DNA from: Chloroflexota bacterium
GTDB lineage: Bacteria > Chloroflexota > Dehalococcoidia > Lucifugimonadales > JADFKI01
Assembly: GCA_009840355.1 (NCBI GenBank)
Contig: VXNZ01000017.1
Span: forward strand, 925-64,924
Direction of reading: 5' to 3'
Length of the DNA: 64,000 nucleotides
The notes below the pieces were generated by a model. It ran no database searches. It was not told where the DNA came from and saw nothing but the letters and a program-made list of their open reading frames with translations. This document shows, piece after piece, positions 1 through 64,000 of this stretch (position 1 is the first letter of the stretch; the number at the start of each line of letters is the position of its first letter). A program made the position numbers and the translations under genes.

Positions 1-854
1 ACTGCGACACGGTTCTGGTTACGCACGGCGAAGCGGGCCGCAGCGCTCGTTCACGCGCGGGCGCAAATGGCTCCGACGCGGGCCCCCAATACGAGTCCCC
101 CTACGGATTCATCGGTGCGCCCATCAACTACGCGATGGCAGCACGCCGCTACATGCACATGTACGGCGAGCGCCGAGTGCGACAGGGCATGGCAGAGGTT
201 GCTGTCGCGACACGCAAGTGGGCGAACCTCAATCCCAAGGCATATTTCAAAGACACGCCGATGTCCTTCGACGACTACCATAACTCTCGCTGGATCGCCT
301 GGCCGTTCCATCTGCCGGACTGCTGTCTGGTAACGGACGCCGGCGGCGCGTATGTCGTGACCACGCCGGAGCGCGCGCGCGACCTGCCGAAGAAGCCGGT
401 GTATGTACTTGGCGCGGCGGAAGGACACGACCACGGCGTCCTCAGCCAGATGAAGAACCTCACCCGCACATGGGCAAAGTACTCCGGACCGGCGGCGCTG
501 CAGATGGCAGGCGTAACGCACGATGACATCGACCTCTCGATGATTTACGACTCGTTCACATACACCGTACTCGCCACGCTGGAAAGCCTCGGCTACTGCG
601 AGCCCGGCGAAGGTCCGGACTTTGTGGCGAATCAGCGCACGGCGCCCGGCGGCGACTTCGCGATGAACACCAGCGGCGGCGGTCTGTCCTATACACACTC
701 CGGCATGTACGGCATGTTCCTGGTGCTGGAAGCGGTCAGGCAGCTGCGCGGCGAGACTGGCGAGCGCCAGCTCGACGATCCCAAGCTCTGCCTCATCAAC
801 GGCACGGGCGGCTCGCTGTCCTCGACGGGCACGGTCGTTCTCGGCATCGATTAA
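1..854 (+). CDS. Thiolase-like / SCP-x-type lipid-transfer protein, C-terminal part (gene continues beyond left edge)
   Basis: Frame 3 is open from the window edge (CDTVLVTHGEAG...) into ORF 135..854. Thiolase C-terminal-domain-like segments are present (NTSGGGLSYTHSGMYG, INGTGGSLSS). It is followed by its usual DUF35 partner. Confidence 0.85.
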   Translation, partial: CDTVLVTHGEAGRSARSRAGANGSDAGPQYESPYGFIGAPINYAMAARRYMHMYGERRVRQGMAEVAVATRKWANLNPKAYFKDTPMSFDDYHNSRWIAWPFHLPDCCLVTDAGGAYVVTTPERARDLPKKPVYVLGAAEGHDHGVLSQMKNLTRTWAKYSGPAALQMAGVTHDDIDLSMIYDSFTYTVLATLESLGYCEPGEGPDFVANQRTAPGGDFAMNTSGGGLSYTHSGMYGMFLVLEAVRQLRGETGERQLDDPKLCLINGTGGSLSSTGTVVLGID

Positions 855-940
855 GCGGCAAATATGGCAAAGCCCTGATCACAGTTGCATTAGACGATTA
901 GGGCATTCCTATTCTGAACTCACTACAACGGAGAAGATAA

Positions 941-1357
941 ATGACGCAAGCATACAACAAGCCTCTGCCCACGCCGCAGGTCGAGTCTGACATGTACTGG
1001 CAGAAGGCGAAGGAACACGAACTCTGGCTGCGCTACGACAATGACGCGCAGCAGTACTACTTCTACCCGCGCGACATTTCGCCGATCACGTTCTCGCGCA
1101 ACACCGAGTGGCGACAGGTCAGCGGCAAGGCGACACTCTACACCTACGCCATCGTGCATCGCCCGCCACATCCCGGCTTCGTCGATGATGTGCCGTTCGT
1201 TACGGCGCTGGTGGAGCTCGACGAGGGTCCCATCATGCCAACCAACATCGTCATGGACGACCCCACGCCCGAAAAGCTAGTTATAGGCATGCCCCTAGAA
1301 GTAGTCTTCGAGGATGTAACGGACGAAATCAGCCTGCCCAAGTTCAAGCCCGCCTAA
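941..1357 (+). CDS. DUF35 OB-fold, acyl-CoA-associated protein (partner of SCP-x-type thiolases)
   Basis: 138-aa ORF with an AGGAG-like RBS region upstream. It has the typical DUF35 layout (N-terminal W..A.......L....C..C-like region degenerate, then OB-fold: GKATLYTYAIVH...VTALVELDEGP). It lies directly downstream of the thiolase-like gene. Confidence 0.8.
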   Translation: MTQAYNKPLPTPQVESDMYWQKAKEHELWLRYDNDAQQYYFYPRDISPITFSRNTEWRQVSGKATLYTYAIVHRPPHPGFVDDVPFVTALVELDEGPIMPTNIVMDDPTPEKLVIGMPLEVVFEDVTDEISLPKFKPA

Positions 1358-1384
1358 CGCGGTAGCAGAACAGCAGACAGCAAA

Positions 1385-1414
1385 GGGGGCTGGCAATGTT
1401 GATTGCCAGCCCTC
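1385..1414. terminator. Bidirectional hairpin terminator (DUF35 / DUF971 convergent)
   Basis: A 13-bp stem (one G-U pair), GGGGGCTGGCAAT (1385-1397) with ATTGCCAGCCCTC (1402-1414), around a 4-nt loop. Confidence 0.7.
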
Positions 1415-1489
1415 TCTAATACTTATCGGGAAATCAGTGGTTGATGCGGACAAGTCGTCAGCAAAACAAAGACGCTTCTCCTCGGAAGG

Positions 1490-1807
1490 TTATCCCTCGT
1501 CATCAACATGCTGGCACAGCATCCGCAGCATCGTGAACGGATAGATGCCGGTGTAGTGCCCATCGCTCCACAGGAATTGCAGGGCGTATCTGCCGATCTT
1601 CAGGTAGTCCAGCGCCATGATGTTAGCGTCAATGGTCGCCGGGTCGAGCAGCTTGCGGTTCGTCCATTCCTCGACGCACTCCGCGCAGGCGCAGTTTATC
1701 CGCAAATACTTTCCGGTATAGAAGCAGGTATGCCCATCCGTCCAATGAATGGTTACGCCTTCCGCGCTAAGCTCCACATTCTCGACACCCAACTCCGCTG
1801 CCATCAT
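1490..1807 (-). CDS. DUF971 domain protein (gamma-butyrobetaine hydroxylase N-terminal-like)
   Basis: 105-aa ORF. The pattern 'VTIHWTDGH...YLRINCACAEC...ALQFLWSDGHYTGIYPF' matches my memory of DUF971, with its duplicated W-DGH motif and Cys cluster. Confidence 0.75.
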   Translation of the reverse strand: MMAAELGVENVELSAEGVTIHWTDGHTCFYTGKYLRINCACAECVEEWTNRKLLDPATIDANIMALDYLKIGRYALQFLWSDGHYTGIYPFTMLRMLCQHVDDEG

Positions 1808-1832
1808 AATCGCACCTCAAGACATTGCAAAA

Positions 1833-1875
1833 GTCCCTTCCCCTTTATGAGAGAAGGCTAAAACTGCCGCTGCCA
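1833..1875 (+). repeat. Degenerate copy of the same repeat family
   Basis: GTCCCTTCCCCTTTATGAGAGAAGGCTAAAACTGCCGCTGCC aligns closely with the left two-thirds of the 52076 copy (GTCCCTTTCCGCTTTATGGGGAAGGTTAGGATGCGG). The core has diverged to AAGGCTAAAAC. Confidence 0.45.
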
Positions 1876-1976
1876 ATCTTCCCCCTGCCAAGACAGGGAG
1901 CAGGGTGTGAGGTGAAACGCTCGCGCGGCGAACCACCCCACTGCCCCACTGACAGACTGAATAACTGACAGAATCC

Positions 1977-2933
1977 CTATCCCTGCTTAATCAGTTTCTG
2001 CATCGAGCGAAGTTCCTGAGGCGGGTCCATCTTGCTGCCGTAGTCGGCGTAGGACACTTCTGCCACATAGATGTCGCCCTTGGAATCAGTCGCGATGCCG
2101 TGCGGCGAGTAGAAACGCCCCGGTTCGTCGCCGTATGTCTGCGTGCCGAGCCGCGCCAGCCGGTTGCCCTGCGTGTTGTATATGCTCACGCGCGGGCCTA
2201 GATGCGTTCCCATCCGGTTGGGGTTGATGCCGGAGAAGTACTCGCCGACATAGATGAGCTCTTGGTCGCCCTTCGAGTCCAGATACAGGCACGCCGCGCG
2301 CGACATGTTCGTCCACTGCGCTTCAAACTTGCCCTCCGGGCTGAATATCTGGATGCGATGGTTTTCGCGGTCGGCGACATAGACCCAGCCATCCCTGTCC
2401 ACGCCGACATAGTGCACGATGTTGAATTGCCCGGGGTCGTTGCCCGATTCGCCCCACGAGAACAAGTGCTTGCCATCCGGCGAATACTTGTGCACCGCCG
2501 CGTTGGTGTAGCCGTCGCCCACATAGAAATCGCCGTTACGCGGGTCGAATGCGACATGCGCCGGCGCGTTGAACGGCTTACCGCTCATCGGCGGCGATGG
2601 CTGTCCCGGTGTGCCGATGGTCATCAGCACTTTGCCATCCGGCGTCATTTGGCGAACGGTATGGTCGCCATTGTCCACGCACCACAGATTGCCGTCGGGA
2701 CCTACGGTAACACCGTGCGGGTTGGCGAAAATGCCATGTCCCCAAGTCCGCTGGACATTGCCTTCCGTGTCGAACACTATCATCGGATGTGTGCCGCGAT
2801 TGAACACATACACATTATCGTTGGCGTCCACATCGACGGCGGTCGCTTCCTTGTAAGTCGCGCCTTCCGGCAGGTTGCCCCAGTCATCGCCCGACACTTC
2901 ATAGACCCATTCGCTCGAACCAAGCAGTACCAT
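1977..2933 (-). CDS. NHL-repeat six-bladed beta-propeller protein
   Basis: 318-aa ORF with repeated 'P.GVAVD..GN.YV.D..NHR.' type blades (e.g. PHGVTVGPDGNLWCVDNGDHTV, VGVDRDGWVYVADRENHRIQIF, PHGIATDSKGDIYVAEV). Confidence 0.8.
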   Translation of the reverse strand: MVLLGSSEWVYEVSGDDWGNLPEGATYKEATAVDVDANDNVYVFNRGTHPMIVFDTEGNVQRTWGHGIFANPHGVTVGPDGNLWCVDNGDHTVRQMTPDGKVLMTIGTPGQPSPPMSGKPFNAPAHVAFDPRNGDFYVGDGYTNAAVHKYSPDGKHLFSWGESGNDPGQFNIVHYVGVDRDGWVYVADRENHRIQIFSPEGKFEAQWTNMSRAACLYLDSKGDQELIYVGEYFSGINPNRMGTHLGPRVSIYNTQGNRLARLGTQTYGDEPGRFYSPHGIATDSKGDIYVAEVSYADYGSKMDPPQELRSMQKLIKQG

Positions 2934-3198
2934 TCGTCAATCCTCCATCGGTTAATCATCGTCACTCTTCCGTCTGCGCCAAAGCGCACTCGGTTGAAAT
3001 GATGGTATCAGCCAAGCGTCCCATGCACAAGAACAGCACTCCGAAATGAGAATATGCTCCACCGTGATTTCAATCGACCTATACCCTACCCTGCTTATCC
3101 GATATTCTTCAGCCCAACTCCACGCCTTGACCGATACTACCGAGTGCATATAATACGATTAAGTCATTCGTTAACTCTGCGTAAAGGAGCGTCTCACT

Positions 3199-4533
3199 AT
3201 GGCAACCATTGAAGCACGCTACCGCGAGATGTTTGGCAAATCGGTGGATTGGTATGAACGCGGTAAGTCGCTGTTCGCGGGTGGCATTACGCACCAGACG
3301 CGCTTCACTTCGCCGTTCCCCGCGTACATCGATTATGCCGAGGGACCGTACAAGTACGATGTGGACGATAACCGGATTATCGACTTTGTGATGGGAAACG
3401 GCAGCTTGCTGATGGGGCACAGCCAGCCCGCCATCATCGAGGCGATACGCGAGCAAGTTAGCAGGGGCACGCACGTCGGCGGCGCGTCAACCCATGAAGT
3501 TCGGTACGCTGAAGCAGTCAAGAGTCTCGTGCCATCCTTGGAGCGTGTGCGCTTCACTGCGTCCGGCACCGAATCGACATACCTCGCGCTAAGGCTCGCC
3601 CGCGCATTTACAGGCAAGACGAAAATTGTCAAGTTTCTCGAACACTTCCACGGCTGGCACGATTATGTTACGCCGGAATCCGGGCAAGCGCTCGGCGGAG
3701 TGCCGCAGGAAGTGCTGGACACGGTAATCGTCGCGCCCGTGGACATCGCGGCGGTTGACAACATCCTGACGCAGGACGATGACATCGCCGCCGTAATCGT
3801 CGAATGCAACGGCGCGCATTACGGCACATTCCCATTGCAGAACCCGCATTTCTTGCACGACCTGCAGGAGCAGACGAAGCGGCACGGCGTCCTGTTCATA
3901 ATGGATGAGGTAATCACAGGATTCAGGCTGTCGCCCGGCGGCGCGCAGGTACGCTGGGGACTTGAACCCGACCTCACCACGATGGCGAAGATTATTGCGG
4001 GCGGGCAGCCCGGCGCGGCAGTAGGCGGCAGAGCCGATATTATGGAACTGATGGCATTCCGCAACGACCCAGAGTGGGACAATGAAGGCAGGGTGCCGCA
4101 GGGTGGCACATACAACGCGCAGCCACTGACTGCCGTTGCCGGTGTTGCCGCGCTGAATGCAATCGCCAACGAAGGCGTCAACGCAAGAGCGGACGCGATG
4201 GCGGAACGGCTGAAGGATGGGCTGAATACGGCATTCATTCAGAACGAGGTTGCGGGACACGCGCACGGCATATCGTCGATAATCCATGTGAACCTGAACG
4301 CGGACTGCGACTGTGATCGCGGTATCTGCACGATGCCATATCAGCAGATATACGACACGATGCCCGCCGCCGCGACACGCACATTGCGTCGCGCTATGCT
4401 GGTCAACGGCGTGGATATGATGGGCGGCAGAGCGTTCTTCGTCTCGTCCGCACACGACGAGGATGTCATCGATCGTACTATCGACGCATTCTCCCAATCG
4501 CTGAAAGACCTTCGCGCAGAGGGCGAGTTGTAG
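3199..4533 (+). CDS. Class-III PLP-dependent aminotransferase (glutamate-1-semialdehyde aminomutase-like)
   Basis: 444 aa. Motifs: FTASGTESTYLALRLARA, FIMDEVITGFRL, and TMAKIIAGG (PLP-lysine context). Confidence 0.9.
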   Translation: MATIEARYREMFGKSVDWYERGKSLFAGGITHQTRFTSPFPAYIDYAEGPYKYDVDDNRIIDFVMGNGSLLMGHSQPAIIEAIREQVSRGTHVGGASTHEVRYAEAVKSLVPSLERVRFTASGTESTYLALRLARAFTGKTKIVKFLEHFHGWHDYVTPESGQALGGVPQEVLDTVIVAPVDIAAVDNILTQDDDIAAVIVECNGAHYGTFPLQNPHFLHDLQEQTKRHGVLFIMDEVITGFRLSPGGAQVRWGLEPDLTTMAKIIAGGQPGAAVGGRADIMELMAFRNDPEWDNEGRVPQGGTYNAQPLTAVAGVAALNAIANEGVNARADAMAERLKDGLNTAFIQNEVAGHAHGISSIIHVNLNADCDCDRGICTMPYQQIYDTMPAAATRTLRRAMLVNGVDMMGGRAFFVSSAHDEDVIDRTIDAFSQSLKDLRAEGEL

Positions 4534-4549
4534 AAGAATTGGAGCGTTT

Positions 4550-5299
4550 ATGAGCAGGTTCGACGAACAGGTTGCGATAATAACGGGCGCCGCCACAGGC
4601 ATTGGCTATGGCATCGCGCGGCGGCTGGCATCAGAGGGCGCGCGCCTTGTGATGGTGGACATCGACAGCGAACTCGGCGAGCAGTCCGCAAGCGAAATCT
4701 CCGCACGCAGCAGCGACACGCGGCTGGTAATCGGCGATGTGTCGGAGCAAGCCACGGCGGACGCCGCTGTGCAAGCAGCGTTAGACGCTTGGGGGCGCAT
4801 TGACATCCTCGTGAACAACGCGGGCATTACCGGCATAGACGGCAACATCTGGGAGACAACTCTCGACGAGATGGACCGTGTGTATCGCATCAACTTGCGC
4901 GGCGTATTCGCGTTCTGCCACGCCGCAATACCCGCGATGCTAGAGCGCGACTACGGGCGCATCGTCAACATCGCGTCCATCGCCGGCAAGGAGGGCAACC
5001 CGCGCATGGTGCCCTACTCCGCGACCAAAGCAGCCGTCATCGGTCTCACAAAGTCGGTAGGCAAAGAACTCGCCAAGAGTGGCATCCGCGTTAACTGCGT
5101 TACGCCCGCAGTCGTGCACACACGCATCCTGGACGAACTCACGCCGGAGCAGGTGCAATACATGGTAGATCGCATTCCAATCGGCCGCACCGGCGAGATT
5201 GCCGAGATTGCTGCACTCGTCGCGTGGCTGGCGTCCGAAGAGTGCTCGTTCAGCACCGGCGGCGTATTCGACATCAGCGGCGGCAGGGCGACCTACTAG
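4550..5299 (+). CDS. SDR-family oxidoreductase (FabG-like)
   Basis: 249 aa. Contains the Rossmann TGAATGIGYGIA motif, NNAG, and the YSATKAAV catalytic Y-x-x-x-K. Confidence 0.9.
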   Translation: MSRFDEQVAIITGAATGIGYGIARRLASEGARLVMVDIDSELGEQSASEISARSSDTRLVIGDVSEQATADAAVQAALDAWGRIDILVNNAGITGIDGNIWETTLDEMDRVYRINLRGVFAFCHAAIPAMLERDYGRIVNIASIAGKEGNPRMVPYSATKAAVIGLTKSVGKELAKSGIRVNCVTPAVVHTRILDELTPEQVQYMVDRIPIGRTGEIAEIAALVAWLASEECSFSTGGVFDISGGRATY

Positions 5300-5374
5300 C
5301 CCATCCGTCACGCCAGCATCAGCAGGACGCCGCTGCACCGTTCATACAAGATTCTCAGGCGAAAGGAACATAAA

Positions 5375-5929
5375 ATGCCGTGGATTCGTGAAGCGAACGA
5401 GCGTCTGCACTGGGCGAATGTCATCAACATTATGTCCATCAACCCCAAGGCGATGAAAGCCGTCAGCGACCTGAACAACGCGATCACTTTCGGCGCGTCC
5501 GCTCTCACTCGCACGCAGGAAGAGGCGATTGCGACCGCAGTATCCGTGCAGAATGAATGCCGCTTCTGAACGATGGCGCACGGGGAGTTTCTCCGTCACG
5601 AATCGGACGATCCGGGGTTGGCAAGCCATGTCATGCACGACTACCGTAACGCCGACCTTGAACCGCAGCTGCGCGCCATGCTCGACTACGCCACCAAGCT
5701 AACGCGCGAGCCGACGAACATGCAGGAAGCCGATGTCATCACCCTGCGCGAACACGGATTGTCGGATGAGCAGATTCTATCAGTCGCCCTGATCGCCTGC
5801 ACGTTCAATTTCATGACGCGGCTCGCAGACGGATTAGGCGTAGAAGTGCCGCAAGAACGCCAAGCGTATGTGGAGACTTGGCTCGACAGCCCTGCCCGCG
5901 ACCAAGAGTGGCTTATGAAGCAGAAGTAG
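5375..5929 (+). CDS. AhpD/carboxymuconolactone-decarboxylase-like 'peroxidase-related' protein, probable selenoprotein (in-frame UGA at 5567-5569)
   Basis: ORFs 5375..5569 and 5573..5929 share one frame and are separated only by TGA plus one codon. Read-through gives SVQNECRF-U-TMAHGEFL, which matches N-x-C-x-[YF]-C-x-x-x-H with TGA on the second Cys. An AGGA RBS lies 8 nt before 5375. Confidence 0.7.
5567..5569 (+). other. Candidate selenocysteine (UGA) codon in the CxxU motif of the AhpD-like gene
   Basis: TGA aligns with the second Cys of the family CxxC motif. An imperfect hairpin at 5580-5596 starts 11 nt downstream. Confidence 0.6.
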
Positions 5930-5939
5930 CGCCGGGCGG

Positions 5940-7310
5940 TCAATCGCCGCTTGCGATGCGCGGTTGGGGCGATTCTTCCGGATCGGGCGATTCTTCCGAC
6001 TCGGATGCTTCTTCCGCTTCCCAGTCAGGGATAAGCAGACTGTGGGTTGGCTCTAGGAAGACAATGTTCAGCGCACCGGCAAGACTCGTCGCGATTGAAG
6101 CCCAGAGCGCGATGTCGTAGCTGCCGAATATGTCAAATATCGGACCGCCAATCCAGCCGCCGAGCGCCATGCCCAAGCCTGCGCCCGCCATCTGCCAGCC
6201 GTGCGGCGCTCCGGTCGGCGCTTGCCCGTAATACTGCCGGTTGAGTATCGGGAACCCGCCGGTTTCGCCGCCGTAGCCAATGCCGAATACGATCGCGAAT
6301 AGGTAGAACATCCAAACGTCGTGCGTCCAGAAGAGCATTAAGACCAGAATGCCCTGCAATGCGAAGAAGACGAACATTATCTTGCGCGTGCCGATAGTTT
6401 CGCACATTATCGGCACGAAGACACGCGATATGACACTGACCGCCGAAAGCGTGGACAGCACGCCTGTCGCCTGTAGGAGAGTCAGCCCTTCATTCACCGC
6501 CAGCGGCACGATGTACACCAGAATTATCGCGTGCCCAACGCAGCCGAGAAAGTGAATGCTGCTCATATTCCAAAACGCAGCGGTCTTGCGCATATAGCCG
6601 CTGAACAGCTTCGTGCGCTCCGGGTCCGGCCTGCGCTTTTGAACTTCAACATCGCCCGGACGGAAACCGTAAGGTTGAAGTCCTTTGTCGGCAGGTCTGT
6701 CTCTGAACAGACCGATGAGAAGGAACATTATCGCCGCGGAACCGACGCCAAGCGCGATAAAGGCGTTCTGCCAGCCCATTCCGTCTATGAGCCAGCCTAC
6801 TACTAGCGCAGCAATCGCCGGACCAATCCCCCACGACGCCATGATGAGTCCCATCCCGACGCCGAGATGACGCCGGAACCAGTTCATCGCGGAAGGAATC
6901 AAAGGCACTAGGAATATCGCCTGCGCCACGCCGAGCAGCACGCCGAAGTACAGGTAAAGTTCCCAGATGGTGCTTATAAGTCCGGTGAGCAGCATGCCGG
7001 CTAGGAACATTGCGGTGCCGATCACCATTGCCTTGCGCGCGCCGAAGCGATCGCCAAACCAACCGGCAAAGGGAGAAGCCAAGGCGGTTACCACGCTCGA
7101 AAGCAAGTATGCGAACGTGATGCTGCCTTGGCTCCAGTTGAATGTCTGCTCCAGCGGGTCGATAAACACGCCGAACGCCATGCGGATGGAAGTACCGACC
7201 ATCTGCATCACGGCGATGACCGTTACGATTACCCAGACATAGTGAGGATAGATGACGCGCCCGTAGTTTAGTCGGGCGCGGCTTTCAGACGGTTGCGGCT
7301 GCTGTGCCAT
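5940..7310 (-). CDS. MFS transporter (oxalate/formate-antiporter-like), acidic C-terminal tail
   Basis: 456 aa with about 12 hydrophobic segments. It has an MFS loop motif context (GWFGDRFGARKAM) and a C-terminal EEASESEESPDPEE tail. Confidence 0.9.
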   Translation of the reverse strand: MAQQPQPSESRARLNYGRVIYPHYVWVIVTVIAVMQMVGTSIRMAFGVFIDPLEQTFNWSQGSITFAYLLSSVVTALASPFAGWFGDRFGARKAMVIGTAMFLAGMLLTGLISTIWELYLYFGVLLGVAQAIFLVPLIPSAMNWFRRHLGVGMGLIMASWGIGPAIAALVVGWLIDGMGWQNAFIALGVGSAAIMFLLIGLFRDRPADKGLQPYGFRPGDVEVQKRRPDPERTKLFSGYMRKTAAFWNMSSIHFLGCVGHAIILVYIVPLAVNEGLTLLQATGVLSTLSAVSVISRVFVPIMCETIGTRKIMFVFFALQGILVLMLFWTHDVWMFYLFAIVFGIGYGGETGGFPILNRQYYGQAPTGAPHGWQMAGAGLGMALGGWIGGPIFDIFGSYDIALWASIATSLAGALNIVFLEPTHSLLIPDWEAEEASESEESPDPEESPQPRIASGD

Positions 7311-7347
7311 TAACTGTTCTCTAAACCTCAGCTTGTCCTGGTTTACC

Positions 7348-7677
7348 CTAGTGTAGTGGGCATGCGAACAGGAAATATCGTTCCCATCCTTGTGCTTCCT
7401 GCGAAGTCGAATAAGGCAGCGTGTTCGCAGCGCCGGGCTGCCCTATTCCACCGGATAGTCCCGTAACAGACGCGGATGTGCCGGTTGCCGTCCTTGCAGT
7501 AGAGCTAAAGTCGAACTGCTGCGCGCCCTGCGTGGACGCATGCGAGACTCGCTCTTGGACGCGAGCGTCTGCCGCCCACGCGCCGAAGTATATCGTCAGC
7601 GCAAGGCTGATGGTTACTACCAGCACGAATTGCACCGGCATCCCCAATATACGCATGTCGTTTATGCGCGATTCCAC
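7348..7677 (-). CDS. Hypothetical small single-pass membrane protein
   Basis: 109-aa ORF with one N-terminal hydrophobic helix (VQFVLVVTISLALTIYFGAWA). It sits between the VOC and MFS genes on the same strand. I recognise no family. Confidence 0.4.
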   Translation of the reverse strand: MESRINDMRILGMPVQFVLVVTISLALTIYFGAWAADARVQERVSHASTQGAQQFDFSSTARTATGTSASVTGLSGGIGQPGAANTLPYSTSQEAQGWERYFLFACPLH

Positions 7678-7746
7678 CGGGATTTCCTTTGCCTTTGAGA
7701 GCGTTTGTTTTCCTGCTTTGCAACGCAGTTACCGCAACTTGCAGTT

Positions 7747-8220
7747 TTAGTTGGGAACCGCCGCCTCTGCGATGGACATCAACTCTTCGTCGGACATGTC
7801 CAGCTCGATGTGGTCGCCGTGCGGCTGTGGAACTTCCAACCCGGTCTTGTAATAGACTTCGAGCGTGTTGCCCTCAGGATCGTCGGCGTACATACCAAAC
7901 GCGTTACCATGGCTTACGATGCGCTGGATGTTCACACCTTCGCTCGTGAAGGCGCGGTAGAAGTCCTTCAGCTCCGAAATCGTCTCGACCGTGAAGGAAA
8001 TCTGCTGCACGAGCTTGCCGTCGGCTGGCACATCGCGCCCTTCCATCAACACGAACTCGTGGTGCTCCACATCCGGATTGGCGCTCATGAACACCATGCG
8101 GCGCTGCTCAAGATCTTCGTCCGTAATCTCCAAGCCCATCACGCGCGAGTAGAAATCGCGCTGACCCATCAGGTCGTTCACATAAATGCCCACATGTCCA
8201 AGCCCGCTAACTCTAGGCAT
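7747..8220 (-). CDS. VOC-family (glyoxalase / extradiol dioxygenase-like) protein
   Basis: 157 aa. N-terminus GLGHVGIYVNDL...FYSRVMGLE plus HHEFVL and a second beta-alpha-beta-beta-beta module. Confidence 0.85.
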   Translation of the reverse strand: MPRVSGLGHVGIYVNDLMGQRDFYSRVMGLEITDEDLEQRRMVFMSANPDVEHHEFVLMEGRDVPADGKLVQQISFTVETISELKDFYRAFTSEGVNIQRIVSHGNAFGMYADDPEGNTLEVYYKTGLEVPQPHGDHIELDMSDEELMSIAEAAVPN

Positions 8221-8431
8221 AGTATAGCCTCCTGCCCTGCGTCGTCTCGCATTGTATTGGTAATGGATACTGCGCTTTACGCTGACCGTCCATCTGTGTC
8301 TCTAATGGATAATATAACTCATACTTTCAATTTTGGTAAGCCATCCTGCCAAATGCGTACGGTGCAATCGTGTTTTGCACGCCGACAACAACTGTTATGC
8401 CTTGTCCCCAGCCGCCAAAGAATTCAATTGC

Positions 8432-8459
8432 TCATTCAGACCCATTCATTCAGACCCAT
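8432..8459. repeat. Perfect 14-bp tandem duplication spanning the stop codon of the HAD gene
   Basis: TCATTCAGACCCAT occurs twice in tandem (8432-8445 and 8446-8459). The second copy contains the last three full codons and the stop of the minus-strand HAD gene. Confidence 0.8.
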
Positions 8460-9142
8460 TCCAGCCTGCCATTCAATTCCGCCAACAGCGCATCGAGAGG
8501 CAGCGACGCCAGCGACGCCAGCCGCATGTCCGCCGTGTCGAACTTCATGCGGTCGGTCATCGGGTTTGGCACTACAACACAGTACAGCCCCGCCGCCTTC
8601 GCCGCAGTCAACCCATGCATCGAGTCTTCTATCGCAAGCGCGTTCTCCGGGCGCACTCCCAGCCTATCTACCGCCATCGTATAAAGATCAGGAGCCGGTT
8701 TGGCGCGCTTCACATCGCCCGCGTCCAGCACAAACTCGAAATAATGCAGCAATTCCCTGCTATTCAGATGTCCTTTCGCCCAGCCCGGAAGGGAACTTGA
8801 CGCCACTGCAAGCTTCAGTTGCATGTCCTTTGCGGCAGCCAGATACTCTTTCACGCCTGGCAGAACGGGGTTTTCGTCAATACGCTCCAGGTAACGGCGG
8901 CGCATTCGTGGACGGACTTCCGCCCGCTCGATATGCTGCCCCGACAATTCGGCAAGGTGCTTGTAGATATTGAAATCGTCACTGTGCCGGCCGATAGCCC
9001 ACTCCCACACATCGCGCTCCAGCGAGACGCCGTAAGAATCGAACACCTCCTGCCATGTGTCAAACTCTGGCGTCTCCGTATCTATTATCAGCCCGTCGAA
9101 ATCAAAGACGATTGCTTCAATCAAGTTATTTCCCCAAGTCAT
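8450..9142 (-). CDS. HAD-superfamily hydrolase (subfamily IA, beta-phosphoglucomutase-like)
   Basis: 230 aa. Contains the DxD motif IVFDFDGLIIDTE, S/T motif VASSS, K...EDS(MHG) motifs. Confidence 0.9.
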   Translation of the reverse strand: MTWGNNLIEAIVFDFDGLIIDTETPEFDTWQEVFDSYGVSLERDVWEWAIGRHSDDFNIYKHLAELSGQHIERAEVRPRMRRRYLERIDENPVLPGVKEYLAAAKDMQLKLAVASSSLPGWAKGHLNSRELLHYFEFVLDAGDVKRAKPAPDLYTMAVDRLGVRPENALAIEDSMHGLTAAKAAGLYCVVVPNPMTDRMKFDTADMRLASLASLPLDALLAELNGRLEWV

Positions 9143-9282
9143 TTGCCTGTTATGCCTAGATTGAAATCACTCGCGACATTATATCACCGGTTGGAGTTAT
9201 CGCCGAAAAGCAATCCGTTGACACTTTGGATATAATATCAGCAGCAATTCCAATGATTTGTCCAATGATTGGCGGAGTAACT

Positions 9283-9765
9283 ATGTGCGCCCTAGAAGTG
9301 AACCTGCGAGCCGACGAAGAGATACTGAGCGAGGCGGATTGGGCGGTGTTGACGAACCAGCGCCTCGTCGCCGCGCTCAACCGCAAAGACCGCACCGAGA
9401 TTACCGACGAGGCAGACATCTCGGATGTCGTCAGCTACAAGAAGTCCAACGGCGGGCAGGAAAGCCGTTTGCAGCCTGGCTTGATGCTTCTAGGCGCCGG
9501 TGCCGCCATCACCGTGCTGCAGATTATATTTGCGACCGCGATACCCTCGCAGACCGCCGAAATAGTCCTATTCTTACTCGGCGCCGTGGGAATACTCGTC
9601 GGCTTCTACCTAGTTATCGGCAGCCTGATGCGCATTAAGCCATTCACGGTCATCGTATTCACCGTCGTCGGCTCTCGCGATATTCCTGTTCATTTTGCCG
9701 GACAGGATAACCCCGAAGCCGACCGGATGATTAACCTGTTTACGCGAACCAAGCGGGGCATTTGA
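9283..9765 (+). CDS. Hypothetical membrane protein (PH-like N-terminal region plus 2-3 TM helices)
   Basis: This is the ORF-track frame 9226..9765. I prefer ATG 9283 because GGAG lies 5 nt upstream. Hydrophobic segments: LMLLGAGAAITVLQIIFATAI and IVLFLLGAVGILVGFYLVIG. Confidence 0.6.
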   Translation: MCALEVNLRADEEILSEADWAVLTNQRLVAALNRKDRTEITDEADISDVVSYKKSNGGQESRLQPGLMLLGAGAAITVLQIIFATAIPSQTAEIVLFLLGAVGILVGFYLVIGSLMRIKPFTVIVFTVVGSRDIPVHFAGQDNPEADRMINLFTRTKRGI

Positions 9766-9805
9766 CCCCTTGCAGCGGCGGGACTGATGAGCCGTGAGCA
9801 CACAG

Positions 9806-9863
9806 CGAATAGCCTTTGCCCTCAATCCTAACCTTCTCCCAGAGAGGTAAAGGGCTCATTGAG
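9806..9863 (-). repeat. Dispersed intergenic repeat copy (hairpin plus AAGGTTAGGAT core), minus orientation
   Basis: ATCCTAACCTT at 9825-9835 is the reverse complement of the 11-mer core. The flanking CTCAAT/ATTGAG and CCTTCTC/GAGAGG arms form an imperfect hairpin. It lies in a convergent intergenic region. Confidence 0.7.
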
Positions 9864-9916
9864 AATAACGGTCGGCGTTGGTAGGAAATTCGCGGCGCTA
9901 GCTTTCTTTTGCAGCG

Positions 9917-11392
9917 TCAGGCAGCGGCGGGGCGCGGGTTCTCCGGACGCAGCGCGGATACGATTAGTGCAGCAAACATCACCATTGCGGCGGCGAAGAA
10001 GGCGCGCTTCATCCCCCCGATGAACACTAGCTTTATCTCGATGCCGCCCGTTTCCGTTACCGCCGACAGATCCGGCGCGAAGCCCTGCGACGACATGGTG
10101 AACACGACTATCGCCGTGAAAATCGCGATCCCACTCAGGCTTGCCGAAGTGCGCACGAGATTCAGGAACGCCGATGCAACACTGAACTTACGGCTGTCTA
10201 TTGCCGTCATAATCGCGCTCGTATTCGGCGATGAGAACAGCCCGATGCCTGTGCCTTCGAGAAATATGCTGAACATGACCTTCATGGTCGATGAGTCTTC
10301 GTCTAGCGTGGAAAACAGCAGCATCCCCGTGCCGGCGAGCGCCATTCCGACGACGGTCAGCCAGCGCGTGCCAATCTTGTCGGACAGCCGCCCGCTAACC
10401 GGTCCCCATACGCCAATCGCGATCGACCCCGGCACCATCAGCAGACCCGCGTGGCTCGGTTCCAAGCCAAGCCCTTGCACAAGGTAGAACGGCATAATGA
10501 AGTACACCGCCGACCCCGCGAGGAACGACAAGAAGCGAGCCGATACGCCCAACGAGAACACCTTACTGCGGAAGAATGTCAGGTCGAGCATCGGCGCTTC
10601 TGCCTTGCCTTCCCACCAGACAAACAAGGCGAGAGCCGCGACCGCCGCGCCGATTCCGCCAAGCACCACGGGCGAATCCCAGCCGAGCCGGTGCCCGTTC
10701 GTGATGGACAGCAGGAAGCAGACTAGCACTATGGACGACAACGCCGCGCCTGTCCAGTCGAAGCTTGTTCTTGCGGGCTGACTGTCGTCGCGATTCACCT
10801 CGCGGCGCAGAACGACGGCAGCGAGCAGCAGCGCAATAATGCCTACACATGCGCTCGCCGCATATATCGAGCGCCATCCGAGCAGACTGACCAAAGTGCC
10901 GCCTATCACCGGTCCGCCGACTGCGCCGGCGCCGATGATGGACATATACAATCCGATGGCTTTGCCGCGCTCTCGCTCAGGAAAGATGTCCGCGACCATC
11001 GCCATGCCGTTTGCCTCAATACCTGCCACACCTATGCCTTGCAGCAACTTCGCCGCAATCAGCATCGGAAACGCGACCGCAGTGCCGCCGATTGTCGCCG
11101 CCGCCACAAATATGGCGAAGCCAACCATGAACACATGCGACCGCCCGAATATGTCTGACAGCCGCCCGACAGGCATAAACATCACGCTTGTGCTGAGCGT
11201 GAACCCTAGCGCGATCCACTGCGCCGCCGGTAGATCCGCGCCAAAGTGCTCCGCGATTCGCGGCAGCGCGATGTTCACGCCCGATTGGTCGGTAACGGTG
11301 AGAAAAAGACCCAGAGCGACGGACGAGAACACCCACCACTTGTAATTCGCGCTGCGCGTGATGCGCGCGACGGGGCCCAGAGCGAGATTCAT
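9917..11392 (-). CDS. MFS transporter, DHA2 (EmrB/QacA-like, 14-TMS) family
   Basis: 491 aa with about 14 hydrophobic segments. MFS motif A-like GRLSDIFGR and a typical DHA2 N-terminus (WWVFSSVALGLFLTVTDQSGVNIALP). Confidence 0.9.
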   Translation of the reverse strand: MNLALGPVARITRSANYKWWVFSSVALGLFLTVTDQSGVNIALPRIAEHFGADLPAAQWIALGFTLSTSVMFMPVGRLSDIFGRSHVFMVGFAIFVAAATIGGTAVAFPMLIAAKLLQGIGVAGIEANGMAMVADIFPERERGKAIGLYMSIIGAGAVGGPVIGGTLVSLLGWRSIYAASACVGIIALLLAAVVLRREVNRDDSQPARTSFDWTGAALSSIVLVCFLLSITNGHRLGWDSPVVLGGIGAAVAALALFVWWEGKAEAPMLDLTFFRSKVFSLGVSARFLSFLAGSAVYFIMPFYLVQGLGLEPSHAGLLMVPGSIAIGVWGPVSGRLSDKIGTRWLTVVGMALAGTGMLLFSTLDEDSSTMKVMFSIFLEGTGIGLFSSPNTSAIMTAIDSRKFSVASAFLNLVRTSASLSGIAIFTAIVVFTMSSQGFAPDLSAVTETGGIEIKLVFIGGMKRAFFAAAMVMFAALIVSALRPENPRPAAA

Positions 11393-11404
11393 TCAGTCAT
11401 CGCC

Positions 11405-11773
11405 CTAGTCGGATTCGCCGGGAAGGATAATCTTCCGCAGGGTATGCCTGCGGTTGTGCGTGTACGGCCGCACTTCCGAGGGCCAGCGGCCGGACTCGGA
11501 CGCTTCCATCCACGCGTCGCTGGTGATGACATCCGGGCTTTCTACCTCATATATCGCGCTGTACTGCGGCTCGTCTTCGACTACGATTGTTTTCAGTTCG
11601 CCACCGATGGCCAGCGTCAGCTCCTGCCGCTTGAACCGCGCCACCGACACGACCCCCGGTACCTTGTTCAGCAGCGGCACATGCTCGGTGTCGTACACCT
11701 CGTTGAACAGCGCCTCCTGCTCCGCAGGAATGTCCATACTGGCCGTGAATAGATATCGTCCCTTGACTGGCAT
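11405..11773 (-). CDS. Small alpha+beta protein, EthD/DUF4286-like (family uncertain)
   Basis: 122-aa ORF placed 13 nt upstream of the DHA2 gene on the same strand. The 'FNEVYDTEHVPLLNKVPGVV' segment resembles EthD-type dimeric alpha-beta-barrel proteins. The family call is tentative. Confidence 0.6.
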   Translation of the reverse strand: MPVKGRYLFTASMDIPAEQEALFNEVYDTEHVPLLNKVPGVVSVARFKRQELTLAIGGELKTIVVEDEPQYSAIYEVESPDVITSDAWMEASESGRWPSEVRPYTHNRRHTLRKIILPGESD

Positions 11774-11970
11774 GATTTACTCCTTTCGTGTGTGTGCGTC
11801 GTGCGCGATTATAGCAGACTTACCACTTGGCACGATTGTGTGACATCCATTCGGAAAGCGCGCCCTGTCCTTGCCCTGCCCTTATCGCATGTTCATGTTA
11901 CAATACGGCGAAATTCAAGCCAGCGGCATCAGATAGAACTACCGCAAGCAATGCCATGGGAGGCGCGCAT

Positions 11971-13131
11971 ATGATTAATAGGTTCGGCAGCCTGTTCGCA
12001 GGCCACATCGACTTGGACGACATGGGCTTTGACGCCACGCCCGCAAACGATCGCTTTTATTCCAACGAGCGGCTTGCGACCGTGTTCGACAAGACGGACG
12101 CCATCGCCAAGACTATGGACGACAAGGGCTACAGCACCTTTTGGATGGCGGAGCATCACTTCCAGCGCGAAGGCTACGAGTGCATCGGCAACCTGCTGAT
12201 GGAAGCCGTCCACCTATGCCATATCACCGACAACATCAAGATTGGCTGTGGCTTCAACATCGCCCCTATGTGGCATCCGCTGCGTCTCGCAGAAGACTAC
12301 GCGACCGCCGACATCCTAACGAAGGGGCGCACGATTTTCGGCGTGGGAAGGGGCTACCACACCCGTGAAGTCGAAGTGTATGGCAACCCGATGCTCGACT
12401 CGGACGCCAACCGCGAGCTGTTCGAAGAGCAAGTTGACGTCATCATGAAGGCGTTCCACAGCGATTCGTTCTCGCACCACGGGAAGAACTACACCATCCC
12501 GCCGCGCGTACCTTATCGCGGTTACGAGCTAGAAGAGATAACGCTAGTCCCGCGCCCACTGAGGCAGCCGGTCGAGTGCTGGCAGCCTGTGGTCAGTGCC
12601 AGCGAGCGCGGCTTGCGCTTCATGGCGAGGCACGGTATCAAAGGCATCATCGGCGGCGGAGCAGCGCCCGGCGGCGCAGCGCAAGCAGCCGTGGAAGCGT
12701 GGCAGCGCATCGAGGCAGAGCACGGCAGGGAGACCGAACAGGGCGGCAACCTCATCGTCAGCTTCTCTGTCTATCTCGCCGAGTCCACCGATAACGGCAT
12801 TCGAGAGGCACGCTCGTTCTTCGAGGAAAACATGAAAATGTTCGCCCCGCTCGGCTTCGTGCGCGGTCTGACGGACGAGCAGATAGCGGCGCTAGGGGAC
12901 CCAGACAAGGTGTACACCGCGAACCTGCCCACACTGGATCAGGCAGTCGAAAGCGGCGCGTGGCTCATCGGCACGCCGGAGCAGGTAACCGAGCAGCTGA
13001 TGGGCGTGCAAGAGCGGTGGCCTGGCTTGGAGGAAATCAATATTGGCATGCCCGTGGGCACGCCGCAGTCGGTCATAGTCGAGCAGCTCGAGCAGTTCGC
13101 CGAAGAGGTAATGCCTGCCTTCAAGGGCTAG
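11971..13131 (+). CDS. Luciferase-like (LLM-class) flavin-dependent oxidoreductase/monooxygenase
   Basis: Frame of ORF 11827..13131. ATG 11971 is preceded by GGGAGG (11958-11963). Contains the motifs FWMAEHHF and IFGVGRGY. Confidence 0.9.
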   Translation: MINRFGSLFAGHIDLDDMGFDATPANDRFYSNERLATVFDKTDAIAKTMDDKGYSTFWMAEHHFQREGYECIGNLLMEAVHLCHITDNIKIGCGFNIAPMWHPLRLAEDYATADILTKGRTIFGVGRGYHTREVEVYGNPMLDSDANRELFEEQVDVIMKAFHSDSFSHHGKNYTIPPRVPYRGYELEEITLVPRPLRQPVECWQPVVSASERGLRFMARHGIKGIIGGGAAPGGAAQAAVEAWQRIEAEHGRETEQGGNLIVSFSVYLAESTDNGIREARSFFEENMKMFAPLGFVRGLTDEQIAALGDPDKVYTANLPTLDQAVESGAWLIGTPEQVTEQLMGVQERWPGLEEINIGMPVGTPQSVIVEQLEQFAEEVMPAFKG

Positions 13132-13178
13132 TATAGCAAGAGAAAGAAAGCGGGATCATAGCTAGGATACCCCTATTA

Positions 13179-13376
13179 TTGGAGCCTCAGCCGGAAGGAG
13201 GGCACACTGTTACCTCCCCATTGCTGCTAGAGTTGATAACCGAGGGCGACACCTTGTCCAAAGCGATGATAAACGCGGAGGATGCCTTCGCGGTAGTTTT
13301 GGAGATATACGAGGACGAGGGACTCCCCTTGCCGCCGGGCATCCAAGCGGACGACGTCTCACGTCAACCATCTTAG
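13179..13376 (+). CDS. HicB-like (UPF0150) antitoxin-family small protein, no HicA partner seen
   Basis: 65-aa ORF with a TTG start. 'EPQPEGGHTVTSP..ELITEGDTLSKAMINAEDAFAVVLEIYEDEGLPLPPG' parallels the HicB N-domain pattern (EP.eEGGY.V..P.LPGc.tqGdT.eEA..na.eAi..). Confidence 0.5.
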   Translation: MEPQPEGGHTVTSPLLLELITEGDTLSKAMINAEDAFAVVLEIYEDEGLPLPPGIQADDVSRQPS

Positions 13377-13397
13377 GGGCAACCCTAGTTGCCCCTA
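13374..13397. terminator. Hairpin terminator between the HicB-like gene and coaE (convergent)
   Basis: TAGGGGCAAC (13374-13383) pairs with GTTGCCCCTA (13388-13397) around a 4-nt loop. It overlaps the HicB-like stop codon. Confidence 0.6.
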
Positions 13398-13430
13398 TTG
13401 CCGCGTGAGAGGCGCGGAAACCCACCCATA

Positions 13431-14105
13431 CTACTTGCCCGCATCCTCGTTCCGCCGCTCCCACCATCCATTGTACTTGGTCTCCGGCAGCTGTCCGTCT
13501 TTTGCCAACTTGACAGTATCAGCATAGGCGAACTTCACTGCGCCTTCAAACTCGTCGAGAGTGCCCTCGTTGTGGAATACGCGGTCGGACGCAGGTTCGC
13601 GGTCTCGCCAGTCGCGCTGGCTTGCAAGCCGCTGGTTCGCTTCTTCGACCGAGAATCCGTTGCGCTGCATCAGCCGTGTCCGCGCGATGCTTTCGTCGCA
13701 GGCGAACAGCCACACGACGTCACACCAGCGCCCATAACCCGCTTCGATGAGATTCACCGCCTCTAGCACAGCCACATCATCATCACTCAGCGTATCGTTC
13801 CATTCATCCACAACATCCTTGACCGCCGCCGCAATGTCGCCGATAGCGGTGGTCAGCTTCGCCATCTCATCGGGCTTGCCGAACACCTTTGAGCCGAGTA
13901 TTTTACGGTCAATGTAGCCGTCCGCGCCGACAATCTCATCGCCAAATACCGCTACGATGCGATCGAACGCGGGCTTACCCGGGTCGTATAGCCGGTGTAC
14001 CAGCCTGTCCGCGTCCAAGTGCGTAGCGCCCCGCTCCGCAATCAGCAGGCACGCGCTGCTCTTGCCTGTCGCAATCGATCCCGTAACTCCAATGATTAAT
14101 GGCAT
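13431..14105 (-). CDS. coaE: Dephospho-CoA kinase
   Basis: Frame of ORF 13431..14243. ATG 14105 gives MPLIIGVTGSIATGKSS (P-loop) plus LDADRLVH, typical of CoaE. Confidence 0.9.
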   Translation of the reverse strand: MPLIIGVTGSIATGKSSACLLIAERGATHLDADRLVHRLYDPGKPAFDRIVAVFGDEIVGADGYIDRKILGSKVFGKPDEMAKLTTAIGDIAAAVKDVVDEWNDTLSDDDVAVLEAVNLIEAGYGRWCDVVWLFACDESIARTRLMQRNGFSVEEANQRLASQRDWRDREPASDRVFHNEGTLDEFEGAVKFAYADTVKLAKDGQLPETKYNGWWERRNEDAGK

Positions 14106-14251
14106 GGTGTCCAACCTCTGGCAGTTATTTCGTAAGGTGTTATTATACGCAGGCAGAAAACGTCGCATGGGGAGTGTGACCTGTTCATAGTACAGCATGT
14201 TCACTCCATCCTGACCTTCCAAGCAATAAAAGGGCAGGCGCAATCCACAAT

Positions 14252-15271
14252 ATGCTCACATCTACCGCAGACTTAAGTCAATTCAAACTCGATGGCAAAA
14301 TCGGCGAAGGCGCCGACTCTGAGGTGTTCGCGGCGACGGATTCAGCCACCGGCGATGCAGTCGTCGTCAAGCGCCCGCATCCAATGCTGATTTCGCGCGG
14401 ACAGCACAGCGCCGTCGAGAGGCGCATGGCGAGTGCAATTGCGCTGCGAGAACAACTCGGCGACACGCTGCCGTGTGTGGCGAAATTGATTGGATACAGT
14501 CAGTCCGCAAGCCACGACGACTACTTTAGCGATACGCTTGGCGAGTCGTACAGCGTGGTCGTAGAAGAACGCGCGCGCGGCATTCCACTTGTCGCTAGCG
14601 CGATGGATGGCATCAAGCGCCATCCAATCGGGCTGCCGCAGAACCTGTTTGCCATTCACCCGGTCCTGCCGCACTTGGAACGCGGCAGGTTCAGCATATT
14701 GCGCGACTTGCTGGAAGTTGGCAGAGCATTCGATAACGCAGGCGCGCTCATACTCGATATGCGCCCGCAAAATATCTACTTCCATCCGGGTAGCGCGACG
14801 ATAATCGTCATCGACATCGGCGGCGTAACAGAGCCACAAGCGACAAGTGGCAGAAAACCACTGCTAGACCTGCACGACTTTTACCTTGAACTGTTCAAGT
14901 GGTACATACCGAACACCACACCGCAGCAGCAGGCAACAGGCTATGCGCAGCCCATTGGTATGGAGACGATTCCGATGTTCAACCAGAACTTGGACACGAT
15001 AATTCGACAGCACACGGACGCGCCGGACGGAGATTGGCACGACGCGGCTATCCACATCCTGCGCAAGGTCAAGGCACGAACTTATCCCGGATTCGACGCG
15101 TTCTCGGCTGACTTTGAGGCGCTCTTGGACTTGCTAAATGCCCACTACGAACGCCTATCGCATTGCGAAGGCATCCGGAAAGCATGGCAAAAAGCCGCTG
15201 AGTTGCTTACCGCTGACTACTGGCGCAAGTATCAGTTCGACTCTGACAGCCTTAGCGCATACAACCGCTAG
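14252..15271 (+). CDS. Stand-alone atypical protein-kinase-like protein
   Basis: 339 aa. It has a Gly-loop-like GKIGEGADSEVF, the beta3 Lys context VVVKRP, catalytic-loop-like LDMRPQNIYF (HRDxKPxN analogue lacking His-Arg) and DIG in place of DFG. Confidence 0.7.
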   Translation: MLTSTADLSQFKLDGKIGEGADSEVFAATDSATGDAVVVKRPHPMLISRGQHSAVERRMASAIALREQLGDTLPCVAKLIGYSQSASHDDYFSDTLGESYSVVVEERARGIPLVASAMDGIKRHPIGLPQNLFAIHPVLPHLERGRFSILRDLLEVGRAFDNAGALILDMRPQNIYFHPGSATIIVIDIGGVTEPQATSGRKPLLDLHDFYLELFKWYIPNTTPQQQATGYAQPIGMETIPMFNQNLDTIIRQHTDAPDGDWHDAAIHILRKVKARTYPGFDAFSADFEALLDLLNAHYERLSHCEGIRKAWQKAAELLTADYWRKYQFDSDSLSAYNR

Positions 15272-16284
15272 TTTCCGACGCTGACGCCGTATTCGTTCGT
15301 CGGGTCGCGGTAGATTGAGTGGTAATGGCCCGTATCCGCGCCGACGCCGCCCTGCGTGGAGTATTCGATGATGAGCGCAGGCGCCTGAATGCGGTAGTAG
15401 ATGGGGCCGCTGCCATCAATCTCGCCGTGCCACGCGAAGCGCGCATCCTTGATTTGCTCGTCCAATTCGGCGACGCGCAGCTTGCGGCTTTCGTCGTCGA
15501 GAATATCGAACCACATAGCCACCGTGTCCGCGAGCGTTTGCCGCTGCGCCGTGCTCCAATCGGCGACGCACGAGCCTTCTAGCGCTGGAATGAAGCCGTC
15601 ATGCCCTGCGGCTGTCCACACTTCAAGCGGCCGGTCGCCGACCATAGATCGATTGCGTTGCTGCTCGTTTAGTGCGTTGATGAGCGCTAAGCCCGCTTCG
15701 AGTTCCGGCGCGAGTGGCGCAATCGTCTCGTCGTACGCTTCATACTCCGCCGGTTCGATGCCGATGAATGTGGGCGACATGTAACTGATGCCGTCCACCA
15801 GCGTTACATTGACGCCGAGGTGATGCCCGCCGAACTGCCAGCCCCACTTCTCGCTGTCCGATGGCGTGCCGAAGAATGCAAGCCAATAATTCTCGTCTGT
15901 CCAAGCGAAATGCGGCGCGCGCTCTGTATGCGACAGCACTTCGTCCGCGCCCACCACATCGACGACTTTTTTGTAGCCCTTCGCGCTCAACGCCGTCGCC
16001 AGAAACGCGAAAATCGCGGACACTTGCTCGTCGTTCATATCGCCGATGCGCGCGCCGTTGCGCTCGAAGTCCAAGATTCCCGCCGGTAGGTTAGACCAGT
16101 TTGGGCGAACAGGATCGTCAATCGCGTACATCGCGGAAGATCGCTGCCCGTCGTCCAGCAATGAGAGAAATGCGTTAGCGGCGGCAACAGTAGCAGAAGT
16201 CTCATCGTCGCCCGCAGTAAAACGCAGCTCCGCCCCACGTGCCGCAATCTCCGTTACACGAGTCCTACCCATTTCAACTACCAT
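15268..16284 (-). CDS. DUF3500 domain protein
   Basis: 338 aa. Segments FGGHHLGVNVT and GHYHSIYRDPTNEYG match my memory of the DUF3500 conserved His-rich motifs. Confidence 0.75.
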   Translation of the reverse strand: MVVEMGRTRVTEIAARGAELRFTAGDDETSATVAAANAFLSLLDDGQRSSAMYAIDDPVRPNWSNLPAGILDFERNGARIGDMNDEQVSAIFAFLATALSAKGYKKVVDVVGADEVLSHTERAPHFAWTDENYWLAFFGTPSDSEKWGWQFGGHHLGVNVTLVDGISYMSPTFIGIEPAEYEAYDETIAPLAPELEAGLALINALNEQQRNRSMVGDRPLEVWTAAGHDGFIPALEGSCVADWSTAQRQTLADTVAMWFDILDDESRKLRVAELDEQIKDARFAWHGEIDGSGPIYYRIQAPALIIEYSTQGGVGADTGHYHSIYRDPTNEYGVSVGN

Positions 16285-16337
16285 AACCTACCTCTTTCTT
16301 ATCCTCTCTATTCTATGCTTCTATGCTGCCCTTCCGG

Positions 16338-17090
16338 TTAGAAAAGATCGTCCGCAGAGTTCTTAGGCTCATATCCCAGAACGGCGCGCGGATGCTCCAA
16401 GTCGCGGTATGTCCACTTGTTGTTGGATGTCGCGAGGAACACGTCGTATCGCAGGCTATCCGGCGCGTCCACGCACAAGTGCAGGATCTGCGCCACATCG
16501 TCGTGACTCAGGTAGATTGAGCGGTCGCGCACTGCGCCAAGCTTGTTGTCCTTCGTTACGCGTCCGATGCGCACGCACAGCACGGACAGGTCGAAGTAGT
16601 CGGAATAGTAACGCCCCAGCGCCTCGCCGAATACCTTAGCCGCGCCGTAAATGCCTTCCGGTCGGATCATCTCGTGTGTAATAGGCGCGAAGTCGACAGG
16701 CACATTATCGTAGTCGCCGTCCGCGATAGACTTGTACGGCTCGACGAGTTCGTAGCCGCGAATCGTGTTGCCGCTGCTGGCGAACACCACGCGCTTGACA
16801 CCTGCGAGCCGCGCAGCCTCGAATACATTGTAGGTGCCGATGATGTTGCCGCGCAGCTGCCCCTCAAAGTCGTCGCTGCCGAGATACGCCGCCAAATGTA
16901 CGACGACATCCTTGCCCTCACACGCAGCCTTGACCGCATCGAAGTCGGATATGTCCGCTTGATAGCATTCGACGCCTTCGACTGCACTGCGATTCAGCGC
17001 GCTGAGTTCGTAGCCGCCGGCCGCTTCTAGCCGCTCACGCAGCAGCCCGCCTATGAGTCCGCTCATTCCGGTAATCAATACCTTTGTCAT
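16338..17090 (-). CDS. NAD-dependent epimerase/dehydratase-family (extended SDR) protein
   Basis: 250 aa. Contains the N-terminal KVLITGMSGLIGG Rossmann motif and the YGAAK catalytic Y-x-x-x-K. Confidence 0.85.
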   Translation of the reverse strand: MTKVLITGMSGLIGGLLRERLEAAGGYELSALNRSAVEGVECYQADISDFDAVKAACEGKDVVVHLAAYLGSDDFEGQLRGNIIGTYNVFEAARLAGVKRVVFASSGNTIRGYELVEPYKSIADGDYDNVPVDFAPITHEMIRPEGIYGAAKVFGEALGRYYSDYFDLSVLCVRIGRVTKDNKLGAVRDRSIYLSHDDVAQILHLCVDAPDSLRYDVFLATSNNKWTYRDLEHPRAVLGYEPKNSADDLF

Positions 17091-17313
17091 GTTCTCTCCT
17101 AGCCTATGTCTTCAGAGTTGCAAGTGGGATCGACGTTCTTCACCCCTATCGTACCCATTCCTGGGGGAGGGACAATACTGGCAGCATTCGTGCCATGTCT
17201 GTCTCGTCAGTTGCATTATAATGTACCATCAAATCACGGCGTGAGCAGAGCCACATCGCGGGCAAACTCATCATGCGCAATCTCAGAAGGGACACAACAC
17301 CGGAGGCAGGATT

Positions 17314-18591
17314 ATGGCAGGCGCGCTGGAAGGCATTCGGATTCTGGAGTTCACGGAAATTATCGCCGGTCCGTATGGCGGCATGCTGCTCGCCGACATG
17401 GGCGCGGATGTTATAAAGATTGAACCGCCTTGGGGCGATCCTTGGCGGCATGCCCTTCCAATTGAGCCGGGCGAGAGTAAGACATTCATGAGCCTCAACC
17501 GCGGCAAGCGCAGCCTTACACTCGACCTCACAAAGCAAGAAGGGCGCGATGTCGTGCACCGCCTAGTCGTTGATGCCGACGTGGTGATAATCAACTACCG
17601 GCCGGATGTATCTTACAACCTGAGCATCGACTACGAGACGCTTTCCGCCATAAATCCGCGTCTGGTTTACTGCGACAATACGGCTTTCGGGCGCAAAGGT
17701 CCGCACAGCCAGCGTCCCGGCTACGACATCATCGCGCAGGCGCTGACCGGAATCATGGCGTCCGAAGACAAGATTGACGATGGCGTGCCGCAACAGGTCA
17801 ATTCCACGCCCGTCGCCGATTTTTCCACAGCGCTTGCCATCGCTTGGGCAGTCTGCGCCGGGCTGTTCCACCGCGAACGCAGCGGCAAGGGGCAAAAGAT
17901 AGAGACGACGCTGCTCGGCTCCGCGCTAGCTGTGCAGCCCTGGCGCTTTATGGAAGTGGAACGCACCGACACGGAAAGTCGCGCCGAATTCTTCGAGACG
18001 CTGAAGATAATGAAGGACGCCGGCGTGCCATACGAAGACACGCATGGTTTCTACCGGCAGCACTTCGACGCGGCGCGCGGGCGGACCAAGCACGCCTACT
18101 ATCGCACATATCAGGCTGCGGACGGCGTGCTTGCGGTCGGCTGCCTAAGCGACCCGCTGCGCAAGCGAATGGCGGATGTGCTAGGTCTGCGCGACATTCG
18201 TTTCGAGCCGGACTATGACATGTACAGCGATGAGACGCGCGAATTCAACATCAGACTGAACGCGCAGGCGGAGGAGAAATTCCGGCAGCGCACGGTCGCC
18301 GAGTGGCTGCGAATACTCGACGAGGCTCGTGTTCCTGCCGGCCCGGTGCGCTTCGTCGAAGAACTTGTCGATGACGAGCAAGTTGTGTCGAACGGTCTCG
18401 TGGTGGAACTGGAACACTCTGTCGTTGGCAAGGTGAAGATGGTCGGCCCAATGCTGAAGATGAGCGAGACGCCATTGCAACCGACACAGCCGTCCCCTGC
18501 GCTCGGGCAGCACACGAAAGATGTGCTGCTGCAACACGGCTACACCGCCGCGCAGTTAGAACAGCTGCGCGAGCTAGGCGTAACTCTCTAA
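17314..18591 (+). CDS. Family III CoA-transferase (CaiB/BaiF-like)
   Basis: 425 aa. Begins with GIRILEFTEIIAGPYGGMLLADMGADVIKIEPP.GD, the canonical family-III N-terminus. Confidence 0.9.
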   Translation: MAGALEGIRILEFTEIIAGPYGGMLLADMGADVIKIEPPWGDPWRHALPIEPGESKTFMSLNRGKRSLTLDLTKQEGRDVVHRLVVDADVVIINYRPDVSYNLSIDYETLSAINPRLVYCDNTAFGRKGPHSQRPGYDIIAQALTGIMASEDKIDDGVPQQVNSTPVADFSTALAIAWAVCAGLFHRERSGKGQKIETTLLGSALAVQPWRFMEVERTDTESRAEFFETLKIMKDAGVPYEDTHGFYRQHFDAARGRTKHAYYRTYQAADGVLAVGCLSDPLRKRMADVLGLRDIRFEPDYDMYSDETREFNIRLNAQAEEKFRQRTVAEWLRILDEARVPAGPVRFVEELVDDEQVVSNGLVVELEHSVVGKVKMVGPMLKMSETPLQPTQPSPALGQHTKDVLLQHGYTAAQLEQLRELGVTL

Positions 18592-18688
18592 CGCAGTAGC
18601 TACTGTCGATTTAAGCCCCTTTACTAACCCTCTCACATCACATAGGACGATTTAGTAGGTTTTGAACAGGCGCAACACCCAATTTTAG

Positions 18689-18718
18689 TTGAAAGGCAAG
18701 CCGTCAGCGATTTATAAT
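18689..18718 (+). promoter_or_regulatory. Near-consensus sigma70-type promoter upstream of the ferredoxin gene
   Basis: TTGAAA (18689-18694), an 18-nt spacer, then TATAAT (18713-18718). It lies about 70 nt upstream of ATG 18789. Confidence 0.5.
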
Positions 18719-18788
18719 TCAGGAGTATCCGTAGCTGGCGGGGTTCGCTGGCAGGACAAAGCGAGAAAGCAGGGAGGAAATCTTAGAG

Positions 18789-19037
18789 ATGACCTATATT
18801 ATTGCCGAGCCGTGTGTTGACCTGAAGGACAGCGCGTGCGTGGATGTTTGCCCAGTGGACTGCATCTACACCGAAGACGAGGACAACCAGTATTTCATCC
18901 ACCCGGACGAGTGCATCGACTGCGCCGCCTGCGAGCCTGTATGCCCTGTAGTCGCAATCTTCGCCGAGGACGACGTCCCCGAAGAGTGGCGCAACTACAT
19001 CGACCTCAACTACGAATACTTCGGACTGACGCGATAA
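18789..19037 (+). CDS. Ferredoxin (FdxA-like, 3Fe-4S/4Fe-4S type)
   Basis: 82 aa. Cluster motifs are CVDLKDSACVDVCPVDC and CIDCAACEPVCP. A GGAGG RBS lies upstream. Confidence 0.9.
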   Translation: MTYIIAEPCVDLKDSACVDVCPVDCIYTEDEDNQYFIHPDECIDCAACEPVCPVVAIFAEDDVPEEWRNYIDLNYEYFGLTR

Positions 19038-19361
19038 GTGAAAGTCTGAATTCCACTCACTCCTCGCAGTGAGGCCGGTCGGCAATCAATCGATCCCGCC
19101 TCACTTCGGCAAGGGCAGAAATTGGGGCAGTTTTGCTATCGCGCAAGAACGCGTATCGCCGCTTTGGGAGTTCAGGCGTGTATGCGTGAAGCGACTTGAT
19201 AGCATCGACTCAAAACCCTCCACATTTCGCAGCGATATGTGGGTGGGCTTTGGTATTCGGATGACGATATTGCCCAGCGGCTTTGCCCCGATTCGCACTA
19301 GCCTGCATTATCGGAAGCCGCTCAGCAATCTACAGGCAGCGCCAGGAGGTCCAGCATAACA

Positions 19362-21635
19362 ATGGTTACTATCGAATCCACGCCGGAAATGGCGGCGAAG
19401 GTATATGAGACTATCGAGCGCAATCTCGAAGTCGTTCGACGACGACTGAATAGGCCACTCACGCTCGCCGATAAGGTTCTGCTGGGACATCTCGACGACC
19501 CCGAAAGCCAGGAGATGATTCCGGGCGAATCTTACCTGAATGTGCGCCCGGACCGCGTGATACTGCAAGATGTGCTGGGTCAGACCGGCATGCTCCAGTT
19601 CATGCAGACTCAGCGCGAATCGGTTGCCGTTCCGACGACGATACACTGCGACCATCTGATACAGGCGCGCGTCGAGGGCGCTTCGGACTTGAGTGAGTCT
19701 CTCGCGGAGAACAGTGAAGTCTATAACTTCCTGCGCTCGGCGGCGGCGAAGTACGGCGCGGGGTTCTGGGGTCCCGGCGGGGGCATTATCCACCAAGTCG
19801 CGCTGGAAAACTACGCCTTTCCCGGCGAGCTCATGATTGGCACGGATTCGCATACCCCAAACGGCGGCGGGCTTGGGTCTTGCTCGGTCGGAGTGGGAGG
19901 CGCCGACGCCGTTGAGGTGATGGCAGGCCTGCCCTGGGAAGTATTGTATCCTCGCCACATCGCAGTGTACCTTACCGGCGAAATGAGCGGATGGACGGCG
20001 CCAAAGGACATCATCCTGTATGTCGCGGGCGAACTCACCGTATCCGGCGGCACTAACGCCATCGTCGAGTACATCGGGCCGGGCGCGCGCACCATCAGCG
20101 CGACAGGCAAGGCGACTATAACCAATATGGGCGCAGAAATCGGCGCGACGACTTCCATGTTCCCCTACGACGACCACATGGGCGCGTACCTCAAGGCGAC
20201 GAATCGCGGCGGCATCGTACCGCACGCGGAGGCGAACAAGCACCTGCTTGAGCCGGACGCCGAAGTGGAGGCGAATCCGGAAGAGCACTACGACCGAGTG
20301 GTGCGTCTCGACCTGTCCACGCTAGAACCGCACATGGTCGGACCGCACTCGCCTGACCGCGCACGCCCGATTTCGCGGCTCGCCGCGGAAGTGGCGGACG
20401 GCAGTAACGAATTCGTTGACGCTATATCAGCCGCGCTAATCGGCAGTTGCACGAACTCGTCCTACGAAGACATGAGCCGCGCAGCCGATGTCGCCGAGCA
20501 GGCGAAGGCAGCAGGCATAGCGACCGCAGTGCCTTTCATGGTAACGCCCGGCTCCGAGCAGGTGCGCGCAACAATCGAGCGCGACGGGCAGATGTCCTCG
20601 CTGCTCGATATTGACGCCACGGTGCTCGCCAATGCGTGCGGCCCGTGCATCGGACAGTGGCGGCGCGCGAATGAGGCGAACGCCGAACCGAATACAATCG
20701 TAACTTCGTACAATCGCAACTTCCCGCGCCGCAACGATGGCGCGCCGACAACAATGAACTTCATCGGCAGCCCCGAAATCGTCACGGCGATGGCAATTGC
20801 GGGCAGCCTGTCCTTCAACCCGCTCACCGACACGCTGACGGACGGCGAGGGCAACGAGTTCATGTTCCAACCGCCCGCGACCGCTCCGGAAGTGCCGAGC
20901 CAGGATTTCGCAAGCGGCGCGTCCGTCTATGAGCCACCGCCTGAAGACGGCAGCGGCATCGATCTCGCGGTTGCGCCGGACAGCGAGCGCATCCAGCTTA
21001 TGCAGCCCTGGCCCGCGTGGGACGGCAACGACTTCACCGATATGCCCGTCCTGATGAAGACGCAGGGCAAGACGACGACCGACCACATTTCACCCGCCGG
21101 CCCGTGGCTCCGCTATCGTGGGCACTTAGACAAGTTCAGCGACAATATGTTCATGGGCGCGACGAATGCTTACACCGGCGACGCCGGCACTGGCAAGAAT
21201 GTCATAAGCGATGAGGAAGGCAGGGCGATTTCCGCGATTGCGCGCAACTACCAATCGCAGGGCGTCAAGTGGGTCGTGGTTGGCGACGACAATTATGGCG
21301 AAGGCAGCAGCCGCGAACACGCAGCGCTGTCACCGAGACTGCTAGGCGGCGCGGCGGTCATAGCGCGTAGCTTCGCCCGCATCCACGAGTCCAACCTGAA
21401 GAAGCAGGGCTTGCTCGCGCTCACATTCCAAGACGCGGCGGACTACGACAAGATACGCGAGGATGATCGCATCAACCTCGTCGGCCTTGCGGAAATGGCG
21501 CCTGGCAAGCCCGTAGAGTGCATCGTTTCGCACGCAGACGGCACAAGCGAGACACTGCGTCTCAACCACACCTTCGGCGAATCGCAGTTAGAGTGGTTCA
21601 GACTGGGATCCGCGCTCAATCTGTTCCACAGATAG
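19362..21635 (+). CDS. Aconitate hydratase (about 750-aa 'mitochondrial-type' form)
   Basis: 757 aa. Contains IHCDHLI, GTDSHTPNGGGLG, CTNSSYEDM, ANACGPCIGQW and SYNRNFPRRNDG, which are the aconitase Fe-S ligand and active-site motifs. Confidence 0.95.
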   Translation: MVTIESTPEMAAKVYETIERNLEVVRRRLNRPLTLADKVLLGHLDDPESQEMIPGESYLNVRPDRVILQDVLGQTGMLQFMQTQRESVAVPTTIHCDHLIQARVEGASDLSESLAENSEVYNFLRSAAAKYGAGFWGPGGGIIHQVALENYAFPGELMIGTDSHTPNGGGLGSCSVGVGGADAVEVMAGLPWEVLYPRHIAVYLTGEMSGWTAPKDIILYVAGELTVSGGTNAIVEYIGPGARTISATGKATITNMGAEIGATTSMFPYDDHMGAYLKATNRGGIVPHAEANKHLLEPDAEVEANPEEHYDRVVRLDLSTLEPHMVGPHSPDRARPISRLAAEVADGSNEFVDAISAALIGSCTNSSYEDMSRAADVAEQAKAAGIATAVPFMVTPGSEQVRATIERDGQMSSLLDIDATVLANACGPCIGQWRRANEANAEPNTIVTSYNRNFPRRNDGAPTTMNFIGSPEIVTAMAIAGSLSFNPLTDTLTDGEGNEFMFQPPATAPEVPSQDFASGASVYEPPPEDGSGIDLAVAPDSERIQLMQPWPAWDGNDFTDMPVLMKTQGKTTTDHISPAGPWLRYRGHLDKFSDNMFMGATNAYTGDAGTGKNVISDEEGRAISAIARNYQSQGVKWVVVGDDNYGEGSSREHAALSPRLLGGAAVIARSFARIHESNLKKQGLLALTFQDAADYDKIREDDRINLVGLAEMAPGKPVECIVSHADGTSETLRLNHTFGESQLEWFRLGSALNLFHR

Positions 21636-21680
21636 GAATTTGTCGGAAGTTCAAGCAAGAGATAACGACAGGCAACACAC

Positions 21681-21706
21681 AGGGGCAACCAATAATGGTT
21701 GCCCCT
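21681..21706. terminator. Bidirectional hairpin terminator (aconitase / VOC convergent)
   Basis: A perfect 11-bp stem, AGGGGCAACCA (21681-21691) with TGGTTGCCCCT (21696-21706), around an ATAA loop. Confidence 0.75.
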
Positions 21707-21740
21707 TCTACTTGATGATGAATTTTGCGATTGCGCCGGA

Positions 21741-22172
21741 CTATTCCGGCTCGGTGCCGACCCATCCGCCCTGCGAGATGTCGATCATCACGCCGTCCGG
21801 TCCGCCGTACTTCGTCTCGACATTGCGTCCGCCGTGTCCTTGCTGCGGCGCCATACCACCGTGCAGCGCGTCATTCACATCGTCCATCGGGAACGCGCCG
21901 GCGCCCTTCATTTTGATGTCCGCCGCCGCCGCGTCATCTACCTGAAAGCCGATGTGATGAATGCCACTGTAATCGCTATCGACATCGCCGGTAACCACAT
22001 CGTTCTTGAACTTGAGGATAGCCATATTGACATTCCCGTCGCTCAGGTAATAACCGTCGGCATTCGCGCTGGTAACCTTGCCCACTTCTTCCAGCCCCAG
22101 CACATCCTTATAGAACGCCGCCGTCTCGTCCGGGTTCTGCGATGAAATTGCGATATGCTTGATTTTTGCCAT
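21741..22172 (-). CDS. VOC-family (glyoxalase-like) protein
   Basis: Frame of ORF 21741..22202. ATG 22172 is preceded by GAGGAG. The sequence begins MAKIKHIAISSQNPDETAAFYKDVLGLEEV. Confidence 0.85.
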   Translation of the reverse strand: MAKIKHIAISSQNPDETAAFYKDVLGLEEVGKVTSANADGYYLSDGNVNMAILKFKNDVVTGDVDSDYSGIHHIGFQVDDAAAADIKMKGAGAFPMDDVNDALHGGMAPQQGHGGRNVETKYGGPDGVMIDISQGGWVGTEPE

Positions 22173-22372
22173 GTCTCCTCGCTCTCGCGGTCCATGCCGC
22201 ACTAACTTTGTGTTTAGTTTTCATCGGAACATTGCTGCCAATATATGGACGACTGAAACGATTGTCAATCCCGCCTGTCCACTCTGCCCATTCCTATCAG
22301 TCTCACGCTACCCGCAGACTTTCGTTCATAGTAAAATACACCCACGAAACGATCGATTTCAGGAGAGAGCCA

Positions 22373-23194
22373 TTGCGGTGTCCAAATTGCCAGCGTGAAT
22401 CCGCAGGGAACGCAGTCTTCTGCAATCACTGTGGAACGCAGCTGCAAAAAATCTGCGTCAACTGCGATAGCTTCAATCCACTTGACAGTAACTTTTGCAG
22501 CCGCTGCGGTTCGAGCTTGTCTCCCGGTTTGCAGGAGTCAGAGACGCCAGCCTACCAGGAGGCACAGGCAAGTTCGCCTGCCTCTTCTACGGCATGTCCG
22601 CGCTGCCACAAAGTCAACGAACCCGGCTCCGCATACTGCTACTCCTGCGGGCTTCCGTTAGACGACATTGATGACGCTTCTCAGCCGTCAATAATGCAGC
22701 AGCCGCGATACCGCCCATATGCTCAGTCGGATACGCAACAGCCATACGAGGATTATGCCGCACGGCCTGCCGGCTTTTGGATTCGACTTGTGGCTGCATT
22801 GATCGATGGCGCTATTCTCATATCGTTCACTTTGATTCTGGTAGGAGTGATCCCGGGAGTTTCCCTCTCTGAGTATCTTGGCAACATTTCGCTGGACTTG
22901 GAACCTGAAGAAACCACTCCGCTCTGGTTCGATGTAGTAGATATTACTTTGAATGCGATGTATTCAGCAGTTCTTGTCTGGTTATGGTCTGCAACCATAG
23001 GTAAGATGATATTTAGACTTCATGTAGTACGTACAGATGGCTCCAAAGTCGGCTTCGGCAGGGCCCTTGCGAGATGGGGATGCTACTTCCTCTCAATCAT
23101 CACGCTCGGCATAGGATTCCTGATAATTGCCTTCCGCAGGGACAAACGCGGCTTGCACGACCTGATTTGCGACACAATGGTAGTCAAGCGGTAA
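22373..23194 (+). CDS. Triple zinc-ribbon (DZR-like) plus RDD-domain membrane protein
   Basis: Frame of ORF 22166..23194. TTG 22373 lies 5 nt after AGGAGAG. Three CxxC..CxxC ribbons are present (CPNC/CNHC, CVNC/CSRC, CPRC/CYSC). They are followed by an RDD-type 3-TM domain (WIRLVAALIDGAIL...RRDKRGLHDLICDT). Confidence 0.8.
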   Translation: MRCPNCQRESAGNAVFCNHCGTQLQKICVNCDSFNPLDSNFCSRCGSSLSPGLQESETPAYQEAQASSPASSTACPRCHKVNEPGSAYCYSCGLPLDDIDDASQPSIMQQPRYRPYAQSDTQQPYEDYAARPAGFWIRLVAALIDGAILISFTLILVGVIPGVSLSEYLGNISLDLEPEETTPLWFDVVDITLNAMYSAVLVWLWSATIGKMIFRLHVVRTDGSKVGFGRALARWGCYFLSIITLGIGFLIIAFRRDKRGLHDLICDTMVVKR

Positions 23195-23206
23195 GGTCGT
23201 CCAGCC

Positions 23207-24064
23207 GTGGAATTGCTGACTTATCCCCTGCTCGCCTTTGCGCCCGCCGTATTCTGGTTCTGGTTCTTCACGCGCAAGGACACCTACCGCCCAGATCCGA
23301 AAAGGCTCATATCCCTCACCTTCTTGCTCGGCATGCTGTCCACCATACCGGCGGGCATTCTCAATTTAATCTTCCTTGACGAGTCCGTCTTGGATGAGAG
23401 AGCGAACATCGCATCGGTAGCTAGGGGCATGCTATTAGTCGTGGGACCGGTCGAGGAGATAAGCAAGTTTCTGGCGGTATGTCCGGTGGCGTACCGCTCA
23501 TTGTACTTTGAGGAGCCGAGCGACGGACTTGTGTATGCCACCGCCGCGAGTCTCGGCTTCGCCTCTCTGGAGAACTTGCTATACATCCTCGAATTCGGTC
23601 CCGCCGTGATGATTGGCAGAGCGCCGTTAAGCACTGTGGCGCATGTGATATTCGGCTGCTTCTGGGGCTACGCGCTGGGCAGGCGCACCATAGCCGACTC
23701 TCGCGGTTTCATCATTATCGCAGGCATAGGCGCAGCTGCTCTGGTCCACGGCATGTTCAACCTGTTCCTGTTCGCCTTCCCGCCCATATCGATAGCCTTA
23801 GTAGTCTTGGGCGTCTGGTGGACGCTGCGCCGCTTCAATTGGGCACGACTGGTGTCTCCGTTCAGATATAGGCGCAACTACCCGCGAATCGCCTGTCCAG
23901 CATGCAGCCGGCGCATAAGCGTCATTAGCCGCTATTGCCAGTCCTGCGGAACACCAGTCTTCGCATATCATACCGAGATTTACTGCGGCAACTGCGACGC
24001 GCCAAATCGCCCCGGAGCAGACTACTGTACACGCTGCGGCGACCGCCTGTTGCACCGGACATAA
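23207..24064 (+). CDS. PrsW-family intramembrane metalloprotease with C-terminal zinc ribbons
   Basis: 285 aa with a GTG start. Contains the PrsW motifs EEISKF and HVIFGCFWGY...HGMFN. The C-terminus carries CPAC..CQSC and CGNC..CTRC. Only a 12-nt gap separates it from the preceding gene. Confidence 0.8.
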   Translation: MELLTYPLLAFAPAVFWFWFFTRKDTYRPDPKRLISLTFLLGMLSTIPAGILNLIFLDESVLDERANIASVARGMLLVVGPVEEISKFLAVCPVAYRSLYFEEPSDGLVYATAASLGFASLENLLYILEFGPAVMIGRAPLSTVAHVIFGCFWGYALGRRTIADSRGFIIIAGIGAAALVHGMFNLFLFAFPPISIALVVLGVWWTLRRFNWARLVSPFRYRRNYPRIACPACSRRISVISRYCQSCGTPVFAYHTEIYCGNCDAPNRPGADYCTRCGDRLLHRT

Positions 24065-24099
24065 AACCACCCCATCCTGCACATCAACGTTAACTCCCG

Positions 24100-26724
24100 T
24101 TAGCTAATCTCCACCGGACGGCTCGTCCTGTACCTCTCGAACCGCGCCGCAATCGCCGCATGCTTGGACAGCGTCAGCCCCGGGTCTGCATCCAAAAGGC
24201 GCTGTGCTTCCTGCTGCGCCATGCGCATGATGTCCCAGTCGGTCAGGCGAACCTGCTTCAGATCGTTCATGCCGCTTTGGCGGGTGCCCACATAGTCGCC
24301 CGCGCCACGTATTCTCAGATCTTCCTCCGCAATCTCGAAACCGTCCATCGTGCGCTCTAATATGCGGATGCGCTCGCGCGCGGACGCGCCGGGATTGTCC
24401 GACAGCAATAGGCAATGGCTAAGGTGCTCTCCCCTGCCAACACGTCCCCTGAACTGGTGCAGTTGCGCTAGTCCGAAACGGTCCGCGCCGTCGATGAGCA
24501 TCACCGTCGCGTTCGGTATGTCGATGCCCACTTCGATGACGGATGTCGCCACCAGAATGTCTATCTCGCCGCGCTGAAAGCCATGCATCACGGCTTCGCG
24601 CTCGTCTTGGCTTAACCTACCGTGCAGCAGTCCTAGCCTCAATTCGCGGAATACCAGCTTGGACAGGCGCTCGAACTCTTCGGTAGCCGCGCGTGCCTGT
24701 ATAGCCTCGGATTCTTCGATGAGCGGGCAGATGATGAACGCCTGCCTGCCTGCCTTGACTTCCTGCCGCACGACCGCGTATGCGCTGTCTCTCTGGCCTG
24801 GCTCTACCCAGTGCGTGCGGATCTGCTGGCGTCCGGGCGGCATTTCGTCGATTGTGGACAATTCCAGATCGCCTAGCATCGTCAGTCGCACGGAGCGCGG
24901 TATTGGCGTGGCGGACATCGCGAGCATGTGCGGTGTGCCGCCCCGGTTACGCAGGTTCATCCGCTGCATCACGCCGAACCGGTGCTGCTCGTCCACGACG
25001 ACAAGCGCAAGGCGTGGAATGTCCACCGCTTCCTGTATCAGCGCCTGCGTGCCAATGACGATGTCCACCTCGCCGTCCGCAATTCGCCTGTGCATTTCGT
25101 CTTTGGCGCGATTGGACAGGCTGCCCGTCAGCAGACAGATGGTAACCTCACTGCCGTCGTGCGGCATGACAGCCGTAAAGTACGACTCGGATGGCGTATT
25201 ACCCGCCTCGGACGCGGAATCACCGGCGAGCATTTTAGAGACGGTTAAGTAGTGCTGCTCGGCTAGAATCTCTGTCGGCGCCATAAGCGCAGACTGCCAG
25301 CCGTTGAGCGCCGCAACCAGCAGTGCGCCGGCCGCGACGACGGTCTTACCGCTGCCAACATCGCCTTGCAGCAGGCGGCTCATCGGGAATTTTCGCGTCA
25401 AGTCGCGCAGAATCTCGTTCAGGCAGCGCTGCTGCGCGTTCGTCAACGCATACGGCAGCGACGCCAAGAACGCATCCAGCCGTTCGTCGTCTGACGGCAG
25501 AGAGATTGCTCCACCGGACGACTGCCACTCAAGCCTGCGCTGCGCTACTACGAGTTGAAGCATCAGCAGTTCGTCGAACGCAATACGGCGGCGCGCAGTT
25601 TCCACTTGCTCTAGCGAATCAGGGTAATGCAAGCATGCGATCGCCTCGCGCAAGCCCATGAGGTCATACAGGCGCAGCGTCTCGTCCGGCACATACTCAT
25701 GCACTTTGGGCAGCGCGGAGTCCAGCGCCTGCTTGACCGCGCGGCGTATCGTCCGCTGGTACAAACCGTCCGTCAGCGAGTATATCGGTACCAGCCTGCC
25801 GGCGTGCGTCTGCCCTTCGCGCTCGTCGAATATGTCATAGTCCGGCGATTGGAACACGACGCGCCCACGATACACCTTCGCAACGCCGCTGATGACGATG
25901 CGCATGCCGGGCTTCAGCGTCCTGACCAAATACGCCTGATTGAACCAAACTACCCTGATGTTACCCGTATCATCGCCCAACACTGCTTGCGCGTTCCTCG
26001 ACCGCCCGCGACCGGTCTCCGTAACTTCCCAGACAGTCGCGATGACCGTCTGCGTCTCGCCTGGCACAACCTGAGCGATCTTGCGCACAGCCGTGAAGTC
26101 GTCGTGCCGGTGTGGAAAATGATACAGCAAGTCTTCTACAGTCGATATGCCAAGACTCTCAAGCCGAGTTTTGGTGCGAGCGTTCACGCCGCGGATCTTC
26201 GTAACATCGTCCTCAAGCCGCAGATTCAAGGGCTTGGTAGGAGGCTCGCGTCTGGTGGCAGGCTTACGCGGCGTGGCGTTGGACTTGGCGGAATGCTCCG
26301 GTGGCGTAGGTGGCTTTCGCTGCACGTTCTGCACCGGAGTTCCACTGGTGGAGCGGTCTGCCAAGTGAACTGGTTGGCTCCATTCCTGCTGTTTCCTTAC
26401 GGATGACTCGGACGATTTCGGTGCAGACGCGCCGGCTTGGGACGGACCGGCGCCAATCTTCGTTAGCATGGCGTCTGCCCAACGATTGCGCTGTGCCGCG
26501 GGCATATCGGCGTATGATGCCGGCAAGTCCAAATGCACGCCGATTTCGCCCTGCCAACGCCGCAGGAACGCGTCCAAACCGCCAATAACTGCGTCATTGC
26601 GGTATCCTCGCCGCCGTTCGAGGCGCAGAATGTTCGCGAGAGTTCGCAGCTTTTCGTTGCCGTTCGCGCTATTGCCGTTCGCGGTGTCGTCTCTTGTTCT
26701 ATCCATGCCCAAATTGTAGCGCAC
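24100..26724 (-). CDS. recG: ATP-dependent DNA helicase RecG (with about 190-aa N-terminal extension)
   Basis: 874 aa. Contains Walker A GDVGSGKT, the DEQH box, helicase motif VI QFRGRVGRG and the TRG-like C-terminus. The wedge domain is preceded by a low-complexity basic region. Confidence 0.95.
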   Translation of the reverse strand: MRYNLGMDRTRDDTANGNSANGNEKLRTLANILRLERRRGYRNDAVIGGLDAFLRRWQGEIGVHLDLPASYADMPAAQRNRWADAMLTKIGAGPSQAGASAPKSSESSVRKQQEWSQPVHLADRSTSGTPVQNVQRKPPTPPEHSAKSNATPRKPATRREPPTKPLNLRLEDDVTKIRGVNARTKTRLESLGISTVEDLLYHFPHRHDDFTAVRKIAQVVPGETQTVIATVWEVTETGRGRSRNAQAVLGDDTGNIRVVWFNQAYLVRTLKPGMRIVISGVAKVYRGRVVFQSPDYDIFDEREGQTHAGRLVPIYSLTDGLYQRTIRRAVKQALDSALPKVHEYVPDETLRLYDLMGLREAIACLHYPDSLEQVETARRRIAFDELLMLQLVVAQRRLEWQSSGGAISLPSDDERLDAFLASLPYALTNAQQRCLNEILRDLTRKFPMSRLLQGDVGSGKTVVAAGALLVAALNGWQSALMAPTEILAEQHYLTVSKMLAGDSASEAGNTPSESYFTAVMPHDGSEVTICLLTGSLSNRAKDEMHRRIADGEVDIVIGTQALIQEAVDIPRLALVVVDEQHRFGVMQRMNLRNRGGTPHMLAMSATPIPRSVRLTMLGDLELSTIDEMPPGRQQIRTHWVEPGQRDSAYAVVRQEVKAGRQAFIICPLIEESEAIQARAATEEFERLSKLVFRELRLGLLHGRLSQDEREAVMHGFQRGEIDILVATSVIEVGIDIPNATVMLIDGADRFGLAQLHQFRGRVGRGEHLSHCLLLSDNPGASARERIRILERTMDGFEIAEEDLRIRGAGDYVGTRQSGMNDLKQVRLTDWDIMRMAQQEAQRLLDADPGLTLSKHAAIAARFERYRTSRPVEIS

Positions 26725-26929
26725 ATTCTGGGCAGGCGAAACGAGACGCGGGGCTTGTGTAAAGGGGATTTTGCGGACTTACCGTCAGTGCCGATGCCTT
26801 GCCGCGATTCACCTCATATTGGTAATGCGGGCGCTCTTGTCCCCAAATTAGCCGTCCTCCACAGGGAGCAGGTGCTGCCGAATTACCGCGACGGATGAAT
26901 CCAGACCGTACTCTCAAGCATTAGATGCC

Positions 26930-27781
26930 CTACTGCCGACGCAGAAGTGATATGCCTAGCGCTTTGGGGCCGGTGTAAGTGCCTACGGCAGGCCCTATTT
27001 GGGCGGTGAAGGGCTGCTTGCCGTCGGGGAGCAAGTGCTGCAGTTCGGCGGCGAAATTGGACGCTTCGTCGGGCGTTGTGGTGTAATTGACACACAGGTC
27101 TTCAAGTGGACCGAATTCTTCGGTAGTGCGGCGCAGTCTTGCCACGCCCTTCTTGTGAGTTCGCTCTTTGCCCAACTCATCAACGATGCCTTCGCGCAGG
27201 ATAATCAAAGGTTTGATGCTTAGCAGCGTGGCGACCATCGCCTGCGCCTTGCCTATTCTGCCACCCTTTTGCAGATATTCGAGCGTGTCCAGCAGAACGT
27301 AGGTTTCGCAGCGGCCGATCGCGTTCTGTGCCGCGTCGATGACCACCTGCATGTCGCCGCCCGCCTGTGCCGCCCGCGCCGCCGCTATTGCGATCAAGCC
27401 CGTGCCCATACCGGCCATCTTGGAATCGACCACTTCCACGCCGCAGCCGATGTCTGCCTGTTCTGCGCCGGAGCGCGCCGAATCGACAGTGCCGCTTAGC
27501 GCCGCGGACACATGGATAGAGACGATGCCATCCGCACCGTCAGCGACCGACTCGTACAAGTCCTTGAACTCGCCGGCGGACGCTTGCGAAGTCGTGGGCA
27601 AGTTGGGGCTGTTCGACACACGACGGTAGAATTCGTCGCCGTTGATGTCAATGTTCTCGCGCAGTTCCTCGTCGCCGAAGATGACCTTCTGCGGGATAAC
27701 GGCGATGCCAAACTCATCCGCAACATCACTCGGCAAATCGGACGTGCTGTCCGTAACAATTCGAATCGTCATAACACTCAC
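26930..27781 (-). CDS. DegV-family fatty-acid-binding protein
   Basis: 283 aa. Begins IRIVTDSTSDLP and has the typical DegV length. It abuts the DAK2 gene with no gap. Confidence 0.9.
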   Translation of the reverse strand: MSVMTIRIVTDSTSDLPSDVADEFGIAVIPQKVIFGDEELRENIDINGDEFYRRVSNSPNLPTTSQASAGEFKDLYESVADGADGIVSIHVSAALSGTVDSARSGAEQADIGCGVEVVDSKMAGMGTGLIAIAAARAAQAGGDMQVVIDAAQNAIGRCETYVLLDTLEYLQKGGRIGKAQAMVATLLSIKPLIILREGIVDELGKERTHKKGVARLRRTTEEFGPLEDLCVNYTTTPDEASNFAAELQHLLPDGKQPFTAQIGPAVGTYTGPKALGISLLRRQ

Positions 27782-29452
27782 TCACTCTATCGAAATTATG
27801 AGGTGGTAGAATGGCTGACCGCCATAGTAGGGTTGAAGGTCAATGTCAGGATATGCAGATTCGACTGCCGAGACTACTTCTTTCTCCTCTGCTTCGGTCA
27901 TCGGATCGCCGCGGTACAGCGTAACCAGATCGCCGTCGTCCACCTCTGCACTGCGAAGTATCGATAGCGTAGTGTCCGCCAACCCTTCGCCCGCCGCGAC
28001 GAGATTGCGATCGAACAAGCCGATTAGCTGCCCTTCGTCCACGCTGATACCGTCAAGTGTAACGGAGCGCGCAGCGCGGGTAATCTCGCCGGTTCGCACA
28101 TCTTCGATTACATCTTCCATGCCGGCTGCGTTATCGTCCGTGCTTCTATACGGCTGATATTCTAAAATCGCCGCGACGCCCTGCGGAATGTTCGTTGTCG
28201 GTATCACCCGGACCGTCTTTTCGGCCGCTTCCGCCGCCTGCATAGCGGCAGGCACGATGTTGCCGTTGTTCGGCAAAACGATGACATGCTCAGATGGCAC
28301 GGCATCCACCGCATCGAGAATATCGCGAACACTCGGGTTCATCGTATCGCCGGCGACCAGCACTGACGCGCCTTCGTGTCGGAACACTGCCTCCAAACCG
28401 TCGCCCCACGCGACCGCAAGCACGGGAATCGGTATGACCATCGAGAGCGCGTCTTCCGCCTGCTTGCGCTGCATTGCGGCGAGCCGTTCACGCTGCTCGT
28501 CCATATTCTCTACGCTCACACGGCTGACATCGCCAATCTCACGCGCGTAGTCCATCAACAAGTCAGGAGTTTCAGTATGCACATGCACCCTAATGACCGA
28601 TGCATCGCCGATGACGACCCCGGAACTGCCGCGCACATTCATTTCCTCGCGCAGTTCATCGATATTCATACCTTCGCCGCGAATAACGAACTGCGTGCAA
28701 TAGCCATGCCCTTCATGTTCAGTCATGTCCAGGAAATCGAGCGAGACGGCAGTCTCCGAAATATCAATGCCATCCGGCAACGGCATCTCCAAGTCGTCAG
28801 GCGATGAGTCGTCTTGCGCGACCCAGCGGCGAACTCCTTCGAGTATCATCCACAAGCCCAAGCCGCCGGAATCTACCACACCCGCTTCTTCCAAGCGTGG
28901 CAGCAACGTAGGCGTCAAAATCACCGCCTCGTGCGCAGCTGTGCAGACGTCTCGCAACATCGTTTCCGCGTCGTCGTCCGCTTCACTGCTTTGCTGTGCG
29001 GCTTTGGCGGCGTGTGTGAAGACCGTTAGCATCGTGCCTTCGACAGGATTACCTACGGCGTTGTATGCATATGCTGTTGCAAGCTGAAGCGCGTCGGCGA
29101 AATCGTTGGCGCTCACGCATTCCTTGCCGTCGAACGCTTCTGCCATACCCTTGAACAGCTGCGACACGATAGAACCGCCGTTGCCCTTCGCGCCCATGCA
29201 CGCACCGTCCCACATGGCCCTTGCTACTGCCGCCGCCGTTCCGCCTTCTGCCGCGCGCGCCTCTTCCAGCGTGTCTCGTAGTGTGAGGAGCATGTTGATA
29301 CCTGTGTCGCCATCCTGCACAGGGAACACATTGAGACGGTTCACAAGATTCACATGGCTTTGCAACACTTGCGCGGCAGTCGTAAACATCGCCAGCAATT
29401 CATCGCCCGACCATCGGGCTGAGAGCGTGGCATTTTGGAGCGCGACTGTCAT
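27782..29452 (-). CDS. DAK2-domain protein (YloV-like)
   Basis: 556 aa. Contains the N-terminal Dak2 motif (VFPVQDGDTGINM) and a C-terminal DegV-like/YloV region. It shows the classic yloV-degV-recG arrangement next to rpmB. Confidence 0.9.
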   Translation of the reverse strand: MTVALQNATLSARWSGDELLAMFTTAAQVLQSHVNLVNRLNVFPVQDGDTGINMLLTLRDTLEEARAAEGGTAAAVARAMWDGACMGAKGNGGSIVSQLFKGMAEAFDGKECVSANDFADALQLATAYAYNAVGNPVEGTMLTVFTHAAKAAQQSSEADDDAETMLRDVCTAAHEAVILTPTLLPRLEEAGVVDSGGLGLWMILEGVRRWVAQDDSSPDDLEMPLPDGIDISETAVSLDFLDMTEHEGHGYCTQFVIRGEGMNIDELREEMNVRGSSGVVIGDASVIRVHVHTETPDLLMDYAREIGDVSRVSVENMDEQRERLAAMQRKQAEDALSMVIPIPVLAVAWGDGLEAVFRHEGASVLVAGDTMNPSVRDILDAVDAVPSEHVIVLPNNGNIVPAAMQAAEAAEKTVRVIPTTNIPQGVAAILEYQPYRSTDDNAAGMEDVIEDVRTGEITRAARSVTLDGISVDEGQLIGLFDRNLVAAGEGLADTTLSILRSAEVDDGDLVTLYRGDPMTEAEEKEVVSAVESAYPDIDLQPYYGGQPFYHLIISIE

Positions 29453-29602
29453 TTTCGTTGCCCTTTCAACCGAAATGTGCTATCTTTGTGTACGAATTCA
29501 CAGGCGAAATCCCGTGTGTGTCCGTGTGCGTTTGCGCCAGTTGGGCATGTACAACTTACGGCGAGATTATACTCCGCCCAATAGAAATAGTAAAGGTGAA
29601 CT

Positions 29603-29809
29603 ATGGCAGAAAGTAAAGTCTGCGAAAAAGTGTGCCGTAAGCTGGCGGGACAATCGGGCAACAATGTCAGCCACTCGAAACGGCGCACGCGGAGGCGCTG
29701 GCGGGCGAATCTGCAGAAAGCCACGATACAAGTTGACGGCAAGACCAAGAGAATGAAACTCTGCACACGCTGCCTGCGCACGCACTACAAGCAGCTTATG
29801 AAGGGCTAA
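29603..29809 (+). CDS. rpmB: 50S ribosomal protein L28
   Basis: 68 aa. Contains GNNVSHSKRRTRRRWRANLQ, the L28 signature. An AAAGGTG RBS lies upstream. Confidence 0.9.
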   Translation: MAESKVCEKVCRKLAGQSGNNVSHSKRRTRRRWRANLQKATIQVDGKTKRMKLCTRCLRTHYKQLMKG

Positions 29810-29815
29810 ACAGTC

Positions 29816-31060
29816 TTGCAAGATATTCTGCTAGTTGGATTAAGCCACAAGACCGCGCCTCTGGAAGTCCGCGAGTCCGTGTCTTTCATGAGCGATCAGG
29901 TGTCGGAAGCGCTGCCTATCCTCAGCGACGAGCTGGGCGAAGCCGTAATCCTCGCCACTTGCAACCGCTCTGAGATCTACACCGTTACCGACGACGCGCC
30001 ACAGGCGGTCGAACGGATACACCGATTCGTCGCCGAATACCATGACTTGCCCGAGGAAAGCGTGTCGCCGCACCTCTACGAGCGCACAGGCGAAGAAGCT
30101 GTGCGGCACTTGTTCAAGGTGTCGAGTGGCTTGGATTCCATGATTGTCGGCGAGGCGCAGATACTTGGTCAGGTGCGCAAGGCGTTGAGCACCGCCACGC
30201 AAGCGAACACTGCCAAGATGACCGGCATAGGCTTGTTCCATGCCGCGCTGAGAGTCGGCAGGCGAGCGCGCAAAGAGACGAACATCGGGCGCAATCCGTT
30301 GTCCATCAGCTACGCAGGCGTGCGACTTGCTCAGCGTGTGCTGGGCGATATTTCAAATAGGCGCGCACTGCTTATCGGCGCAGGCGAGGCCGGCAGTCTT
30401 GTCGCGCGGGCGTTGCGCACAGTTGGCGTCGGCGACCTGATGATTGCGAACCGCACCGAAAGCAAGGCGCAGGAACTCGCAGCTTACCTGAGCGGCACGG
30501 TCGCACCGTTCCATAATCTCGAAGAATCGTTGGAAGTCGCGGACATCGTTATTGCGGCGACGGATTCGCCGAGTTACGTGATCACTCCGGACATGGTGTG
30601 CACGCATGAGCGCGACCATGAAGATTCGCCTCTGTTCGCCTTTGACCTGGCAATTCCGCGCGACATCGACCCGGAAATAGCCCATAATCACAATGTGCAG
30701 CTGTTCAACATTGACGACCTCTCCGCAATCGCGGAGGAGAACATGGCAGAGCGCCAGCGCGCCGCAAAAGACGCCGAACTCATAGTTGACGACGAAGTTG
30801 CGAAATTCATGCTGTGGTGGGATTCACTGGACGCACTGCCTACAGTGAAGGCGATAAGGCGGAACGCAGACGACATCCGCCGCCGTGAGCTGAACAAGGC
30901 GCTCGACTTACTCGGCGATATGTCGCCGGAAGACCGGCAGGTTGTCGAGACGCTAACACGCTCCATCGTGAACAAGATACTGCACGACCCAACCGACTCT
31001 CTGAAAAAGGGAGCGACTAAATCACAGATTAGAGTTGCCAAAAACCTGTTCCGTCTGTAG
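29816..31060 (+). CDS. hemA: Glutamyl-tRNA reductase
   Basis: 414 aa with a TTG start 6 nt after the rpmB stop. Contains LSHKTAPLEVRE, ILATCNRSEIY (catalytic Cys) and the NADPH motif LLIGAGEAG. Confidence 0.9.
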   Translation: MQDILLVGLSHKTAPLEVRESVSFMSDQVSEALPILSDELGEAVILATCNRSEIYTVTDDAPQAVERIHRFVAEYHDLPEESVSPHLYERTGEEAVRHLFKVSSGLDSMIVGEAQILGQVRKALSTATQANTAKMTGIGLFHAALRVGRRARKETNIGRNPLSISYAGVRLAQRVLGDISNRRALLIGAGEAGSLVARALRTVGVGDLMIANRTESKAQELAAYLSGTVAPFHNLEESLEVADIVIAATDSPSYVITPDMVCTHERDHEDSPLFAFDLAIPRDIDPEIAHNHNVQLFNIDDLSAIAEENMAERQRAAKDAELIVDDEVAKFMLWWDSLDALPTVKAIRRNADDIRRRELNKALDLLGDMSPEDRQVVETLTRSIVNKILHDPTDSLKKGATKSQIRVAKNLFRL

Positions 31061-31086
31061 TGCGCCGACGCAACTAGGAGGTAGAA

Positions 31087-32058
31087 ATGGCTGAATATAC
31101 TAAGAGCGAAGCAATGAGCTGGGCGCGCGAAAATCTGCGCGGACAGTGGACAACCCTGATGACCCCATTCACGCCCGGAGACGAGTTCGACGAAGAGGGC
31201 ATGCGCAACAATATCCGCCATATTCGCTCGCTCGGCACGCAGGGCGGCGGCTGCACCTGGGGCATGGGCGAATTCTGGAGCCTGACGCAGGAAGAGCGGC
31301 TGCGAGTCTTCGACGTGGTCGCGGACGAAGCAGGCGGCGAATGGCCCATTGCGGCGCATGTGACACACACTTCCTACAAAGACATGATTGCGCTCGCGAA
31401 GCACGCGGAAGAGGTCGGGTTCGACTTGCTAATCTGCGCAGCGCCGTACTTCGTCACCAAGACTGAAGCGCAGGTCGTTGACTGGATGCAGACGCTCGCG
31501 GACAACACCAATCTCGCCATCATGTACTACAATTCGCCGCAGTTCGGCATCGTGATGAGCGCGCAAGGGCTCAGGCAAATCTGCTCTATCCCCAATGTCG
31601 TGGGCGTCAAAGAGGCGAGCTTCAACCCGGACCTGTCCATCGAAGCGCACCAACTGCTAGGCAGGGATGCCATCATCAGCACGCCCGACGAATGGATTAT
31701 GTTCAAGGGACGCGAGCTGGGCTTTGAGCAGCAGGTTATGTTCGCCAATACCTCGGACTGGCGGTTCGACCTGCCCGGCAAAAACTATTACAACCAGTTC
31801 ATCGACAAGGCGATGCGCGGCGACCTAGACGACGACTTCTACGCGAAGCATGTACGCCCGATCAAGGCGGTCTCCGACAAGTGGTGGGCGAGCACAGTGC
31901 AGAAGGCGAACGGCGCGCTGCCCGCCCCAATGTGCAAATACTGGGGCGAAGTGATGGGAATGGCAGGCGGACATGTCCGGCAGCCGCACATCAACTTGAC
32001 CGACGAAGAGAAAACAGAGCTGAAGGCGGACGTCGAAGAGGCGCTTGCCGAACTGTAG
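31087..32058 (+). CDS. DapA/NAL-family class-I aldolase (dihydrodipicolinate-synthase-like; substrate unknown)
   Basis: 323 aa. Contains the Schiff-base lysine context VVGVKEAS and the segment APYFV. A GGAGG RBS lies upstream. Confidence 0.8.
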   Translation: MAEYTKSEAMSWARENLRGQWTTLMTPFTPGDEFDEEGMRNNIRHIRSLGTQGGGCTWGMGEFWSLTQEERLRVFDVVADEAGGEWPIAAHVTHTSYKDMIALAKHAEEVGFDLLICAAPYFVTKTEAQVVDWMQTLADNTNLAIMYYNSPQFGIVMSAQGLRQICSIPNVVGVKEASFNPDLSIEAHQLLGRDAIISTPDEWIMFKGRELGFEQQVMFANTSDWRFDLPGKNYYNQFIDKAMRGDLDDDFYAKHVRPIKAVSDKWWASTVQKANGALPAPMCKYWGEVMGMAGGHVRQPHINLTDEEKTELKADVEEALAEL

Positions 32059-32138
32059 TTTGCCCGTTTTCGCGGATAGTCCCGGAGTACGGGCACGGGA
32101 ACACGAGCAACACTTAACATTCAAGGAAGGTTCTCGCT

Positions 32139-33140
32139 ATGATTCTGATGGTGAGCGTTCAGAACTTGGAAGAGGCGCTGCAAGCCCTTAAGGGCGGCGC
32201 CGACATTATTGATGTGAAGAATTTGCAGGAAGCGCTCGTCGGTTCGGCGCACCCGCATATCGTCCGTGATGTTCGCACGGCAATCCCAATGGAGCGACAC
32301 GCGAGCGTTACGCTTGGCGTCGTGCCACATCAGGTTGGCACAGTCGCGATGGCAGTCTATGCTGCTGGCGTCATCAACGCCACATCGGTTAAGGTCGGAT
32401 TTATGGACCACGAATACGAACTTGCGCTCGAGACGCTGCACGCCAGCCGCGAGGCGCTCGACGGATTCGAGACGAAGCTAATCGGCTCGCTGTTCGCGGA
32501 TAACGCACTGTTCGGTGGGCTTGAACCGCATCACATGAACAAGTTGGCAATCGAAACCAAATGCGATGGCTGGCTGATTGATACGCTGACGAAAGACGGC
32601 CGCAATCTGTTCGACTTTATCCGCGAGGAAGAACTGCGCGATATGGTGTTCGAGGGCAAAGAAGCGGGTATGAGCACAGCGCTGTCGGGCCACCTGCGCA
32701 TAAGCGACCTCGACGAACTTGCGCGCATCAACCCGGACATCGTGGGCGTGCGCGGCGCCGCCTGCCAGAAGTTGGACGACAGGACTTCCAGTGTTCACTG
32801 GGAGCCGGTCGCCGAGTTTAAGCGGCAGCTCGATATGCGCCTAAGCGGCGAAGTCGATGTGTTCGCCACCGCTCCGGCAGTGGAGTCTAGCAACGGCTCG
32901 ACGAACGGCAGCGCGGGCAACGAATGGGTAGTTATCGATGGCACGGGAAAGACCTGCGCCGGCATCATCGCAGCCCTGACGGAGCACATCGACAACGACG
33001 GCGAGTCCTTCGTCGAAGTGCTAATCCCCGATGTACTGAATACATACGATGTAATCGTCTGGGCGGAAAAGCGCAACCACAGCATCCTGACGCAGCGCGA
33101 CGACGACGCGGGCTTCGTCAGAATGCTCATCAAGCCGTAA
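32139..33140 (+). CDS. MfnB-like (DUF556; 4-HFC-P synthase family) aldolase fused to a C-terminal TusA/SirA-like domain
   Basis: Residues 1 to about 232 carry GADIIDVKN, SVKVGF, WLIDTLTKDGRNLFDF and DIVGVRGAAC, as in archaeal MfnB. Residues about 261-333 (32919-33137) look TusA-like (IDGTGKTCAGII...FVEVL...DVIVWAEKRNHSIL). Confidence 0.75.
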   Translation: MILMVSVQNLEEALQALKGGADIIDVKNLQEALVGSAHPHIVRDVRTAIPMERHASVTLGVVPHQVGTVAMAVYAAGVINATSVKVGFMDHEYELALETLHASREALDGFETKLIGSLFADNALFGGLEPHHMNKLAIETKCDGWLIDTLTKDGRNLFDFIREEELRDMVFEGKEAGMSTALSGHLRISDLDELARINPDIVGVRGAACQKLDDRTSSVHWEPVAEFKRQLDMRLSGEVDVFATAPAVESSNGSTNGSAGNEWVVIDGTGKTCAGIIAALTEHIDNDGESFVEVLIPDVLNTYDVIVWAEKRNHSILTQRDDDAGFVRMLIKP

Positions 33141-33195
33141 TTGGCTATAAGTTGCCTTTTGGACAGCCCGGCAAATTGTGTCGAAACGAAAAAGC

Positions 33196-33225
33196 GGCGC
33201 GTATCCCTTCCCAGAGTTACGCGCC
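33196..33225 (+). terminator. Hairpin terminator after the MfnB-TusA gene
   Basis: GGCGCGTA (33196-33203) pairs with TACGCGCC (33218-33225) around a 14-nt loop. It is followed by CTTCTTTAT. Confidence 0.5.
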
Positions 33226-33328
33226 CTTCTTTATGCCAGACTAAATGCCACTTCTCATCGACGGCCAATTTGCCGTAATTAACACAGCCATGCTACGATT
33301 GATTGACAGCGGAGAGAGATAACGCGCA

Positions 33329-33604
33329 ATGGTCCCCCAGATATTGCAGGACATAGCATTCTACGTGGGTTTCATCACAGACCTGCTAGTGCTTGTCATA
33401 ATCCTAGTTATCTTGATCACCGTCGTGGCAATATATCGAAAGGTTACGCGAGCCCTGAACTCGGCAGGGCGCATACTGGACAATACTGAAGAAATCGTCA
33501 ACACAGTGTCCGAAAACATCGTGGGACCGGCAGCGGCTGGTTCAAGCGTTGCTTTCGGCGTCGGCAAAATATTCGCCTTCCTCAGAGGAGCGAAGAAGAA
33601 GTGA
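33329..33604 (+). CDS. DUF948-like small membrane protein
   Basis: 91 aa. It has an N-terminal TM helix (LLVLVIILVILITVVAIY) followed by a coiled segment. It is paired with a YtxH gene, as is common in monoderm bacteria. Confidence 0.6.
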   Translation: MVPQILQDIAFYVGFITDLLVLVIILVILITVVAIYRKVTRALNSAGRILDNTEEIVNTVSENIVGPAAAGSSVAFGVGKIFAFLRGAKKK

Positions 33605-33620
33605 AAGGACAACAGCAAAG

Positions 33621-33947
33621 ATGGCAAACAACGGCAGCGGCGGCGGCTCGTTCGTAATCGGCTTCATACTCGGCGGCGTAATTGGCGCACTGGCGGCATT
33701 GCTGCTGGCGCCCAAGAAGGGATCTGATACGCGCACTGACCTTGTAGAGCGCAGCGTGGCGATGCGAGCGGTTGCGGAAGAACTCGCGGCACAGGCAAGA
33801 ACGCAGGCGAAAGACCGTGCATCGGTCGGCGTGGCGCAAGCGCGCGAGCGCATAAACCCGGTCGTGGAGCAAGTCAGCGCGCGCATAAACCGCAATCCCG
33901 ATAGCGCCGACGAAACTACAGACCCCGAGGCGCAGCGGAACGCTTAG
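33621..33947 (+). CDS. YtxH-domain protein
   Basis: Frame of ORF 33549..33947, starting at ATG 33621. FVIGFILGGVIGALAALLLAPKKGSDTR is the YtxH signature. Confidence 0.85.
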   Translation: MANNGSGGGSFVIGFILGGVIGALAALLLAPKKGSDTRTDLVERSVAMRAVAEELAAQARTQAKDRASVGVAQARERINPVVEQVSARINRNPDSADETTDPEAQRNA

Positions 33948-33967
33948 CCCCGAAATTGCAATTTATT

Positions 33968-34009
33968 AAGAAATCCCCGCCTGGCTATGTCGTCAAGCGG
34001 GGATTTCTT
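33968..34009. terminator. Bidirectional intrinsic terminator (ytxH / pheA convergent)
   Basis: A perfect 13-bp stem, AAGAAATCCCCGC (33968-33980) with GCGGGGATTTCTT (33997-34009). It has T/A-rich flanks on both sides. Confidence 0.8.
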
Positions 34010-34071
34010 ATTTGCGACGAACTCCCTTTCCTCTTTGGAGAAGGATGAGATTGGGTAAATTGCCGCACCAC

Positions 34072-34902
34072 TTACTCCGACATGAACTTCGGATAAGACC
34101 CCAACACCTTCATCGTCGATGCCTTCTCCGCAATCGCCTCCAATGCGTGGCGAACTTCCTCATCCTCGTGATGCCCTTCAATGTCAGCAAGGAAGAAATA
34201 CCGTCCTAGGCTAAGTCTAGTCGGCCGCGATTCAATCTTGTTCAGGTTAATTCCCCTGTCTGAAAACTCCATAAGCACGCCGACCAAGCTGCCAGGTCTG
34301 TCCGCGTCGAAATGGAAGCAGATGGAAGTCTTGTCGTTGCCGGTGGGCGCGCCGTCTTCCGACGCAAGCACGATGAATCGAGTAGCATTGCTGTGGTTGT
34401 CCTCAACACTCTCGTCTATTATCTGCACATCGAAGAATGACGCCGCCCGCTTGCCGGCAATCGCGACCGCGTTCAATTCGCTGTCCACCATTTCGCCAAC
34501 GGCGGCTGAGTTGCTCAGCGATGGCATTCTAGTCGCGTCCGGGAAGCGCCGCCGCAGGTAATCTCGGCACTGCCCCAACGACTGCGGATGCGAATACACG
34601 ACCTCAATTGCGTCAAGATCCGTGCCTTCCTTTGCGAACAGGCAGTGGTGTATTGGAAGGACGAGCTCGCTCTTTATCTTGAATTGCGTCTCATGTATCA
34701 GCAGGTCGGCGGTGAAGGTTACCGCGCCTTCGAGGCTATTCTCGATCGGCACAATGCCCTCGTCCGCTTCGCCTATATGCAAGGAATCGATGACGCCGGG
34801 CAGTGACGCCGCAGCGACCAGTTCGGCGTCGCAGTCGTACAGAAGCGCAGCCTCCTCGGAATATGTTCCTGGTGGCCCCAAGTATGCAAGCCTTCGTGCC
34901 AT
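34072..34902 (-). CDS. pheA: Prephenate dehydratase
   Basis: 276 aa. Contains LAYLGPPGTYSEEAA, the TRF motif (SNATRFIVL) and a C-terminal ACT domain with ESRP (INLNKIESRPT). Confidence 0.9.
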   Translation of the reverse strand: MARRLAYLGPPGTYSEEAALLYDCDAELVAAASLPGVIDSLHIGEADEGIVPIENSLEGAVTFTADLLIHETQFKIKSELVLPIHHCLFAKEGTDLDAIEVVYSHPQSLGQCRDYLRRRFPDATRMPSLSNSAAVGEMVDSELNAVAIAGKRAASFFDVQIIDESVEDNHSNATRFIVLASEDGAPTGNDKTSICFHFDADRPGSLVGVLMEFSDRGINLNKIESRPTRLSLGRYFFLADIEGHHEDEEVRHALEAIAEKASTMKVLGSYPKFMSE

Positions 34903-35019
34903 CGCTCCGTTTCTCCGTGTGTGTGCACATCCGCGCGTATCAATTCTAAGTGTATTCAGATCTAAGTGTATTCAGACGACGTGCGGTCAGTTTATGCTTG
35001 ATGAAACCAATGCGTTCGA

Positions 35020-35676
35020 TCAGGCCGTCAAGTCGTCAAGTATTACATCATCTGCGGCGAGAAATAGCCAGTCGTTGGCGCGCAACCGGTCCTCGCTCTC
35101 AGGTTTGAGCGTGATGTTCCTGCCGCGCGATATTGCCAGCACCGCCTGGCTGGAGTCTCGCGGATTGTGGAATCCGGGCAACTCGCCGATGCTGAACTCC
35201 GAGAATCTACTCGGCACCTTTATCTTGCTGATGCCGAAATTGGGCAGGATTTCCATATATTCCTGCACATCTGGGTGGAAGAGCGAGTGTGCCAAGCGCG
35301 CGCCCATCTCCGTTTCCACCTGCACGACTTTGTCCACGCCGAGCCGTTCCAATGTGTTGGCGTGCAGCTGGTCGCCGGCGCGCGCCACGATATACTTCAT
35401 GCCCATCTCCTTGAGCATAACCGTAACCGTTACGCTGGCGACGAGATTGCTGCCAATCGCCACCACCGCGACATCGAACTCGTGTATGCCGAGTTGCCTC
35501 AGCACTATCTCGTTCGTTGCATCGCCGGTGATCGTGTGGGTCGCCTTGCCCATCATCATCTGCGATTTCACTTCGTCGTCGTCAATCGCAAGTACATCGT
35601 GCCCCTTGTTGTACAGACTCTGAGCCACGCTGGAGCCAAAGCGCCCAAGCCCAATTACCACAATCTGCATCTTCAT
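35020..35676 (-). CDS. trkA: Trk/Ktr potassium-uptake NAD-binding subunit
   Basis: 218 aa. Contains the Rossmann motif VVIGLGRFGSSVA (TrkA-N) plus a TrkA-C domain. Confidence 0.9.
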   Translation of the reverse strand: MKMQIVVIGLGRFGSSVAQSLYNKGHDVLAIDDDEVKSQMMMGKATHTITGDATNEIVLRQLGIHEFDVAVVAIGSNLVASVTVTVMLKEMGMKYIVARAGDQLHANTLERLGVDKVVQVETEMGARLAHSLFHPDVQEYMEILPNFGISKIKVPSRFSEFSIGELPGFHNPRDSSQAVLAISRGRNITLKPESEDRLRANDWLFLAADDVILDDLTA

Positions 35677-35723
35677 AAGCGCTCACCTTGCTGCATGAAT
35701 AATACCCGTTACCCTGATGCCCG

Positions 35724-37157
35724 TTACCCTATTGTAACCCTTTCTTGCGCGTATCGGTACAGGTCTTGCTCCGAACCCTGCGCCATCGTTACGCCTATCA
35801 TCAGAGGTCCCAATTTGCCGACGAACATCGTCGCCGCGATGATTACCTGACCGATGGGCGAAAGCGCTGGAGTAATGCCAAGGCTTAGCCCGCAGGTGCC
35901 AAACGCGGAAATCGTCTCGAATATGATGGCGAGCGTGTCTGTGCCTTCTTCGGTGACACTCAGAAGCATCACAACGGCGAATACAAACACAACCGACACG
36001 GACATAATCAGATACGAGCGCTGAACTTGGCGATCAGGCACTTCCCTGCCGAATGCGGATGTATTATTGCGCCGCTTAATCTGCGCTATCATAGCGATAA
36101 ACACTACCGCCATCGTGTTGACCTTGATGCCGCCCGCGACTGACGCTGACGCACCGCCGATGAACATCATTACCATCTGCAGCAAGTTTGTCCCTTCGCG
36201 CGTTCTATTTGTTTCCACGATGTTGAAACCCGCAGTCCTGTCGCTGACGGCGTGAAACGCCGACACCGCGATTTTGTCCGCCAACGGCATGCCGCCAATC
36301 GTATCCGCGTTTTCCGATTCCAGCCCGTAGAAAGACACAAAACCGACCAGCAGCAATGCCAGAGTCGCGATTATCACCAACTTGGTGTTGAGCGAAAATC
36401 GCGAAAACCGCCGCGCTCGAAACAGGTCAATGACCACAAGGTAACTGATTCCGCCGATGAAAATCAGCATCGCGAGCACGCCGATGACGAATCTATCAGA
36501 CTTGAAGACTGCCAATCCGCCAGGATGGTTGAACGCGATAAAACCGGCATTGTTGAAGCCCGAAACCGCGTGGAAAAGCGCCTGCCAGAGAGCCTCACCT
36601 ATCGGATACACGAAAAGGAAGAAGTATATGAACAGGACGACAAAGCCAAGCAGCTGTATGCCCGTAGCGACTATGACGATGGCGACAGTCAGCCTGACCA
36701 GATTGCCGAACTGGTCTAGCATCAGGTTTTCGCGCATCAGCAAGCGCTGCGTCAGCGTAACGCGCTGCCCGAGCAGTATGAGCAAGAATGTGGCGATGGT
36801 CATGAAGCCCAGCCCGCCGACATATATCATGCCCAAGATGATTGCCTGCCCTGCGCGCGTCCAGTAGAACGCCGTGTCCTGCACGACCAGCCCGGTTACG
36901 GTGATTGCGGATGTCGCGGTGAACAGCGCGACCGTGAACGGAGCGGAGCCGTCGGCCCGCGTGCTGAACGGCAGCAGCAGAAGCAGCGTCCCCAAGCCGA
37001 TGATGGCGACGAAGAAATATATGATGACGAGCGGGCTTGTCAAAAACCGCGACTGCAGGCGCGGATTCGTTACCGTCACCAGCACCGAATTAGTCCGTGG
37101 TAGATTCAGCGCGTCCCCATCCTCATCAGACGCACGCCTTCTCCAAATGTTCAGCAC
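35724..37157 (-). CDS. trkH: TrkH/KtrB-family potassium transporter membrane subunit
   Basis: 477 aa with a GTG start. It is a polytopic protein with selectivity-filter-like repeats (TATSAITVTGL, SGFNNAGF, VSDRTAGFN, ISAFGTCGLSLG). Confidence 0.9.
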   Translation of the reverse strand: MLNIWRRRASDEDGDALNLPRTNSVLVTVTNPRLQSRFLTSPLVIIYFFVAIIGLGTLLLLLPFSTRADGSAPFTVALFTATSAITVTGLVVQDTAFYWTRAGQAIILGMIYVGGLGFMTIATFLLILLGQRVTLTQRLLMRENLMLDQFGNLVRLTVAIVIVATGIQLLGFVVLFIYFFLFVYPIGEALWQALFHAVSGFNNAGFIAFNHPGGLAVFKSDRFVIGVLAMLIFIGGISYLVVIDLFRARRFSRFSLNTKLVIIATLALLLVGFVSFYGLESENADTIGGMPLADKIAVSAFHAVSDRTAGFNIVETNRTREGTNLLQMVMMFIGGASASVAGGIKVNTMAVVFIAMIAQIKRRNNTSAFGREVPDRQVQRSYLIMSVSVVFVFAVVMLLSVTEEGTDTLAIIFETISAFGTCGLSLGITPALSPIGQVIIAATMFVGKLGPLMIGVTMAQGSEQDLYRYAQERVTIG

Positions 37158-37287
37158 TCTACACCTTCGCCGCTATTCGCATCTTTGAAATCTCCCTTAC
37201 ACCGCCATTACAATACAATGTATTACATCACAAGAAAAATTGGCAGTGTCTCAAACCACATAATTATTTGATTCAAGTCAAAATAGC

Positions 37288-37330
37288 ACCATCCCTCTGG
37301 AGGGTAAGGTTAGGATGGGGCAATGAGAAT
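37288..37330 (+). repeat. Dispersed intergenic repeat copy (hairpin plus AAGGTTAGGAT core)
   Basis: The sequence is CCATCCCTCTGGAGGGTAAGGTTAGGATGGGGCAATGAG, with the core at 37306-37316. It lies in the trkH/epimerase divergent region. Confidence 0.7.
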
Positions 37331-37413
37331 TCACGCTCGCCCTCATATCACCGCAATCATTTGCGCCAACCCTAGATATATCTACCGAGTAAAGTACCGA
37401 ACGAGGTCAGTCA

Positions 37414-38337
37414 ATGCGCGTACTCGTAACCGGAGGTGCCGGATTCATCGGCTCCCACATAGTCGATACCCTAGTAGAGCAAGGCCACGCCGTATCCGTA
37501 GTCGATAACCTGTCCGAAGGCAGCCGCGACAACCTGAACCCATACGCAAAGTTCTTCGATGTCAGCGTCAATGACCCCGACGGCTTGGAATTAGTATTCG
37601 CGGAGGCGAAACCCGATGTAGTAAGCCACCACGCCGCCCAAGTGAGCGTCCGCAACTCCATGTATGACCCCACGCACGACGCCCAAGTGAACATTATCGG
37701 TTCACTGAACGTGCTTCAATGCGCGGTAAAGCATGACGTCGAGCGTATCATATTCCCGTCCACCAGCGCAGTCTATGCCAAGCCCAACCACTTGCCTATG
37801 GACGAAACCCACCCTTTAAGTCCGGAAAGCGTCTATGGCGTCTCTAAGCTCAGTGTAGAAAACTTCGTCCGCCTGTACACCGACACATACGGCATAAGGC
37901 ACAAGATTTTTCGCTACGGCAATGTATTCGGTCCCCGTCAGAATCCGCACGGAGAAGCGGGTATCGTTGCCATATTTACCGGCCAGTTCATGCGCGGAGA
38001 ACAGCCGACCATATTCGGTGACGGCGGCAAGACCCGAGACTACATCTTCATCAACGACATCGTCGCCGCGAACACCGCCGCGCTCGACACTACCGGCGAC
38101 AACGAGACCTACAATCTTGCTTGGGGTATCGGCGTATCGGACTTTGAGATATTCGATGCTGTGCGCGCCGCGAGCGATTCATCTATGCAACCGCGCTACG
38201 CACCCGTTCGCCCAGGCGAAGCAGAGCATGTTAACCTCGACCCGTCCAAAGCCATCCAATCCCTGTCGTGGCGGCCGCAAGTCAGCCTATACGACGGAAT
38301 TCTGCAAGTTATCGAACATTACCGCGAAACTCACTAG
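37414..38337 (+). CDS. NAD-dependent sugar-nucleotide epimerase/dehydratase (GalE-like)
   Basis: 307 aa. Contains MRVLVTGGAGFIGSH, the catalytic YGVSK motif, and RYGNVFGPRQ. Confidence 0.9.
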   Translation: MRVLVTGGAGFIGSHIVDTLVEQGHAVSVVDNLSEGSRDNLNPYAKFFDVSVNDPDGLELVFAEAKPDVVSHHAAQVSVRNSMYDPTHDAQVNIIGSLNVLQCAVKHDVERIIFPSTSAVYAKPNHLPMDETHPLSPESVYGVSKLSVENFVRLYTDTYGIRHKIFRYGNVFGPRQNPHGEAGIVAIFTGQFMRGEQPTIFGDGGKTRDYIFINDIVAANTAALDTTGDNETYNLAWGIGVSDFEIFDAVRAASDSSMQPRYAPVRPGEAEHVNLDPSKAIQSLSWRPQVSLYDGILQVIEHYRETH

Positions 38338-38450
38338 CCACTAACCCGAATCGCGTTTCCATTTGCCATAGCTATGACCTCATCTGCTACAATTCAAGAA
38401 GGACCTCACTCAACTATATTCGTCAATTGTGGACGACACGGCGACTGACC

Positions 38451-39620
38451 ATGAACTCACAATCCACCATGCCAGCAGCCTTCGTGCAGCGCATCCACGA
38501 CAGCGATATGATGGCGGTCATATCTGTCGCCGGTGCCGGCTCCGCGGCGATTTCGTGGCTGCTTGGCGTCGCAGGAGCGTCCCGCACCGTCCTCGAGATA
38601 CTCGTGCCGTATGCATCATCGTCGCTCACCGAGTTCGTGGGCGGAGAGCCACAGCAATTCGTATCCGAAGACACCGCGGTCGCAATGGCGAAATCCGCGT
38701 ACCGACGCGCGCTGCATCTTCGAGAAGGCAGCGCGCCCGTCGTCGGCATAGCGTGCACTGCTACCATCGCCACCGACCGCACCAAACGCGGCGACCATCG
38801 TTGCCACATCGCGGCTTGGAGCGCGGCGGGCGTTGCGACATACAATCTGACTTTCGTCAAAGAACTCCGTGACCGCGCCGGTGAAGATGCTTTGGCAAGT
38901 ATGCTAGTGCTGCGTGCGCTATCCGATGCGGCATGCTTGCCATTCGACGACGACCTGCATCTCGACACGACCGAGTACGTTGAAAGCAATAGCGTGCAAT
39001 ACGCCGATCCCATCGATGCGCTGATGGCAGGACATATTGGCAAGGCAGTCGTGCATCCTGACGGCAGCATGCGCGCAGACGAACCGTTTCATGGCGGCAT
39101 ATTATCCGGGTCGTTTAACCCGCTGCATGAAGGACACGCGGCAATGGTGAAGACGGCATCCGAAATGCTAGACAAACCGGTCGTCTATGAACTATCCGTC
39201 GCCAACGCTGACAAGCCACCGCTTGAAGCGGGCGAAGTGCGGCGCAGAGTAGCACAGTTCACCGGCGCTGCGCCAATCGTGCTAACCGGCGTGCCCGTGT
39301 TCTACAAGAAGGCGGACTTGCTACCCGGATGCACATTCATCATCGGCGTAGATACCGCAGTAAGGCTGTTTGACAAGAAGTATTACAGCAACAGCGAGAC
39401 CGAAATGCTGCTCGCCTTACAGCAGATGCGCGAACACGACTGCGACTTTTTGGTCGCAGGACGTGTCGATGGCAACACATTCCACACGCTCGCAGATGTC
39501 AGGATTCCGGACGGATTCGAGCCCATGTTTACCCCGATACCGGAGTCTGCGTTTCGCAGCGACATATCTTCCACTGAAATCAGAGCGGCTGGCGTATCGG
39601 GCAGCCGCGCCGCACAGTGA
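38451..39620 (+). CDS. Two-domain protein: divergent CinA/PncC-like domain plus nucleotidyltransferase (NadD/NMNAT-like, HxGH) domain
   Basis: Frame of ORF 38268..39620, starting at ATG 38451. The N-terminal half resembles the CinA C-domain (SVAGAGSAA...VPYASSS...FVSEDTAVAMA). The C-terminal half has GSFNPLHEGH and ISSTEIR, which are cytidylyltransferase-superfamily motifs. Confidence 0.7.
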   Translation: MNSQSTMPAAFVQRIHDSDMMAVISVAGAGSAAISWLLGVAGASRTVLEILVPYASSSLTEFVGGEPQQFVSEDTAVAMAKSAYRRALHLREGSAPVVGIACTATIATDRTKRGDHRCHIAAWSAAGVATYNLTFVKELRDRAGEDALASMLVLRALSDAACLPFDDDLHLDTTEYVESNSVQYADPIDALMAGHIGKAVVHPDGSMRADEPFHGGILSGSFNPLHEGHAAMVKTASEMLDKPVVYELSVANADKPPLEAGEVRRRVAQFTGAAPIVLTGVPVFYKKADLLPGCTFIIGVDTAVRLFDKKYYSNSETEMLLALQQMREHDCDFLVAGRVDGNTFHTLADVRIPDGFEPMFTPIPESAFRSDISSTEIRAAGVSGSRAAQ

Positions 39621-39624
39621 GCGC

Positions 39625-41082
39625 ATGAGCAATTACAAGGACTTGCGTGAGTTCGTCAGATTCCTTGAGCGCAAGGGCGAGTTGCGCCGCATAAAGACGC
39701 CCGTCAGCAGCGATCTGGAAATCACCGAGATTGCCAGTCGCGTCATCGCGAATGGCGGTCCCGCGCTGCTGTTCGAGAATGTTGACGGCGGAAACATCCC
39801 CGTTCTCATCAACATATTCGGCACGCACCAGCGCGTCGCCTGGGCACTCGGCGTGGACCATATCGACGAGTTGACTGACCGCGTTCGCAAGCTGCTCGGT
39901 CTCACGCAAGGTCCGCCGGCCGGCATCGTCAACAAACTCAAGACCGTTGGCGATCTGGCAGGGCTTGCGCGCAGTCAGCCGAAGATGGTCAAGAGCGCGC
40001 CGTGCCAAGAAGTCGTGCTCACCGGGGATGACGCAGATGTGAACGCATTCCCCATCATCAAGTGCTGGCCGCTTGATGGTGGGCGATACATCACCCTGCC
40101 CCTTGTCATATCGCGCGACCCAACATCCGGGCGGCGCAATGTCGGCACCTACCGGATGCAGGTGTTCGACGGCAAGACGATGGGCATGCACTGGCAGTCG
40201 CACAAGGTCGGCGCGCGGCACTTCCGCGACGGCGAAGAGCGCAGGCTAGACCGTCTCGATGTCGCGGTTGCGCTCGGCGGCGACCCTACGACGATATGGA
40301 CCGGCTCAATGCCGCTGCCGCCGGATATGGACGAGATAGCGGCGTCCGGCGTCATTCGCGGCAAGGCGGTCGAGATGGTCAAGTGCAAGACCATCGACCT
40401 TGAAGCGCCGGCGCACGCGGAAATCGTGCTAGAAGGCTATGTAGTGCCCGGCGAATTGCGACCGGAGGGTCCGTTTGGCGACCATACCGGCTACTATTCG
40501 ATGGAAGACGACTACCCGGTGTTCCATCTCACGGCGATAACGCACCGGCGCAATCCGATCTACCCCACGACATTCGTGGGCGTGCCGCCCAAGGAAGACT
40601 TCTTCATGGGCAAGGCGACGGAGCGCATCATGCTGCCCGCGCTGCAAGCGGCGTTGCCCGAAGTGAAGGATATCAACATGCCCGCCGAGGGCATATTCCA
40701 CAACCTCGTCATAGTATCCATCCGCAAGGAATACCCGGGACACGCGCGCAAGGTGATGAACGCGCTCTGGGGCTTAGGCTTGATGATGCTGACGAAAGTC
40801 ATCGTCATCGTCGATCACTATGTCGATGTGCAGGACCTGTCGGAAGTGGCTTGGCGCGTTACTGCAAATCTCGATCCGGGCGCTGACATCGTGTTCTCGG
40901 AAGGACCGCTAGACGACCTCGAACACGCCAGCGCAACGCCGCGGTATGGTACAAAGATGGGCATAGACGCAACCGCGAAGGGACGGCTGGACGGCCGCAA
41001 TCGCGAATGGCCACCCGACATCGTGATGAGCGAGGAAATCAAGTCACTCGTCGATTCCAAGTGGCGGGAGTACAAAATATGA
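39625..41082 (+). CDS. ubiD: UbiD-family (prFMN-dependent) decarboxylase
   Basis: Frame of ORF 39370..41082, starting at ATG 39625. Contains YKDLREFVRFLERKGELRRIK...LEITEI and GPFGDHTGYYS, typical of UbiD. Confidence 0.9.
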   Translation: MSNYKDLREFVRFLERKGELRRIKTPVSSDLEITEIASRVIANGGPALLFENVDGGNIPVLINIFGTHQRVAWALGVDHIDELTDRVRKLLGLTQGPPAGIVNKLKTVGDLAGLARSQPKMVKSAPCQEVVLTGDDADVNAFPIIKCWPLDGGRYITLPLVISRDPTSGRRNVGTYRMQVFDGKTMGMHWQSHKVGARHFRDGEERRLDRLDVAVALGGDPTTIWTGSMPLPPDMDEIAASGVIRGKAVEMVKCKTIDLEAPAHAEIVLEGYVVPGELRPEGPFGDHTGYYSMEDDYPVFHLTAITHRRNPIYPTTFVGVPPKEDFFMGKATERIMLPALQAALPEVKDINMPAEGIFHNLVIVSIRKEYPGHARKVMNALWGLGLMMLTKVIVIVDHYVDVQDLSEVAWRVTANLDPGADIVFSEGPLDDLEHASATPRYGTKMGIDATAKGRLDGRNREWPPDIVMSEEIKSLVDSKWREYKI

Positions 41083-41978
41083 ACGCGGCGGCAATCCCAA
41101 TTTCGGCAGCGCGAAAGATGGGCTTATTCATGGACGCCATCAGGTTTCAGGAAAGCATATTCGCCCTGCCCTTCGCATACACCGGCATGATTCTCGCGGC
41201 GTGGACCGCATCAGACGGCGCAACCTGGCATCCTACACTACACCAGTTCATCTGGATTACCGTCGCTATGGTAGGCGCGCGCACCGTCGGAATGGCGGCG
41301 AACCGCATCATCGACCGATACATTGACGCGCAGAACCCGCGCAACGCCGGCAGGCATTTGCCGTCGGGCAAGCTTTCCCTGCGCGATATGACGATCCTGA
41401 CAATCGCGGCGCTCTTCGTCTTCGTCTTCGCCGCCTACCAGCTGAATCCACTCGCGCTGATGCTCACGCCGGTCGCGGTCGCATATCTCATATTCTACCC
41501 GTACACCAAGCGCTTCACGTGGACATCGAACCTGCTGCTGGGCTGGGCGCTCGCCATCGCACCGTCCGCGGCGTGGATTGGCGTAACCGGCAGCCTCACT
41601 TGGCAGCCGGTCTTGCTGTCGCTTGCGGTGGCGCTGTGGGCAGGCAGCTTCGACATCCTGTATCATACGCAGGATTACGCATTCCAGAAGGAAGCGAGCT
41701 TACACTCGGTCGCGAGTCGCTTCGGCGTGCGCAGCGCGTTCTGCTGGGCGCGTGTGCTAGACCCGCTCGCGCTCGTCGCACTTCTCGCGCTTGGGCTATG
41801 GCTAGGCTTGAGTTGGCCATACTACATCGGCATCTTGCTCGCAGGCGGCTTTCTTGTGTATAAGCACCGGCTGGTCTCACCGGACGACCTATCCAGCCTT
41901 GGCATGGCGTTCTTCCGTATCAACGCCTACGTATCCACGACGATGTTCGTGGCAACCCTAGCAGCGGTGCTGATATGA
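41079..41978 (+). CDS. ubiA: UbiA-family aromatic prenyltransferase
   Basis: The ATG at 41079 overlaps the ubiD stop (ATGA). It is a polytopic protein with an NRIIDRYIDA motif (first Asp-rich motif) and DILYHTQDYAFQ (second motif). Confidence 0.85.
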   Translation: MNAAAIPISAARKMGLFMDAIRFQESIFALPFAYTGMILAAWTASDGATWHPTLHQFIWITVAMVGARTVGMAANRIIDRYIDAQNPRNAGRHLPSGKLSLRDMTILTIAALFVFVFAAYQLNPLALMLTPVAVAYLIFYPYTKRFTWTSNLLLGWALAIAPSAAWIGVTGSLTWQPVLLSLAVALWAGSFDILYHTQDYAFQKEASLHSVASRFGVRSAFCWARVLDPLALVALLALGLWLGLSWPYYIGILLAGGFLVYKHRLVSPDDLSSLGMAFFRINAYVSTTMFVATLAAVLI

Positions 41979-42607
41979 CACAGTTTCCCGTGACGAATCA
42001 AATTGCGCCAAATCATCCAGTCGTCATTGGCATCAGCGGCGCAAGCGGCTCGATGATTGCAAACGGCTTGATTGACGCGGTATTGCAGAGCGGCATACCC
42101 GTCATCGCGACCGCTTCCAACGCCGCGCGGATGGTCTGGCAACAAGAAATGGACACTTCGTTCGGCGAGGCGCTTGAGTATTGGCGCGATTTGGGCGATT
42201 TCACCTATTGCGCGCCGGGCGACATTCAATCGCCGATTGCGAGCGGTTCGTTCCCCACGCGGGGCATGGTCATCGCGCCGTGCAGCATGTCAACTGTCGC
42301 CGCCCTTGCGCACGGATTCGCCGACAATCTGATTCGCCGCGCCGCCGACGTCTGCCTGAAAGAACGCCGTCCGCTGACCATCGTGCCGCGCGAGACGCCG
42401 CTCAGCGCCATTCACCTCGAGAATATGGCGGCGCTCTCGCGGCTTGGCGTAACGGTCTTGCCGCCGGAACCGCCTTTCTACCTGAAGCCGAAATCGCTGG
42501 ACGATGTGGCGAATTATGTTGTGCAGAAGGCACTGGTTAGTATCGGATTGATTGCCGCTCTTCCGCAAAGCATGCAATACGACGGACCAGCTCGACCATC
42601 AGGATAA
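41975..42607 (+). CDS. ubiX: UbiX-family flavin prenyltransferase
   Basis: The ATG at 41975 overlaps the ubiA stop (ATGA). Contains VIGISGASG, MVIAPCSMSTVAALAHG and VPRETPL. Confidence 0.9.
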   Translation: MTQFPVTNQIAPNHPVVIGISGASGSMIANGLIDAVLQSGIPVIATASNAARMVWQQEMDTSFGEALEYWRDLGDFTYCAPGDIQSPIASGSFPTRGMVIAPCSMSTVAALAHGFADNLIRRAADVCLKERRPLTIVPRETPLSAIHLENMAALSRLGVTVLPPEPPFYLKPKSLDDVANYVVQKALVSIGLIAALPQSMQYDGPARPSG

Positions 42608-42646
42608 TGCCCAAGGGAATACGCGCCCAAAGACGACATCGACGAG

Positions 42647-43084
42647 GTGGCGAGGGACACACGCTTGCTAGGCGCGAAGGTCGTTGCCGTGCACGGCGAA
42701 ACAGTCGTAGAGCCGGTCGAACCGGGCACGAATATGGCATCGCTCAGATCGGACCATGTGGATGGATTAGCCCACCCTGGCCTAATTACGCTGGAAGAAG
42801 CGCGAATTGCCGCGAAGAAGGATATATTCCTCGAAGTGTCTGCGCGTAAGGGTCATAGCTTCACAAACGGTCACGTAGTGCGCATGGCGAAGGCAGCCGG
42901 CTCGCGCCTAATACTAGACTCGGACTCGCACGAACCCGGCGATCTGCTCACACCGGAATTCGCGAAGAACGTCGCGCTCGGATCCGGTATAAGTGAAGAA
43001 GAAGCCTATCACCTGCTGGAGTTCGCCCCACTGGACTTCCTGAAGAAGATAGGCGTGCCATATACGCCCAGCATACGGGATTGA
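42647..43084 (+). pseudogene. PHP-domain (histidinol-phosphatase-like) C-terminal fragment, N-terminal metal-binding part missing
   Basis: 145-aa ORF with a GTG start. Contains VVAVHGETVVEPVEPGTN, DGLAHPG and LDSDSHEPGDL, matching the C-terminal about two-thirds of small PHP proteins. No HxH-containing N-terminus exists. The frame runs straight back into the ubiX TAA stop. Confidence 0.45.
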
Positions 43085-43291
43085 CTCCCCTTCAGTCTGC
43101 GAATCGGGTAGCATATTTCATTCGACCGCGCGCTAATCGGGCAGACCGATTACACCGAAATCCGACATGTCGGTAGCACCCGGCGCCCGCGTAAGTGAAG
43201 AAGGGGCGAATCACCCACAGCAATTCGCCCCATCGGATTTCTTGAAGAGGCTAGGCGCCTCATAGACGCCCAGCATACAACGCTATTACGG

Positions 43292-44266
43292 CTAGTCGGG
43301 CAGGACGATGGACTCGGGTTCTTCGCCTATTGCGACCTGCGAGGTGTTGTGGATTGCGAAGGCGCGGCTGCGCTCGCCCGATTCCTGCGTGAACGCGGCG
43401 AGGTGCGGCGTAATCAGCACATTGTCGAATGCGAAGAGCGGGTTGTCCGGCGATGTCGGCTCGTCTTCGAGCACGTCAAGACCGGCAGCCATAATCTTCT
43501 TCTCCTCGATCGCGCGAATCAACGCGGCTTCGTCAACGACCGGACCTCGGCAGGCATTGATGAGCACCGCGGACGGCTTCATCAAGTCGAATTCGCGGTC
43601 GCTGATGAGCTTGGTCGTGCTGCGATTGAGCGGCACGTGCAGGGTTATGATGTCCGCCGACTGCAGCAGCTCGTCCATCGATACTCGCGTCGCCTTCAGT
43701 TCGGCTTCCAGCTCGGGGTCAATCGCTACCTCATCATAGTAGATGATCTCGCACTCCCAGCCCTGCAGCCGCCGCGCCACGCGCGAACCGATGCGCCCAA
43801 GCCCGACAATGCCGACCGTCTTGCCCGCGATTTCGTGCGCCTGCGAGAACCAGTCCGTTCGGATGTTGCCCATCCATTCGCCCGCCTTCACCGCATTGTA
43901 CTGCAGCTGCATCTTACGGAACACGCTGACCAGCAGCGTAATCGTGTGCTCCGCGACAGCGATTGCGTTGCCGCCTCCGTTGTTCGCCACGCGAATGCCT
44001 AGCTCGCCGAGCGTCTGCTTGTCGATCATGTCCGTGCCCGCGCTGACCGTCTGCACAAGTCGCACGCTAGGCGTCAGCCGAGCAAGCTCAACGGAATATA
44101 CGCTGGGCGTAACGACAACCGCCGCAACGCCTTCTAGGTCCTTCGCCTGATCCTCTATGGACTGGGACGAATCGACCCACTTGACCTCCGCGCCTTCGGG
44201 CGCATTCGCCTGAAAAGATTCCAAAAGATCCCCGTTCGGGGAAAGATATGCAACACTCGCTGCCAT
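43292..44266 (-). CDS. D-isomer-specific 2-hydroxyacid dehydrogenase (NAD-binding)
   Basis: 324 aa. Contains GKTVGIVGLGRIGSRVARRL, the segment LINACRGPVVDE, and the catalytic His context ITPHLA. Confidence 0.9.
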   Translation of the reverse strand: MAASVAYLSPNGDLLESFQANAPEGAEVKWVDSSQSIEDQAKDLEGVAAVVVTPSVYSVELARLTPSVRLVQTVSAGTDMIDKQTLGELGIRVANNGGGNAIAVAEHTITLLVSVFRKMQLQYNAVKAGEWMGNIRTDWFSQAHEIAGKTVGIVGLGRIGSRVARRLQGWECEIIYYDEVAIDPELEAELKATRVSMDELLQSADIITLHVPLNRSTTKLISDREFDLMKPSAVLINACRGPVVDEAALIRAIEEKKIMAAGLDVLEDEPTSPDNPLFAFDNVLITPHLAAFTQESGERSRAFAIHNTSQVAIGEEPESIVLPD

Positions 44267-44402
44267 TTAACTCTCCTATCAATTTCCTTCAATATGATAA
44301 AAATGCCAGACCACCACCAAGCCACCGCCACAATCCACAGCAGAGATTATATTCAACTGATGCCAGCGCGCGCAAGCCAGTGTCCGCAGTGCGCCGAATA
44401 AC

Positions 44403-44432
44403 TTGCGCGTGCCAATAGATTAACGCTAGAAT
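44403..44432 (+). promoter_or_regulatory. Possible sigma70-type promoter for rplS
   Basis: TTGCGC (44403-44408), an 18-nt spacer, then TAGAAT (44427-44432). It lies about 45 nt upstream of the rplS start. Confidence 0.3.
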
Positions 44433-44472
44433 AGCATGTAAGAATTGAATAATCACCACTTGTTATAGGAAA

Positions 44473-44817
44473 GTGTTAATGGAAGCGCACGAGTTAGTCC
44501 AACTAGAAGCAAATCCGAACATCGAAGAGTTCCAGCCCGGCGATACCGTGCGCGTGGAAATCCGAGTTACCGAGGGTGAACGCACCCGCTTGCAGGCGTT
44601 CCAAGGCGTCGTCATTCGCAAGCGCGGTGGAGGTCCGGGCGCGTCGTTCACGGTGCGCCGCGTCAGCTACGAAATCGGCGTAGAGCGCACATTCCTCATG
44701 CACTCGCCCAATGTGGAGTCGGTCACGGTAACACGGCGCGGCAAGGTGCGCCGGTCGCGGCTGTACTACCTGCGCAACCTGTCCGGCCGCGCCGCCCGCA
44801 TCAAAGAACGCCGGTAG
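44473..44817 (+). CDS. rplS: 50S ribosomal protein L19
   Basis: 114 aa. Contains FQPGDTVRV...[15 protein letters not shown]...SFTVRR and YYLR. The start may be ATG 44479 (AGGA lies 8 nt upstream) rather than GTG 44473. Confidence 0.9.
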
Positions 44818-44850
44818 GTATTCAAGTGAACAATCTACGAATACACATTA

Positions 44851-44878
44851 GGGCAGACCGTGAGAAGTCTGCCCTTTT
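44851..44878 (+). terminator. Rho-independent terminator after rplS
   Basis: GGGCAGAC (44851-44858) pairs with GTCTGCCC (44867-44874) and is followed by TTTT. Confidence 0.8.
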
Positions 44879-45098
44879 GCTATTTTGCGAGAAGTATTTC
44901 TAGTGGGGCGTAATCATACGCCCGCAACCATACGATTGAACGCAAGACTCAATGAAACCTGCCCCAATGCGTTCTTTCAACTTTGATGACGAATGGCTAG
45001 GATGGTGCCAGGATGGTGGTTAACTCTTCCATAGTACGCAATCGCAAAATGCCTTAAGCGCCGGATTAGCCTGCCGGCATACTCGCGCAGAGGACGAT

Positions 45099-47576
45099 AT
45101 GGCCGAACAGCGAAACGAGAGATTTGCGGAGGTCGCGGTGGATGTGCCGACCGCGCCCGGTCGCACTTTCAGCTATCGCGTTCCACGGGGGATGGGCGTG
45201 TCGCCGGGCAATCTCGTGCGCATTCCGTTCGGCGCGCGCACATTGCAAGGCATAGTATTCTCGCTTGCGGATCATACGCAAGTCGCGGACGCGGACACGC
45301 GGGACATTACAAGTGTCGTATTCGATGAGCCGCTGCTCGACGATGTGCGGCTGCGGCTCGCCCGATGGATTAGCGAATACTACGTCTGCTCGCTGTTCGA
45401 GGCTGCCACGCCGATGCTGCCCCCTGGCGGTCGTGTGCGCGCCCGCGTCCATCTCACATTGAGCGACGCGGACACCGACGAAAACCGCATCACACCGCTG
45501 CAACAGCGCGTGATGGACTATATATCCAAGCGCGGCTCCGCAACCCACGATGCCGTAGTCAAGGCGCTTGGCGACGGCGCAGCCGCATCGGTCGCAAGCC
45601 TAGTACGCCGCGACATCCTAAACCGCGACTATTCCCTACCCGAACCGTCGGTTAAGCACAAGTATCGTACTCTAGTCGGCATCGCGCCCGACAGCGCATC
45701 GGACATCGACGAATGGCTTGACAATACGAGAGCGCGCAAACAGGCGGCACTTGTCGAGCATCTGCGCGAAGTCCACGAACCCATTGAAATCACCGAGGTC
45801 CGCCGCGAGTTCGGAGCAAGCATAGTCAAGACGGTCATGGATAGGGGCTGGCTCGCTACCAAGACCGTCGCCCTAGACCGAGACCCGCTAGACGGCAGGT
45901 CGTTTCCGCAGCCGTCAACAATGCGGCTCAATGTAGAGCAGTCTGAGGCAGCGACTTCGATTCACAGCTCGTTCGAGCAGACGGCTGCGCTTGGCACGAC
46001 CTTCCTCATCGAAGGTGTAACCGGCAGCGGCAAGACGGAGGTCTATTTGGACGCGGTGGACTGCTGCATCCAGATGGGTAAGCAAGCGATTGTGCTCGTT
46101 CCGGAAATCGCGCTGACATACCAGACCATCGAACGATTCGCCGCACGATTCCCGAGTAGGGTCGCCGTACTGCACAGCGGCTTGTCGGACGGCGAGCGCT
46201 TCGACCAATGGTGGAAGATACGACGCGGGCAGTACGATCTCGTCATCGGCTCGCGGAGCGCGGTGTTTGCGCCGGTGCCTGACCTTGGGCTAATCGTCAT
46301 CGACGAAGAGCACGAGTGGACTTACAAGCAGCACGACGCCGCGCCACGATACCACGCGCGGCAGGTCAGCCTGCGCCTGTCTGATATGACGCAGGCGTTG
46401 GTCGTGCTAGGCAGCGCTTCTCCGGATGTCGGCTCGTACTATGCAGGAATGAACGGCAGGTATCGGCTGCACCGGCTTACGAAGCGATTCATTGACGCGG
46501 ATGGGGACACGGACAAGGACGCGGGCGCACGCACAGCAACCACGGGCGCGATGCCCTCGGTACAGGTCGTGGATATGCGCGAAGAATTGCGCGCGGGCAA
46601 CACTAACATGTTCAGCCGCGCGCTTAACGATTCGTTGCAAGCTTGCCTAGATTCCGGCGAACAGGCGATGCTCTTTTTGAACCGGCGCGGCACTTCGTCG
46701 CACTTGCGCTGCTTCAGTTGCGGGTACAGCTTGCGCTGCCGGCACTGCGATGTCAGCGTCACCTACCACGCGGCGTCGCGGCGCTACATTTGCCACTATT
46801 GCGGACGCCGGCGATTGCCGCCGGATGTGTGCCCGCAGTGCCTAAGATCTCGCCTGCGCAACTACGGCATAGGCACGGAAGCCGTCGCAGCCGAAGTCGC
46901 GGCGCGCTTCCCCGATGTCGGCGTGCTGCGCTGGGATAGGGACATCGCCAGCAGTCCAAAAGCGCACGAAGAACTACTGACGCGATTTCGAACGGGTGAA
47001 GCGCAGGTGCTCGTCGGCACGCAGATGATCGCCAAGGGATTGCACTTCCCATCCGTGTCGCTGGTCGGTGTAGTTTCCGCCGATGTCGGGTTGACGATAC
47101 CGGACTATCGCGCCGGTGAGCGCGCCTTCCAACTGCTGCATCAGGTCGCGGGCAGGGCGGGTCGCGGCAGCACCGAAGGCAAGGTAATCATCCAAACATT
47201 CCAACCGGACAATTACGCCATACAATCGGCCGCGGCGCAGGACTATCAGCTATTCTATATGCGTGAGATGGCGTATCGCCGTCAGCAGGACAACCCGCCG
47301 TACAGCCGCCTAATTCGCCTGCTGTACACGGACACCAACCAAGCGAAGTGCGAATCCGAGGCGATACGCATGGCGACGAATTTGCGCCGGCGCAGGGCGG
47401 AATGGGACATTACCGATACGGAAGTGCTGGGACCAATGCCCGCGTTCCCGGCGCGGCTGCGTGGACGCTATCGCTGGCACATCATCCTGCGCGGCAAGAA
47501 TCCACGCGAGTTGCTGGACAAGGCAGAAGTGCCGAAGGGCTGGAATGTGGACATCGATCCGGTGGCGCTGACTTGA
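45099..47576 (+). CDS. priA: Primosomal protein N' (replication-restart helicase PriA)
   Basis: 825 aa. Contains Walker A GVTGSGKTEVY, the DEEH box and the Cys-rich Zn region (CFSCGYSLRCRHC...CHYCG...CPQC). Confidence 0.95.
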   Translation: MAEQRNERFAEVAVDVPTAPGRTFSYRVPRGMGVSPGNLVRIPFGARTLQGIVFSLADHTQVADADTRDITSVVFDEPLLDDVRLRLARWISEYYVCSLFEAATPMLPPGGRVRARVHLTLSDADTDENRITPLQQRVMDYISKRGSATHDAVVKALGDGAAASVASLVRRDILNRDYSLPEPSVKHKYRTLVGIAPDSASDIDEWLDNTRARKQAALVEHLREVHEPIEITEVRREFGASIVKTVMDRGWLATKTVALDRDPLDGRSFPQPSTMRLNVEQSEAATSIHSSFEQTAALGTTFLIEGVTGSGKTEVYLDAVDCCIQMGKQAIVLVPEIALTYQTIERFAARFPSRVAVLHSGLSDGERFDQWWKIRRGQYDLVIGSRSAVFAPVPDLGLIVIDEEHEWTYKQHDAAPRYHARQVSLRLSDMTQALVVLGSASPDVGSYYAGMNGRYRLHRLTKRFIDADGDTDKDAGARTATTGAMPSVQVVDMREELRAGNTNMFSRALNDSLQACLDSGEQAMLFLNRRGTSSHLRCFSCGYSLRCRHCDVSVTYHAASRRYICHYCGRRRLPPDVCPQCLRSRLRNYGIGTEAVAAEVAARFPDVGVLRWDRDIASSPKAHEELLTRFRTGEAQVLVGTQMIAKGLHFPSVSLVGVVSADVGLTIPDYRAGERAFQLLHQVAGRAGRGSTEGKVIIQTFQPDNYAIQSAAAQDYQLFYMREMAYRRQQDNPPYSRLIRLLYTDTNQAKCESEAIRMATNLRRRRAEWDITDTEVLGPMPAFPARLRGRYRWHIILRGKNPRELLDKAEVPKGWNVDIDPVALT

Positions 47577-47610
47577 GGGATTGCGAAACGCGATTGGTGA
47601 TGGACGAAAA

Positions 47611-47645
47611 AAAGGGACGCCCTGCCGAATGCGTGGCGTCCCTTT
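47611..47645. terminator. Bidirectional intrinsic terminator (priA / NHL gene convergent)
   Basis: A perfect 11-bp stem, AAAGGGACGCC (47611-47621) with GGCGTCCCTTT (47635-47645). The A-run upstream gives a long U-tract for the minus-strand transcript. Confidence 0.8.
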
Positions 47646-47665
47646 CTCATTTGGGCTGACCGCAA

Positions 47666-48661
47666 TTACAGGTTGAACTGCGGATCCATATAGTCCTTTT
47701 CCTTGGCGTACACTTGCAGGCGGCCACGGGTGCTGTCGGTGATGATTATGTTGTCGTCCTCATCGACTGCGATGCCGACCGGGCGATTGAACAAGCCAAG
47801 CGACCGCGTGTCCTTGACGCGGCGATATGCCTTCACCACATCCGGGTTGGACTCCACGACCTCTTTCGCCCACTTGGAGAACTCGATGGCGTCGCCTTCG
47901 AGCTGTGTGAGCACCGGTCCATCATTCTCGTATATCTTGACGAGCTTGTTGCCCCAGTCAGAGACATATACATCGCCCTCGCTGTCCACGGCAATGTCGG
48001 ACGGATGGTTGAGCGCGCCGGCAGCGCCGCTAGTCTCTTCGCCGTAGGTGGCGAGATGCTCGCCGTCGGCGGAGAACTTCTGAGCGCGGTTGTTGCCCCA
48101 GTCCGCAACATACACACCGCCGTCCGAGCCGATGGTAATGCCCCAAGGCCGGTTGAACTCGCCGGGCGCACTGCCCGCGCCGCCGAACGACGCGAGGAGC
48201 TTGCCGTCGCTGCTGAACTTCTTCACCTCGTTAGAGGCCGCGTCCGTAACATAGATGTTGTCGTCCGCGTCGCAGGCGATACCGGACGGGCTACCGAGAT
48301 TGCCATCGCCGTCCCATTCCCCCGCATTGATGCCGTCCGTGTCATAGACCTTGATTTTCTTGTCGAATTCGTCCGTGCAGTACAGGTTTCCCGCGCTGTC
48401 AACGGCGATGCTCATCGGCCAGACAAGCTCTTCGCGCGCAAAGTCGCCAATGAACTCTTCAGTTATGGTGACCTTGCCGATTCGCTTGTTGGGCGCTTGC
48501 ACGCCGCCGGCGCCTTCCTGCCCTCTGTTTAGCACATATAGAACGCCGCCCGGCGCCACTGCTACATCGGTCGGCTGCGTGAAGCCGTTGCCCGCCGCAG
48601 CATTGCGTCCGATTGCGTGGCTGAAGTTCCAAGTGCGGCCTGATACGGTTGTCGTAAGCAC
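47666..48661 (-). CDS. NHL-repeat six-bladed beta-propeller protein
   Basis: 331 aa with repeated blades (PTDVAVAPGGVLYVLNRG, PMSIAVDSAGNLYCTDEFDKKIKVY, PSGIACDADDNIYVTDAASNEV, PWGITIGSDGGVYVADWGNNR, PSDIAVDSEGDVYVSDWGN, PVGIAVDEDDNIIITD). Confidence 0.85.
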   Translation of the reverse strand: MLTTTVSGRTWNFSHAIGRNAAAGNGFTQPTDVAVAPGGVLYVLNRGQEGAGGVQAPNKRIGKVTITEEFIGDFAREELVWPMSIAVDSAGNLYCTDEFDKKIKVYDTDGINAGEWDGDGNLGSPSGIACDADDNIYVTDAASNEVKKFSSDGKLLASFGGAGSAPGEFNRPWGITIGSDGGVYVADWGNNRAQKFSADGEHLATYGEETSGAAGALNHPSDIAVDSEGDVYVSDWGNKLVKIYENDGPVLTQLEGDAIEFSKWAKEVVESNPDVVKAYRRVKDTRSLGLFNRPVGIAVDEDDNIIITDSTRGRLQVYAKEKDYMDPQFNL

Positions 48662-48768
48662 AATGTCCCCTTCCGATCTAATCCGAATTTACACTGCCAG
48701 CCCCGCAGCCCGAGTTGTCTGCGAACTGCGGGGATTGCATGGCAAGTGAACCAATGCCGAACTTCGGT

Positions 48769-49917
48769 CTAGTGGCTGCCGCCGTTGGTGTGGATGAAAG
48801 CCGGCGCCTCGAACTGCCCGTTGACCACGCTGGGCGCGTCCAACTTCATCCAGTCTTCGAGCACCGTGGAGTACACGCCGCGGAAGTCCTGGTTGGGTAC
48901 GAGGTCGCCCTGCTGCAGCGCTTCTGCGCGCGTCTCTGGGTACTCGCTATAGAAGCCGCCATTGACATTCGGCCCGATGGCGAACGCAACCCCTGCCGCA
49001 CCGTGGTCGGTGCCGGAGCCGTTGTCTCGAACCCTGCGTCCGAACTCCGAGAACATGAACATAATCACATTGTCGTCCGCGTCGTGCTCGCGCAGGTCGT
49101 CCCAGAAGTCTGCGACCGCCTCGGAGACGTCGGTCCACAACTGCGCGTGCGTAGTCGCCTGCGCCGCGTGCGTGTCGAAGCTGCCGTGGTCGGTGTAGAA
49201 GACGCGCGTGCCAACATCCGCGGTGTGAATCATGGCAATGTCCCGCAGCTTCTGCGCTATCGGGCTCGCGCCGTATTCAACACTGGACTCGTACTGGTTC
49301 GGCGCAACCTTCAGGATGTCGGCGCCCTTGAGCGCGTCAAGACCGGTCTGCCCGAGATATTCCATTACCTGCCCGCTGCCGACTGCCGGTCCGTACATAT
49401 TCGCGAAGCGTTCGAGTACCTGCTGGCGCTGCTGCTCTTGCTCTATGTTCGTGAGCAAGCCGTAAGTGGACACATCGGCAACCGAAGCGACCGAGACGCC
49501 CGGAGCTACCAGCGCGCGAGGCAGAGCCTGCCCGACGTTGAGGCCGGTTACGGGATTCTCGGAGTTGGGGTCAATCTGCTTTAGCGCGCGGCCAAGCCAG
49601 CCTTCCGTGCCAACCTTGTCCGGCTCACAGGTGTGCCAGATGTCCATCGAGCGGAAGTGCGAACGCGGCGAGTTCTCGTAGCCGATGCCGTGGATGACCG
49701 CCATGTCGCCCTTGTCGAAGACGTCCTTCATGGGCGCCATCGCCGGGTGCAAGCCGAGCTCGTCGTTGAGCTTCAGCACGCGGTTCTCGGAGATGCCGAG
49801 CGAGCGGCGGCTGTCGTAGTAGTTGCCGTCGGTGTACGGGATCACCGTGTTGAAGTAGTCGTTGCCGCCCGTGAGCTGCAGTACGACCAGAACCGGCGGT
49901 TTGTTCGTGTTTGCCAT
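48769..49917 (-). CDS. DUF1501 domain protein (sulfatase/alkaline-phosphatase-fold family of unknown function)
   Basis: Frame of ORF 48769..50148. ATG 49917 is preceded by AGGAGG. VLVVLQLTGGNDYFNTVIPY and DHGSFDTH...EFGRR..DNGSGTDHG match my memory of DUF1501. Confidence 0.8.
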   Translation of the reverse strand: MANTNKPPVLVVLQLTGGNDYFNTVIPYTDGNYYDSRRSLGISENRVLKLNDELGLHPAMAPMKDVFDKGDMAVIHGIGYENSPRSHFRSMDIWHTCEPDKVGTEGWLGRALKQIDPNSENPVTGLNVGQALPRALVAPGVSVASVADVSTYGLLTNIEQEQQRQQVLERFANMYGPAVGSGQVMEYLGQTGLDALKGADILKVAPNQYESSVEYGASPIAQKLRDIAMIHTADVGTRVFYTDHGSFDTHAAQATTHAQLWTDVSEAVADFWDDLREHDADDNVIMFMFSEFGRRVRDNGSGTDHGAAGVAFAIGPNVNGGFYSEYPETRAEALQQGDLVPNQDFRGVYSTVLEDWMKLDAPSVVNGQFEAPAFIHTNGGSH

Positions 49918-49966
49918 CTGTTTTCCTCCTAAATCAGGAAAGTGCTTGGTGTGCGATGCCCTTGGT

Positions 49967-51379
49967 TTAGCCGAACTGATACTCGCGGGTTGCGCCGATG
50001 AGCGCCAGCATTTCGCCGGTGCGCCGCGCCGAGTCGTCGTAGGAGCCTTCCCAGTCCACAGTGCCTTCGCTCTGCGCCTGGCTGAGTAGCTCGCCGCGCG
50101 TCTGGTCGGATACGGGCAGCGGACCCATCTGGTCGAGGCAGTTCTCAACGAACTCTTCCGGCGTCATAGTGGCGCCATTCGCGCCTGCGATGCGCTCGAC
50201 GATGCGCTGCACACCGGGCAGGTTCGTGTCGCTGATCCTGTCCGCGACGAAGTTGACGCGCTTGACGAGTGAGCCGCTGTTAATCCACTCGTGTCCCGTA
50301 TGCCAGCCTTCCACGCTGGGCGGGTCGAGGATGTCCTGCCCCATGTAGCCGGGCTCTCGTGCGACAGCCTCTAGGCGCGGGTCGGGACCCTGAAGGTCGC
50401 CGGTGAGCCGCAGGGTGCTGACGACAACCTCGGTCGGGTTCTTGACCTTCCTGTACATCGCGTCCTTGAAGAAGTCCGAGTTGAAAAGCACGCGCAGCAC
50501 AGGCTTGATGTCGTAATCATTCTCGACGAAAGTCTGTGCCAGAACGCGGATCGCATCCGGATTGCGCGGCTGCTCGATGTTCCACGCTGGCACCTGCGGC
50601 TCGTCTTCCACGAAGAAGTTGTACAGGTGGCGCGCGATGAAGTTCGGGCAGGCCGGCTGCTTCAGGATAATGTCGATGATGTCTTCACCGTTAAAGTTGC
50701 CGGTGTAGCCCAAGAAGGACTTGTCAGTCTCGTCATGGTCTTCCGCGCGATACTCGAACTGCCACGGATGCCTGCCGTAGGGATAGCGCGGCATCTTCGC
50801 GGAGATAGTCCAGCCGGTGAACGCGCGCGAGCACTCGTAAACATCCTGCTCGGTGTAGTTGCCCACGCCAAGCGAGAATAGCTCTAGAAGTTCGCGGCCC
50901 CAGTTCTCATTGGGCGCGACCTTGTGGTTCTCGTTATTGTCCAGCCAGTAAATCATGGCAGGATCGCTCGCCAGTTTCACCAGCAGCTCGCGGTAGTTGT
51001 CCATTCCGACATCGCGGAACATCTGAATCTGATCCAGCAGGTGGTTGCAATTGTCAACCTTGGCGTTACCGGTCGCGAACACATGGTGCCAGAAGAGCGC
51101 CATCTTCTCGTTCAGCGGCCGCTGCGTGTTGACCATGAAATACAGCCAGTTCGCCTGACCAGGCGCTGCCGCGCCGCCGGGTACTTCCGTTATCGGATGA
51201 TACCTGTACAGCGTGTACTCATCGACCGGGGGCTGGCTTTCGTAATCGAGCAGATGCTCGACCGTCGCCTCGTACCCCTGCTCTGCCATAGCCTCTAGCT
51301 CGTCGCGTGTCGCGCCAAAGCCGGCACGCCTCATAAGATGGGCTAGCAGGGCGATTTCCTCTCTATTGGACATGCGCAT
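49967..51379 (-). CDS. DUF1800 domain protein
   Basis: 470 aa. The N-terminus AHLMRRAGFGATRDELE and the FWHHVFAT motif are typical of DUF1800. It is adjacent to DUF1501, as is usual. Confidence 0.8.
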   Translation of the reverse strand: MRMSNREEIALLAHLMRRAGFGATRDELEAMAEQGYEATVEHLLDYESQPPVDEYTLYRYHPITEVPGGAAAPGQANWLYFMVNTQRPLNEKMALFWHHVFATGNAKVDNCNHLLDQIQMFRDVGMDNYRELLVKLASDPAMIYWLDNNENHKVAPNENWGRELLELFSLGVGNYTEQDVYECSRAFTGWTISAKMPRYPYGRHPWQFEYRAEDHDETDKSFLGYTGNFNGEDIIDIILKQPACPNFIARHLYNFFVEDEPQVPAWNIEQPRNPDAIRVLAQTFVENDYDIKPVLRVLFNSDFFKDAMYRKVKNPTEVVVSTLRLTGDLQGPDPRLEAVAREPGYMGQDILDPPSVEGWHTGHEWINSGSLVKRVNFVADRISDTNLPGVQRIVERIAGANGATMTPEEFVENCLDQMGPLPVSDQTRGELLSQAQSEGTVDWEGSYDDSARRTGEMLALIGATREYQFG

Positions 51380-51445
51380 ACTCCTTTCGCAACATGTTGA
51401 GTCCTATCGTCATTGACCGTTGGATGTTATTGGTCGTCGTCAAAA

Positions 51446-51961
51446 CTATAAGCGCCCCCTTTCGCCCAAAAGCACTTGCGATGCCTCTTGGCACTCGGGG
51501 CAGGTGCCGTAGTAGTCGGTGCGTAGTCGGACGATTTCATATCCCGTAGTCTGGGATACGCGGTCGAGCGGGTCGTGCGGCGCCGTGTAGTCCATGTCTT
51601 CCACCTTCTCGCACTGCAAGCAGACGAGATGCGGGTGCGACACGGGTATTCTGCCGTCGTAACGGTTCGCTGAAGCGCTGAACTCGATTTCCAGCACTTG
51701 TCCAGTCTCTTTGAGAATCTCGATGGTGTTATAAATCGTGGCAAGGCTCGTGCCGGGATACGCCGCGCACACTCCTTCGTGAATCTCGCTCGCGGACGGA
51801 TGACGATCGCTCGCCAGCAGCACTTCGAGCAGCTTCGCGCGTTTGCGTGTAACCGCAACACCCTTGTCCCTGAGCGCGGCTTTCATCTCCACTAGCCGAG
51901 ACTCCAATTCGCTTCCCCGCTCAAACGGGCTGACAGACTCTGTTGCCGCCTGTACGACCAC
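51446..51961 (-). CDS. Fur-family metalloregulator (Fur/PerR/Zur type not resolved)
   Basis: 171 aa with a GTG start. An internal ATG at 51886 is possible. It has a winged-helix N-domain (TRKRAKLLEVLL...PSASEI), an HPHLVC motif, and structural-Zn pairs CLQC...CPEC. Confidence 0.85.
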   Translation of the reverse strand: MVVQAATESVSPFERGSELESRLVEMKAALRDKGVAVTRKRAKLLEVLLASDRHPSASEIHEGVCAAYPGTSLATIYNTIEILKETGQVLEIEFSASANRYDGRIPVSHPHLVCLQCEKVEDMDYTAPHDPLDRVSQTTGYEIVRLRTDYYGTCPECQEASQVLLGERGRL

Positions 51962-51985
51962 TGCTTACCACCGATCTTGCAATAA

Positions 51986-52000
51986 TTAGAATGGTTCTAA
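51986..52000. promoter_or_regulatory. 7-1-7 inverted repeat resembling a Fur/PerR-family box upstream of the Fur-family gene
   Basis: TTAGAAT-G-GTTCTAA. Six of 7 positions are self-complementary. It lies 25 nt upstream of the GTG start at 51961 and has the same architecture as the Bacillus 7-1-7 boxes (TTATAATnATTATAA for PerR). Confidence 0.5.
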
Positions 52001-52075
52001 ATGATGATGCCTGTAAGTTATGACAACCGCGCTAACATGTCAAGCACAATTCCACAAATTGAGGAGATTTTATAA

Positions 52076-52122
52076 GTCCCTTTCCGCTTTATGGGGAAGG
52101 TTAGGATGCGGGCGAATTATCC
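52076..52122 (+). repeat. Dispersed intergenic repeat copy (hairpin plus AAGGTTAGGAT core)
   Basis: The sequence is GTCCCTTTCCGCTTTATGGGGAAGGTTAGGATGCGGGCGAATTATCC, with the core at 52097-52107. It lies in the fur/manC divergent region. Confidence 0.7.
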
Positions 52123-52338
52123 TAGCACTGCCAAGGATACACTCTGAAATGATCTTCACTTTCCACTTGCGGCGGCGATGTAAGCGGGAAGCAGAGGCAA
52201 TATCCCCCTCTCGCGCTCTGAAACTGCGTTGACCTGCCGATTTTCAGCCTCATATAATAGCAACCGCAATAGGCAATAGGAAACAACAACCGGCGCAGTC
52301 CTATACGAGAATTCGCCTGCTCCGCAGAAAGGTCATAT

Positions 52339-53820
52339 ATGCCCCTGCATCCCGTGATACTAGCCGGTGGCTCCGGCACACGCATGTGGCCGCTCTCACG
52401 CGAGGCGCACCCAAAGCAATTCCTGCGACTAATGGGCAAACATTCGCTCTTTCAGGATACGGTGCGTCGGCTCGACGGGACGCGCGATGTTACCGACCCG
52501 CTGATAATCTGCAACGAAGAGCACCGCTTTCTCGTGGCTGAACACCTGCGGCAGGTGGACAAGGACGCACTGGCAATCGCGCTCGAACCTGTCGGACGCA
52601 ACACGGCGCCAGCGTTGACCCTCGCGGCTCTGATGCTACTTGACAAAGACGCCGATTTCGCCAATGACGACCCGGTAATGCTTGTGCTGCCCGCCGACCA
52701 CGTGGTGCGAGACGCAGCGCGGTTTAGGCGGCTTGTCGAATTCGGCGCGACAGAGGCGGCGCGCAACGGCATCATCACATTCGGCATACAGCCGGACTCG
52801 CCCAAGACCGGCTACGGCTACATAAGGAAGGGCGAGCAGCAACCTCTGCAGAGCGGCGTATCTGCGTTTCAAGTCGCGGAGTTCATCGAAAAGCCCGGCG
52901 AGCAGGTCGCCCGCGAGATGCTGAACTCGGAAGCGTACCTGTGGAACAGCGGAATGTTCATGATGCGCGCGTCTGTCTGGATGCAGGAGCTTAGGCGGCA
53001 TCGCCCGGACATCGCGGATGCATGCATCGCCGCGCATGCCGTGCTTCGGCAAGACGGCGATTTCTATCGGCCGGATGCTGCGCAGTTCGCCGCCTGTCCA
53101 AGCGAGTCAATCGACTACGCCGTGATGGAGCACATGGGCAAGCGGGACTCCGATGAGGGCACGACGGGCTGCCTTGTGCTGCCGATGGATATTGGATGGA
53201 CAGACCTTGGCGCATGGTCGTCACTGTGGGAAGAGAGCGAGCGCGACGCGGGCGGCAACATCACGAAGGGCGATGTGTATGCGCGCTCAATGTCTAACTC
53301 ACTTGTCATCAGCGAAGACCGGCTTATCGCGGCGGTCGGATTGCAGGATGTCATTATCATCGAAACACCCGACGCCGTGCTCGCGGCGCACAAAGAGCGC
53401 GTCCAGGAAGTCAAGGAACTGGTCGAACAGCTCAAGCGCGACGGACGCCCGGAGCAGGAAAACCATGTGAAGATAAACCGCCCGTGGGGTTCGTTTGAGA
53501 CAGTGGACTCCGGCGATCGCTTTCAGGTCAAGCGGCTGACGATACGGCCCGGCGAGGTGCTTTCGTTGCAGATGCACCATCATCGCGCGGAACACTGGGT
53601 CGTGGTCAAGGGAACGGCGAAAGTAACGCGCGGCGACGAGGAATTCCTGCTGACAGAAAACCAATCGACCTATGTGCCGGTCGGAGTAATTCACAGGCTT
53701 GAAAATCCCGGCACGCTGCCGCTGGAGGTAGTCGAAGTGCAGACCGGCAGCTATCTCGAAGAGGACGACATTGTGCGCTTCGAGGACAGATACGACCGCC
53801 ACATCCACGATAATCTATAA
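52339..53820 (+). CDS. manC: Bifunctional mannose-1-phosphate guanylyltransferase / mannose-6-phosphate isomerase (type II PMI-GMP)
   Basis: 493 aa. Contains ILAGGSGTRMWPLSRE.HPKQF at the N-terminus and a C-terminal cupin with RPWG.F and HHRAEHWVVVKGTA. Confidence 0.9.
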   Translation: MPLHPVILAGGSGTRMWPLSREAHPKQFLRLMGKHSLFQDTVRRLDGTRDVTDPLIICNEEHRFLVAEHLRQVDKDALAIALEPVGRNTAPALTLAALMLLDKDADFANDDPVMLVLPADHVVRDAARFRRLVEFGATEAARNGIITFGIQPDSPKTGYGYIRKGEQQPLQSGVSAFQVAEFIEKPGEQVAREMLNSEAYLWNSGMFMMRASVWMQELRRHRPDIADACIAAHAVLRQDGDFYRPDAAQFAACPSESIDYAVMEHMGKRDSDEGTTGCLVLPMDIGWTDLGAWSSLWEESERDAGGNITKGDVYARSMSNSLVISEDRLIAAVGLQDVIIIETPDAVLAAHKERVQEVKELVEQLKRDGRPEQENHVKINRPWGSFETVDSGDRFQVKRLTIRPGEVLSLQMHHHRAEHWVVVKGTAKVTRGDEEFLLTENQSTYVPVGVIHRLENPGTLPLEVVEVQTGSYLEEDDIVRFEDRYDRHIHDNL

Positions 53821-53876
53821 TGGTACATAGGATTACCCAAGATTATCCGTAAGTTCGATTTCTCGAAGGTGCATAA

Positions 53877-55103
53877 ATGACGCAGCGCTCCTTGCCGGCA
53901 TCTCCATTACCCGCATCGAAAATCCCCGCCGTTCCACCGCGTATCCTACTAGGTCCCGGACCCAGCAACGCCAGCCCCAGCGTGCTGCAAGCGATGATGC
54001 AGCCGATGATAGGGTATCTCGATCCCGATTTCATGCTGATAATGGACGAAGTGCGCGAGCTGCTGCAGCGCGTGTTCCAGACGGATGACGCGAACACGCT
54101 GGCGATTTCAGGCACGGGGTCGTCCGGCATGGAAGCCGGTCTAAGCAGCCTCCTGGAACCGGGCGATACGGTCGTCATGTGCATTTACGGCTTTTTCTGC
54201 GAACGCATGGTGGAAATGGCAACCCGCATTGGCGCGAACGTTGTGCCGCTGCGCGCCGATTGGGGACGCCCATTCCCTGAAGAAATGCTGAAGTCCGAAC
54301 TGAAAAAGCACACAAATGTGAAGATGGTAACCGCCATCCACGCGGAGACATCGACAGGCGTGCGCCAACCTATGTCAGACATAGCGCGGCTCGCCAAAGA
54401 GCATGACGCGCTCTTCATGGTTGACACAGTAACATCGCTTGGCGGCAACGAAGTCGCGTTCGACGAGTGGGATGCGGACTACACATATTCAGCAACGCAG
54501 AAGTGCCTCGGATGCCCGCCGGGTCTTTCGCCGGTCGCATTGAGCCAGCGCGCGCTGCAATCGATACGCTACCGAAGTCAGCTGCCGGTGTCGTGGTATC
54601 TCGATTTGAACCTGCTGGGCAATTACTGGGGCTGGACGGAGCCGCGTGTATATCATCACACCGCGCCGGTGAGCATGATACTCGCGCTGAGGCAAGGCTT
54701 GCGGCTTGCGCTGTCCGAAGGCTTGGAGAACAGGTTTGAACGACACGCGCGCAACGCAAGGGCTTTGAGCGCCGGGCTGGAAGCGCTCGGACTAGAGTGC
54801 GTGGTGCCGCAGGAACATCGGCTTGCGCAGATAACGGTCGTGGGCATACCGGATGGCGTGGAAGACACGCCGGTGCGGCAGAGATTGCTGCGAGGTTTCG
54901 GCATCGAAATCGGCGGCGGCTTGGGCGAACTGGCAGGCAAGGTGTGGCGCGTGGGGCTGATGGGGGAATCAAGCAAGGCGGAGTATGTGCTGGCACTGCT
55001 GTCCGCGCTGGAAGCGGTGCTGCCGGAATTCGGCTACGAAGTGGCAAGCGGCGCAGGCGTATCCGCAGCAAGTAGCGAACTTGGCACAGCGGCAATGTCA
55101 TAG
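53877..55103 (+). CDS. Class-V aminotransferase (alanine/serine-glyoxylate aminotransferase family)
   Basis: 408 aa. Contains ISGTGSSGMEA, HAETSTGV, VDTVTSLGG and SATQKCLGCPPG (PLP Lys). Confidence 0.85.
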   Translation: MTQRSLPASPLPASKIPAVPPRILLGPGPSNASPSVLQAMMQPMIGYLDPDFMLIMDEVRELLQRVFQTDDANTLAISGTGSSGMEAGLSSLLEPGDTVVMCIYGFFCERMVEMATRIGANVVPLRADWGRPFPEEMLKSELKKHTNVKMVTAIHAETSTGVRQPMSDIARLAKEHDALFMVDTVTSLGGNEVAFDEWDADYTYSATQKCLGCPPGLSPVALSQRALQSIRYRSQLPVSWYLDLNLLGNYWGWTEPRVYHHTAPVSMILALRQGLRLALSEGLENRFERHARNARALSAGLEALGLECVVPQEHRLAQITVVGIPDGVEDTPVRQRLLRGFGIEIGGGLGELAGKVWRVGLMGESSKAEYVLALLSALEAVLPEFGYEVASGAGVSAASSELGTAAMS

Positions 55104-55183
55104 GCGTGAATGCGGATTGACAGGCTAGAACGCACAGATGGCGCGCCGGAAAGTCTCGCTACGGACCTTATTGGTCAGCATAT

Positions 55184-55218
55184 CAAAAGTGGACTGGCGT
55201 TTTGCTAGTCCACTTTTG
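55184..55218. terminator. Bidirectional hairpin terminator (aminotransferase / hup convergent)
   Basis: A perfect 12-bp stem, CAAAAGTGGACT (55184-55195) with AGTCCACTTTTG (55207-55218). Confidence 0.7.
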
Positions 55219-55251
55219 TGCTCAATAATCACAGGTGACTAGGAATAATCG

Positions 55252-55545
55252 CTACTGGTGCGCCGCCTCTTTGAGCTCCGACCCGGCAGAGAAGCCCACG
55301 CGCTTATGAGCAGGCACTTCTATGAGATCGCCCGCGCTGCTTCCGTGTATTGGCCGCACCTTTCGCGCCTTGACATCGCGCAGTTCGAAAGAGCCGAACC
55401 CGGTAAGCACCACCCTATCACCTGCCGCCAATGCCTGCTGAATGCTCTTCAGCACCGCATTCAAGGCAGCTTCACCCTGCGCGTGAGTGCCGCCCAACTC
55501 TCTAGCGACATCTCTCGAAATGTCGTTCTTCCTAAGGGTAGCCAT
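55252..55545 (-). CDS. hup: HU-family DNA-binding protein
   Basis: 97 aa. Contains GDRVVLTGFGSFELRDVKARKVRPIHGS...IEVPAHKRVGFSAG, the HU/IHF beta-arm signature. Confidence 0.9.
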   Translation of the reverse strand: MATLRKNDISRDVARELGGTHAQGEAALNAVLKSIQQALAAGDRVVLTGFGSFELRDVKARKVRPIHGSSAGDLIEVPAHKRVGFSAGSELKEAAHQ

Positions 55546-55789
55546 CTATACCCGCCCTCCATTGTCTTTGTGTTCCCTATTTCAGATTATACCTGTAGCC
55601 CCAACAAACATCGGCAACCGCCGAGGGACTGTAGCGCTAAGCCGACCGTATCGACAAGCCAGATATACAAACTAGACTTTGGAAATATCAAGAACTAGAA
55701 TGCCTTCTGAACTTAGACGCCACAAATATATCCCAAACGACGAGTACATGTAAAGACTTACTTCCGAAAATACAAGCAGGAGTTTTGAA

Positions 55790-56647
55790 ATGAATTTAGA
55801 ACTAATTGCCGATTATAACTGTATCGTTGGGGAGGGTCCCATGTGGCATCCCTTGGAGAATGCCGTCTATTGGGCGGACATTCCGCAAGGCAGGATTTTC
55901 CGCTACGATCCAGGTTCCGGCGAACACGGTCTCCTGTTCGAATCTGGCGAAGTAGGCGGCTTTACCGTGCAGGCGGACGGCTCCCTGCTGTTGTTCATGG
56001 GCCGCGGCGCGGTAGCCACACTGCGCAACGGCGAGCTGCAATACCATATTTGTGAGATTGCAGAAGAGCGCCGGTCGCGCTTCAATGATGTCATCGCAGA
56101 CCCGGCAGGGCGCGTGTTCTGCGGCACAATGCCATCGCCCGACCATCTCGGCAGCCTATACCGCCTCGACACCGACGGCTCCGTCACCAAAGTGCTCGGC
56201 GACATCGGCATTTCCAATGGCATGGGCTTCACGCCCGACGCCAAGCAAATGTATTTCACCGACTCGCCCACGCATAACATATACATCTTCGACTACGATA
56301 TTGAATCAGGCGAGCTATCGAATCGGCGCGTTTTCGTCAACACCGGTGAGAACGACGGCATCCCTGACGGCATGACGGTCGATGCTGACGGCTATGTCTG
56401 GTCGGCGCGCTGGGACGGCTCGTCGCTCGTGCGCTACTCACCGGAGGGCGAGCAAGTCAATCGCATTTGGTTTCCCGCGCGCAAAGTATCGAGCGTAGGC
56501 TTCGGTGGCGAAGATTTCACTGATATGTATGTTACGACAGCCGGCGGTGAGGATAAAACCGGTGAAGGACCGGGCGCAGGTTGCTTGTATCGGCTGAATG
56601 TAGGTGTGAAGGGGAAGGCGGAGTATCTGTCGCGGGTTGGGATATGA
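55790..56647 (+). CDS. SMP-30/gluconolactonase/LRE-family protein
   Basis: 285 aa. Contains GEGPMWHP, RFNDVIADPAGR, SNGMGFTPD and PDGMTVDADGYVW, the regucalcin-type propeller motifs. Confidence 0.9.
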   Translation: MNLELIADYNCIVGEGPMWHPLENAVYWADIPQGRIFRYDPGSGEHGLLFESGEVGGFTVQADGSLLLFMGRGAVATLRNGELQYHICEIAEERRSRFNDVIADPAGRVFCGTMPSPDHLGSLYRLDTDGSVTKVLGDIGISNGMGFTPDAKQMYFTDSPTHNIYIFDYDIESGELSNRRVFVNTGENDGIPDGMTVDADGYVWSARWDGSSLVRYSPEGEQVNRIWFPARKVSSVGFGGEDFTDMYVTTAGGEDKTGEGPGAGCLYRLNVGVKGKAEYLSRVGI

Positions 56648-56983
56648 TGGTGTTGCGGGCGTGTGATGGGCAAGTGAGGGGAAATATCCGTCAGTCGCAT
56701 AAGAGCGTTAGCGTGGCTGTAGGTGTTGGAATGCACTTTTCCCCTTCCCTGCCTTACCCTCGGATGAAGAAAGGAATATAGGACACCGGCGCCGCGACTT
56801 CACATTCTTCCCACTCTCGAAATTCAGGACCGATGCTGTCGCAAATTGCCATTCCAATCGCGGCGACGCGCAATTTCGCACTACAAGCGTTTTGACCGAC
56901 CAGATAACGCGTGCTAAAATAGGAAACCCACACACGAAATCACTCACGGAATAACACACCACTGGTTTGGCAGGAGGAGGGCT

Positions 56984-57739
56984 ATGTCTGGTCACTCTAA
57001 ATGGTCAACGATAAAGCATGCGAAGGCGATTACGGACGCGCGCAGGGGCAAGTTGTTCACCAAACTGACGCGCGAGATTATCATTGCGGCACGGCAAGGC
57101 GGCGGCGACCCGAGCATGAACATTCGCCTGCGCATGGCGATGCAGAAGGCGAAAGACGCCAATATGCCCAATGACAACATCGACCGCGCCGTCAAGCGCG
57201 GCACGGGCGAGTCCGGTGACCAGGATCAGATGGTCGAATTCACCTACGAGGGCTATGGTCCCGGCGGTGTGGCGATCATGCTGCAGACGCTGACTGATAA
57301 TCGCAACCGCACGGTTTCCGATATCCGATCCACACTGACGAAGGCAGGCGGCAACCTGGCGCAGTCTGGCGCGGTCGCGTGGCAATTCGAGCCTAAGGGC
57401 ATCGTGGTCGTGGACGCCGAACCTGACGACGCAGAAGAGTTCGCTCTCGTCGCCATCGATGCCGGCGCCGACGACTTCGAGACTTTCGACACCACGCTGC
57501 AGATATACTCGCCCATTGACCGGCTCGAAGAAATCCGGCAGACACTAACGGACACCGATGCCGCAATCGTGTCGTCCGAGCTGTCCATGATTCCGAACAG
57601 CACCATCACGCTTGACCGGAAAGTCGCCAACCAGATTCTGCGCCTGCTCGACCAGCTCGAAGAGTTGGACGATGTGCAAAAAGTCTATTCCAACGCCGAT
57701 TTTCCGGACGAAGTGCTGGAACAGTACCGGGACGAGTAA
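56984..57739 (+). CDS. yebC: YebC/PmpR-family transcriptional regulator
   Basis: 251 aa. Begins with MSGHSKWSTIKH.KA..DA.RGK.F, the canonical N-terminus. A GGAGGAGG RBS lies upstream. Confidence 0.95.
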   Translation: MSGHSKWSTIKHAKAITDARRGKLFTKLTREIIIAARQGGGDPSMNIRLRMAMQKAKDANMPNDNIDRAVKRGTGESGDQDQMVEFTYEGYGPGGVAIMLQTLTDNRNRTVSDIRSTLTKAGGNLAQSGAVAWQFEPKGIVVVDAEPDDAEEFALVAIDAGADDFETFDTTLQIYSPIDRLEEIRQTLTDTDAAIVSSELSMIPNSTITLDRKVANQILRLLDQLEELDDVQKVYSNADFPDEVLEQYRDE

Positions 57740-57745
57740 CCCGCC

Positions 57746-58246
57746 GTGCGTTCGTTAGGAATCGATCCCGGCACTCATAATATGGGAGTCGGCGCGATAG
57801 ACACGGACGGCAGTGCGATGACATTTGTGAACGCAGATGTGCTGAGGGCGAAGCGTACGGCGCCACAAGCAGAGCGGCTTCACCAACTATACACTTTGCT
57901 GATCGAATACATCGCGGAGATTGCGCCGGACGAAATCGCCATCGAAGAACCCTTCGTTGGACGTAATGTGAAGTCCGCGCTTTCGGTCGGGCGCGCGCAA
58001 GCGGTGGCGATGATGGCCGCCGCCGCATCGGACATTCCGGTGCAAACATACGCGCCGCGCGAGGTCAAATTGGCGGTAACCGGGTTCGGCAACAGCTCCA
58101 AGTCGCAAGTGCAGGAAATGGTGCTGCTCGCACTGCAAGCAAGCGCGCAGCCAATGTCTCAGGACGCGTCCGATGCGCTCGCGGTGTCGTTCTGCCACAT
58201 AAACGCGAGGCGCGCGCAAGCGCTGACGCAAGGAGCGCGGGCATAA
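57746..58246 (+). CDS. ruvC: Crossover junction endodeoxyribonuclease RuvC
   Basis: 166 aa with a GTG start. Contains LGIDPG, AIEEPFVG and DASDALAV, the acidic catalytic residues. Confidence 0.9.
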   Translation: MRSLGIDPGTHNMGVGAIDTDGSAMTFVNADVLRAKRTAPQAERLHQLYTLLIEYIAEIAPDEIAIEEPFVGRNVKSALSVGRAQAVAMMAAAASDIPVQTYAPREVKLAVTGFGNSSKSQVQEMVLLALQASAQPMSQDASDALAVSFCHINARRAQALTQGARA

Positions 58247-58249
58247 CTC

Positions 58250-58831
58250 ATGACCTCACTCATATCCTCGATACGAGGCACGCTTGAAGGCACGGGCTCC
58301 GATTGGGCAGACATATCCATCGGCGGCATTACGCTGCGTGTCAGCGCGCCCGCATCGTCTCTCGAATCAATCGGGCCGGTCGGCGGCACGGTCCGCCTTT
58401 TCACATCGCTGCAAGTGCGCGAAAACAGCCTCAATCTCTACGGCTTCGACACGCCGGAAGCTTGTCAGACATTCGAGACGCTAATCGGCATCAACAGAAT
58501 TGGGCCACAAGTCGCGCTGAACATTCTGTCCATTCTGCGTCCAGAAGTCCTTGCCACTGCTGTCGAATCCGGCGATGTCAACAGCTTCTCGGCAGTGCCC
58601 GGCGTCGGCCGCAAGACCGCGAGCCGCATCCTGTTGGAACTCAAAGGCAAGCTGGAACTCGACTGGAGCGTCGCAAGCACACCGGCGCTCGACACGGACG
58701 CCCTAGACGCTCTCGTGGCGCTCGGCTATACGCAGGTTGAGGCACGGGAAGCCCTGTCCGCCCTGTCAGACGACGATGGCGCAAGTGCAGAAGACAAGGT
58801 TCGCCTGGCGCTCTCGCAGCTCGTGGGCTGA
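58250..58831 (+). CDS. ruvA: Holliday junction branch-migration protein RuvA
   Basis: 193 aa. Contains I.SIRGTL and HhH motifs (LIGINRIGPQVAL, VPGVGRKTASRI). Confidence 0.9.
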   Translation: MTSLISSIRGTLEGTGSDWADISIGGITLRVSAPASSLESIGPVGGTVRLFTSLQVRENSLNLYGFDTPEACQTFETLIGINRIGPQVALNILSILRPEVLATAVESGDVNSFSAVPGVGRKTASRILLELKGKLELDWSVASTPALDTDALDALVALGYTQVEAREALSALSDDDGASAEDKVRLALSQLVG

Positions 58832-58844
58832 GCAATCCACGCAG

Positions 58845-59615
58845 ATGGATACCTCACCATACGACGATTGGGCGGACATCTACGATGCCGTGTATTCGTA
58901 TGTGGTGGAAGACATCCCGTTCTATGTCGAAGAAGCCGTCCGCTCCGGCGGTCCTGTCCTCGAACTGGGCTGTGGCACCGGGCGCATCGCTATTCCCATA
59001 GCCCAGAGCGGCATTGACATTGTAGCCGTAGATTCGTCATCCGCCATGCTGGAACACGCGCGAAGCAAAGCCGAGTCCGCGCACACGCCGAATCTGAATC
59101 TGCTGCAAGCGGACATGCGCGACTTCGAGATAGACACGCAGTTCGCCCTAATCATCATCCCGTTCAGGGGATTTTTGTCGTTGCTCTCGGTCGAAGACGA
59201 AATGCGCACGCTGGCGACCATCCGCCGGCACTTGGCGCCCGGCGGCAGGCTAGTCTTCGACATATTCGTGCCGGATCTAAGCATGATGGTGCAGGCGGGC
59301 GATGTTCCATATTACTTCAGGGATGTCATAGACCCGGCAATCGGCGCTCACATGGTCATCTGGAATCAGGCGAGCTACGATGCTTTCAGCCAGGTGATGA
59401 GCATTCGCACCACTATCGAAGAACTCGACGATTCCGGGCGCGTAGCAAGCAAGATGTACCGCGACTTCGCCCTGCGTTACATCACACGCTGGGAAATGCA
59501 CCACCTGCTGCGCACATGCGGCTTCGACGTGCTTGCGCTCCACGGCGACTTCAACCGCAATGACTTCGACGAGGACAGCACAGATATGATCTGGGTGGCG
59601 TCGTCCACCGGCTGA
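58845..59615 (+). CDS. Class I SAM-dependent methyltransferase
   Basis: Frame of ORF 58737..59615, starting at ATG 58845. Contains motif I VLELGCGTGR and post-I DSS.AML. Confidence 0.85.
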   Translation: MDTSPYDDWADIYDAVYSYVVEDIPFYVEEAVRSGGPVLELGCGTGRIAIPIAQSGIDIVAVDSSSAMLEHARSKAESAHTPNLNLLQADMRDFEIDTQFALIIIPFRGFLSLLSVEDEMRTLATIRRHLAPGGRLVFDIFVPDLSMMVQAGDVPYYFRDVIDPAIGAHMVIWNQASYDAFSQVMSIRTTIEELDDSGRVASKMYRDFALRYITRWEMHHLLRTCGFDVLALHGDFNRNDFDEDSTDMIWVASSTG

Positions 59616-59644
59616 TTCATCAGGCTTGCGGTTCGTCGCGCAAC

Positions 59645-59688
59645 ATTTACCTTCCCCCCCGGAAGGTTAGGATGGCGGCAAATTCCCA
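59645..59688 (+). repeat. Dispersed intergenic repeat copy (hairpin plus AAGGTTAGGAT core)
   Basis: The sequence is ATTTACCTTCCCCCCCGGAAGGTTAGGATGGCGGCAAATTCCC. A 7-bp perfect stem joins ACCTTCC (59649-59655) with GGAAGGT (59661-59667). The core is at 59663-59673, and the copy starts 30 nt after the methyltransferase stop. Confidence 0.7.
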
Positions 59689-59832
59689 CCTACACACTCC
59701 CAATTTGCAGTCCGTTGCTATCCAACAGCCGCATTATTCGTTATATTATTTCAGGAAGAAGCGTACATCTCCATCGCCGTAGTTGCGTTTCCCTCATCGA
59801 ATTGACCCAGCAAAATTGAGATTCCGCGCGAC

Positions 59833-61209
59833 ATGAGACAGGCAGACAGAACGATTTTCGTCCGGGCCCCTATGCCCTTACTATTGGTCGGGCTATTCCT
59901 GGCGCTGTTCACGATAACGGCGTGCACCAGCGCGCCAGCCGCGCAGGTCGATGCCGATGCAGCCGCCTTGACTAACACCGGCAATACCGCACATGGTCAA
60001 GCCGAGACAACACAAGCGTCATGGCAGGGATCCAACGACACGGCAGGTTCAGTGCAAGCACAACCGGAATCGCCGTCGGCAAATAATTCCAACACTGCGA
60101 CTACGGTCGAACTAGACGCCGACAGCGTTGTAGCCGCGTACGAAAAGGTCATCGGCGATGTGCACGATAATGTGTTGCCGTCGGTCGTCAGCATCTTCGT
60201 GTTGAATCGCGTTGAATTTACCGGACAGATTCCGAGCATCCCGTCTCCCTTCCCGTTTGGACAGACCACTCCACCAAGCGGTGATTCTAAGCAGGACTTT
60301 TTCTACCGCAACGGACAAGGATCGGGCTTCGTCTGGGACACTGAAGGGCACATCGTAACGAACCGGCATGTTGTCGCGGATGCCGAGCGCATCACGGTCG
60401 TGTTCTCGGACGGCAGCGAAACGGACGCAGAAGTTGTGGGCATGGACGATGATTCGGACTTGGCGGTGATTAAGATTGACCGCGATGCCGAACTCTTGCA
60501 GCCCGTAACGCTCGGCGACAGCAATGCCGTGCGCGTCGGGCAGCTCGCCATCACCATCGGCAATCCATTCGGGCAGGAGTTCTCCACGACCACGGGCATT
60601 GTGAGCGCCATCGGCCGCACCCTGCGCGCCGGCGAATCACTCTTTTCGCTGCCGAAGGTGATACAGACGGACGCGCCGATGAACCCCGGCAATTCCGGCG
60701 GGCCTTTGCTCGACAGGCGGGGCCAGGTCATCGGCATTGACGCGCAGATTATCACGCGGTCAGGCGCGAACACCGGCATAGGATTCGCCATCCCCGTCAA
60801 CATCGCCAAGCAGGTGGTGCCGGAACTCATCAGCAGCGGCACATTTACCTACTCGTGGCTGGGCATCCGCGGCACTGACATTCGTGCCGAGACTGCAGAG
60901 TTGATGGGCGCGCCTGCGGATACTCGCGGCGCTCTGGTGATTGCGCTCGCGGACGGCGGACCTGCGCAAAAGGCGGGTCTGCTCGGCAGCACCAGGTCAA
61001 TGCAGACCGACGAAGGCAGCATCCGATACGGCGGCGATGTGATAACGGCAGTGGACGACAACCCCATCGGCGGCATGAACGACCTAATCATCTATCTGCT
61101 GGAGAATACGCGCCCGGGCGACGCCGTCAGGGTCAGCGTCGTGCGAGATGGCGGCGAAGTAACGCACTTGTGGGTTACCCTTGAGCCGCGCCCTCAAGCA
61201 CCGAACTAG
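59833..61209 (+). CDS. HtrA/DegP-family serine protease with PDZ domain, lipobox N-terminus
   Basis: 458 aa. It has the signal/lipobox LFTITAC, a low-complexity linker, the catalytic triad contexts TNRHVV, DSDLAVIK and NPGNSGGPL, and a C-terminal PDZ domain. Confidence 0.9.
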   Translation: MRQADRTIFVRAPMPLLLVGLFLALFTITACTSAPAAQVDADAAALTNTGNTAHGQAETTQASWQGSNDTAGSVQAQPESPSANNSNTATTVELDADSVVAAYEKVIGDVHDNVLPSVVSIFVLNRVEFTGQIPSIPSPFPFGQTTPPSGDSKQDFFYRNGQGSGFVWDTEGHIVTNRHVVADAERITVVFSDGSETDAEVVGMDDDSDLAVIKIDRDAELLQPVTLGDSNAVRVGQLAITIGNPFGQEFSTTTGIVSAIGRTLRAGESLFSLPKVIQTDAPMNPGNSGGPLLDRRGQVIGIDAQIITRSGANTGIGFAIPVNIAKQVVPELISSGTFTYSWLGIRGTDIRAETAELMGAPADTRGALVIALADGGPAQKAGLLGSTRSMQTDEGSIRYGGDVITAVDDNPIGGMNDLIIYLLENTRPGDAVRVSVVRDGGEVTHLWVTLEPRPQAPN

Positions 61210-61327
61210 CATCAAGCGCAAACCGGCGCAACTGGAATCGTTGATGCCTTTCCGGTATGATTTCTACATCGGGCAGACAGTAATCCGACAATTCGCAGCA
61301 TCATTTGCGAATGGAAAAGTGAGAACG

Positions 61328-62020
61328 ATGAAAATCAGAACTACGCTATTCCTGCTGCTGGGGCTAGTTGCGGCTGTTTCAGCAATAATTGGTTGCGGGT
61401 CGGCGCCGGCAGTATCGCAGCCGAGCGAACCGGCGAACATCCCTGACGCTGCGCCGCAAGCAAGTGAACCGGCGCCCCCAGAACCGTCTCAACCCGTCAC
61501 CACTATGTTTCAAGCCGATTCCGAACCGCCGAAGGTAACACAGCCGATGGCGAGTGAGCCGGAAGCTGCGCCTGTCGAAGTCGGCTATAAGGTGGGCATG
61601 ATGGCGCCCGAGTTCGGGATGAGCCTGTACGACGGCACGAGGGTTACGTCCGCGAGCCTCGCCGAGCAAGGCAAGCCCACCTTCATCTATTTCCACGCGA
61701 CTTGGTGAGGCACCTGCCGCGTCGAGTTACGGCGCATCAAGGAAGAGATTGGCGCAAGCTACAACGACCAAGTCGCAATCTACATCGTCGGCACGGACCC
61801 GTCCGAGAGCGTCGAAAAGCTGGAAGCCGATAGGGAACGTGAGAGCTTGCCATACGCCACCGCATACGCGGACGAAGGCATGCTGGAGACTCTGAAAATC
61901 TACACGCAGGCATCCAAAATCGCCCTAGACAGCGACGGCATCATCACGCACCGCTACGGTTTCGGCAAGGGCGACTTCGAGAACTGGGGCGACCTGTTCG
62001 CTGACATCGCCGCCAACTAA
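61328..62020 (+). CDS. TlpA/ResA-like thioredoxin-fold thiol:disulfide oxidoreductase lipoprotein, probable selenoprotein (in-frame UGA at 61706-61708)
   Basis: ATG 61328 gives MKIRTTLFLLLGLVAAVSAIIGC (lipobox). The ORF track stops at TGA 61706. The same frame stays open for 103 more codons to TAA 62018-62020. The junction KPTFIYFHATW-U-GTCRVE matches FWATW-C-G-P-C-R. Confidence 0.75.
61706..61708 (+). other. Candidate selenocysteine (UGA) codon in the UxxC motif of the thioredoxin-fold gene
   Basis: TGA occupies the first Cys of WCGxC. The downstream in-frame sequence completes a thioredoxin fold. Confidence 0.65.
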
Positions 62021-62106
62021 CGCAGTCTGTCTCAAGTCAACGCGGATTCAGTTATCATTGCCATTACCCAACCTTCTTCTTAGGTCGCCTTCACTGCGCG
62101 CGCCTG

Positions 62107-63609
62107 TTAAGCGCCGTCTTCGCCCTGATACAAGATGGTATCCGGCTTAAACACTGCCCACGCGAACCAGAAGTGATTGCCGTGGACTACGGGCGTTAGC
62201 TTCTTGCCTGCTAGCGGACCGTCGGTCGCGTTGCCGAAAATATCCCACGCGCTGCCGGTCTGGTCGTCCACTATACGGTCCTCCTCTGCGCCGAAAGTCA
62301 GCGTCTGCCCGTCTAGCACTGCATCGAACACGCCCGCGGCGCCGACATCGCGCGATTCGGCTATCGCGCTTGCGTCCAGCGCAGACGTCGTGCCAAACTT
62401 GTGAAACACCGCTATCTGACGCTCGCCAACCTCGTAGTTGATAACGCGCTCTTCCTGCAACACCGATAGCGGGAACGCCAAATCCACGCCATCCATGCTC
62501 ACGGCGATGACACGCTCAACCGGCAGCAGCCTGCCATCTAGGTCGCCGTTAAACAGGAACGGATTGCCGTCGTATGTATCGTATCCGGCGTATGGATTGC
62601 GACCGTACTGCCGCGTGAAGCCCGTTTCGCGCGACAGTACCTTGCCGTCCGGATGCGCACGACTGAAGTCGGCGAACGACACGATGGACGCAGGGAGATA
62701 TTCCAGCATGCGCCCGGCGTGTTCGCCGACGATGCCCTCGCCCGTGAACTGCTGCCACCACGTATGCGTCTGCCGGTCGTACATAATCAGGTCCGAGTTG
62801 CGCAGGTTGCCGGATACGCCGAATTCCAGCACTTCGCCGTCCAACCGCCTGTCGAACGCTATCGCCGAATTGCAAAGCGGGCAGAATGTCACGGAGACCG
62901 GCACGCCGCCCACAGTATCGTTGACAATCTCGTGCCAAGTAAGAATCTGCAGCGGATAAGCGCGCGCATCGCCGTCGATGTCAAGCGACACCACCGGCTC
63001 CACATCCTTTAGCCACGCCGCCTCAGACGGCGCGACGAACTTGGGCACGTCTATCGAAGGTATATTGTCACGCGGAATGACGAACCTAATCTGGCTGTAC
63101 GGCACAGTGTGAAGGCTGAAGTCGGTGTCCCATCCATTCGTACTGAGCCGTGCGGCATTCAGCGCCCGCTCGTAATCCGGGTCCGGCGTTACGCTACTCC
63201 GCTCGCTATCCGTAGTCACTATTGGCGCAGCAGTCGGAACCGGCTGTGTATCGGGCGTTGGCGAGGTGGTGATAGTCCCAGCCATCTGTTGCAGCGGGGC
63301 AGAAGTTGCAGTCGGAATTGCAACGGTTGTCGGCTCGACTGTTGGCAATGTCTGCGCTGGCGCGCTGCGCGATGGGGATTGCACACTAGGCGCTGTTACA
63401 GCAGACTGAGTTGCTGTGCTATCAGTTTTGGCGCGCGCCGCTGCGTCCGCAGCAGCCGGTGATGCCGAAATCGGAGCGGGCTGGCTTTGCGCCGGCGCTG
63501 CCGCAGTCTCCGTCGCAGTATGTCCGCAAGCAGCGAATATGACGCCGCCCAGAATGAACAATCCGACATAGACTAAGCGTCTTCCAATCCAAGTAAATCT
63601 GAGTGGCAA
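62107..63609 (-). CDS. DUF3179 domain lipoprotein (conserved CPLC motif)
   Basis: 500 aa with a TTG start. It has the lipobox VIFAACG and a long Ala/Pro/Thr-rich tether. The DUF3179-like core follows (IPSIDVPKF, YPLQILTWHEIVND, VTFCPLCNS, LIMYDRQTHTWWQQ). Confidence 0.8.
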   Translation of the reverse strand: MPLRFTWIGRRLVYVGLFILGGVIFAACGHTATETAAAPAQSQPAPISASPAAADAAARAKTDSTATQSAVTAPSVQSPSRSAPAQTLPTVEPTTVAIPTATSAPLQQMAGTITTSPTPDTQPVPTAAPIVTTDSERSSVTPDPDYERALNAARLSTNGWDTDFSLHTVPYSQIRFVIPRDNIPSIDVPKFVAPSEAAWLKDVEPVVSLDIDGDARAYPLQILTWHEIVNDTVGGVPVSVTFCPLCNSAIAFDRRLDGEVLEFGVSGNLRNSDLIMYDRQTHTWWQQFTGEGIVGEHAGRMLEYLPASIVSFADFSRAHPDGKVLSRETGFTRQYGRNPYAGYDTYDGNPFLFNGDLDGRLLPVERVIAVSMDGVDLAFPLSVLQEERVINYEVGERQIAVFHKFGTTSALDASAIAESRDVGAAGVFDAVLDGQTLTFGAEEDRIVDDQTGSAWDIFGNATDGPLAGKKLTPVVHGNHFWFAWAVFKPDTILYQGEDGA

Positions 63610-63902
63610 GTGAAACTCCGTTTCTAAATTGACCTTAATATCGTGACTTGTTCAGCTGGCGGATACAGCCCATCCGCCGGTAAGCTGAATCGACTTATCC
63701 AGATTTCCTATCACAGACTACGCTGTAGCTCGACTAGATCTTCCTCTCGAAAGTAGGAAGTGGGAAAGAACAAGGTGAACTGCTTGGATGAACGGTCTCA
63801 TCAATTAGGATGCTGATAAAGCAAGAATGATGCTCACCGTCGCAGATTCGACCCGCGGTATACGACTCAACGGGGAAACGGTACAGGGAAACAGAACGGC
63901 GG

Positions 63903-64000
63903 CTAATCGCGGCGCAGCCAGTTTCTGCCATCGCGCGCTAACAGTTCGTCAGCGGCTGCGGGTCCCCAGCTACCGGGTGCGTAGATGTGCAACGGCGAGA
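63903..64000 (-). CDS. zwf: Glucose-6-phosphate dehydrogenase, C-terminal end only (gene continues beyond right edge)
   Basis: The reverse frame reads SPLHIYAPGSWGPAAADELLARDGRNWLRRD* with its stop at 63903-63905. Y.AGSWGP..AD.LL.RDGR.W is the conserved Zwf C-terminus. Confidence 0.7.
   Translation of the reverse strand, partial: SPLHIYAPGSWGPAAADELLARDGRNWLRRD

What the first reader, a model, noticed from the sequence alone, without database searches (positions are those of the whole stretch)
5375..5929. In-frame UGA on the second Cys of an AhpD/CMD CxxC motif: probable selenoprotein split into two ORFs
ORFs 5375..5569 and 5573..5929 are in the same frame, separated only by TGA (5567-5569) and one codon. 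Read through, the junction is ...AVSVQNECRF-[TGA]-TMAHGEFL.... This reproduces the N-x-C-x-[Y/F]-C-x-x-x-H signature of the carboxymuconolactone-decarboxylase/AhpD-like 'peroxidase-related' family, with the TGA exactly at the second redox Cys, giving C-x-x-U. Neither half is a complete domain on its own. The ATG at 5573 leaves no room for a ribosome-binding site after the stop. An imperfect hairpin (5580-5596, GUUUC loop) begins 11 nt after the UGA, where bacterial SECIS elements sit. AhpD-like selenoproteins have been predicted in computational surveys of marine metagenomes, so the family is not new. This locus would still be mis-annotated as two fragments or a pseudogene.
Basis: partly seen in the sequence, partly recalled or inferred. 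Interest (0 to 1): 0.7.

Follow-up and report, generated by a model that had tools for sequence, protein, structure and literature searches.

The report
AhpD-like selenoprotein gene, split by UGA
The two short ORFs are one gene for a small redox enzyme whose in-frame UGA "stop" almost certainly encodes selenocysteine; this is a genuine but ordinary member of a selenoprotein family known from ocean metagenomes since 2005.

Summary
Window 5375..5929 (+) is one reading frame broken only by TGA 5567-5569, at the junction ...NECRF-[TGA]-TMAHGEF.

With Cys placed at the TGA, the product passes NCBIfam TIGR01926 "peroxidase-related enzyme" (128 bits, cutoff 81.8). It aligns across the break to five solved AhpD-like structures whose second CxxC cysteine falls on the TGA column.

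Across 97 related loci the column is TGA in 77, TGC/TGT in 19 and TAA in 1. Both halves are under strong purifying selection (dN/dS 0.04 and 0.07, dS about 1.1-1.3).

A 7-bp hairpin (5580-5596, loop GUU) starts 11 nt after the UGA. It is the least synonymously variable stretch of the gene. It shows compensatory changes in TGA-bearing relatives and is absent from Cys-bearing ones.

A second gene in the window (61328..62020, thioredoxin-like lipoprotein, W-[TGA]-G-T-C) has a conserved TGA and a hairpin in the same register.

TGA also ends 9 of 38 ordinary ORFs here, so the genetic code is not reassigned. The window has no selA/B/D or tRNA-Sec. A close relative carrying the same gene (SAR202 bin90) is reported to have SelA, SelB and SelD.

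The family (AhpD-like, COG2128/TIGR01926, CxxU) is already catalogued, so novelty is low.

The parts
5375..5929 (+). Complete AhpD-like (TIGR01926 / COG2128 'peroxidase-related') selenoprotein ORF, 184 codons including Sec65, terminated by TAG 5927-5929
   Evidence: Translation. NCBIfam TIGR01926 128 bits > 81.8 and Pfam CMD 37.5 bits. PDB homologs align over residues 14-158, across the TGA. dN/dS is 0.041 upstream and 0.073 downstream of the TGA.
5361..5367 (+). Shine-Dalgarno-like GAAAGGA, 7 nt upstream of start codon ATG 5375
   Evidence: Read from the sequence. GAAAGGA is kept in 10 of the 19 genome loci, and the rest carry other purine-rich motifs. Its function as a ribosome-binding site is inferred.
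5558..5560 (+). TGC codon for Cys62, the first residue of the C-x-x-U redox motif
   Evidence: Sequence. It aligns with the first Cys of CxxC in 3c1l, 2pfx and 2prr. It is invariant as Cys in the 19 sequences compared, window plus L001-L018.
5567..5569 (+). In-frame UGA read as selenocysteine (Sec65), equivalent to Cys133 of M. tuberculosis AhpD
   Evidence: TGA in all 20 close sequences. Over 97 loci the column is TGA 77, TGC 18, TGT 1, TAA 1. It aligns to the second Cys of solved homologs. The E50-x11-C62-x-x-U65-x3-H69 spacing matches the AhpD proton relay described in PMC3141380.
5580..5596 (+). SECIS-like hairpin: 7-bp stem (5580-5586 / 5590-5596), apical loop GUU (5587-5589), 17 nt between UGA and loop
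   Evidence: Folding. It is the least synonymously variable 6-codon window of the gene, 0.076 against a mean of 0.43. In-register pairs number 6.6 of 7 in 70 TGA-type loci against 4.1 of 7 in 19 Cys-type loci, p = 4e-12. 94.3% of cells pair against 37-59% in slid registers, three pairs change on both sides, and 0 of 500 shuffles reach the score.
61328..62020 (+). Separate gene, used as supporting evidence: thioredoxin-fold (DsbE/ResA/TlpA-like) lipoprotein with in-frame TGA 61706-61708 at the first Cys of W-C-G-x-C (UxxC), plus hairpin 61719-61735 (loop AGUUA)
   Evidence: Coding-potential scan and translation. All 15 homolog clusters are N-terminal fragments ending at the TGA. Four divergent loci keep the TGA, the downstream frame and a hairpin with a compensatory G-C to U-A change. 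The TGA aligns to the first Cys of WCGVC / WCPTC in PDB relatives.

Best explanation
Window 5375..5929 is a single gene for a 184-residue AhpD-like thiol/selenol oxidoreductase of the TIGR01926 / COG2128 'peroxidase-related' family.

During translation the UGA at 5567-5569 is not read as stop. The hairpin 11 nt downstream (5580-5596, GUU loop) acts as a bacterial SECIS element. It recruits SelB.GTP.Sec-tRNA(Sec) to the ribosome, so selenocysteine is inserted at position 65.

The product carries a C62-R-F-U65 redox centre inside the AhpD proton-relay signature E50-x11-C-x-x-U-x3-H69. Sec occupies the position of the second Cys of the AhpD CxxC pair (Cys133 of M. tuberculosis AhpD). Forming and resolving a selenenylsulfide with Cys62 would let the protein reduce peroxides, or re-reduce a peroxiredoxin-type partner.

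Shown here: one frame, family membership, TGA/Cys alternation at the catalytic column, purifying selection on both halves, a conserved and covarying hairpin, and a second TGA-containing redox gene in the same window.

Inferred: actual Sec insertion, the SelB-hairpin interaction, and the enzymatic activity and its partner.
For: One frame with a single TGA.

TIGR01926 scores 128 bits against a cutoff of 81.8.

The PDB homologs 3c1l, 2pfx, 2prr, 6k40 and 2oyo match over residues ~14-158. In the three alignments inspected (3c1l, 2pfx, 2prr) the second CxxC Cys falls on the TGA column.

More than 100 homolog clusters are truncated at the same point. All 19 intact Dehalococcoidia/SAR202 genome loci carry TGA there. 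Over 97 loci the count is TGA 77, TGC/TGT 19.

dN/dS is 0.041 and 0.073 on the two sides, with dS about 1.1-1.3.

Hairpin codons show the lowest synonymous diversity in the gene. The hairpin is specific to TGA-type loci, 6.6 against 4.1 pairs of 7, p = 4e-12. Compensatory changes occur at three pairs, with 94% of cells paired against 37-59% in slid registers.

TGA is an ordinary stop for 9 of 38 window ORFs, and it ends the same gene at its natural C-terminus in six relatives.

A second selenoprotein-type gene in the window has a conserved TGA and a hairpin in the same register.

SelA, SelB and SelD COGs are reported for SAR202 bin90 (MPND...), which carries ortholog L005.

The family is already listed as a CxxU selenoprotein.
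Against: The window has no selA, selB, selD or tRNA-Sec. Sec-decoding capacity of this particular genome is therefore inferred from a relative and from a second TGA gene.

The hairpin's folding energy in the single sequence is no better than shuffles. Mean folding energy of the 45 nt after the column is similar in TGA-type and Cys-type loci, -12.9 against -11.9 kcal/mol. Only the register-specific stem distinguishes them.

Part of the hairpin's sequence conservation is confounded with the conserved peptide H-G-E-F-L-R.

In this clade an ATG lies two codons after the TGA, so re-initiation cannot be formally excluded for this locus.

The residue between the redox pair is Phe, where characterised AhpD proteins have His or Tyr.

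There is no protein-level evidence.
Confidence: 0.93

Rival explanations
1. Split gene. The TGA is a true stop, and translation re-initiates at ATG 5573 by termination-reinitiation coupling (TGA ACG ATG). This would give a 64-aa and a 118-aa polypeptide that assemble non-covalently.
For: ATG is kept two codons after the TGA in the window and in all 19 close genome loci. Gene callers systematically call the 118-aa ORF.
Against: In more distant TGA-bearing relatives the +2 codon is CTC, CTG, CTA, ATC, ACC, ACG, CAG, CGC, AAG, AAT or GCA, with no start codon nearby, yet the frame continues.

The break falls exactly on the catalytic Cys column, where relatives have TGC/TGT. A split product would lack the catalytic residue altogether.

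No Shine-Dalgarno motif precedes ATG 5573.

This model does not explain the hairpin covariation specific to TGA-type loci.
Confidence: 0.03
2. Pseudogene or sequencing/assembly error. A TGC/TGT codon mutated or was miscalled to TGA in this window.
For: TGA is one substitution from TGC/TGT. A few relatives are visibly decayed: L022 and L023 are frameshifted and L044 has TAA.
Against: TGA is identical in 77 independent loci from different assemblies and technologies, including closed long-read chromosomes.

Both halves have dN/dS of 0.04-0.07 with synonymous sites near saturation. That is incompatible with loss of function.
Confidence: 0.01
3. UGA read-through without selenium. A near-cognate or suppressor tRNA inserts Trp, Cys or Arg, or TGA is reassigned genome-wide, giving a full-length protein without Sec.
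For: Two short metagenome contigs carry TGG (P0001) and CGA (P0007) at the column with an intact hairpin. Sense codons other than Cys therefore exist, at least as rare variants or errors.
Against: TGA terminates 9 of 38 ordinary ORFs in the window, and it ends this same gene at its normal C-terminus in six relatives. The code is therefore standard.

The column alternates with Cys, not with Trp or Gly.

A dedicated hairpin is conserved only downstream of TGA.

Related SAR202 genomes are reported to encode SelA, SelB and SelD.
Confidence: 0.03

Closest known systems
AhpD-like selenoprotein family ('AhpD-like protein' of the Sargasso Sea survey 2005; 'AhpD-like 1', COG2128, of the GOS survey 2008; listed with TIGR01926, motif CxxU, in the 2022 and 2026 reviews)
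   Same: The model hit is the same (TIGR01926 above cutoff). The CxxU motif has Sec at the second position. Cys homologs are widespread. A small stem-loop with a G in the apical loop lies directly downstream of the UGA. The source is marine.
   Different: Nothing essential differs. This clade (sponge-associated and marine SAR202/Dehalococcoidia) has Phe, not Tyr, between the redox residues (C-R-F-U). It also has a GUU triloop where more distant members have GGC or GGN. The lineage is not named in the reviews searched.
Mycobacterium tuberculosis AhpD and P. aeruginosa PA0269 (characterised Cys-containing AhpD proteins)
   Same: The E-x11-C-x-x-C-x3-H proton-relay spacing is shared: Glu118/Cys130/Cys133/His137 and Glu36/Cys48/Cys51/His55 against E50/C62/U65/H69 here. 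The fold family is the same all-helical CMD/AhpD family, judged by sequence.
   Different: Sec replaces the second Cys. The middle relay residue is Phe, not His or Tyr. No ahpC lies next to the gene: the neighbours are an SDR, a class-III aminotransferase and a divergent MFS transporter. MtAhpD is a longer protein with the motif at the C-terminus.
Solved 'uncharacterized peroxidase-related proteins' 3c1l (Mlr4105), 2pfx, 2prr, 2oyo, and 6k40 (AhpD)
   Same: These are the closest solved relatives, with E-values of 5e-28 to 1e-19 over about 145 residues. They share the N-x-C-x-[Y/F]-C-x-x-A-H-G signature.
   Different: All of them are Cys forms. The window protein has Sec at the second Cys.
NF041238 AhpD_rel_CFYUT 'alkylhydroperoxidase-related (seleno)protein' ('hypothetical protein 1' of the Sargasso Sea)
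   Same: It has a C-x-x-U-T motif in an AhpD-related C-terminal domain.
   Different: It is a 357-position model, of which only positions 176-342 are matched. The score of 62.9 is far below the 175 cutoff. The window protein is not a member.
E. coli fdhF-type bacterial SECIS / bSECISearch consensus
   Same: [quoted passage not shown] The 17-nt distance from UGA to loop fits the 16-37 nt range that I recall from the bSECISearch model; that range is from memory and was not verified here.
   Different: The conserved upper stem is short (7 bp) with a 3-nt loop, and no conserved bulged U was seen. Rfam holds no model that matches it. SelB binding is untested.

Membership tests
TIGR01926 / COG2128 'peroxidase-related enzyme' (AhpD-like) | Whole-protein HMM score above NCBIfam's curated cutoff | tested here: met
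   128 bits against a cutoff of 81.8, covering residues 10-158 and profile positions 25-175 of 178, with Cys substituted at the TGA. Neither half passes Pfam CMD alone: the N-terminal half scores 21.3 < 23 and the C-terminal half has no hit.
TIGR01926 / COG2128 'peroxidase-related enzyme' (AhpD-like) | CxxC redox motif within the E-x11-C-x-x-C-x3-H proton-relay signature | tested here: met
   E50, C62, U65 (TGA) and H69 have the same spacing as Glu118/Cys130/Cys133/His137 of MtAhpD. The middle residue is Phe64, where His or Tyr is usual.
AhpD-like selenoprotein (CxxU) | In-frame TGA aligned with a conserved Cys of homologs (Sec/Cys pair), with several independent TGA-containing sequences | tested here: met
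   Over 97 loci the column is TGA 77, TGC 18, TGT 1, TAA 1. PDB Cys homologs have Cys at the column. This meets the criteria quoted in PMC1976440: at least 2 Cys homologs and at least 2 sequences with a conserved TGA.
AhpD-like selenoprotein (CxxU) | [quoted passage not shown] | tested here: met
   The hairpin at 5580-5596 has a GUU loop, and G at +21 is nearly invariant (>=90% of 70 sequences). Covariation and specificity to TGA-type loci are shown. The criterion's wording comes from PMC1088965. bSECISearch itself was not available.
AhpD-like selenoprotein (CxxU) | Selenium actually incorporated; peroxidase or reductase activity | not testable with these tools
   Requires 75Se labelling, mass spectrometry and enzyme assays.
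Bacterial Sec-decoding trait | selA, selB, selD and tRNA-Sec (selC) present in the same genome | not testable with these tools
   None is present in the 64-kb window. The rest of the genome is not available.

The evidence is indirect. Table S4 of PMC5649159 gives SelA = 3, SelB = 1 and SelD = 1 for SAR202 bin90 (MPND...), which carries ortholog L005. All three are also present in the four other SAR202 bins. A second conserved TGA gene lies in the window.
Bacterial Sec-decoding trait | TGA otherwise functions as a stop codon (no genome-wide reassignment) | tested here: met
   Nine of 38 annotated ORFs in the window end in TGA. Six orthologs end at the same C-terminus with TGA.
NF041238 AhpD_rel_CFYUT (seleno)protein | Score above cutoff over the full 357-position model | tested here: not met
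   62.9 bits against a cutoff of 175, and only profile positions 176-342 are matched.
AhpC/AhpD two-component peroxidase system (M. tuberculosis type) | ahpD adjacent to or co-transcribed with an ahpC peroxiredoxin | tested here: not met
   The neighbours are a GSA-aminomutase-like aminotransferase, an SDR and a divergent MFS transporter, and this arrangement is conserved in about 11 close genomes. No peroxiredoxin family appeared among the roughly 40 window ORFs scanned.
gamma-carboxymuconolactone decarboxylase proper | gamma-CMD sequence motifs; no CxxC and no proton relay (as stated in PMC3141380) | tested here: not met
   The protein has the CxxC-type (CxxU) motif and the relay residues, which places it on the AhpD-like side of the Pfam CMD superfamily.

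The most novel reading that the evidence does not exclude
The SAR202/Dehalococcoidia clade may use an unusually compact, lineage-specific SECIS. It would be a 6-7-bp stem with 'GAGUU' fixed at +19..+23 from the UGA, and it is shared by two unrelated selenoprotein genes in this window.

In addition, the clade-specific ATG two codons after the UGA might allow a selenium-dependent switch. Under this idea, full-length selenoenzyme is made when Sec-tRNA is available, and termination-reinitiation yields two fragments when it is not.
Probability: 0.07. Interest if true: 0.5.

Novelty: new member of a known kind. Interest (0 to 1): 0.25.

Why it matters
The main value is for annotation. In every database entry I saw, this gene is recorded as an unnamed 118-119-aa fragment, across more than 100 clusters. 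The thioredoxin-like gene at 61328..62020 is likewise recorded as a roughly 126-aa stub. Sponge-associated and marine SAR202/Dehalococcoidia genomes are therefore systematically missing at least two selenoproteins from their proteomes.

Recognising these genes adds concrete selenoprotein targets to the earlier COG-level observation that sponge symbionts are enriched in SelA and SelB. It also gives a clean alignment of 70 distinct in-register hairpin sequences that could be used to train a SECIS model for this family.

It does not change what is known about selenoproteins or about AhpD chemistry.

Tried and rejected
- **Rfam.** The gathering scan of the whole window and a permissive scan of 5450-5750 found no SECIS-type or other relevant RNA family.
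- **ARAGORN.** No tRNA at all in the window, and only one tRNA-Cys in 26 related loci. No tRNA-Sec was found.
- **Sec machinery in the window.** NCBIfam or Pfam scans of about 40 main ORFs found no SelA, SelB or SelD.
- **Single-sequence thermodynamics.** The hairpin region does not fold better than shuffles. Overall folding energy does not separate TGA-type from Cys-type loci. I therefore dropped stability as an argument and used register-specific pairing and covariation.
- **Lower stem.** The lower-stem extension predicted for the window is not conserved among relatives and is not claimed.
- **Full-length database hits.** P0001 and P0007 looked at first like sense-codon (W, R) homologs. Their DNA shows TGG and CGA, each one nucleotide from TGA, on single contigs of about 1 kb with an intact hairpin. 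I treat them as point variants or errors, not as evidence against Sec.
- **Third scan candidate.** The TGA at 27784 is simply the stop of the YloV/FakA-like gene, followed by the in-frame start of the DegV gene.
- **Promoter/terminator scan of 4400-6100.** Nothing informative.
- **Structure prediction.** Not run. Sequence homology to five solved structures across the break made it unnecessary.

Full report
**Observation**

Window 5375..5929 on the + strand translates as one frame of 184 codons with a single internal stop, TGA at 5567-5569. The ORF table lists the two pieces as 5375..5569 (64 aa) and 5573..5929 (118 aa). Only the TGA and one ACG codon separate them.

ATG 5375 is preceded by GAAAGGA at 5361-5367. 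That exact motif recurs in 10 of the 19 related genome loci; the rest carry other purine-rich motifs. ATG 5573 is preceded by GCCGCTTCTGAACG, which has no Shine-Dalgarno-like motif.

**Family**

With Cys substituted at the TGA, the product scores 128 bits on NCBIfam TIGR01926 'peroxidase-related enzyme' (cutoff 81.8). It scores 37.5 bits on Pfam CMD PF02627. Neither half passes on its own: the N-terminal half scores 21.3 against a cutoff of 23, and the C-terminal half hits nothing.

Five solved AhpD-like or 'peroxidase-related' structures match over residues ~14-158, across the break, at E = 5e-28 to 1e-19: 3c1l, 2pfx, 2prr, 6k40 and 2oyo. In the three alignments I inspected, nhCyyCltAHG, nkCfyClvAHG and nqClyCvvAHG line up with neCrf[TGA]tmAHG. 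The TGA therefore sits on the second Cys of the CxxC pair.

The spacing E50-x11-C62-x-x-U65-x3-H69 reproduces the AhpD proton relay. That relay is Glu118/Cys130/His132/Cys133/His137 in M. tuberculosis AhpD and Glu36/Cys48/Tyr50/Cys51/His55 in PA0269 (PMC3141380). The one difference is Phe64 at the His/Tyr position.

The related model NF041238 (AhpD_rel_CFYUT selenoprotein) is not met: 62.9 bits against a cutoff of 175.

**Comparative evidence that the TGA is decoded**

A search of the 5.8-billion-protein collection returned 354 hits. Nearly all of the top 120 are 118-119-aa proteins covering only the C-terminal 64% of the query, and they start at MAHGEF or MSHGEF. In other words, gene callers split the gene at the same point in more than 100 sequence clusters.

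A scan of species-representative genomes found 23 loci. All but one weak partial hit (L021, labelled Enterobacteriaceae) are Dehalococcoidia, SAR202 or Chloroflexi MAGs, several of them closed chromosomes of 2.7-3.9 Mb. All 19 intact loci (82-95% amino-acid identity) have TGA at the same codon.

A metagenome scan added 80 more distant loci at 37-71% identity. Over all 97 loci the column is TGA 77, TGC 18, TGT 1 and TAA 1. This is the Sec/Cys alternation used as the operational definition of a selenoprotein gene (criteria quoted from PMC1976440).

Among the window and 18 close genomes, dN/dS is 0.041 for codons 1-64 and 0.073 for codons 66-183, with dS about 1.1-1.3. Both halves are maintained as protein while synonymous sites are near saturation, and the TGA never changes.

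TGA is an ordinary stop in this organism. It ends 9 of 38 annotated ORFs in the window. In six orthologs it terminates this same gene at its normal C-terminus. Genome-wide reassignment of TGA is therefore excluded.

**The hairpin**

ACGGGGA-GUU-UCUCCGU occupies 5580-5596. Counting the U of UGA as +1, the stem is +14..+20 / +24..+30 and the loop is +21..+23.

In this single sequence the folding energy is not better than shuffles (z = +1.08 and -0.61). I do not use stability as evidence.

The comparative signal is strong:

- Codons 69-74 (H-G-E-F-L-R) are the least synonymously variable 6-codon window of the gene, 0.076 against a gene mean of 0.43. The six-fold-degenerate Leu and Arg codons are fixed as CTC and CGT in all 19 sequences compared.
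- The one frequent change, GGG to GGA, converts a G.U pair into A-U.
- Among 70 distinct TGA-type sequences, 56 have all 7 pairs in this register (mean 6.6). The 19 Cys-type relatives average 4.1, although they encode similar peptides (Mann-Whitney p = 4e-12).
- On the 70-sequence alignment, 94.3% of cells pair, against 37-59% when the partner is slid by 1-3 columns.
- Three pairs change on both sides: 20-24 A-U to G-C (12 sequences) and to C-G (3); 15-29 C-G to U-A (2); 17-27 G-C to C-G (1).
- None of 500 shuffles reaches the observed covariation score.
- G at +21 is nearly invariant. [quoted passage not shown]

Rfam has no model that hits here.

**Rivals**

*Split gene with re-initiation at ATG 5573.* This is the only rival with some footing, because ATG is kept at +2 in the closest clade. 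More distant TGA-bearing relatives have CTC, CTG, CTA, ATC, ACC, ACG, CAG, CGC, AAG, AAT or GCA there, and the frame still continues. A split product would also lack the catalytic residue.

*Pseudogene or sequencing error.* This is excluded by the conservation and selection data. A few relatives are genuinely decayed: L022 and L023 are frameshifted and L044 has TAA.

*Sense-codon homologs.* Two 'full-length' database proteins have W and R at the column. Their DNA shows TGG and CGA, each one nucleotide from TGA, on single contigs of about 1 kb with an intact hairpin. They are point variants or errors, and they are visible as full-length only because callers cannot read through TGA.

**Can this genome decode Sec?**

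The window has no tRNA at all. No SelA, SelB or SelD was found among about 40 ORFs scanned. That is uninformative for 64 kb of a 3-5-Mb genome. Two indirect lines support decoding capacity.

First, a coding-potential scan for ORFs interrupted by a lone TGA returned three hits. One is this gene. One is a trivial stop-start junction at 27784. The third is a second gene at 61328..62020. It has a lipoprotein-type signal peptide, a Pro-rich linker and a thioredoxin-fold domain with FIYFHATW-[TGA 61706]-GTCRVE.

- All 15 homolog clusters of that gene are N-terminal stubs ending at the TGA.
- Four divergent loci (45-52% identity) keep TGA at HAT[W/F/Y]-U-x-x-C and then 97-103 more in-frame codons. 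One of them lies on the same 3.78-Mb chromosome that carries AhpD-like locus L012.
- Their hairpin GCGUCG-AGUUA-CGGCGC (61719-61735) becomes GCUCCG-AGUUG-CGGAGC in L024 and L025. That is a G-C to U-A compensatory change, produced by coordinated V-to-S and R-to-S substitutions.
- The TGA aligns with the first Cys of WCGVC / WCPTC in solved relatives.
- Its stem-loop is in the same register as the AhpD-like one, with GAGUU at +19..+23 in both genes.

Second, Slaby et al. 2017 report that SelA and SelB are enriched in Aplysina aerophoba sponge symbionts. Their Table S4 gives SelA = 3, SelB = 1 and SelD = 1 for SAR202 bin90. Bin90 is MPND00000000, the assembly that holds locus L005 with the orthologous TGA gene at 91% identity. 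The other four SAR202 bins also have all three COGs.

**Context**

A GSA-aminomutase-like aminotransferase (3199..4533), an SDR (4550..5299), the AhpD-like gene and a divergently oriented MFS transporter (5940..7310, -) are syntenic in about 11 of the closest genomes. No peroxiredoxin is adjacent, so the physiological partner is unknown.

**Comparison with what is known, and verdict**

The 2005 Sargasso Sea survey introduced the 'AhpD-like protein' selenoprotein family (27 sequences, COG2128, CxxU). The 2008 GOS survey ranks 'AhpD-like 1' fourth in abundance, with 299 selenoproteins and 902 Cys homologs. The 2022 and 2026 reviews list 'AhpD-like protein, COG2128/TIGR01926, CxxU'.

The window gene meets every sequence-level criterion of that family. 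It is a routine new member from a lineage (SAR202/Dehalococcoidia) that these papers do not name.

The practical consequence is an annotation fix, both for this gene and for the thioredoxin-like gene at 61328..62020.

Confidence that this is a Sec-encoding gene is 0.93. Interest is 0.25.

Noticed in passing
window 61328-62020 (+); TGA 61706-61708; hairpin 61719-61735: A second probable selenoprotein gene. It encodes a lipoprotein-signal thioredoxin-fold (DsbE/ResA/TlpA-like) protein with W-[TGA]-G-T-C (UxxC), directly downstream of an HtrA/DegP-like protease gene.

All 15 database homolog clusters are N-terminal stubs ending at the TGA. Four divergent loci keep the TGA, the frame and a covarying hairpin. 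The TGA aligns to the first Cys of WCxxC in PDB relatives.
   Followed up: yes
window 5585-5589 and 61724-61728: Both TGA-containing genes carry GAGUU at +19..+23 from the U of UGA, at the top of a 6-7-bp stem in the same register. This may reflect a lineage-specific SelB recognition motif, or merely Glu-Phe / Glu-Leu coding.
   Followed up: partly
L022 (about 3001-3251), L023 (about 3001-3547), L044 (207-209): Some relatives look decayed. L022 and L023 are frameshifted around the motif, although L023 still shows ...NECRY*TMPHG. L044 has TAA, not TGA, at the Sec column. These may be pseudogenes or assembly errors.
   Followed up: partly
L108 (P0001) and L109 (P0007): The only 'full-length' close database homologs have TGG (Trp) and CGA (Arg) at the Sec column, with the hairpin intact. 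Each sits on a single contig of about 1 kb. They are most likely point errors or variants of TGA that happen to let gene callers read through.
   Followed up: yes
protein P0006 (143 aa; ENA contig of 13.8 kb): This database protein reads ...NECRMAHGEF..., skipping the F-U-T codons, and it diverges at its C-terminus. It looks like a gene-model artefact that 'spliced out' the TGA, not a real deletion.
   Followed up: no
window 3199-7310 and L001-L009, L017, L019: There is a conserved neighbourhood: a GSA-aminomutase-like class-III aminotransferase, an SDR oxidoreductase, the AhpD-like gene and a divergent lactate/oxalate-formate-type MFS transporter. More distant orthologs (L010-L016, L018) do not share it.
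   Followed up: partly
window 39370-42607 (+): A UbiD-family decarboxylase, a UbiA prenyltransferase and a flavoprotein (UbiX-like) lie in a row. This is a prenylated-FMN decarboxylase-type cluster.
   Followed up: no
window 48769-51379 (-): An adjacent DUF1501 / DUF1800 gene pair lies next to an NHL-repeat protein at 47666-48661.
   Followed up: no
window 7705-8973, 14252-15271, 15268-16284, 22166-23194, 38268-39620: Five long ORFs (338-450 aa) had no family hit at the thresholds used (NCBIfam at 1e-5 for four of them; Pfam at 1e-8 for 38268-39620). The last overlaps the UbiD ORF start and may be a shadow or a mis-started ORF.
   Followed up: no
window 32139-33140 (+): This ORF matches Pfam 4HFCP_synth (4-HFC-P synthase, a methanofuran-biosynthesis family) at E = 2e-53. 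That is unexpected in a Chloroflexi genome.
   Followed up: no

What the first reader, a model, noticed from the sequence alone, without database searches (positions are those of the whole stretch)
61328..62020. Exported thioredoxin-fold (TlpA/ResA-like) lipoprotein with UGA in place of the first Cys of WCGxC: probable extracytoplasmic selenoprotein
The tracked ORF ends at TGA 61706-61708 right after ...GKPTFIYFHATW. The same frame then continues without any stop for 103 codons to TAA 62018-62020. It reads GTCRVELRRIKEEIGASYNDQVAIYIVGTDPSESVEKLEADRERESLPYATAY...GIITHRYGFGKGDFENW. The junction FHATW-[TGA]-GTCR matches the thiol:disulfide oxidoreductase motif F-W-A-T-W-C-G-P-C-R, with the TGA on the nucleophilic Cys (U-x-x-C). 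The downstream part supplies the rest of the thioredoxin fold, which the truncated ORF lacks. The N-terminus (from ATG 61328) is a lipoprotein signal (LVAAVSAIIGC) followed by a Pro/Glu/Ala-rich tether. The selenol would therefore be displayed outside the cytoplasmic membrane. I see only a weak GC stem (about 61715-61734) downstream, so SECIS support from my reading is poor.
Basis: partly seen in the sequence, partly recalled or inferred. Interest (0 to 1): 0.8.

Follow-up and report, generated by a model that had tools for sequence, protein, structure and literature searches.

The report
Exported selenocysteine thioredoxin-like lipoprotein, SAR202
This is one real gene for a membrane-anchored, outward-facing thiol-disulfide enzyme. 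Its key cysteine is most likely replaced by selenocysteine, encoded by a UGA "stop" that gene finders misread. It is a well-supported example of an already known kind of marine selenoprotein.

Summary
ATG 61328 to TAA 62020 is one 230-residue reading frame interrupted only by TGA 61706-61708. That TGA sits where TlpA/ResA-type oxidoreductases have the first Cys of W-C-x-x-C.

Comparative evidence is strong:
- All 15 database homologs stop at this codon.
- All 12 metagenome loci and all 51 Dehalococcoidia/SAR202 genome loci carry TGA there.
- More distant relatives carry TGT or TGC.
- The 103 downstream codons are conserved, with mainly third-position changes.

A 6-bp hairpin with an AGUUR loop (61719-61735) lies 10 nt after the UGA. 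It covaries, its synonymous sites are frozen, and its geometry resembles the E. coli fdhF SECIS.

Other support:
- TGA ends neighbouring genes, so the genetic code is standard.
- A second known-family selenoprotein gene (AhpD-like, TGA 5567) lies in the same window.
- The read-through protein models as a ResA-like thioredoxin fold (pLDDT 95, TM 0.80).
- A conserved lipobox precedes the domain.

The Sec machinery could not be checked in this genome. The literature lists marine Dehalococcoidia among the most selenoprotein-rich bacteria.

UxxC TlpA-like and Prx-like selenoproteins have been catalogued since 2005, so this is a new member of a known kind. Its main practical value is correcting an annotation error.

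The parts
61328..62020 (+). Complete selenoprotein coding sequence: 230 residues, with TGA 61706-61708 read as Sec127 and TAA 62018-62020 as the true stop
   Evidence: frame. (same architecture in 63 loci). (third-position-dominated divergence on both sides of the TGA).
61328..61396 (+). Lipoprotein signal peptide ending in the lipobox I-I-G-C (Cys23 is the predicted lipidated first residue of the mature protein)
   Evidence: Gly22 and Cys23 are invariant in alignment A1. A lipobox is present in 53 of 65 distinct family N-termini, and the rest have a VQIGC variant or a hydrophobic anchor. This is pattern-based, since no dedicated predictor was available.
61397..61573 (+). Low-complexity Pro/Glu/Ala/Gln-rich tether (residues 24-82)
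   Evidence: variable in length and sequence among homologs, with no Pfam match.
61574..62017 (+). TlpA/ResA-like thioredoxin-fold domain (residues 83-230)
   Evidence: Pfam AhpC-TSA 43.2 bits and Redoxin 32.4 bits, both above their cut-offs and spanning residues 88-209. AlphaFold model pLDDT 95.0, pTM 0.90. Foldseek: ResA 4nmu TM 0.80-0.81 at 2.3 Å, then TlpA and CcmG. PDB profile search: 2yp6 7.9e-28, ResA 1.7e-27.
61706..61717 (+). Active-site motif U-G-T-C: TGA (Sec127), GGC, ACC, TGC (Cys130)
   Evidence: TGA is present in 63/63 family loci, and TGT or TGC in the distant relatives L064-L076. In the model this residue sits between strand 36-41 and helix 47-59 of the domain, the canonical thioredoxin active-site position.
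61719..61735 (+). SECIS-like hairpin: 5' arm GCGUCG (61719-61724), loop AGUUA (61725-61729), 3' arm CGGCGC (61730-61735). A 10-nt spacer separates it from the UGA.
   Evidence: RNAalifold predicts exactly this helix on 55 sequences. It is 95.1% paired versus 25-59% for slid controls, and 4 of 6 pairs show double changes. Codon use in the hairpin is GAG 55/55, TTR 55/55 and CGG 50/53, against 53%, 17% and 10% elsewhere in the domain. The register matches E. coli fdhF to within 1-2 nt.
59833..61209 (+). Upstream HtrA/DegP-type serine protease (Trypsin_2 + PDZ). A conserved same-strand neighbour and possibly co-transcribed.
   Evidence: Pfam. The same neighbour occurs in L003, L005, L007 and L008 and in 16 of 51 genome loci. 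No terminator-like site lies in the 118-nt gap. Co-transcription is an inference.
5375..5929 (+). Context: a second selenoprotein gene in the window. It is AhpD-like, has the motif C-R-F-U-T-M-A-H with TGA at 5567-5569, and has its own hairpin starting at +14.
   Evidence: frame. TIGR01926 3.4e-37, 128 bits against a cut-off of 81.8, aligned across the TGA. Hairpin with a GUU loop at +21 to +23. The family is listed as a CxxU selenoprotein in PMC13188914.

Best explanation
Window 61328-62020 is a single gene from a SAR202-type Dehalococcoidia (Chloroflexota) bacterium. It encodes a lipid-anchored, outward-facing thiol:disulfide oxidoreductase of the TlpA/ResA/CcmG class. Its nucleophilic active-site residue is selenocysteine (motif W-U-G-T-C).

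During translation, the hairpin at 61719-61735, 10 nt downstream of UGA 61706-61708, is bound by SelB carrying Sec-tRNA(Sec). The UGA is then decoded as Sec instead of ending the protein (inferred from the sequence features). The signal peptide directs export. Cys23 is lipidated, and a flexible Pro/Glu/Ala tether holds the thioredoxin domain at the outer face of the cytoplasmic membrane (inferred from motifs). There the selenol/thiol pair U127/C130 reduces or isomerises disulfides, or other oxidised cysteines, in envelope proteins. This may be linked to the co-located HtrA protease in envelope protein quality control (inferred from homology and synteny). Electrons presumably come from a CcdA/DsbD-type membrane protein encoded elsewhere in the genome (not found here).

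Shown: the reading frame, Sec/Cys pairing, hairpin conservation and covariation, the fold, and conservation of the lipobox. Inferred: actual selenium insertion, lipidation, substrate, and electron donor.
For: - **Frame and codon:** an in-frame TGA with 103 conserved downstream codons. TGA is present in 12/12 metagenome and 51/51 genome loci, spanning 31-98% identity. The loci were retrieved with peptide patterns that do not include the Sec site.
- **Gene calls:** all 15 database gene calls are truncated at this codon.
- **Selection:** substitutions by codon position are 312/192/761 upstream and 913/646/1852 downstream.
- **Cys homologs:** Cys sits at the aligned position in more distant relatives.
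- **Hairpin:** 95% paired, 4 of 6 pairs with double changes, predicted independently by RNAalifold.
- **Synonymous freeze:** GAG, TTR and CGG are fixed in the hairpin. Cys-type relatives vary in this peptide, and one uses CTC with no hairpin.
- **Independent of the peptide:** a Sec-type domain with a different peptide (C-R-A-A-L-R) still forms a 7-bp hairpin in the same register.
- **Geometry:** close to the E. coli fdhF SECIS.
- **Standard code:** TGA ends 9 of 43 Pfam-supported genes in the window, including RuvA and the methyltransferase next door.
- **Second selenoprotein gene:** an AhpD-like gene of a known selenoprotein family, with a hairpin in the same register.
- **Lineage:** Dehalococcoidia MAGs are among the ten most selenoprotein-rich bacteria, and the database includes only species with the Sec pathway (PMC13326102).
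- **Fold and class:**
- **Lipobox:**
Against: - No selA, selB, selD or tRNA-Sec was found in the window or in about 0.6 Mb of related loci. That is a small sample of any one genome, so this is absence of evidence only.
- No Rfam SECIS family matches.
- The hairpin's stem is short (6 bp). In the window's own clade the lower helix seen in the U-P-T-C clade is weak.
- The canonical cis-Pro of thioredoxin folds is Ala in this protein (QASK), so catalysis may differ from ResA or TlpA.
- No redox partner (CcdA/DsbD, Msr, cytochrome c maturation) lies in the window or recurs as a neighbour.
- There is no experimental evidence of selenium in any member.
Confidence: 0.88

Rival explanations
1. UGA 61706 is read through, but not as selenocysteine. 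Instead Cys, Trp or Gly would be inserted by a suppressor or near-cognate tRNA, or by SelB delivering a non-Sec aminoacyl-tRNA. The result would be an ordinary CxxC-type or inactive protein.
For: The Sec machinery was not seen directly, and there are no protein-level data. Nothing else points this way.
Against: TGA works as a true stop for 9 of 43 annotated genes in the window, which excludes global reassignment. The recoded TGA sits exactly at the catalytic Cys position in two unrelated redox families in this window, which is the signature of Sec. A SelB-type hairpin lies at the correct distance. The lineage is reported as Sec-utilising and selenoprotein-rich. If Cys were the goal, a single TGA-to-TGY change would achieve it, yet 63 of 63 loci keep TGA.
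Confidence: 0.05
2. The locus encodes two separate products, as gene callers annotate it. These would be a truncated 126-residue lipoprotein ending at the TGA, plus an independently initiated C-terminal peptide of about 97 residues. Alternatively it is a pseudogene or a sequencing error.
For: Public gene calls split it this way in every homolog examined. In many homologs a TTG codon 19 nt after the TGA was taken as a start.
Against: In the window that codon is TTA (TTA in 13 of 55 sequences), which cannot initiate. The first possible in-frame start in the window is at 61847. Neither half can form a thioredoxin fold alone, because the Pfam and structural matches span the TGA. The stop is always TGA and never TAA or TAG, at one exact codon, across sequences down to 31% identity. 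More than 60 independent assemblies rule out a sequencing error. The downstream frame is under purifying selection in phase with the upstream frame.
Confidence: 0.02
3. The protein is a selenoprotein, but it works as a peroxidase (peroxiredoxin-like or GPx-like). It would detoxify peroxides at the cell surface instead of acting as a protein-disulfide reductase or isomerase.
For: The best Pfam match is AhpC-TSA. Such proteins are catalogued as 'Prx-like' selenoproteins. From general knowledge, a selenol is an excellent peroxide reductant and resists irreversible over-oxidation, which would suit an exposed enzyme in oxic seawater. The atypical non-Pro residue at the cis-Pro position hints at a departure from classic substrate binding.
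Against: The motif is W-U-x-x-C at the start of helix 1, like thioredoxin, TlpA and ResA. It is not the PxxxTxxC/U of true peroxiredoxins. In the selenoprotein table, Prx has TxxU whereas this protein has UxxC. The closest sequences and structures are ResA, StoA, CcmG, TlpA, MPT53 and DsbF. True peroxiredoxins such as Bcp rank lower.
Confidence: 0.12

Closest known systems
[quoted passage not shown]
   Same: The domain type is the same (PF00578 and PF08534 hits above their cut-offs). The UxxC motif has Sec at the N-terminal Cys position. The habitat is marine. Status is prediction only. A GOS 'Prx-like' selenoprotein even shares the hairpin-coding peptide W-U-P-P-C-R-S-E-L-R.
   Different: This family's signature, YFHAT[WYF]-U-[GP]-[TS]-C, was not found in the stored (truncated) part of the GOS sequence supplement. 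No NCBIfam selenoprotein model covers it. Here the family is tied to SAR202/Dehalococcoidia, has a conserved lipobox and tether, occurs as 2-3 paralogs per genome including tandem arrays, and carried TGA in all 63 loci sampled. I could not compare it directly with the catalogued representative accessions.
ResA / StoA (Bacillus), CcmG/DsbE (E. coli), TlpA (Bradyrhizobium), MPT53/DsbE and DsbF (Mycobacterium): extracytoplasmic, membrane-tethered thioredoxin-like reductases
   Same: The fold matches (Foldseek TM 0.77-0.81 to ResA, 0.68-0.72 to CcmG, 0.69 to TlpA). The profile matches (ResA 1.7e-27). The active-site position and W-x-x-x-C context match. All are exported or membrane-anchored.
   Different: Those proteins use Cys-x-x-Cys, whereas this one has Sec-Gly-Thr-Cys. 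They keep a cis-Pro, whereas this one has Ala (QASK). Their genes usually sit with cytochrome c maturation, Sco or sporulation genes, whereas this one sits beside htrA and DUF3179. Sequence identity is only about 17-27%.
PDB 2yp6, 4hqz and 4hqs 'thioredoxin family protein'. From memory, these are the surface-exposed thioredoxin-family lipoproteins Etrx1/Etrx2 of Streptococcus pneumoniae, which feed extracellular methionine sulfoxide reductase.
   Same: 2yp6 is the best sequence-profile match in the PDB (7.9e-28). The alignment includes its own lipoprotein signal...LVVLMAC-GEE. It has the same lipobox, linker and TlpA-like domain architecture in a cell with a single membrane.
   Different: It has a Cys-based active site. 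No Msr or CcdA gene lies near the SAR202 gene. The identification of these PDB entries as Etrx rests on my memory and was not verified with a tool.
E. coli fdhF SECIS (the experimentally defined bacterial Sec insertion element)
   Same: It is a hairpin inside the coding sequence directly after the UGA. In fdhF the upper stem starts at +15 and the loop GGUC at +22 to +25 has GU at +23/+24. Here the stem starts at +14 and the loop AGUUA at +20 to +24 has GU at +21/+22. The U-P-T-C clade also has a lower helix starting at the A of the UGA, as fdhF does.
   Different: The upper stem is shorter and has no bulged U. The window's clade lacks a convincing lower helix. No Rfam model matches. Binding by the cognate SelB is untested.

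Membership tests
Bacterial selenoprotein gene (UGA-Sec recoding) | In-frame UGA with a conserved, selected coding frame continuing downstream | tested here: met
   103 downstream codons are conserved in all complete loci. Substitutions by codon position are 913/646/1852 downstream and 312/192/761 upstream.
Bacterial selenoprotein gene (UGA-Sec recoding) | UGA aligns with Cys (usually a redox-active Cys) in homologs | tested here: met
   (L064-L076: W-C-x-x-C with TGT or TGC). (P0016-P0033: W-C-P-x-C at 35-44% identity).
Bacterial selenoprotein gene (UGA-Sec recoding) | SECIS stem-loop directly downstream of the UGA, with a G/U-containing apical loop at the right distance | tested here: met
   a covarying 6-bp stem, an invariant AGUU loop, a 10-nt spacer (fdhF has 11 nt), and frozen synonymous sites. 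Caveat: no Rfam SECIS model matches, and SelB binding is untested.
Bacterial selenoprotein gene (UGA-Sec recoding) | selA, selB, selC (tRNA-Sec) and selD present in the same genome | not testable with these tools
   None are in the 64-kb window or in about 0.6 Mb of related loci, and whole genomes could not be scanned. Indirect support: a second selenoprotein gene in the window, and BSepDB lists Dehalococcoidia MAGs with 46-49 selenoprotein genes among species that have the Sec pathway.
Bacterial selenoprotein gene (UGA-Sec recoding) | Selenium demonstrated in the protein | not testable with these tools
   This needs 75Se labelling or mass spectrometry.
TlpA/ResA/CcmG-like extracytoplasmic thiol:disulfide oxidoreductases (cd02966; Pfam AhpC-TSA / Redoxin) | Thioredoxin fold of the TlpA/ResA type, with profile scores above the curated cut-offs | tested here: met
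   AhpC-TSA 43.2 bits (cut-off 26) and Redoxin 32.4 bits (cut-off 26.6), with Cys substituted for the TGA. Model pLDDT 95. ResA TM 0.80, rmsd 2.3 Å.
TlpA/ResA/CcmG-like extracytoplasmic thiol:disulfide oxidoreductases (cd02966; Pfam AhpC-TSA / Redoxin) | C-x-x-C active site at the N-terminus of helix 1, preceded by Trp | tested here: met
   The motif is W-U-G-T-C, with Sec in place of the first Cys. It lies between strand 36-41 and helix 47-59 of the modelled domain.
TlpA/ResA/CcmG-like extracytoplasmic thiol:disulfide oxidoreductases (cd02966; Pfam AhpC-TSA / Redoxin) | Export signal or membrane anchor that places the domain outside the cytoplasm | tested here: met
   Lipobox I-I-G-C after a hydrophobic stretch, with Gly22 and Cys23 invariant. 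A lipobox or anchor is present across 65 family N-termini. This is pattern-based only, with no dedicated predictor.
TlpA/ResA/CcmG-like extracytoplasmic thiol:disulfide oxidoreductases (cd02966; Pfam AhpC-TSA / Redoxin) | Conserved cis-proline loop facing the active site | tested here: not met
   The window protein has Ala (T-Q-A-S-K) at the position aligned to the Pro of 2yp6 and ResA. Most family members have Ala or Ser and only a few have Pro. So this is a variant of the class, not a textbook member.
TlpA/ResA/CcmG-like extracytoplasmic thiol:disulfide oxidoreductases (cd02966; Pfam AhpC-TSA / Redoxin) | Membrane electron donor (CcdA/DsbD) and a defined substrate pathway (cytochrome c maturation, Sco, Msr) | tested here: inconclusive
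   None are in the window or among recurrent neighbours. The rest of the genome was not searched.
True peroxiredoxins (AhpC/Bcp/Tpx) | Peroxidatic Cys or Sec in a P-x-x-x-T-x-x-C/U motif | tested here: not met
   The sequence has H-A-T-W-U-G-T-C, and no PxxxTxxC motif is present. Selenoprotein Prx is listed as TxxU, whereas this protein is UxxC. Peroxiredoxin structures rank below ResA and TlpA.
Catalogued selenoprotein families 'Prx-like thiol:disulfide oxidoreductase' and 'Thiol-disulfide isomerase-like (cd02966)' | PF00578/cd02966-type domain with a UxxC motif, clustering with the published representatives | tested here: inconclusive
   Domain and motif criteria are met. Direct comparison with representatives WP_010940744.1 and MGB1650493.1 was not possible. 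The family's signature peptide is absent from the stored, truncated GOS supplement.

The most novel reading that the evidence does not exclude
The SAR202/Dehalococcoidia lipoproteins may form a distinct family that always uses Sec, with no Cys form among the 63 loci sampled. The family has expanded to 2-3 or more copies per genome, some in tandem or fused as two-domain proteins. On this reading it would give these abundant, oxygen-exposed deep-ocean and sponge bacteria a selenol-based redox surface outside the cytoplasmic membrane. Its role could go beyond housekeeping disulfide reduction, for example peroxide or oxidised-organic-matter detoxification, or repair of surface proteins together with HtrA. 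It would also make envelope function directly dependent on selenium supply.
Probability: 0.15. Interest if true: 0.6.

Novelty: new member of a known kind. Interest (0 to 1): 0.35.

Why it matters
**Annotation.** Every public gene call I examined for this family (15 of 15, including an NCBI genome) is cut at the UGA, and the C-terminal half is either called as a separate 97-residue ORF or lost. No NCBIfam model covers the family. So a widespread SAR202 gene family is systematically mis-annotated and invisible to function prediction.

**Biology.** This adds a well-supported, lineage-wide case to the picture of marine Dehalococcoidia as heavy selenium users. It places a selenol on the outside of the membrane of an aerobic or micro-oxic ocean bacterium.

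**SECIS model.** The alignment of 55 natural hairpin variants shows covariation and frozen synonymous sites. Cys-type relatives serve as a contrast. Together these make a compact data set for refining bacterial SECIS models for Chloroflexota.

None of this overturns current understanding. Thioredoxin-fold UxxC selenoproteins, including exported ones, have been predicted in marine metagenomes since 2005.

Tried and rejected
- **Rfam.** The gathering-threshold scan of the whole window and a permissive scan of 61600-61900 found no SECIS or other relevant RNA family.
- **tRNA-Sec.** ARAGORN found none in the window or in 57 related loci.
- **Sec machinery.** tblastn with E. coli SelA, SelB and SelD against the window and all fetched loci found nothing. 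This is uninformative, because only a small part of any genome was available.
- **Literature.** A search for 'selenoprotein' plus 'SAR202' returned no papers.
- **GOS supplement.** The family signature was not found, but the stored file is truncated.
- **Structure prediction.** I used Cys-type relatives returned by the database search instead.
- **Promoter and terminator scan.** The scan around the gene gave nothing above the shuffled expectation.
- **Redox partners.** Pfam annotation of about 50 window genes and a 102-protein neighbour census found no CcdA/DsbD, Msr or cytochrome c maturation genes.
- **Other in-frame TGAs.** A window-wide scan for TGA-joined ORF pairs gave only two credible cases, 5567 and 61706. 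The rest were off-frame artefacts of a GC-rich genome or adjacent genes.
- **Rejected readings.** I considered and rejected an alternative genetic code (code 4 or 25), a sequencing error, a pseudogene and a split gene. The reasons are given under the rival explanations.
Full report
**1. The observation**

The ATG is at 61328. The N-terminus reads MKIRTTLFLLLGLVAAVSAIIGC and is followed by a Pro/Glu/Ala-rich stretch. The sequence ...GKPTFIYFHATW runs into TGA 61706-61708. The same frame then continues for 103 codons (GTCRVELRRIKEEIG...DLFADIAAN) to TAA 62018-62020. With Cys substituted for the TGA, Pfam AhpC-TSA (43.2 bits, cut-off 26) and Redoxin (32.4 bits, cut-off 26.6) align across residues 88-209, on both sides of codon 127. 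No NCBIfam model reaches its cut-off. The best are DsbE, ResA, StoA and TlpA models at E-values of 1e-8 to 1e-2.

**2. Is it more than chance, an error or a pseudogene?**

A search of 5.8 billion proteins returned 15 homologs at 37-98% identity. Every one ends at ...FHAT[W/F/Y], the residue before the TGA.

I fetched the DNA of 12 of these loci. All have TGA at that codon, never TAA, TAG or a sense codon. Wherever the contig is long enough, the frame stays open for exactly 103 more codons that encode a conserved protein.

A scan of one genome per GTDB species gave 51 further loci in 42 assemblies. All are titled Dehalococcoidia, SAR202 cluster or Chloroflexota, and all carry TGA at this codon. 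The scan used peptide patterns that lie upstream of the Sec site, so it was not biased towards TGA. The 13 more distant hits from other phyla carry W-C-x-x-C encoded by TGT or TGC.

Between homologs, substitutions fall mainly on third codon positions. The proportions are the same upstream (312/192/761) and downstream (913/646/1852) of the TGA. The downstream frame is therefore translated, in phase with the upstream part.

The exhaustive HMMER search found full-length Cys-type relatives at 35-44% identity (W-C-P-x-C-R). They have the same lipobox, linker and domain layout, and their sources name them 'thiol-disulfide isomerase/thioredoxin'.

**3. Genetic code**

TGA ends RuvA (58829) and the methyltransferase (59613) immediately upstream. 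It also ends 9 of 43 Pfam-supported genes in the window (TAG 18, TAA 16). The recoding is therefore site-specific, not a reassigned code.

**4. The SECIS question**

In an ungapped alignment of 55 distinct sequences from the TGA to +57, RNAalifold predicts a single helix: columns 14-19 paired with 25-30, with a five-base loop. In the window this is GCGUCG (61719-61724), AGUUA (61725-61729) and CGGCGC (61730-61735).

| Measure | Result |
|---|---|
| Cells forming a standard pair | 95.1% |
| Same measure with the 3' partner slid by 1-3 columns | 25-59% |
| Pairs with changes on both sides | 4 of 6 |
| Pair 16-28 | GC in 26 sequences, UA in 18 |
| Shuffles reaching the observed covariation score | 0 of 500 |

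The hairpin overlaps the conserved peptide x-E-L-R-x, so I tested synonymous sites.

| Codon | In the hairpin | Elsewhere in the domain |
|---|---|---|
| Glu | GAG in 55/55 | 53% GAG |
| Leu | TTR in 55/55 | 17% TTR |
| Arg | CGG in 50/53 | 10% CGG |

Other invariant amino-acid columns vary freely at the third position.

Cys-type relatives vary in this peptide (ELK, ELA, EMT, DLT). One of them uses CTC for Leu and has no hairpin. In the same gene (L097), a second, TGA-type domain with a different peptide (C-R-A-A-L-R) forms a 7-bp hairpin, GCGCCGC-GUU-GCGGCGC, in the same register. So the constraint acts on the RNA.

Compared with E. coli fdhF, which I fetched and folded, the design is the same and shifted by 1-2 nt:

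| Feature | E. coli fdhF | This gene |
|---|---|---|
| Start of upper stem | +15 | +14 |
| Loop | GGUC at +22 to +25 | AGUUA at +20 to +24 |
| Position of loop GU | +23/+24 | +21/+22 |

That G23 and U24 are the bases critical for SelB binding is from memory of the literature. The U-P-T-C clade adds a 9-bp lower helix that starts at the A of the UGA, as fdhF does. No Rfam family matches.

**5. Does the organism decode Sec?**

I could not test this directly. No tRNA-Sec, SelA, SelB or SelD is found in the window or the related loci, but that sample is too small to mean anything. There are two indirect supports.

First, the window holds a second in-frame-TGA gene at 5375-5929. It matches the AhpD-like family TIGR01926 (3.4e-37, above its cut-off) across its TGA, in the motif C-R-F-U-T-M-A-H. 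That family is listed as a CxxU selenoprotein (PMC13188914). Its TGA is followed by a hairpin that starts at +14 with a GUU loop at +21 to +23, the same register as here.

Second, BSepDB includes only species that have the Sec pathway. It ranks two Dehalococcoidia MAGs, with 49 and 46 selenoprotein genes, among the ten richest bacteria (PMC13326102). One of them is named in the same style as the MAGs that carry this family.

**6. What the protein is**

An AlphaFold model of residues 83-230 is confident (pLDDT 95.0, pTM 0.90). It was built with an alignment of Cys-type relatives. Position 127 lies between a beta strand and the first long helix, the canonical thioredoxin active site.

Foldseek ranks ResA-type thiol-disulfide oxidoreductases first (4nmu TM 0.80-0.81, rmsd 2.3 Å; B. 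subtilis ResA 0.77-0.78). TlpA, CcmG, MPT53 and similar proteins follow. The family profile matches PDB 2yp6 (7.9e-28) and ResA (1.7e-27). 2yp6 is a thioredoxin-family protein whose own N-terminus is a lipoprotein signal.

Gly22 and Cys23 of the lipobox are invariant. Of 65 distinct family N-termini, 53 have a canonical lipobox, and the rest have a VQIGC variant or a hydrophobic anchor.

The protein is therefore an exported, membrane-tethered TlpA/ResA-class oxidoreductase with U-G-T-C in place of C-x-x-C. One departure from the class is that the cis-Pro position is Ala (QASK). In most relatives it is Ser or Ala.

**7. Context and function**

The window's gene content is typical of SAR202: CoA-transferase III, luciferase-like monooxygenase, MFS transporters, short-chain dehydrogenases and enolase-superfamily relatives.

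The gene follows an HtrA/DegP-type protease on the same strand. The gap is 118 nt and has no terminator-like site. It converges on a DUF3179 gene. The order YebC-RuvC-RuvA-methyltransferase-HtrA-[this gene]-DUF3179 recurs in L003, L004 and L008. L007 shows the same order from the methyltransferase onward, because its contig begins there. HtrA and DUF3179 flank 16 and 15 of the 51 genome loci respectively, which are the window's orthologous clade.

No CcdA/DsbD, Msr or cytochrome c maturation gene is nearby.

Many genomes have two unlinked paralogs, the U-G-[TS]-C type and the U-P-T-C type. Some carry tandem arrays of two or three (L056, L057, L061) or a two-domain fusion (L097).

The most likely role is reduction or isomerisation of disulfides in envelope proteins, possibly coupled to HtrA-mediated quality control. 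A peroxidase role is a minority alternative.

**8. Comparison with what is known, and novelty**

Thioredoxin-fold UxxC selenoproteins are among the most abundant predicted selenoproteins in marine metagenomes. The catalogued families include:

- 'Prx-like 1' (pfam00578, UxxC; 225 sequences in GOS)
- 'Prx-like 3' (pfam08534)
- 'Thiol-disulfide isomerase-like' (cd02966, the TlpA-like family)
- 'Thiol:disulfide interchange protein'

These are listed in PMC2398784, PMC1794560 and PMC13188914. Exported selenoproteins are also already predicted, for example DsbA-like, DsbG-like, substrate-binding proteins and outer-membrane proteins.

This gene is therefore a new, or at least not explicitly described, member of a known kind. 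What is specific to it:

- the SAR202 lineage
- the conserved lipoprotein architecture
- TGA in all 63 loci sampled
- expansion into multiple paralogs
- the non-Pro residue at the cis-Pro position
- an unusually clean comparative data set for its SECIS

No paper in the searchable library links selenoproteins with SAR202.

**9. Verdict**

The finding is real but not surprising to a specialist. Its main value is correcting the annotation and documenting a lineage-wide, cell-surface selenoenzyme family. Interest is 0.35.

Noticed in passing
window 5375-5929 (TGA 5567-5569): A second selenoprotein candidate lies in the window. It is an AhpD-like / peroxidase-related protein (TIGR01926, 3.4e-37) with an in-frame TGA in the motif C-R-F-U-T-M-A-H. 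A 7-bp hairpin follows, starting at +14 with a GUU loop at +21 to +23. The family is already listed as a CxxU selenoprotein.
   Followed up: partly
window, 43 Pfam-supported genes: Stop-codon usage is TAG 18, TAA 16 and TGA 9. TGA is the least used stop in a 58% GC genome, where it is usually common. This might relate to heavy use of UGA for Sec.
   Followed up: no
L057 (TGA at 3127, 3779, 5352); L056 (3130, 4167); L061 (3211, 4779): These loci carry tandem arrays of two or three paralogous TGA-containing thioredoxin-like genes within 3 kb. Each has its own hairpin. Some copies have a lipobox and others an N-terminal membrane anchor.
   Followed up: partly
L097 4001-5140 (protein P0016 plus read-through): One open reading frame holds two thioredoxin domains. 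The first is Cys-type (W-C-P-I-C, Leu codon CTC, no hairpin). The second is TGA-type (TGA at 4823) with a 7-bp hairpin GCGCCGC-GUU-GCGGCGC, even though its peptide is C-R-A-A-L-R and not C-R-x-E-L-R.
   Followed up: partly
L096 4001-4567 (protein P0017): This Cys-type relative (TGT) still has GAG-TTG-CGG after the active site, but its stem has a U-C mismatch. It may be a decaying SECIS left by a Sec-to-Cys switch. The gene is surrounded by DDE transposase genes.
   Followed up: no
window 61916-61927 (T-Q-A-S); family alignments A1 and A3: The cis-proline that is almost universal in thioredoxin folds is Ala here, and Ser or Ala in most Sec-type and Cys-type relatives (QASK, QSTK). Only a few members keep Pro (L003 HPSK, L006 QPSK).
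   Followed up: partly
GOS supplement of PMC2398784 (file 3): A different 'Prx-like' selenoprotein from surface-ocean reads has a long C-terminal hydrophobic extension. It contains W-U-P-P-C-R-S-E-L-R-S/G, the same peptide that encodes the hairpin in the U-P-T-C clade. This suggests that distinct marine selenoprotein families share one type of SECIS.
   Followed up: no
L001, L002, L009 and other U-P-T-C clade loci (TGA +0 to +48): In the U-P-T-C paralog clade, a 9-bp lower helix pairs the A of the UGA and the next 8 nt with positions +40 to +48, enclosing the conserved hairpin (predicted energy -20 to -25 kcal/mol). The window's U-G-T-C clade lacks this helix.
   Followed up: partly
window 62107-63609 (- strand) and 15 of 51 related loci: A 500-residue DUF3179 protein with an N-terminal extension of about 180 residues is the conserved convergent neighbour of the selenoprotein gene. 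Its function is unknown.
   Followed up: no
window 39370-42607: A UbiD - UbiA - flavoprotein (UbiX-like) gene cluster is present. Elsewhere the window holds typical SAR202 paralog families: CoA-transferase III, luciferase-like monooxygenase, NHL/SGL beta-propellers, DUF1800 and DUF3500.
   Followed up: no
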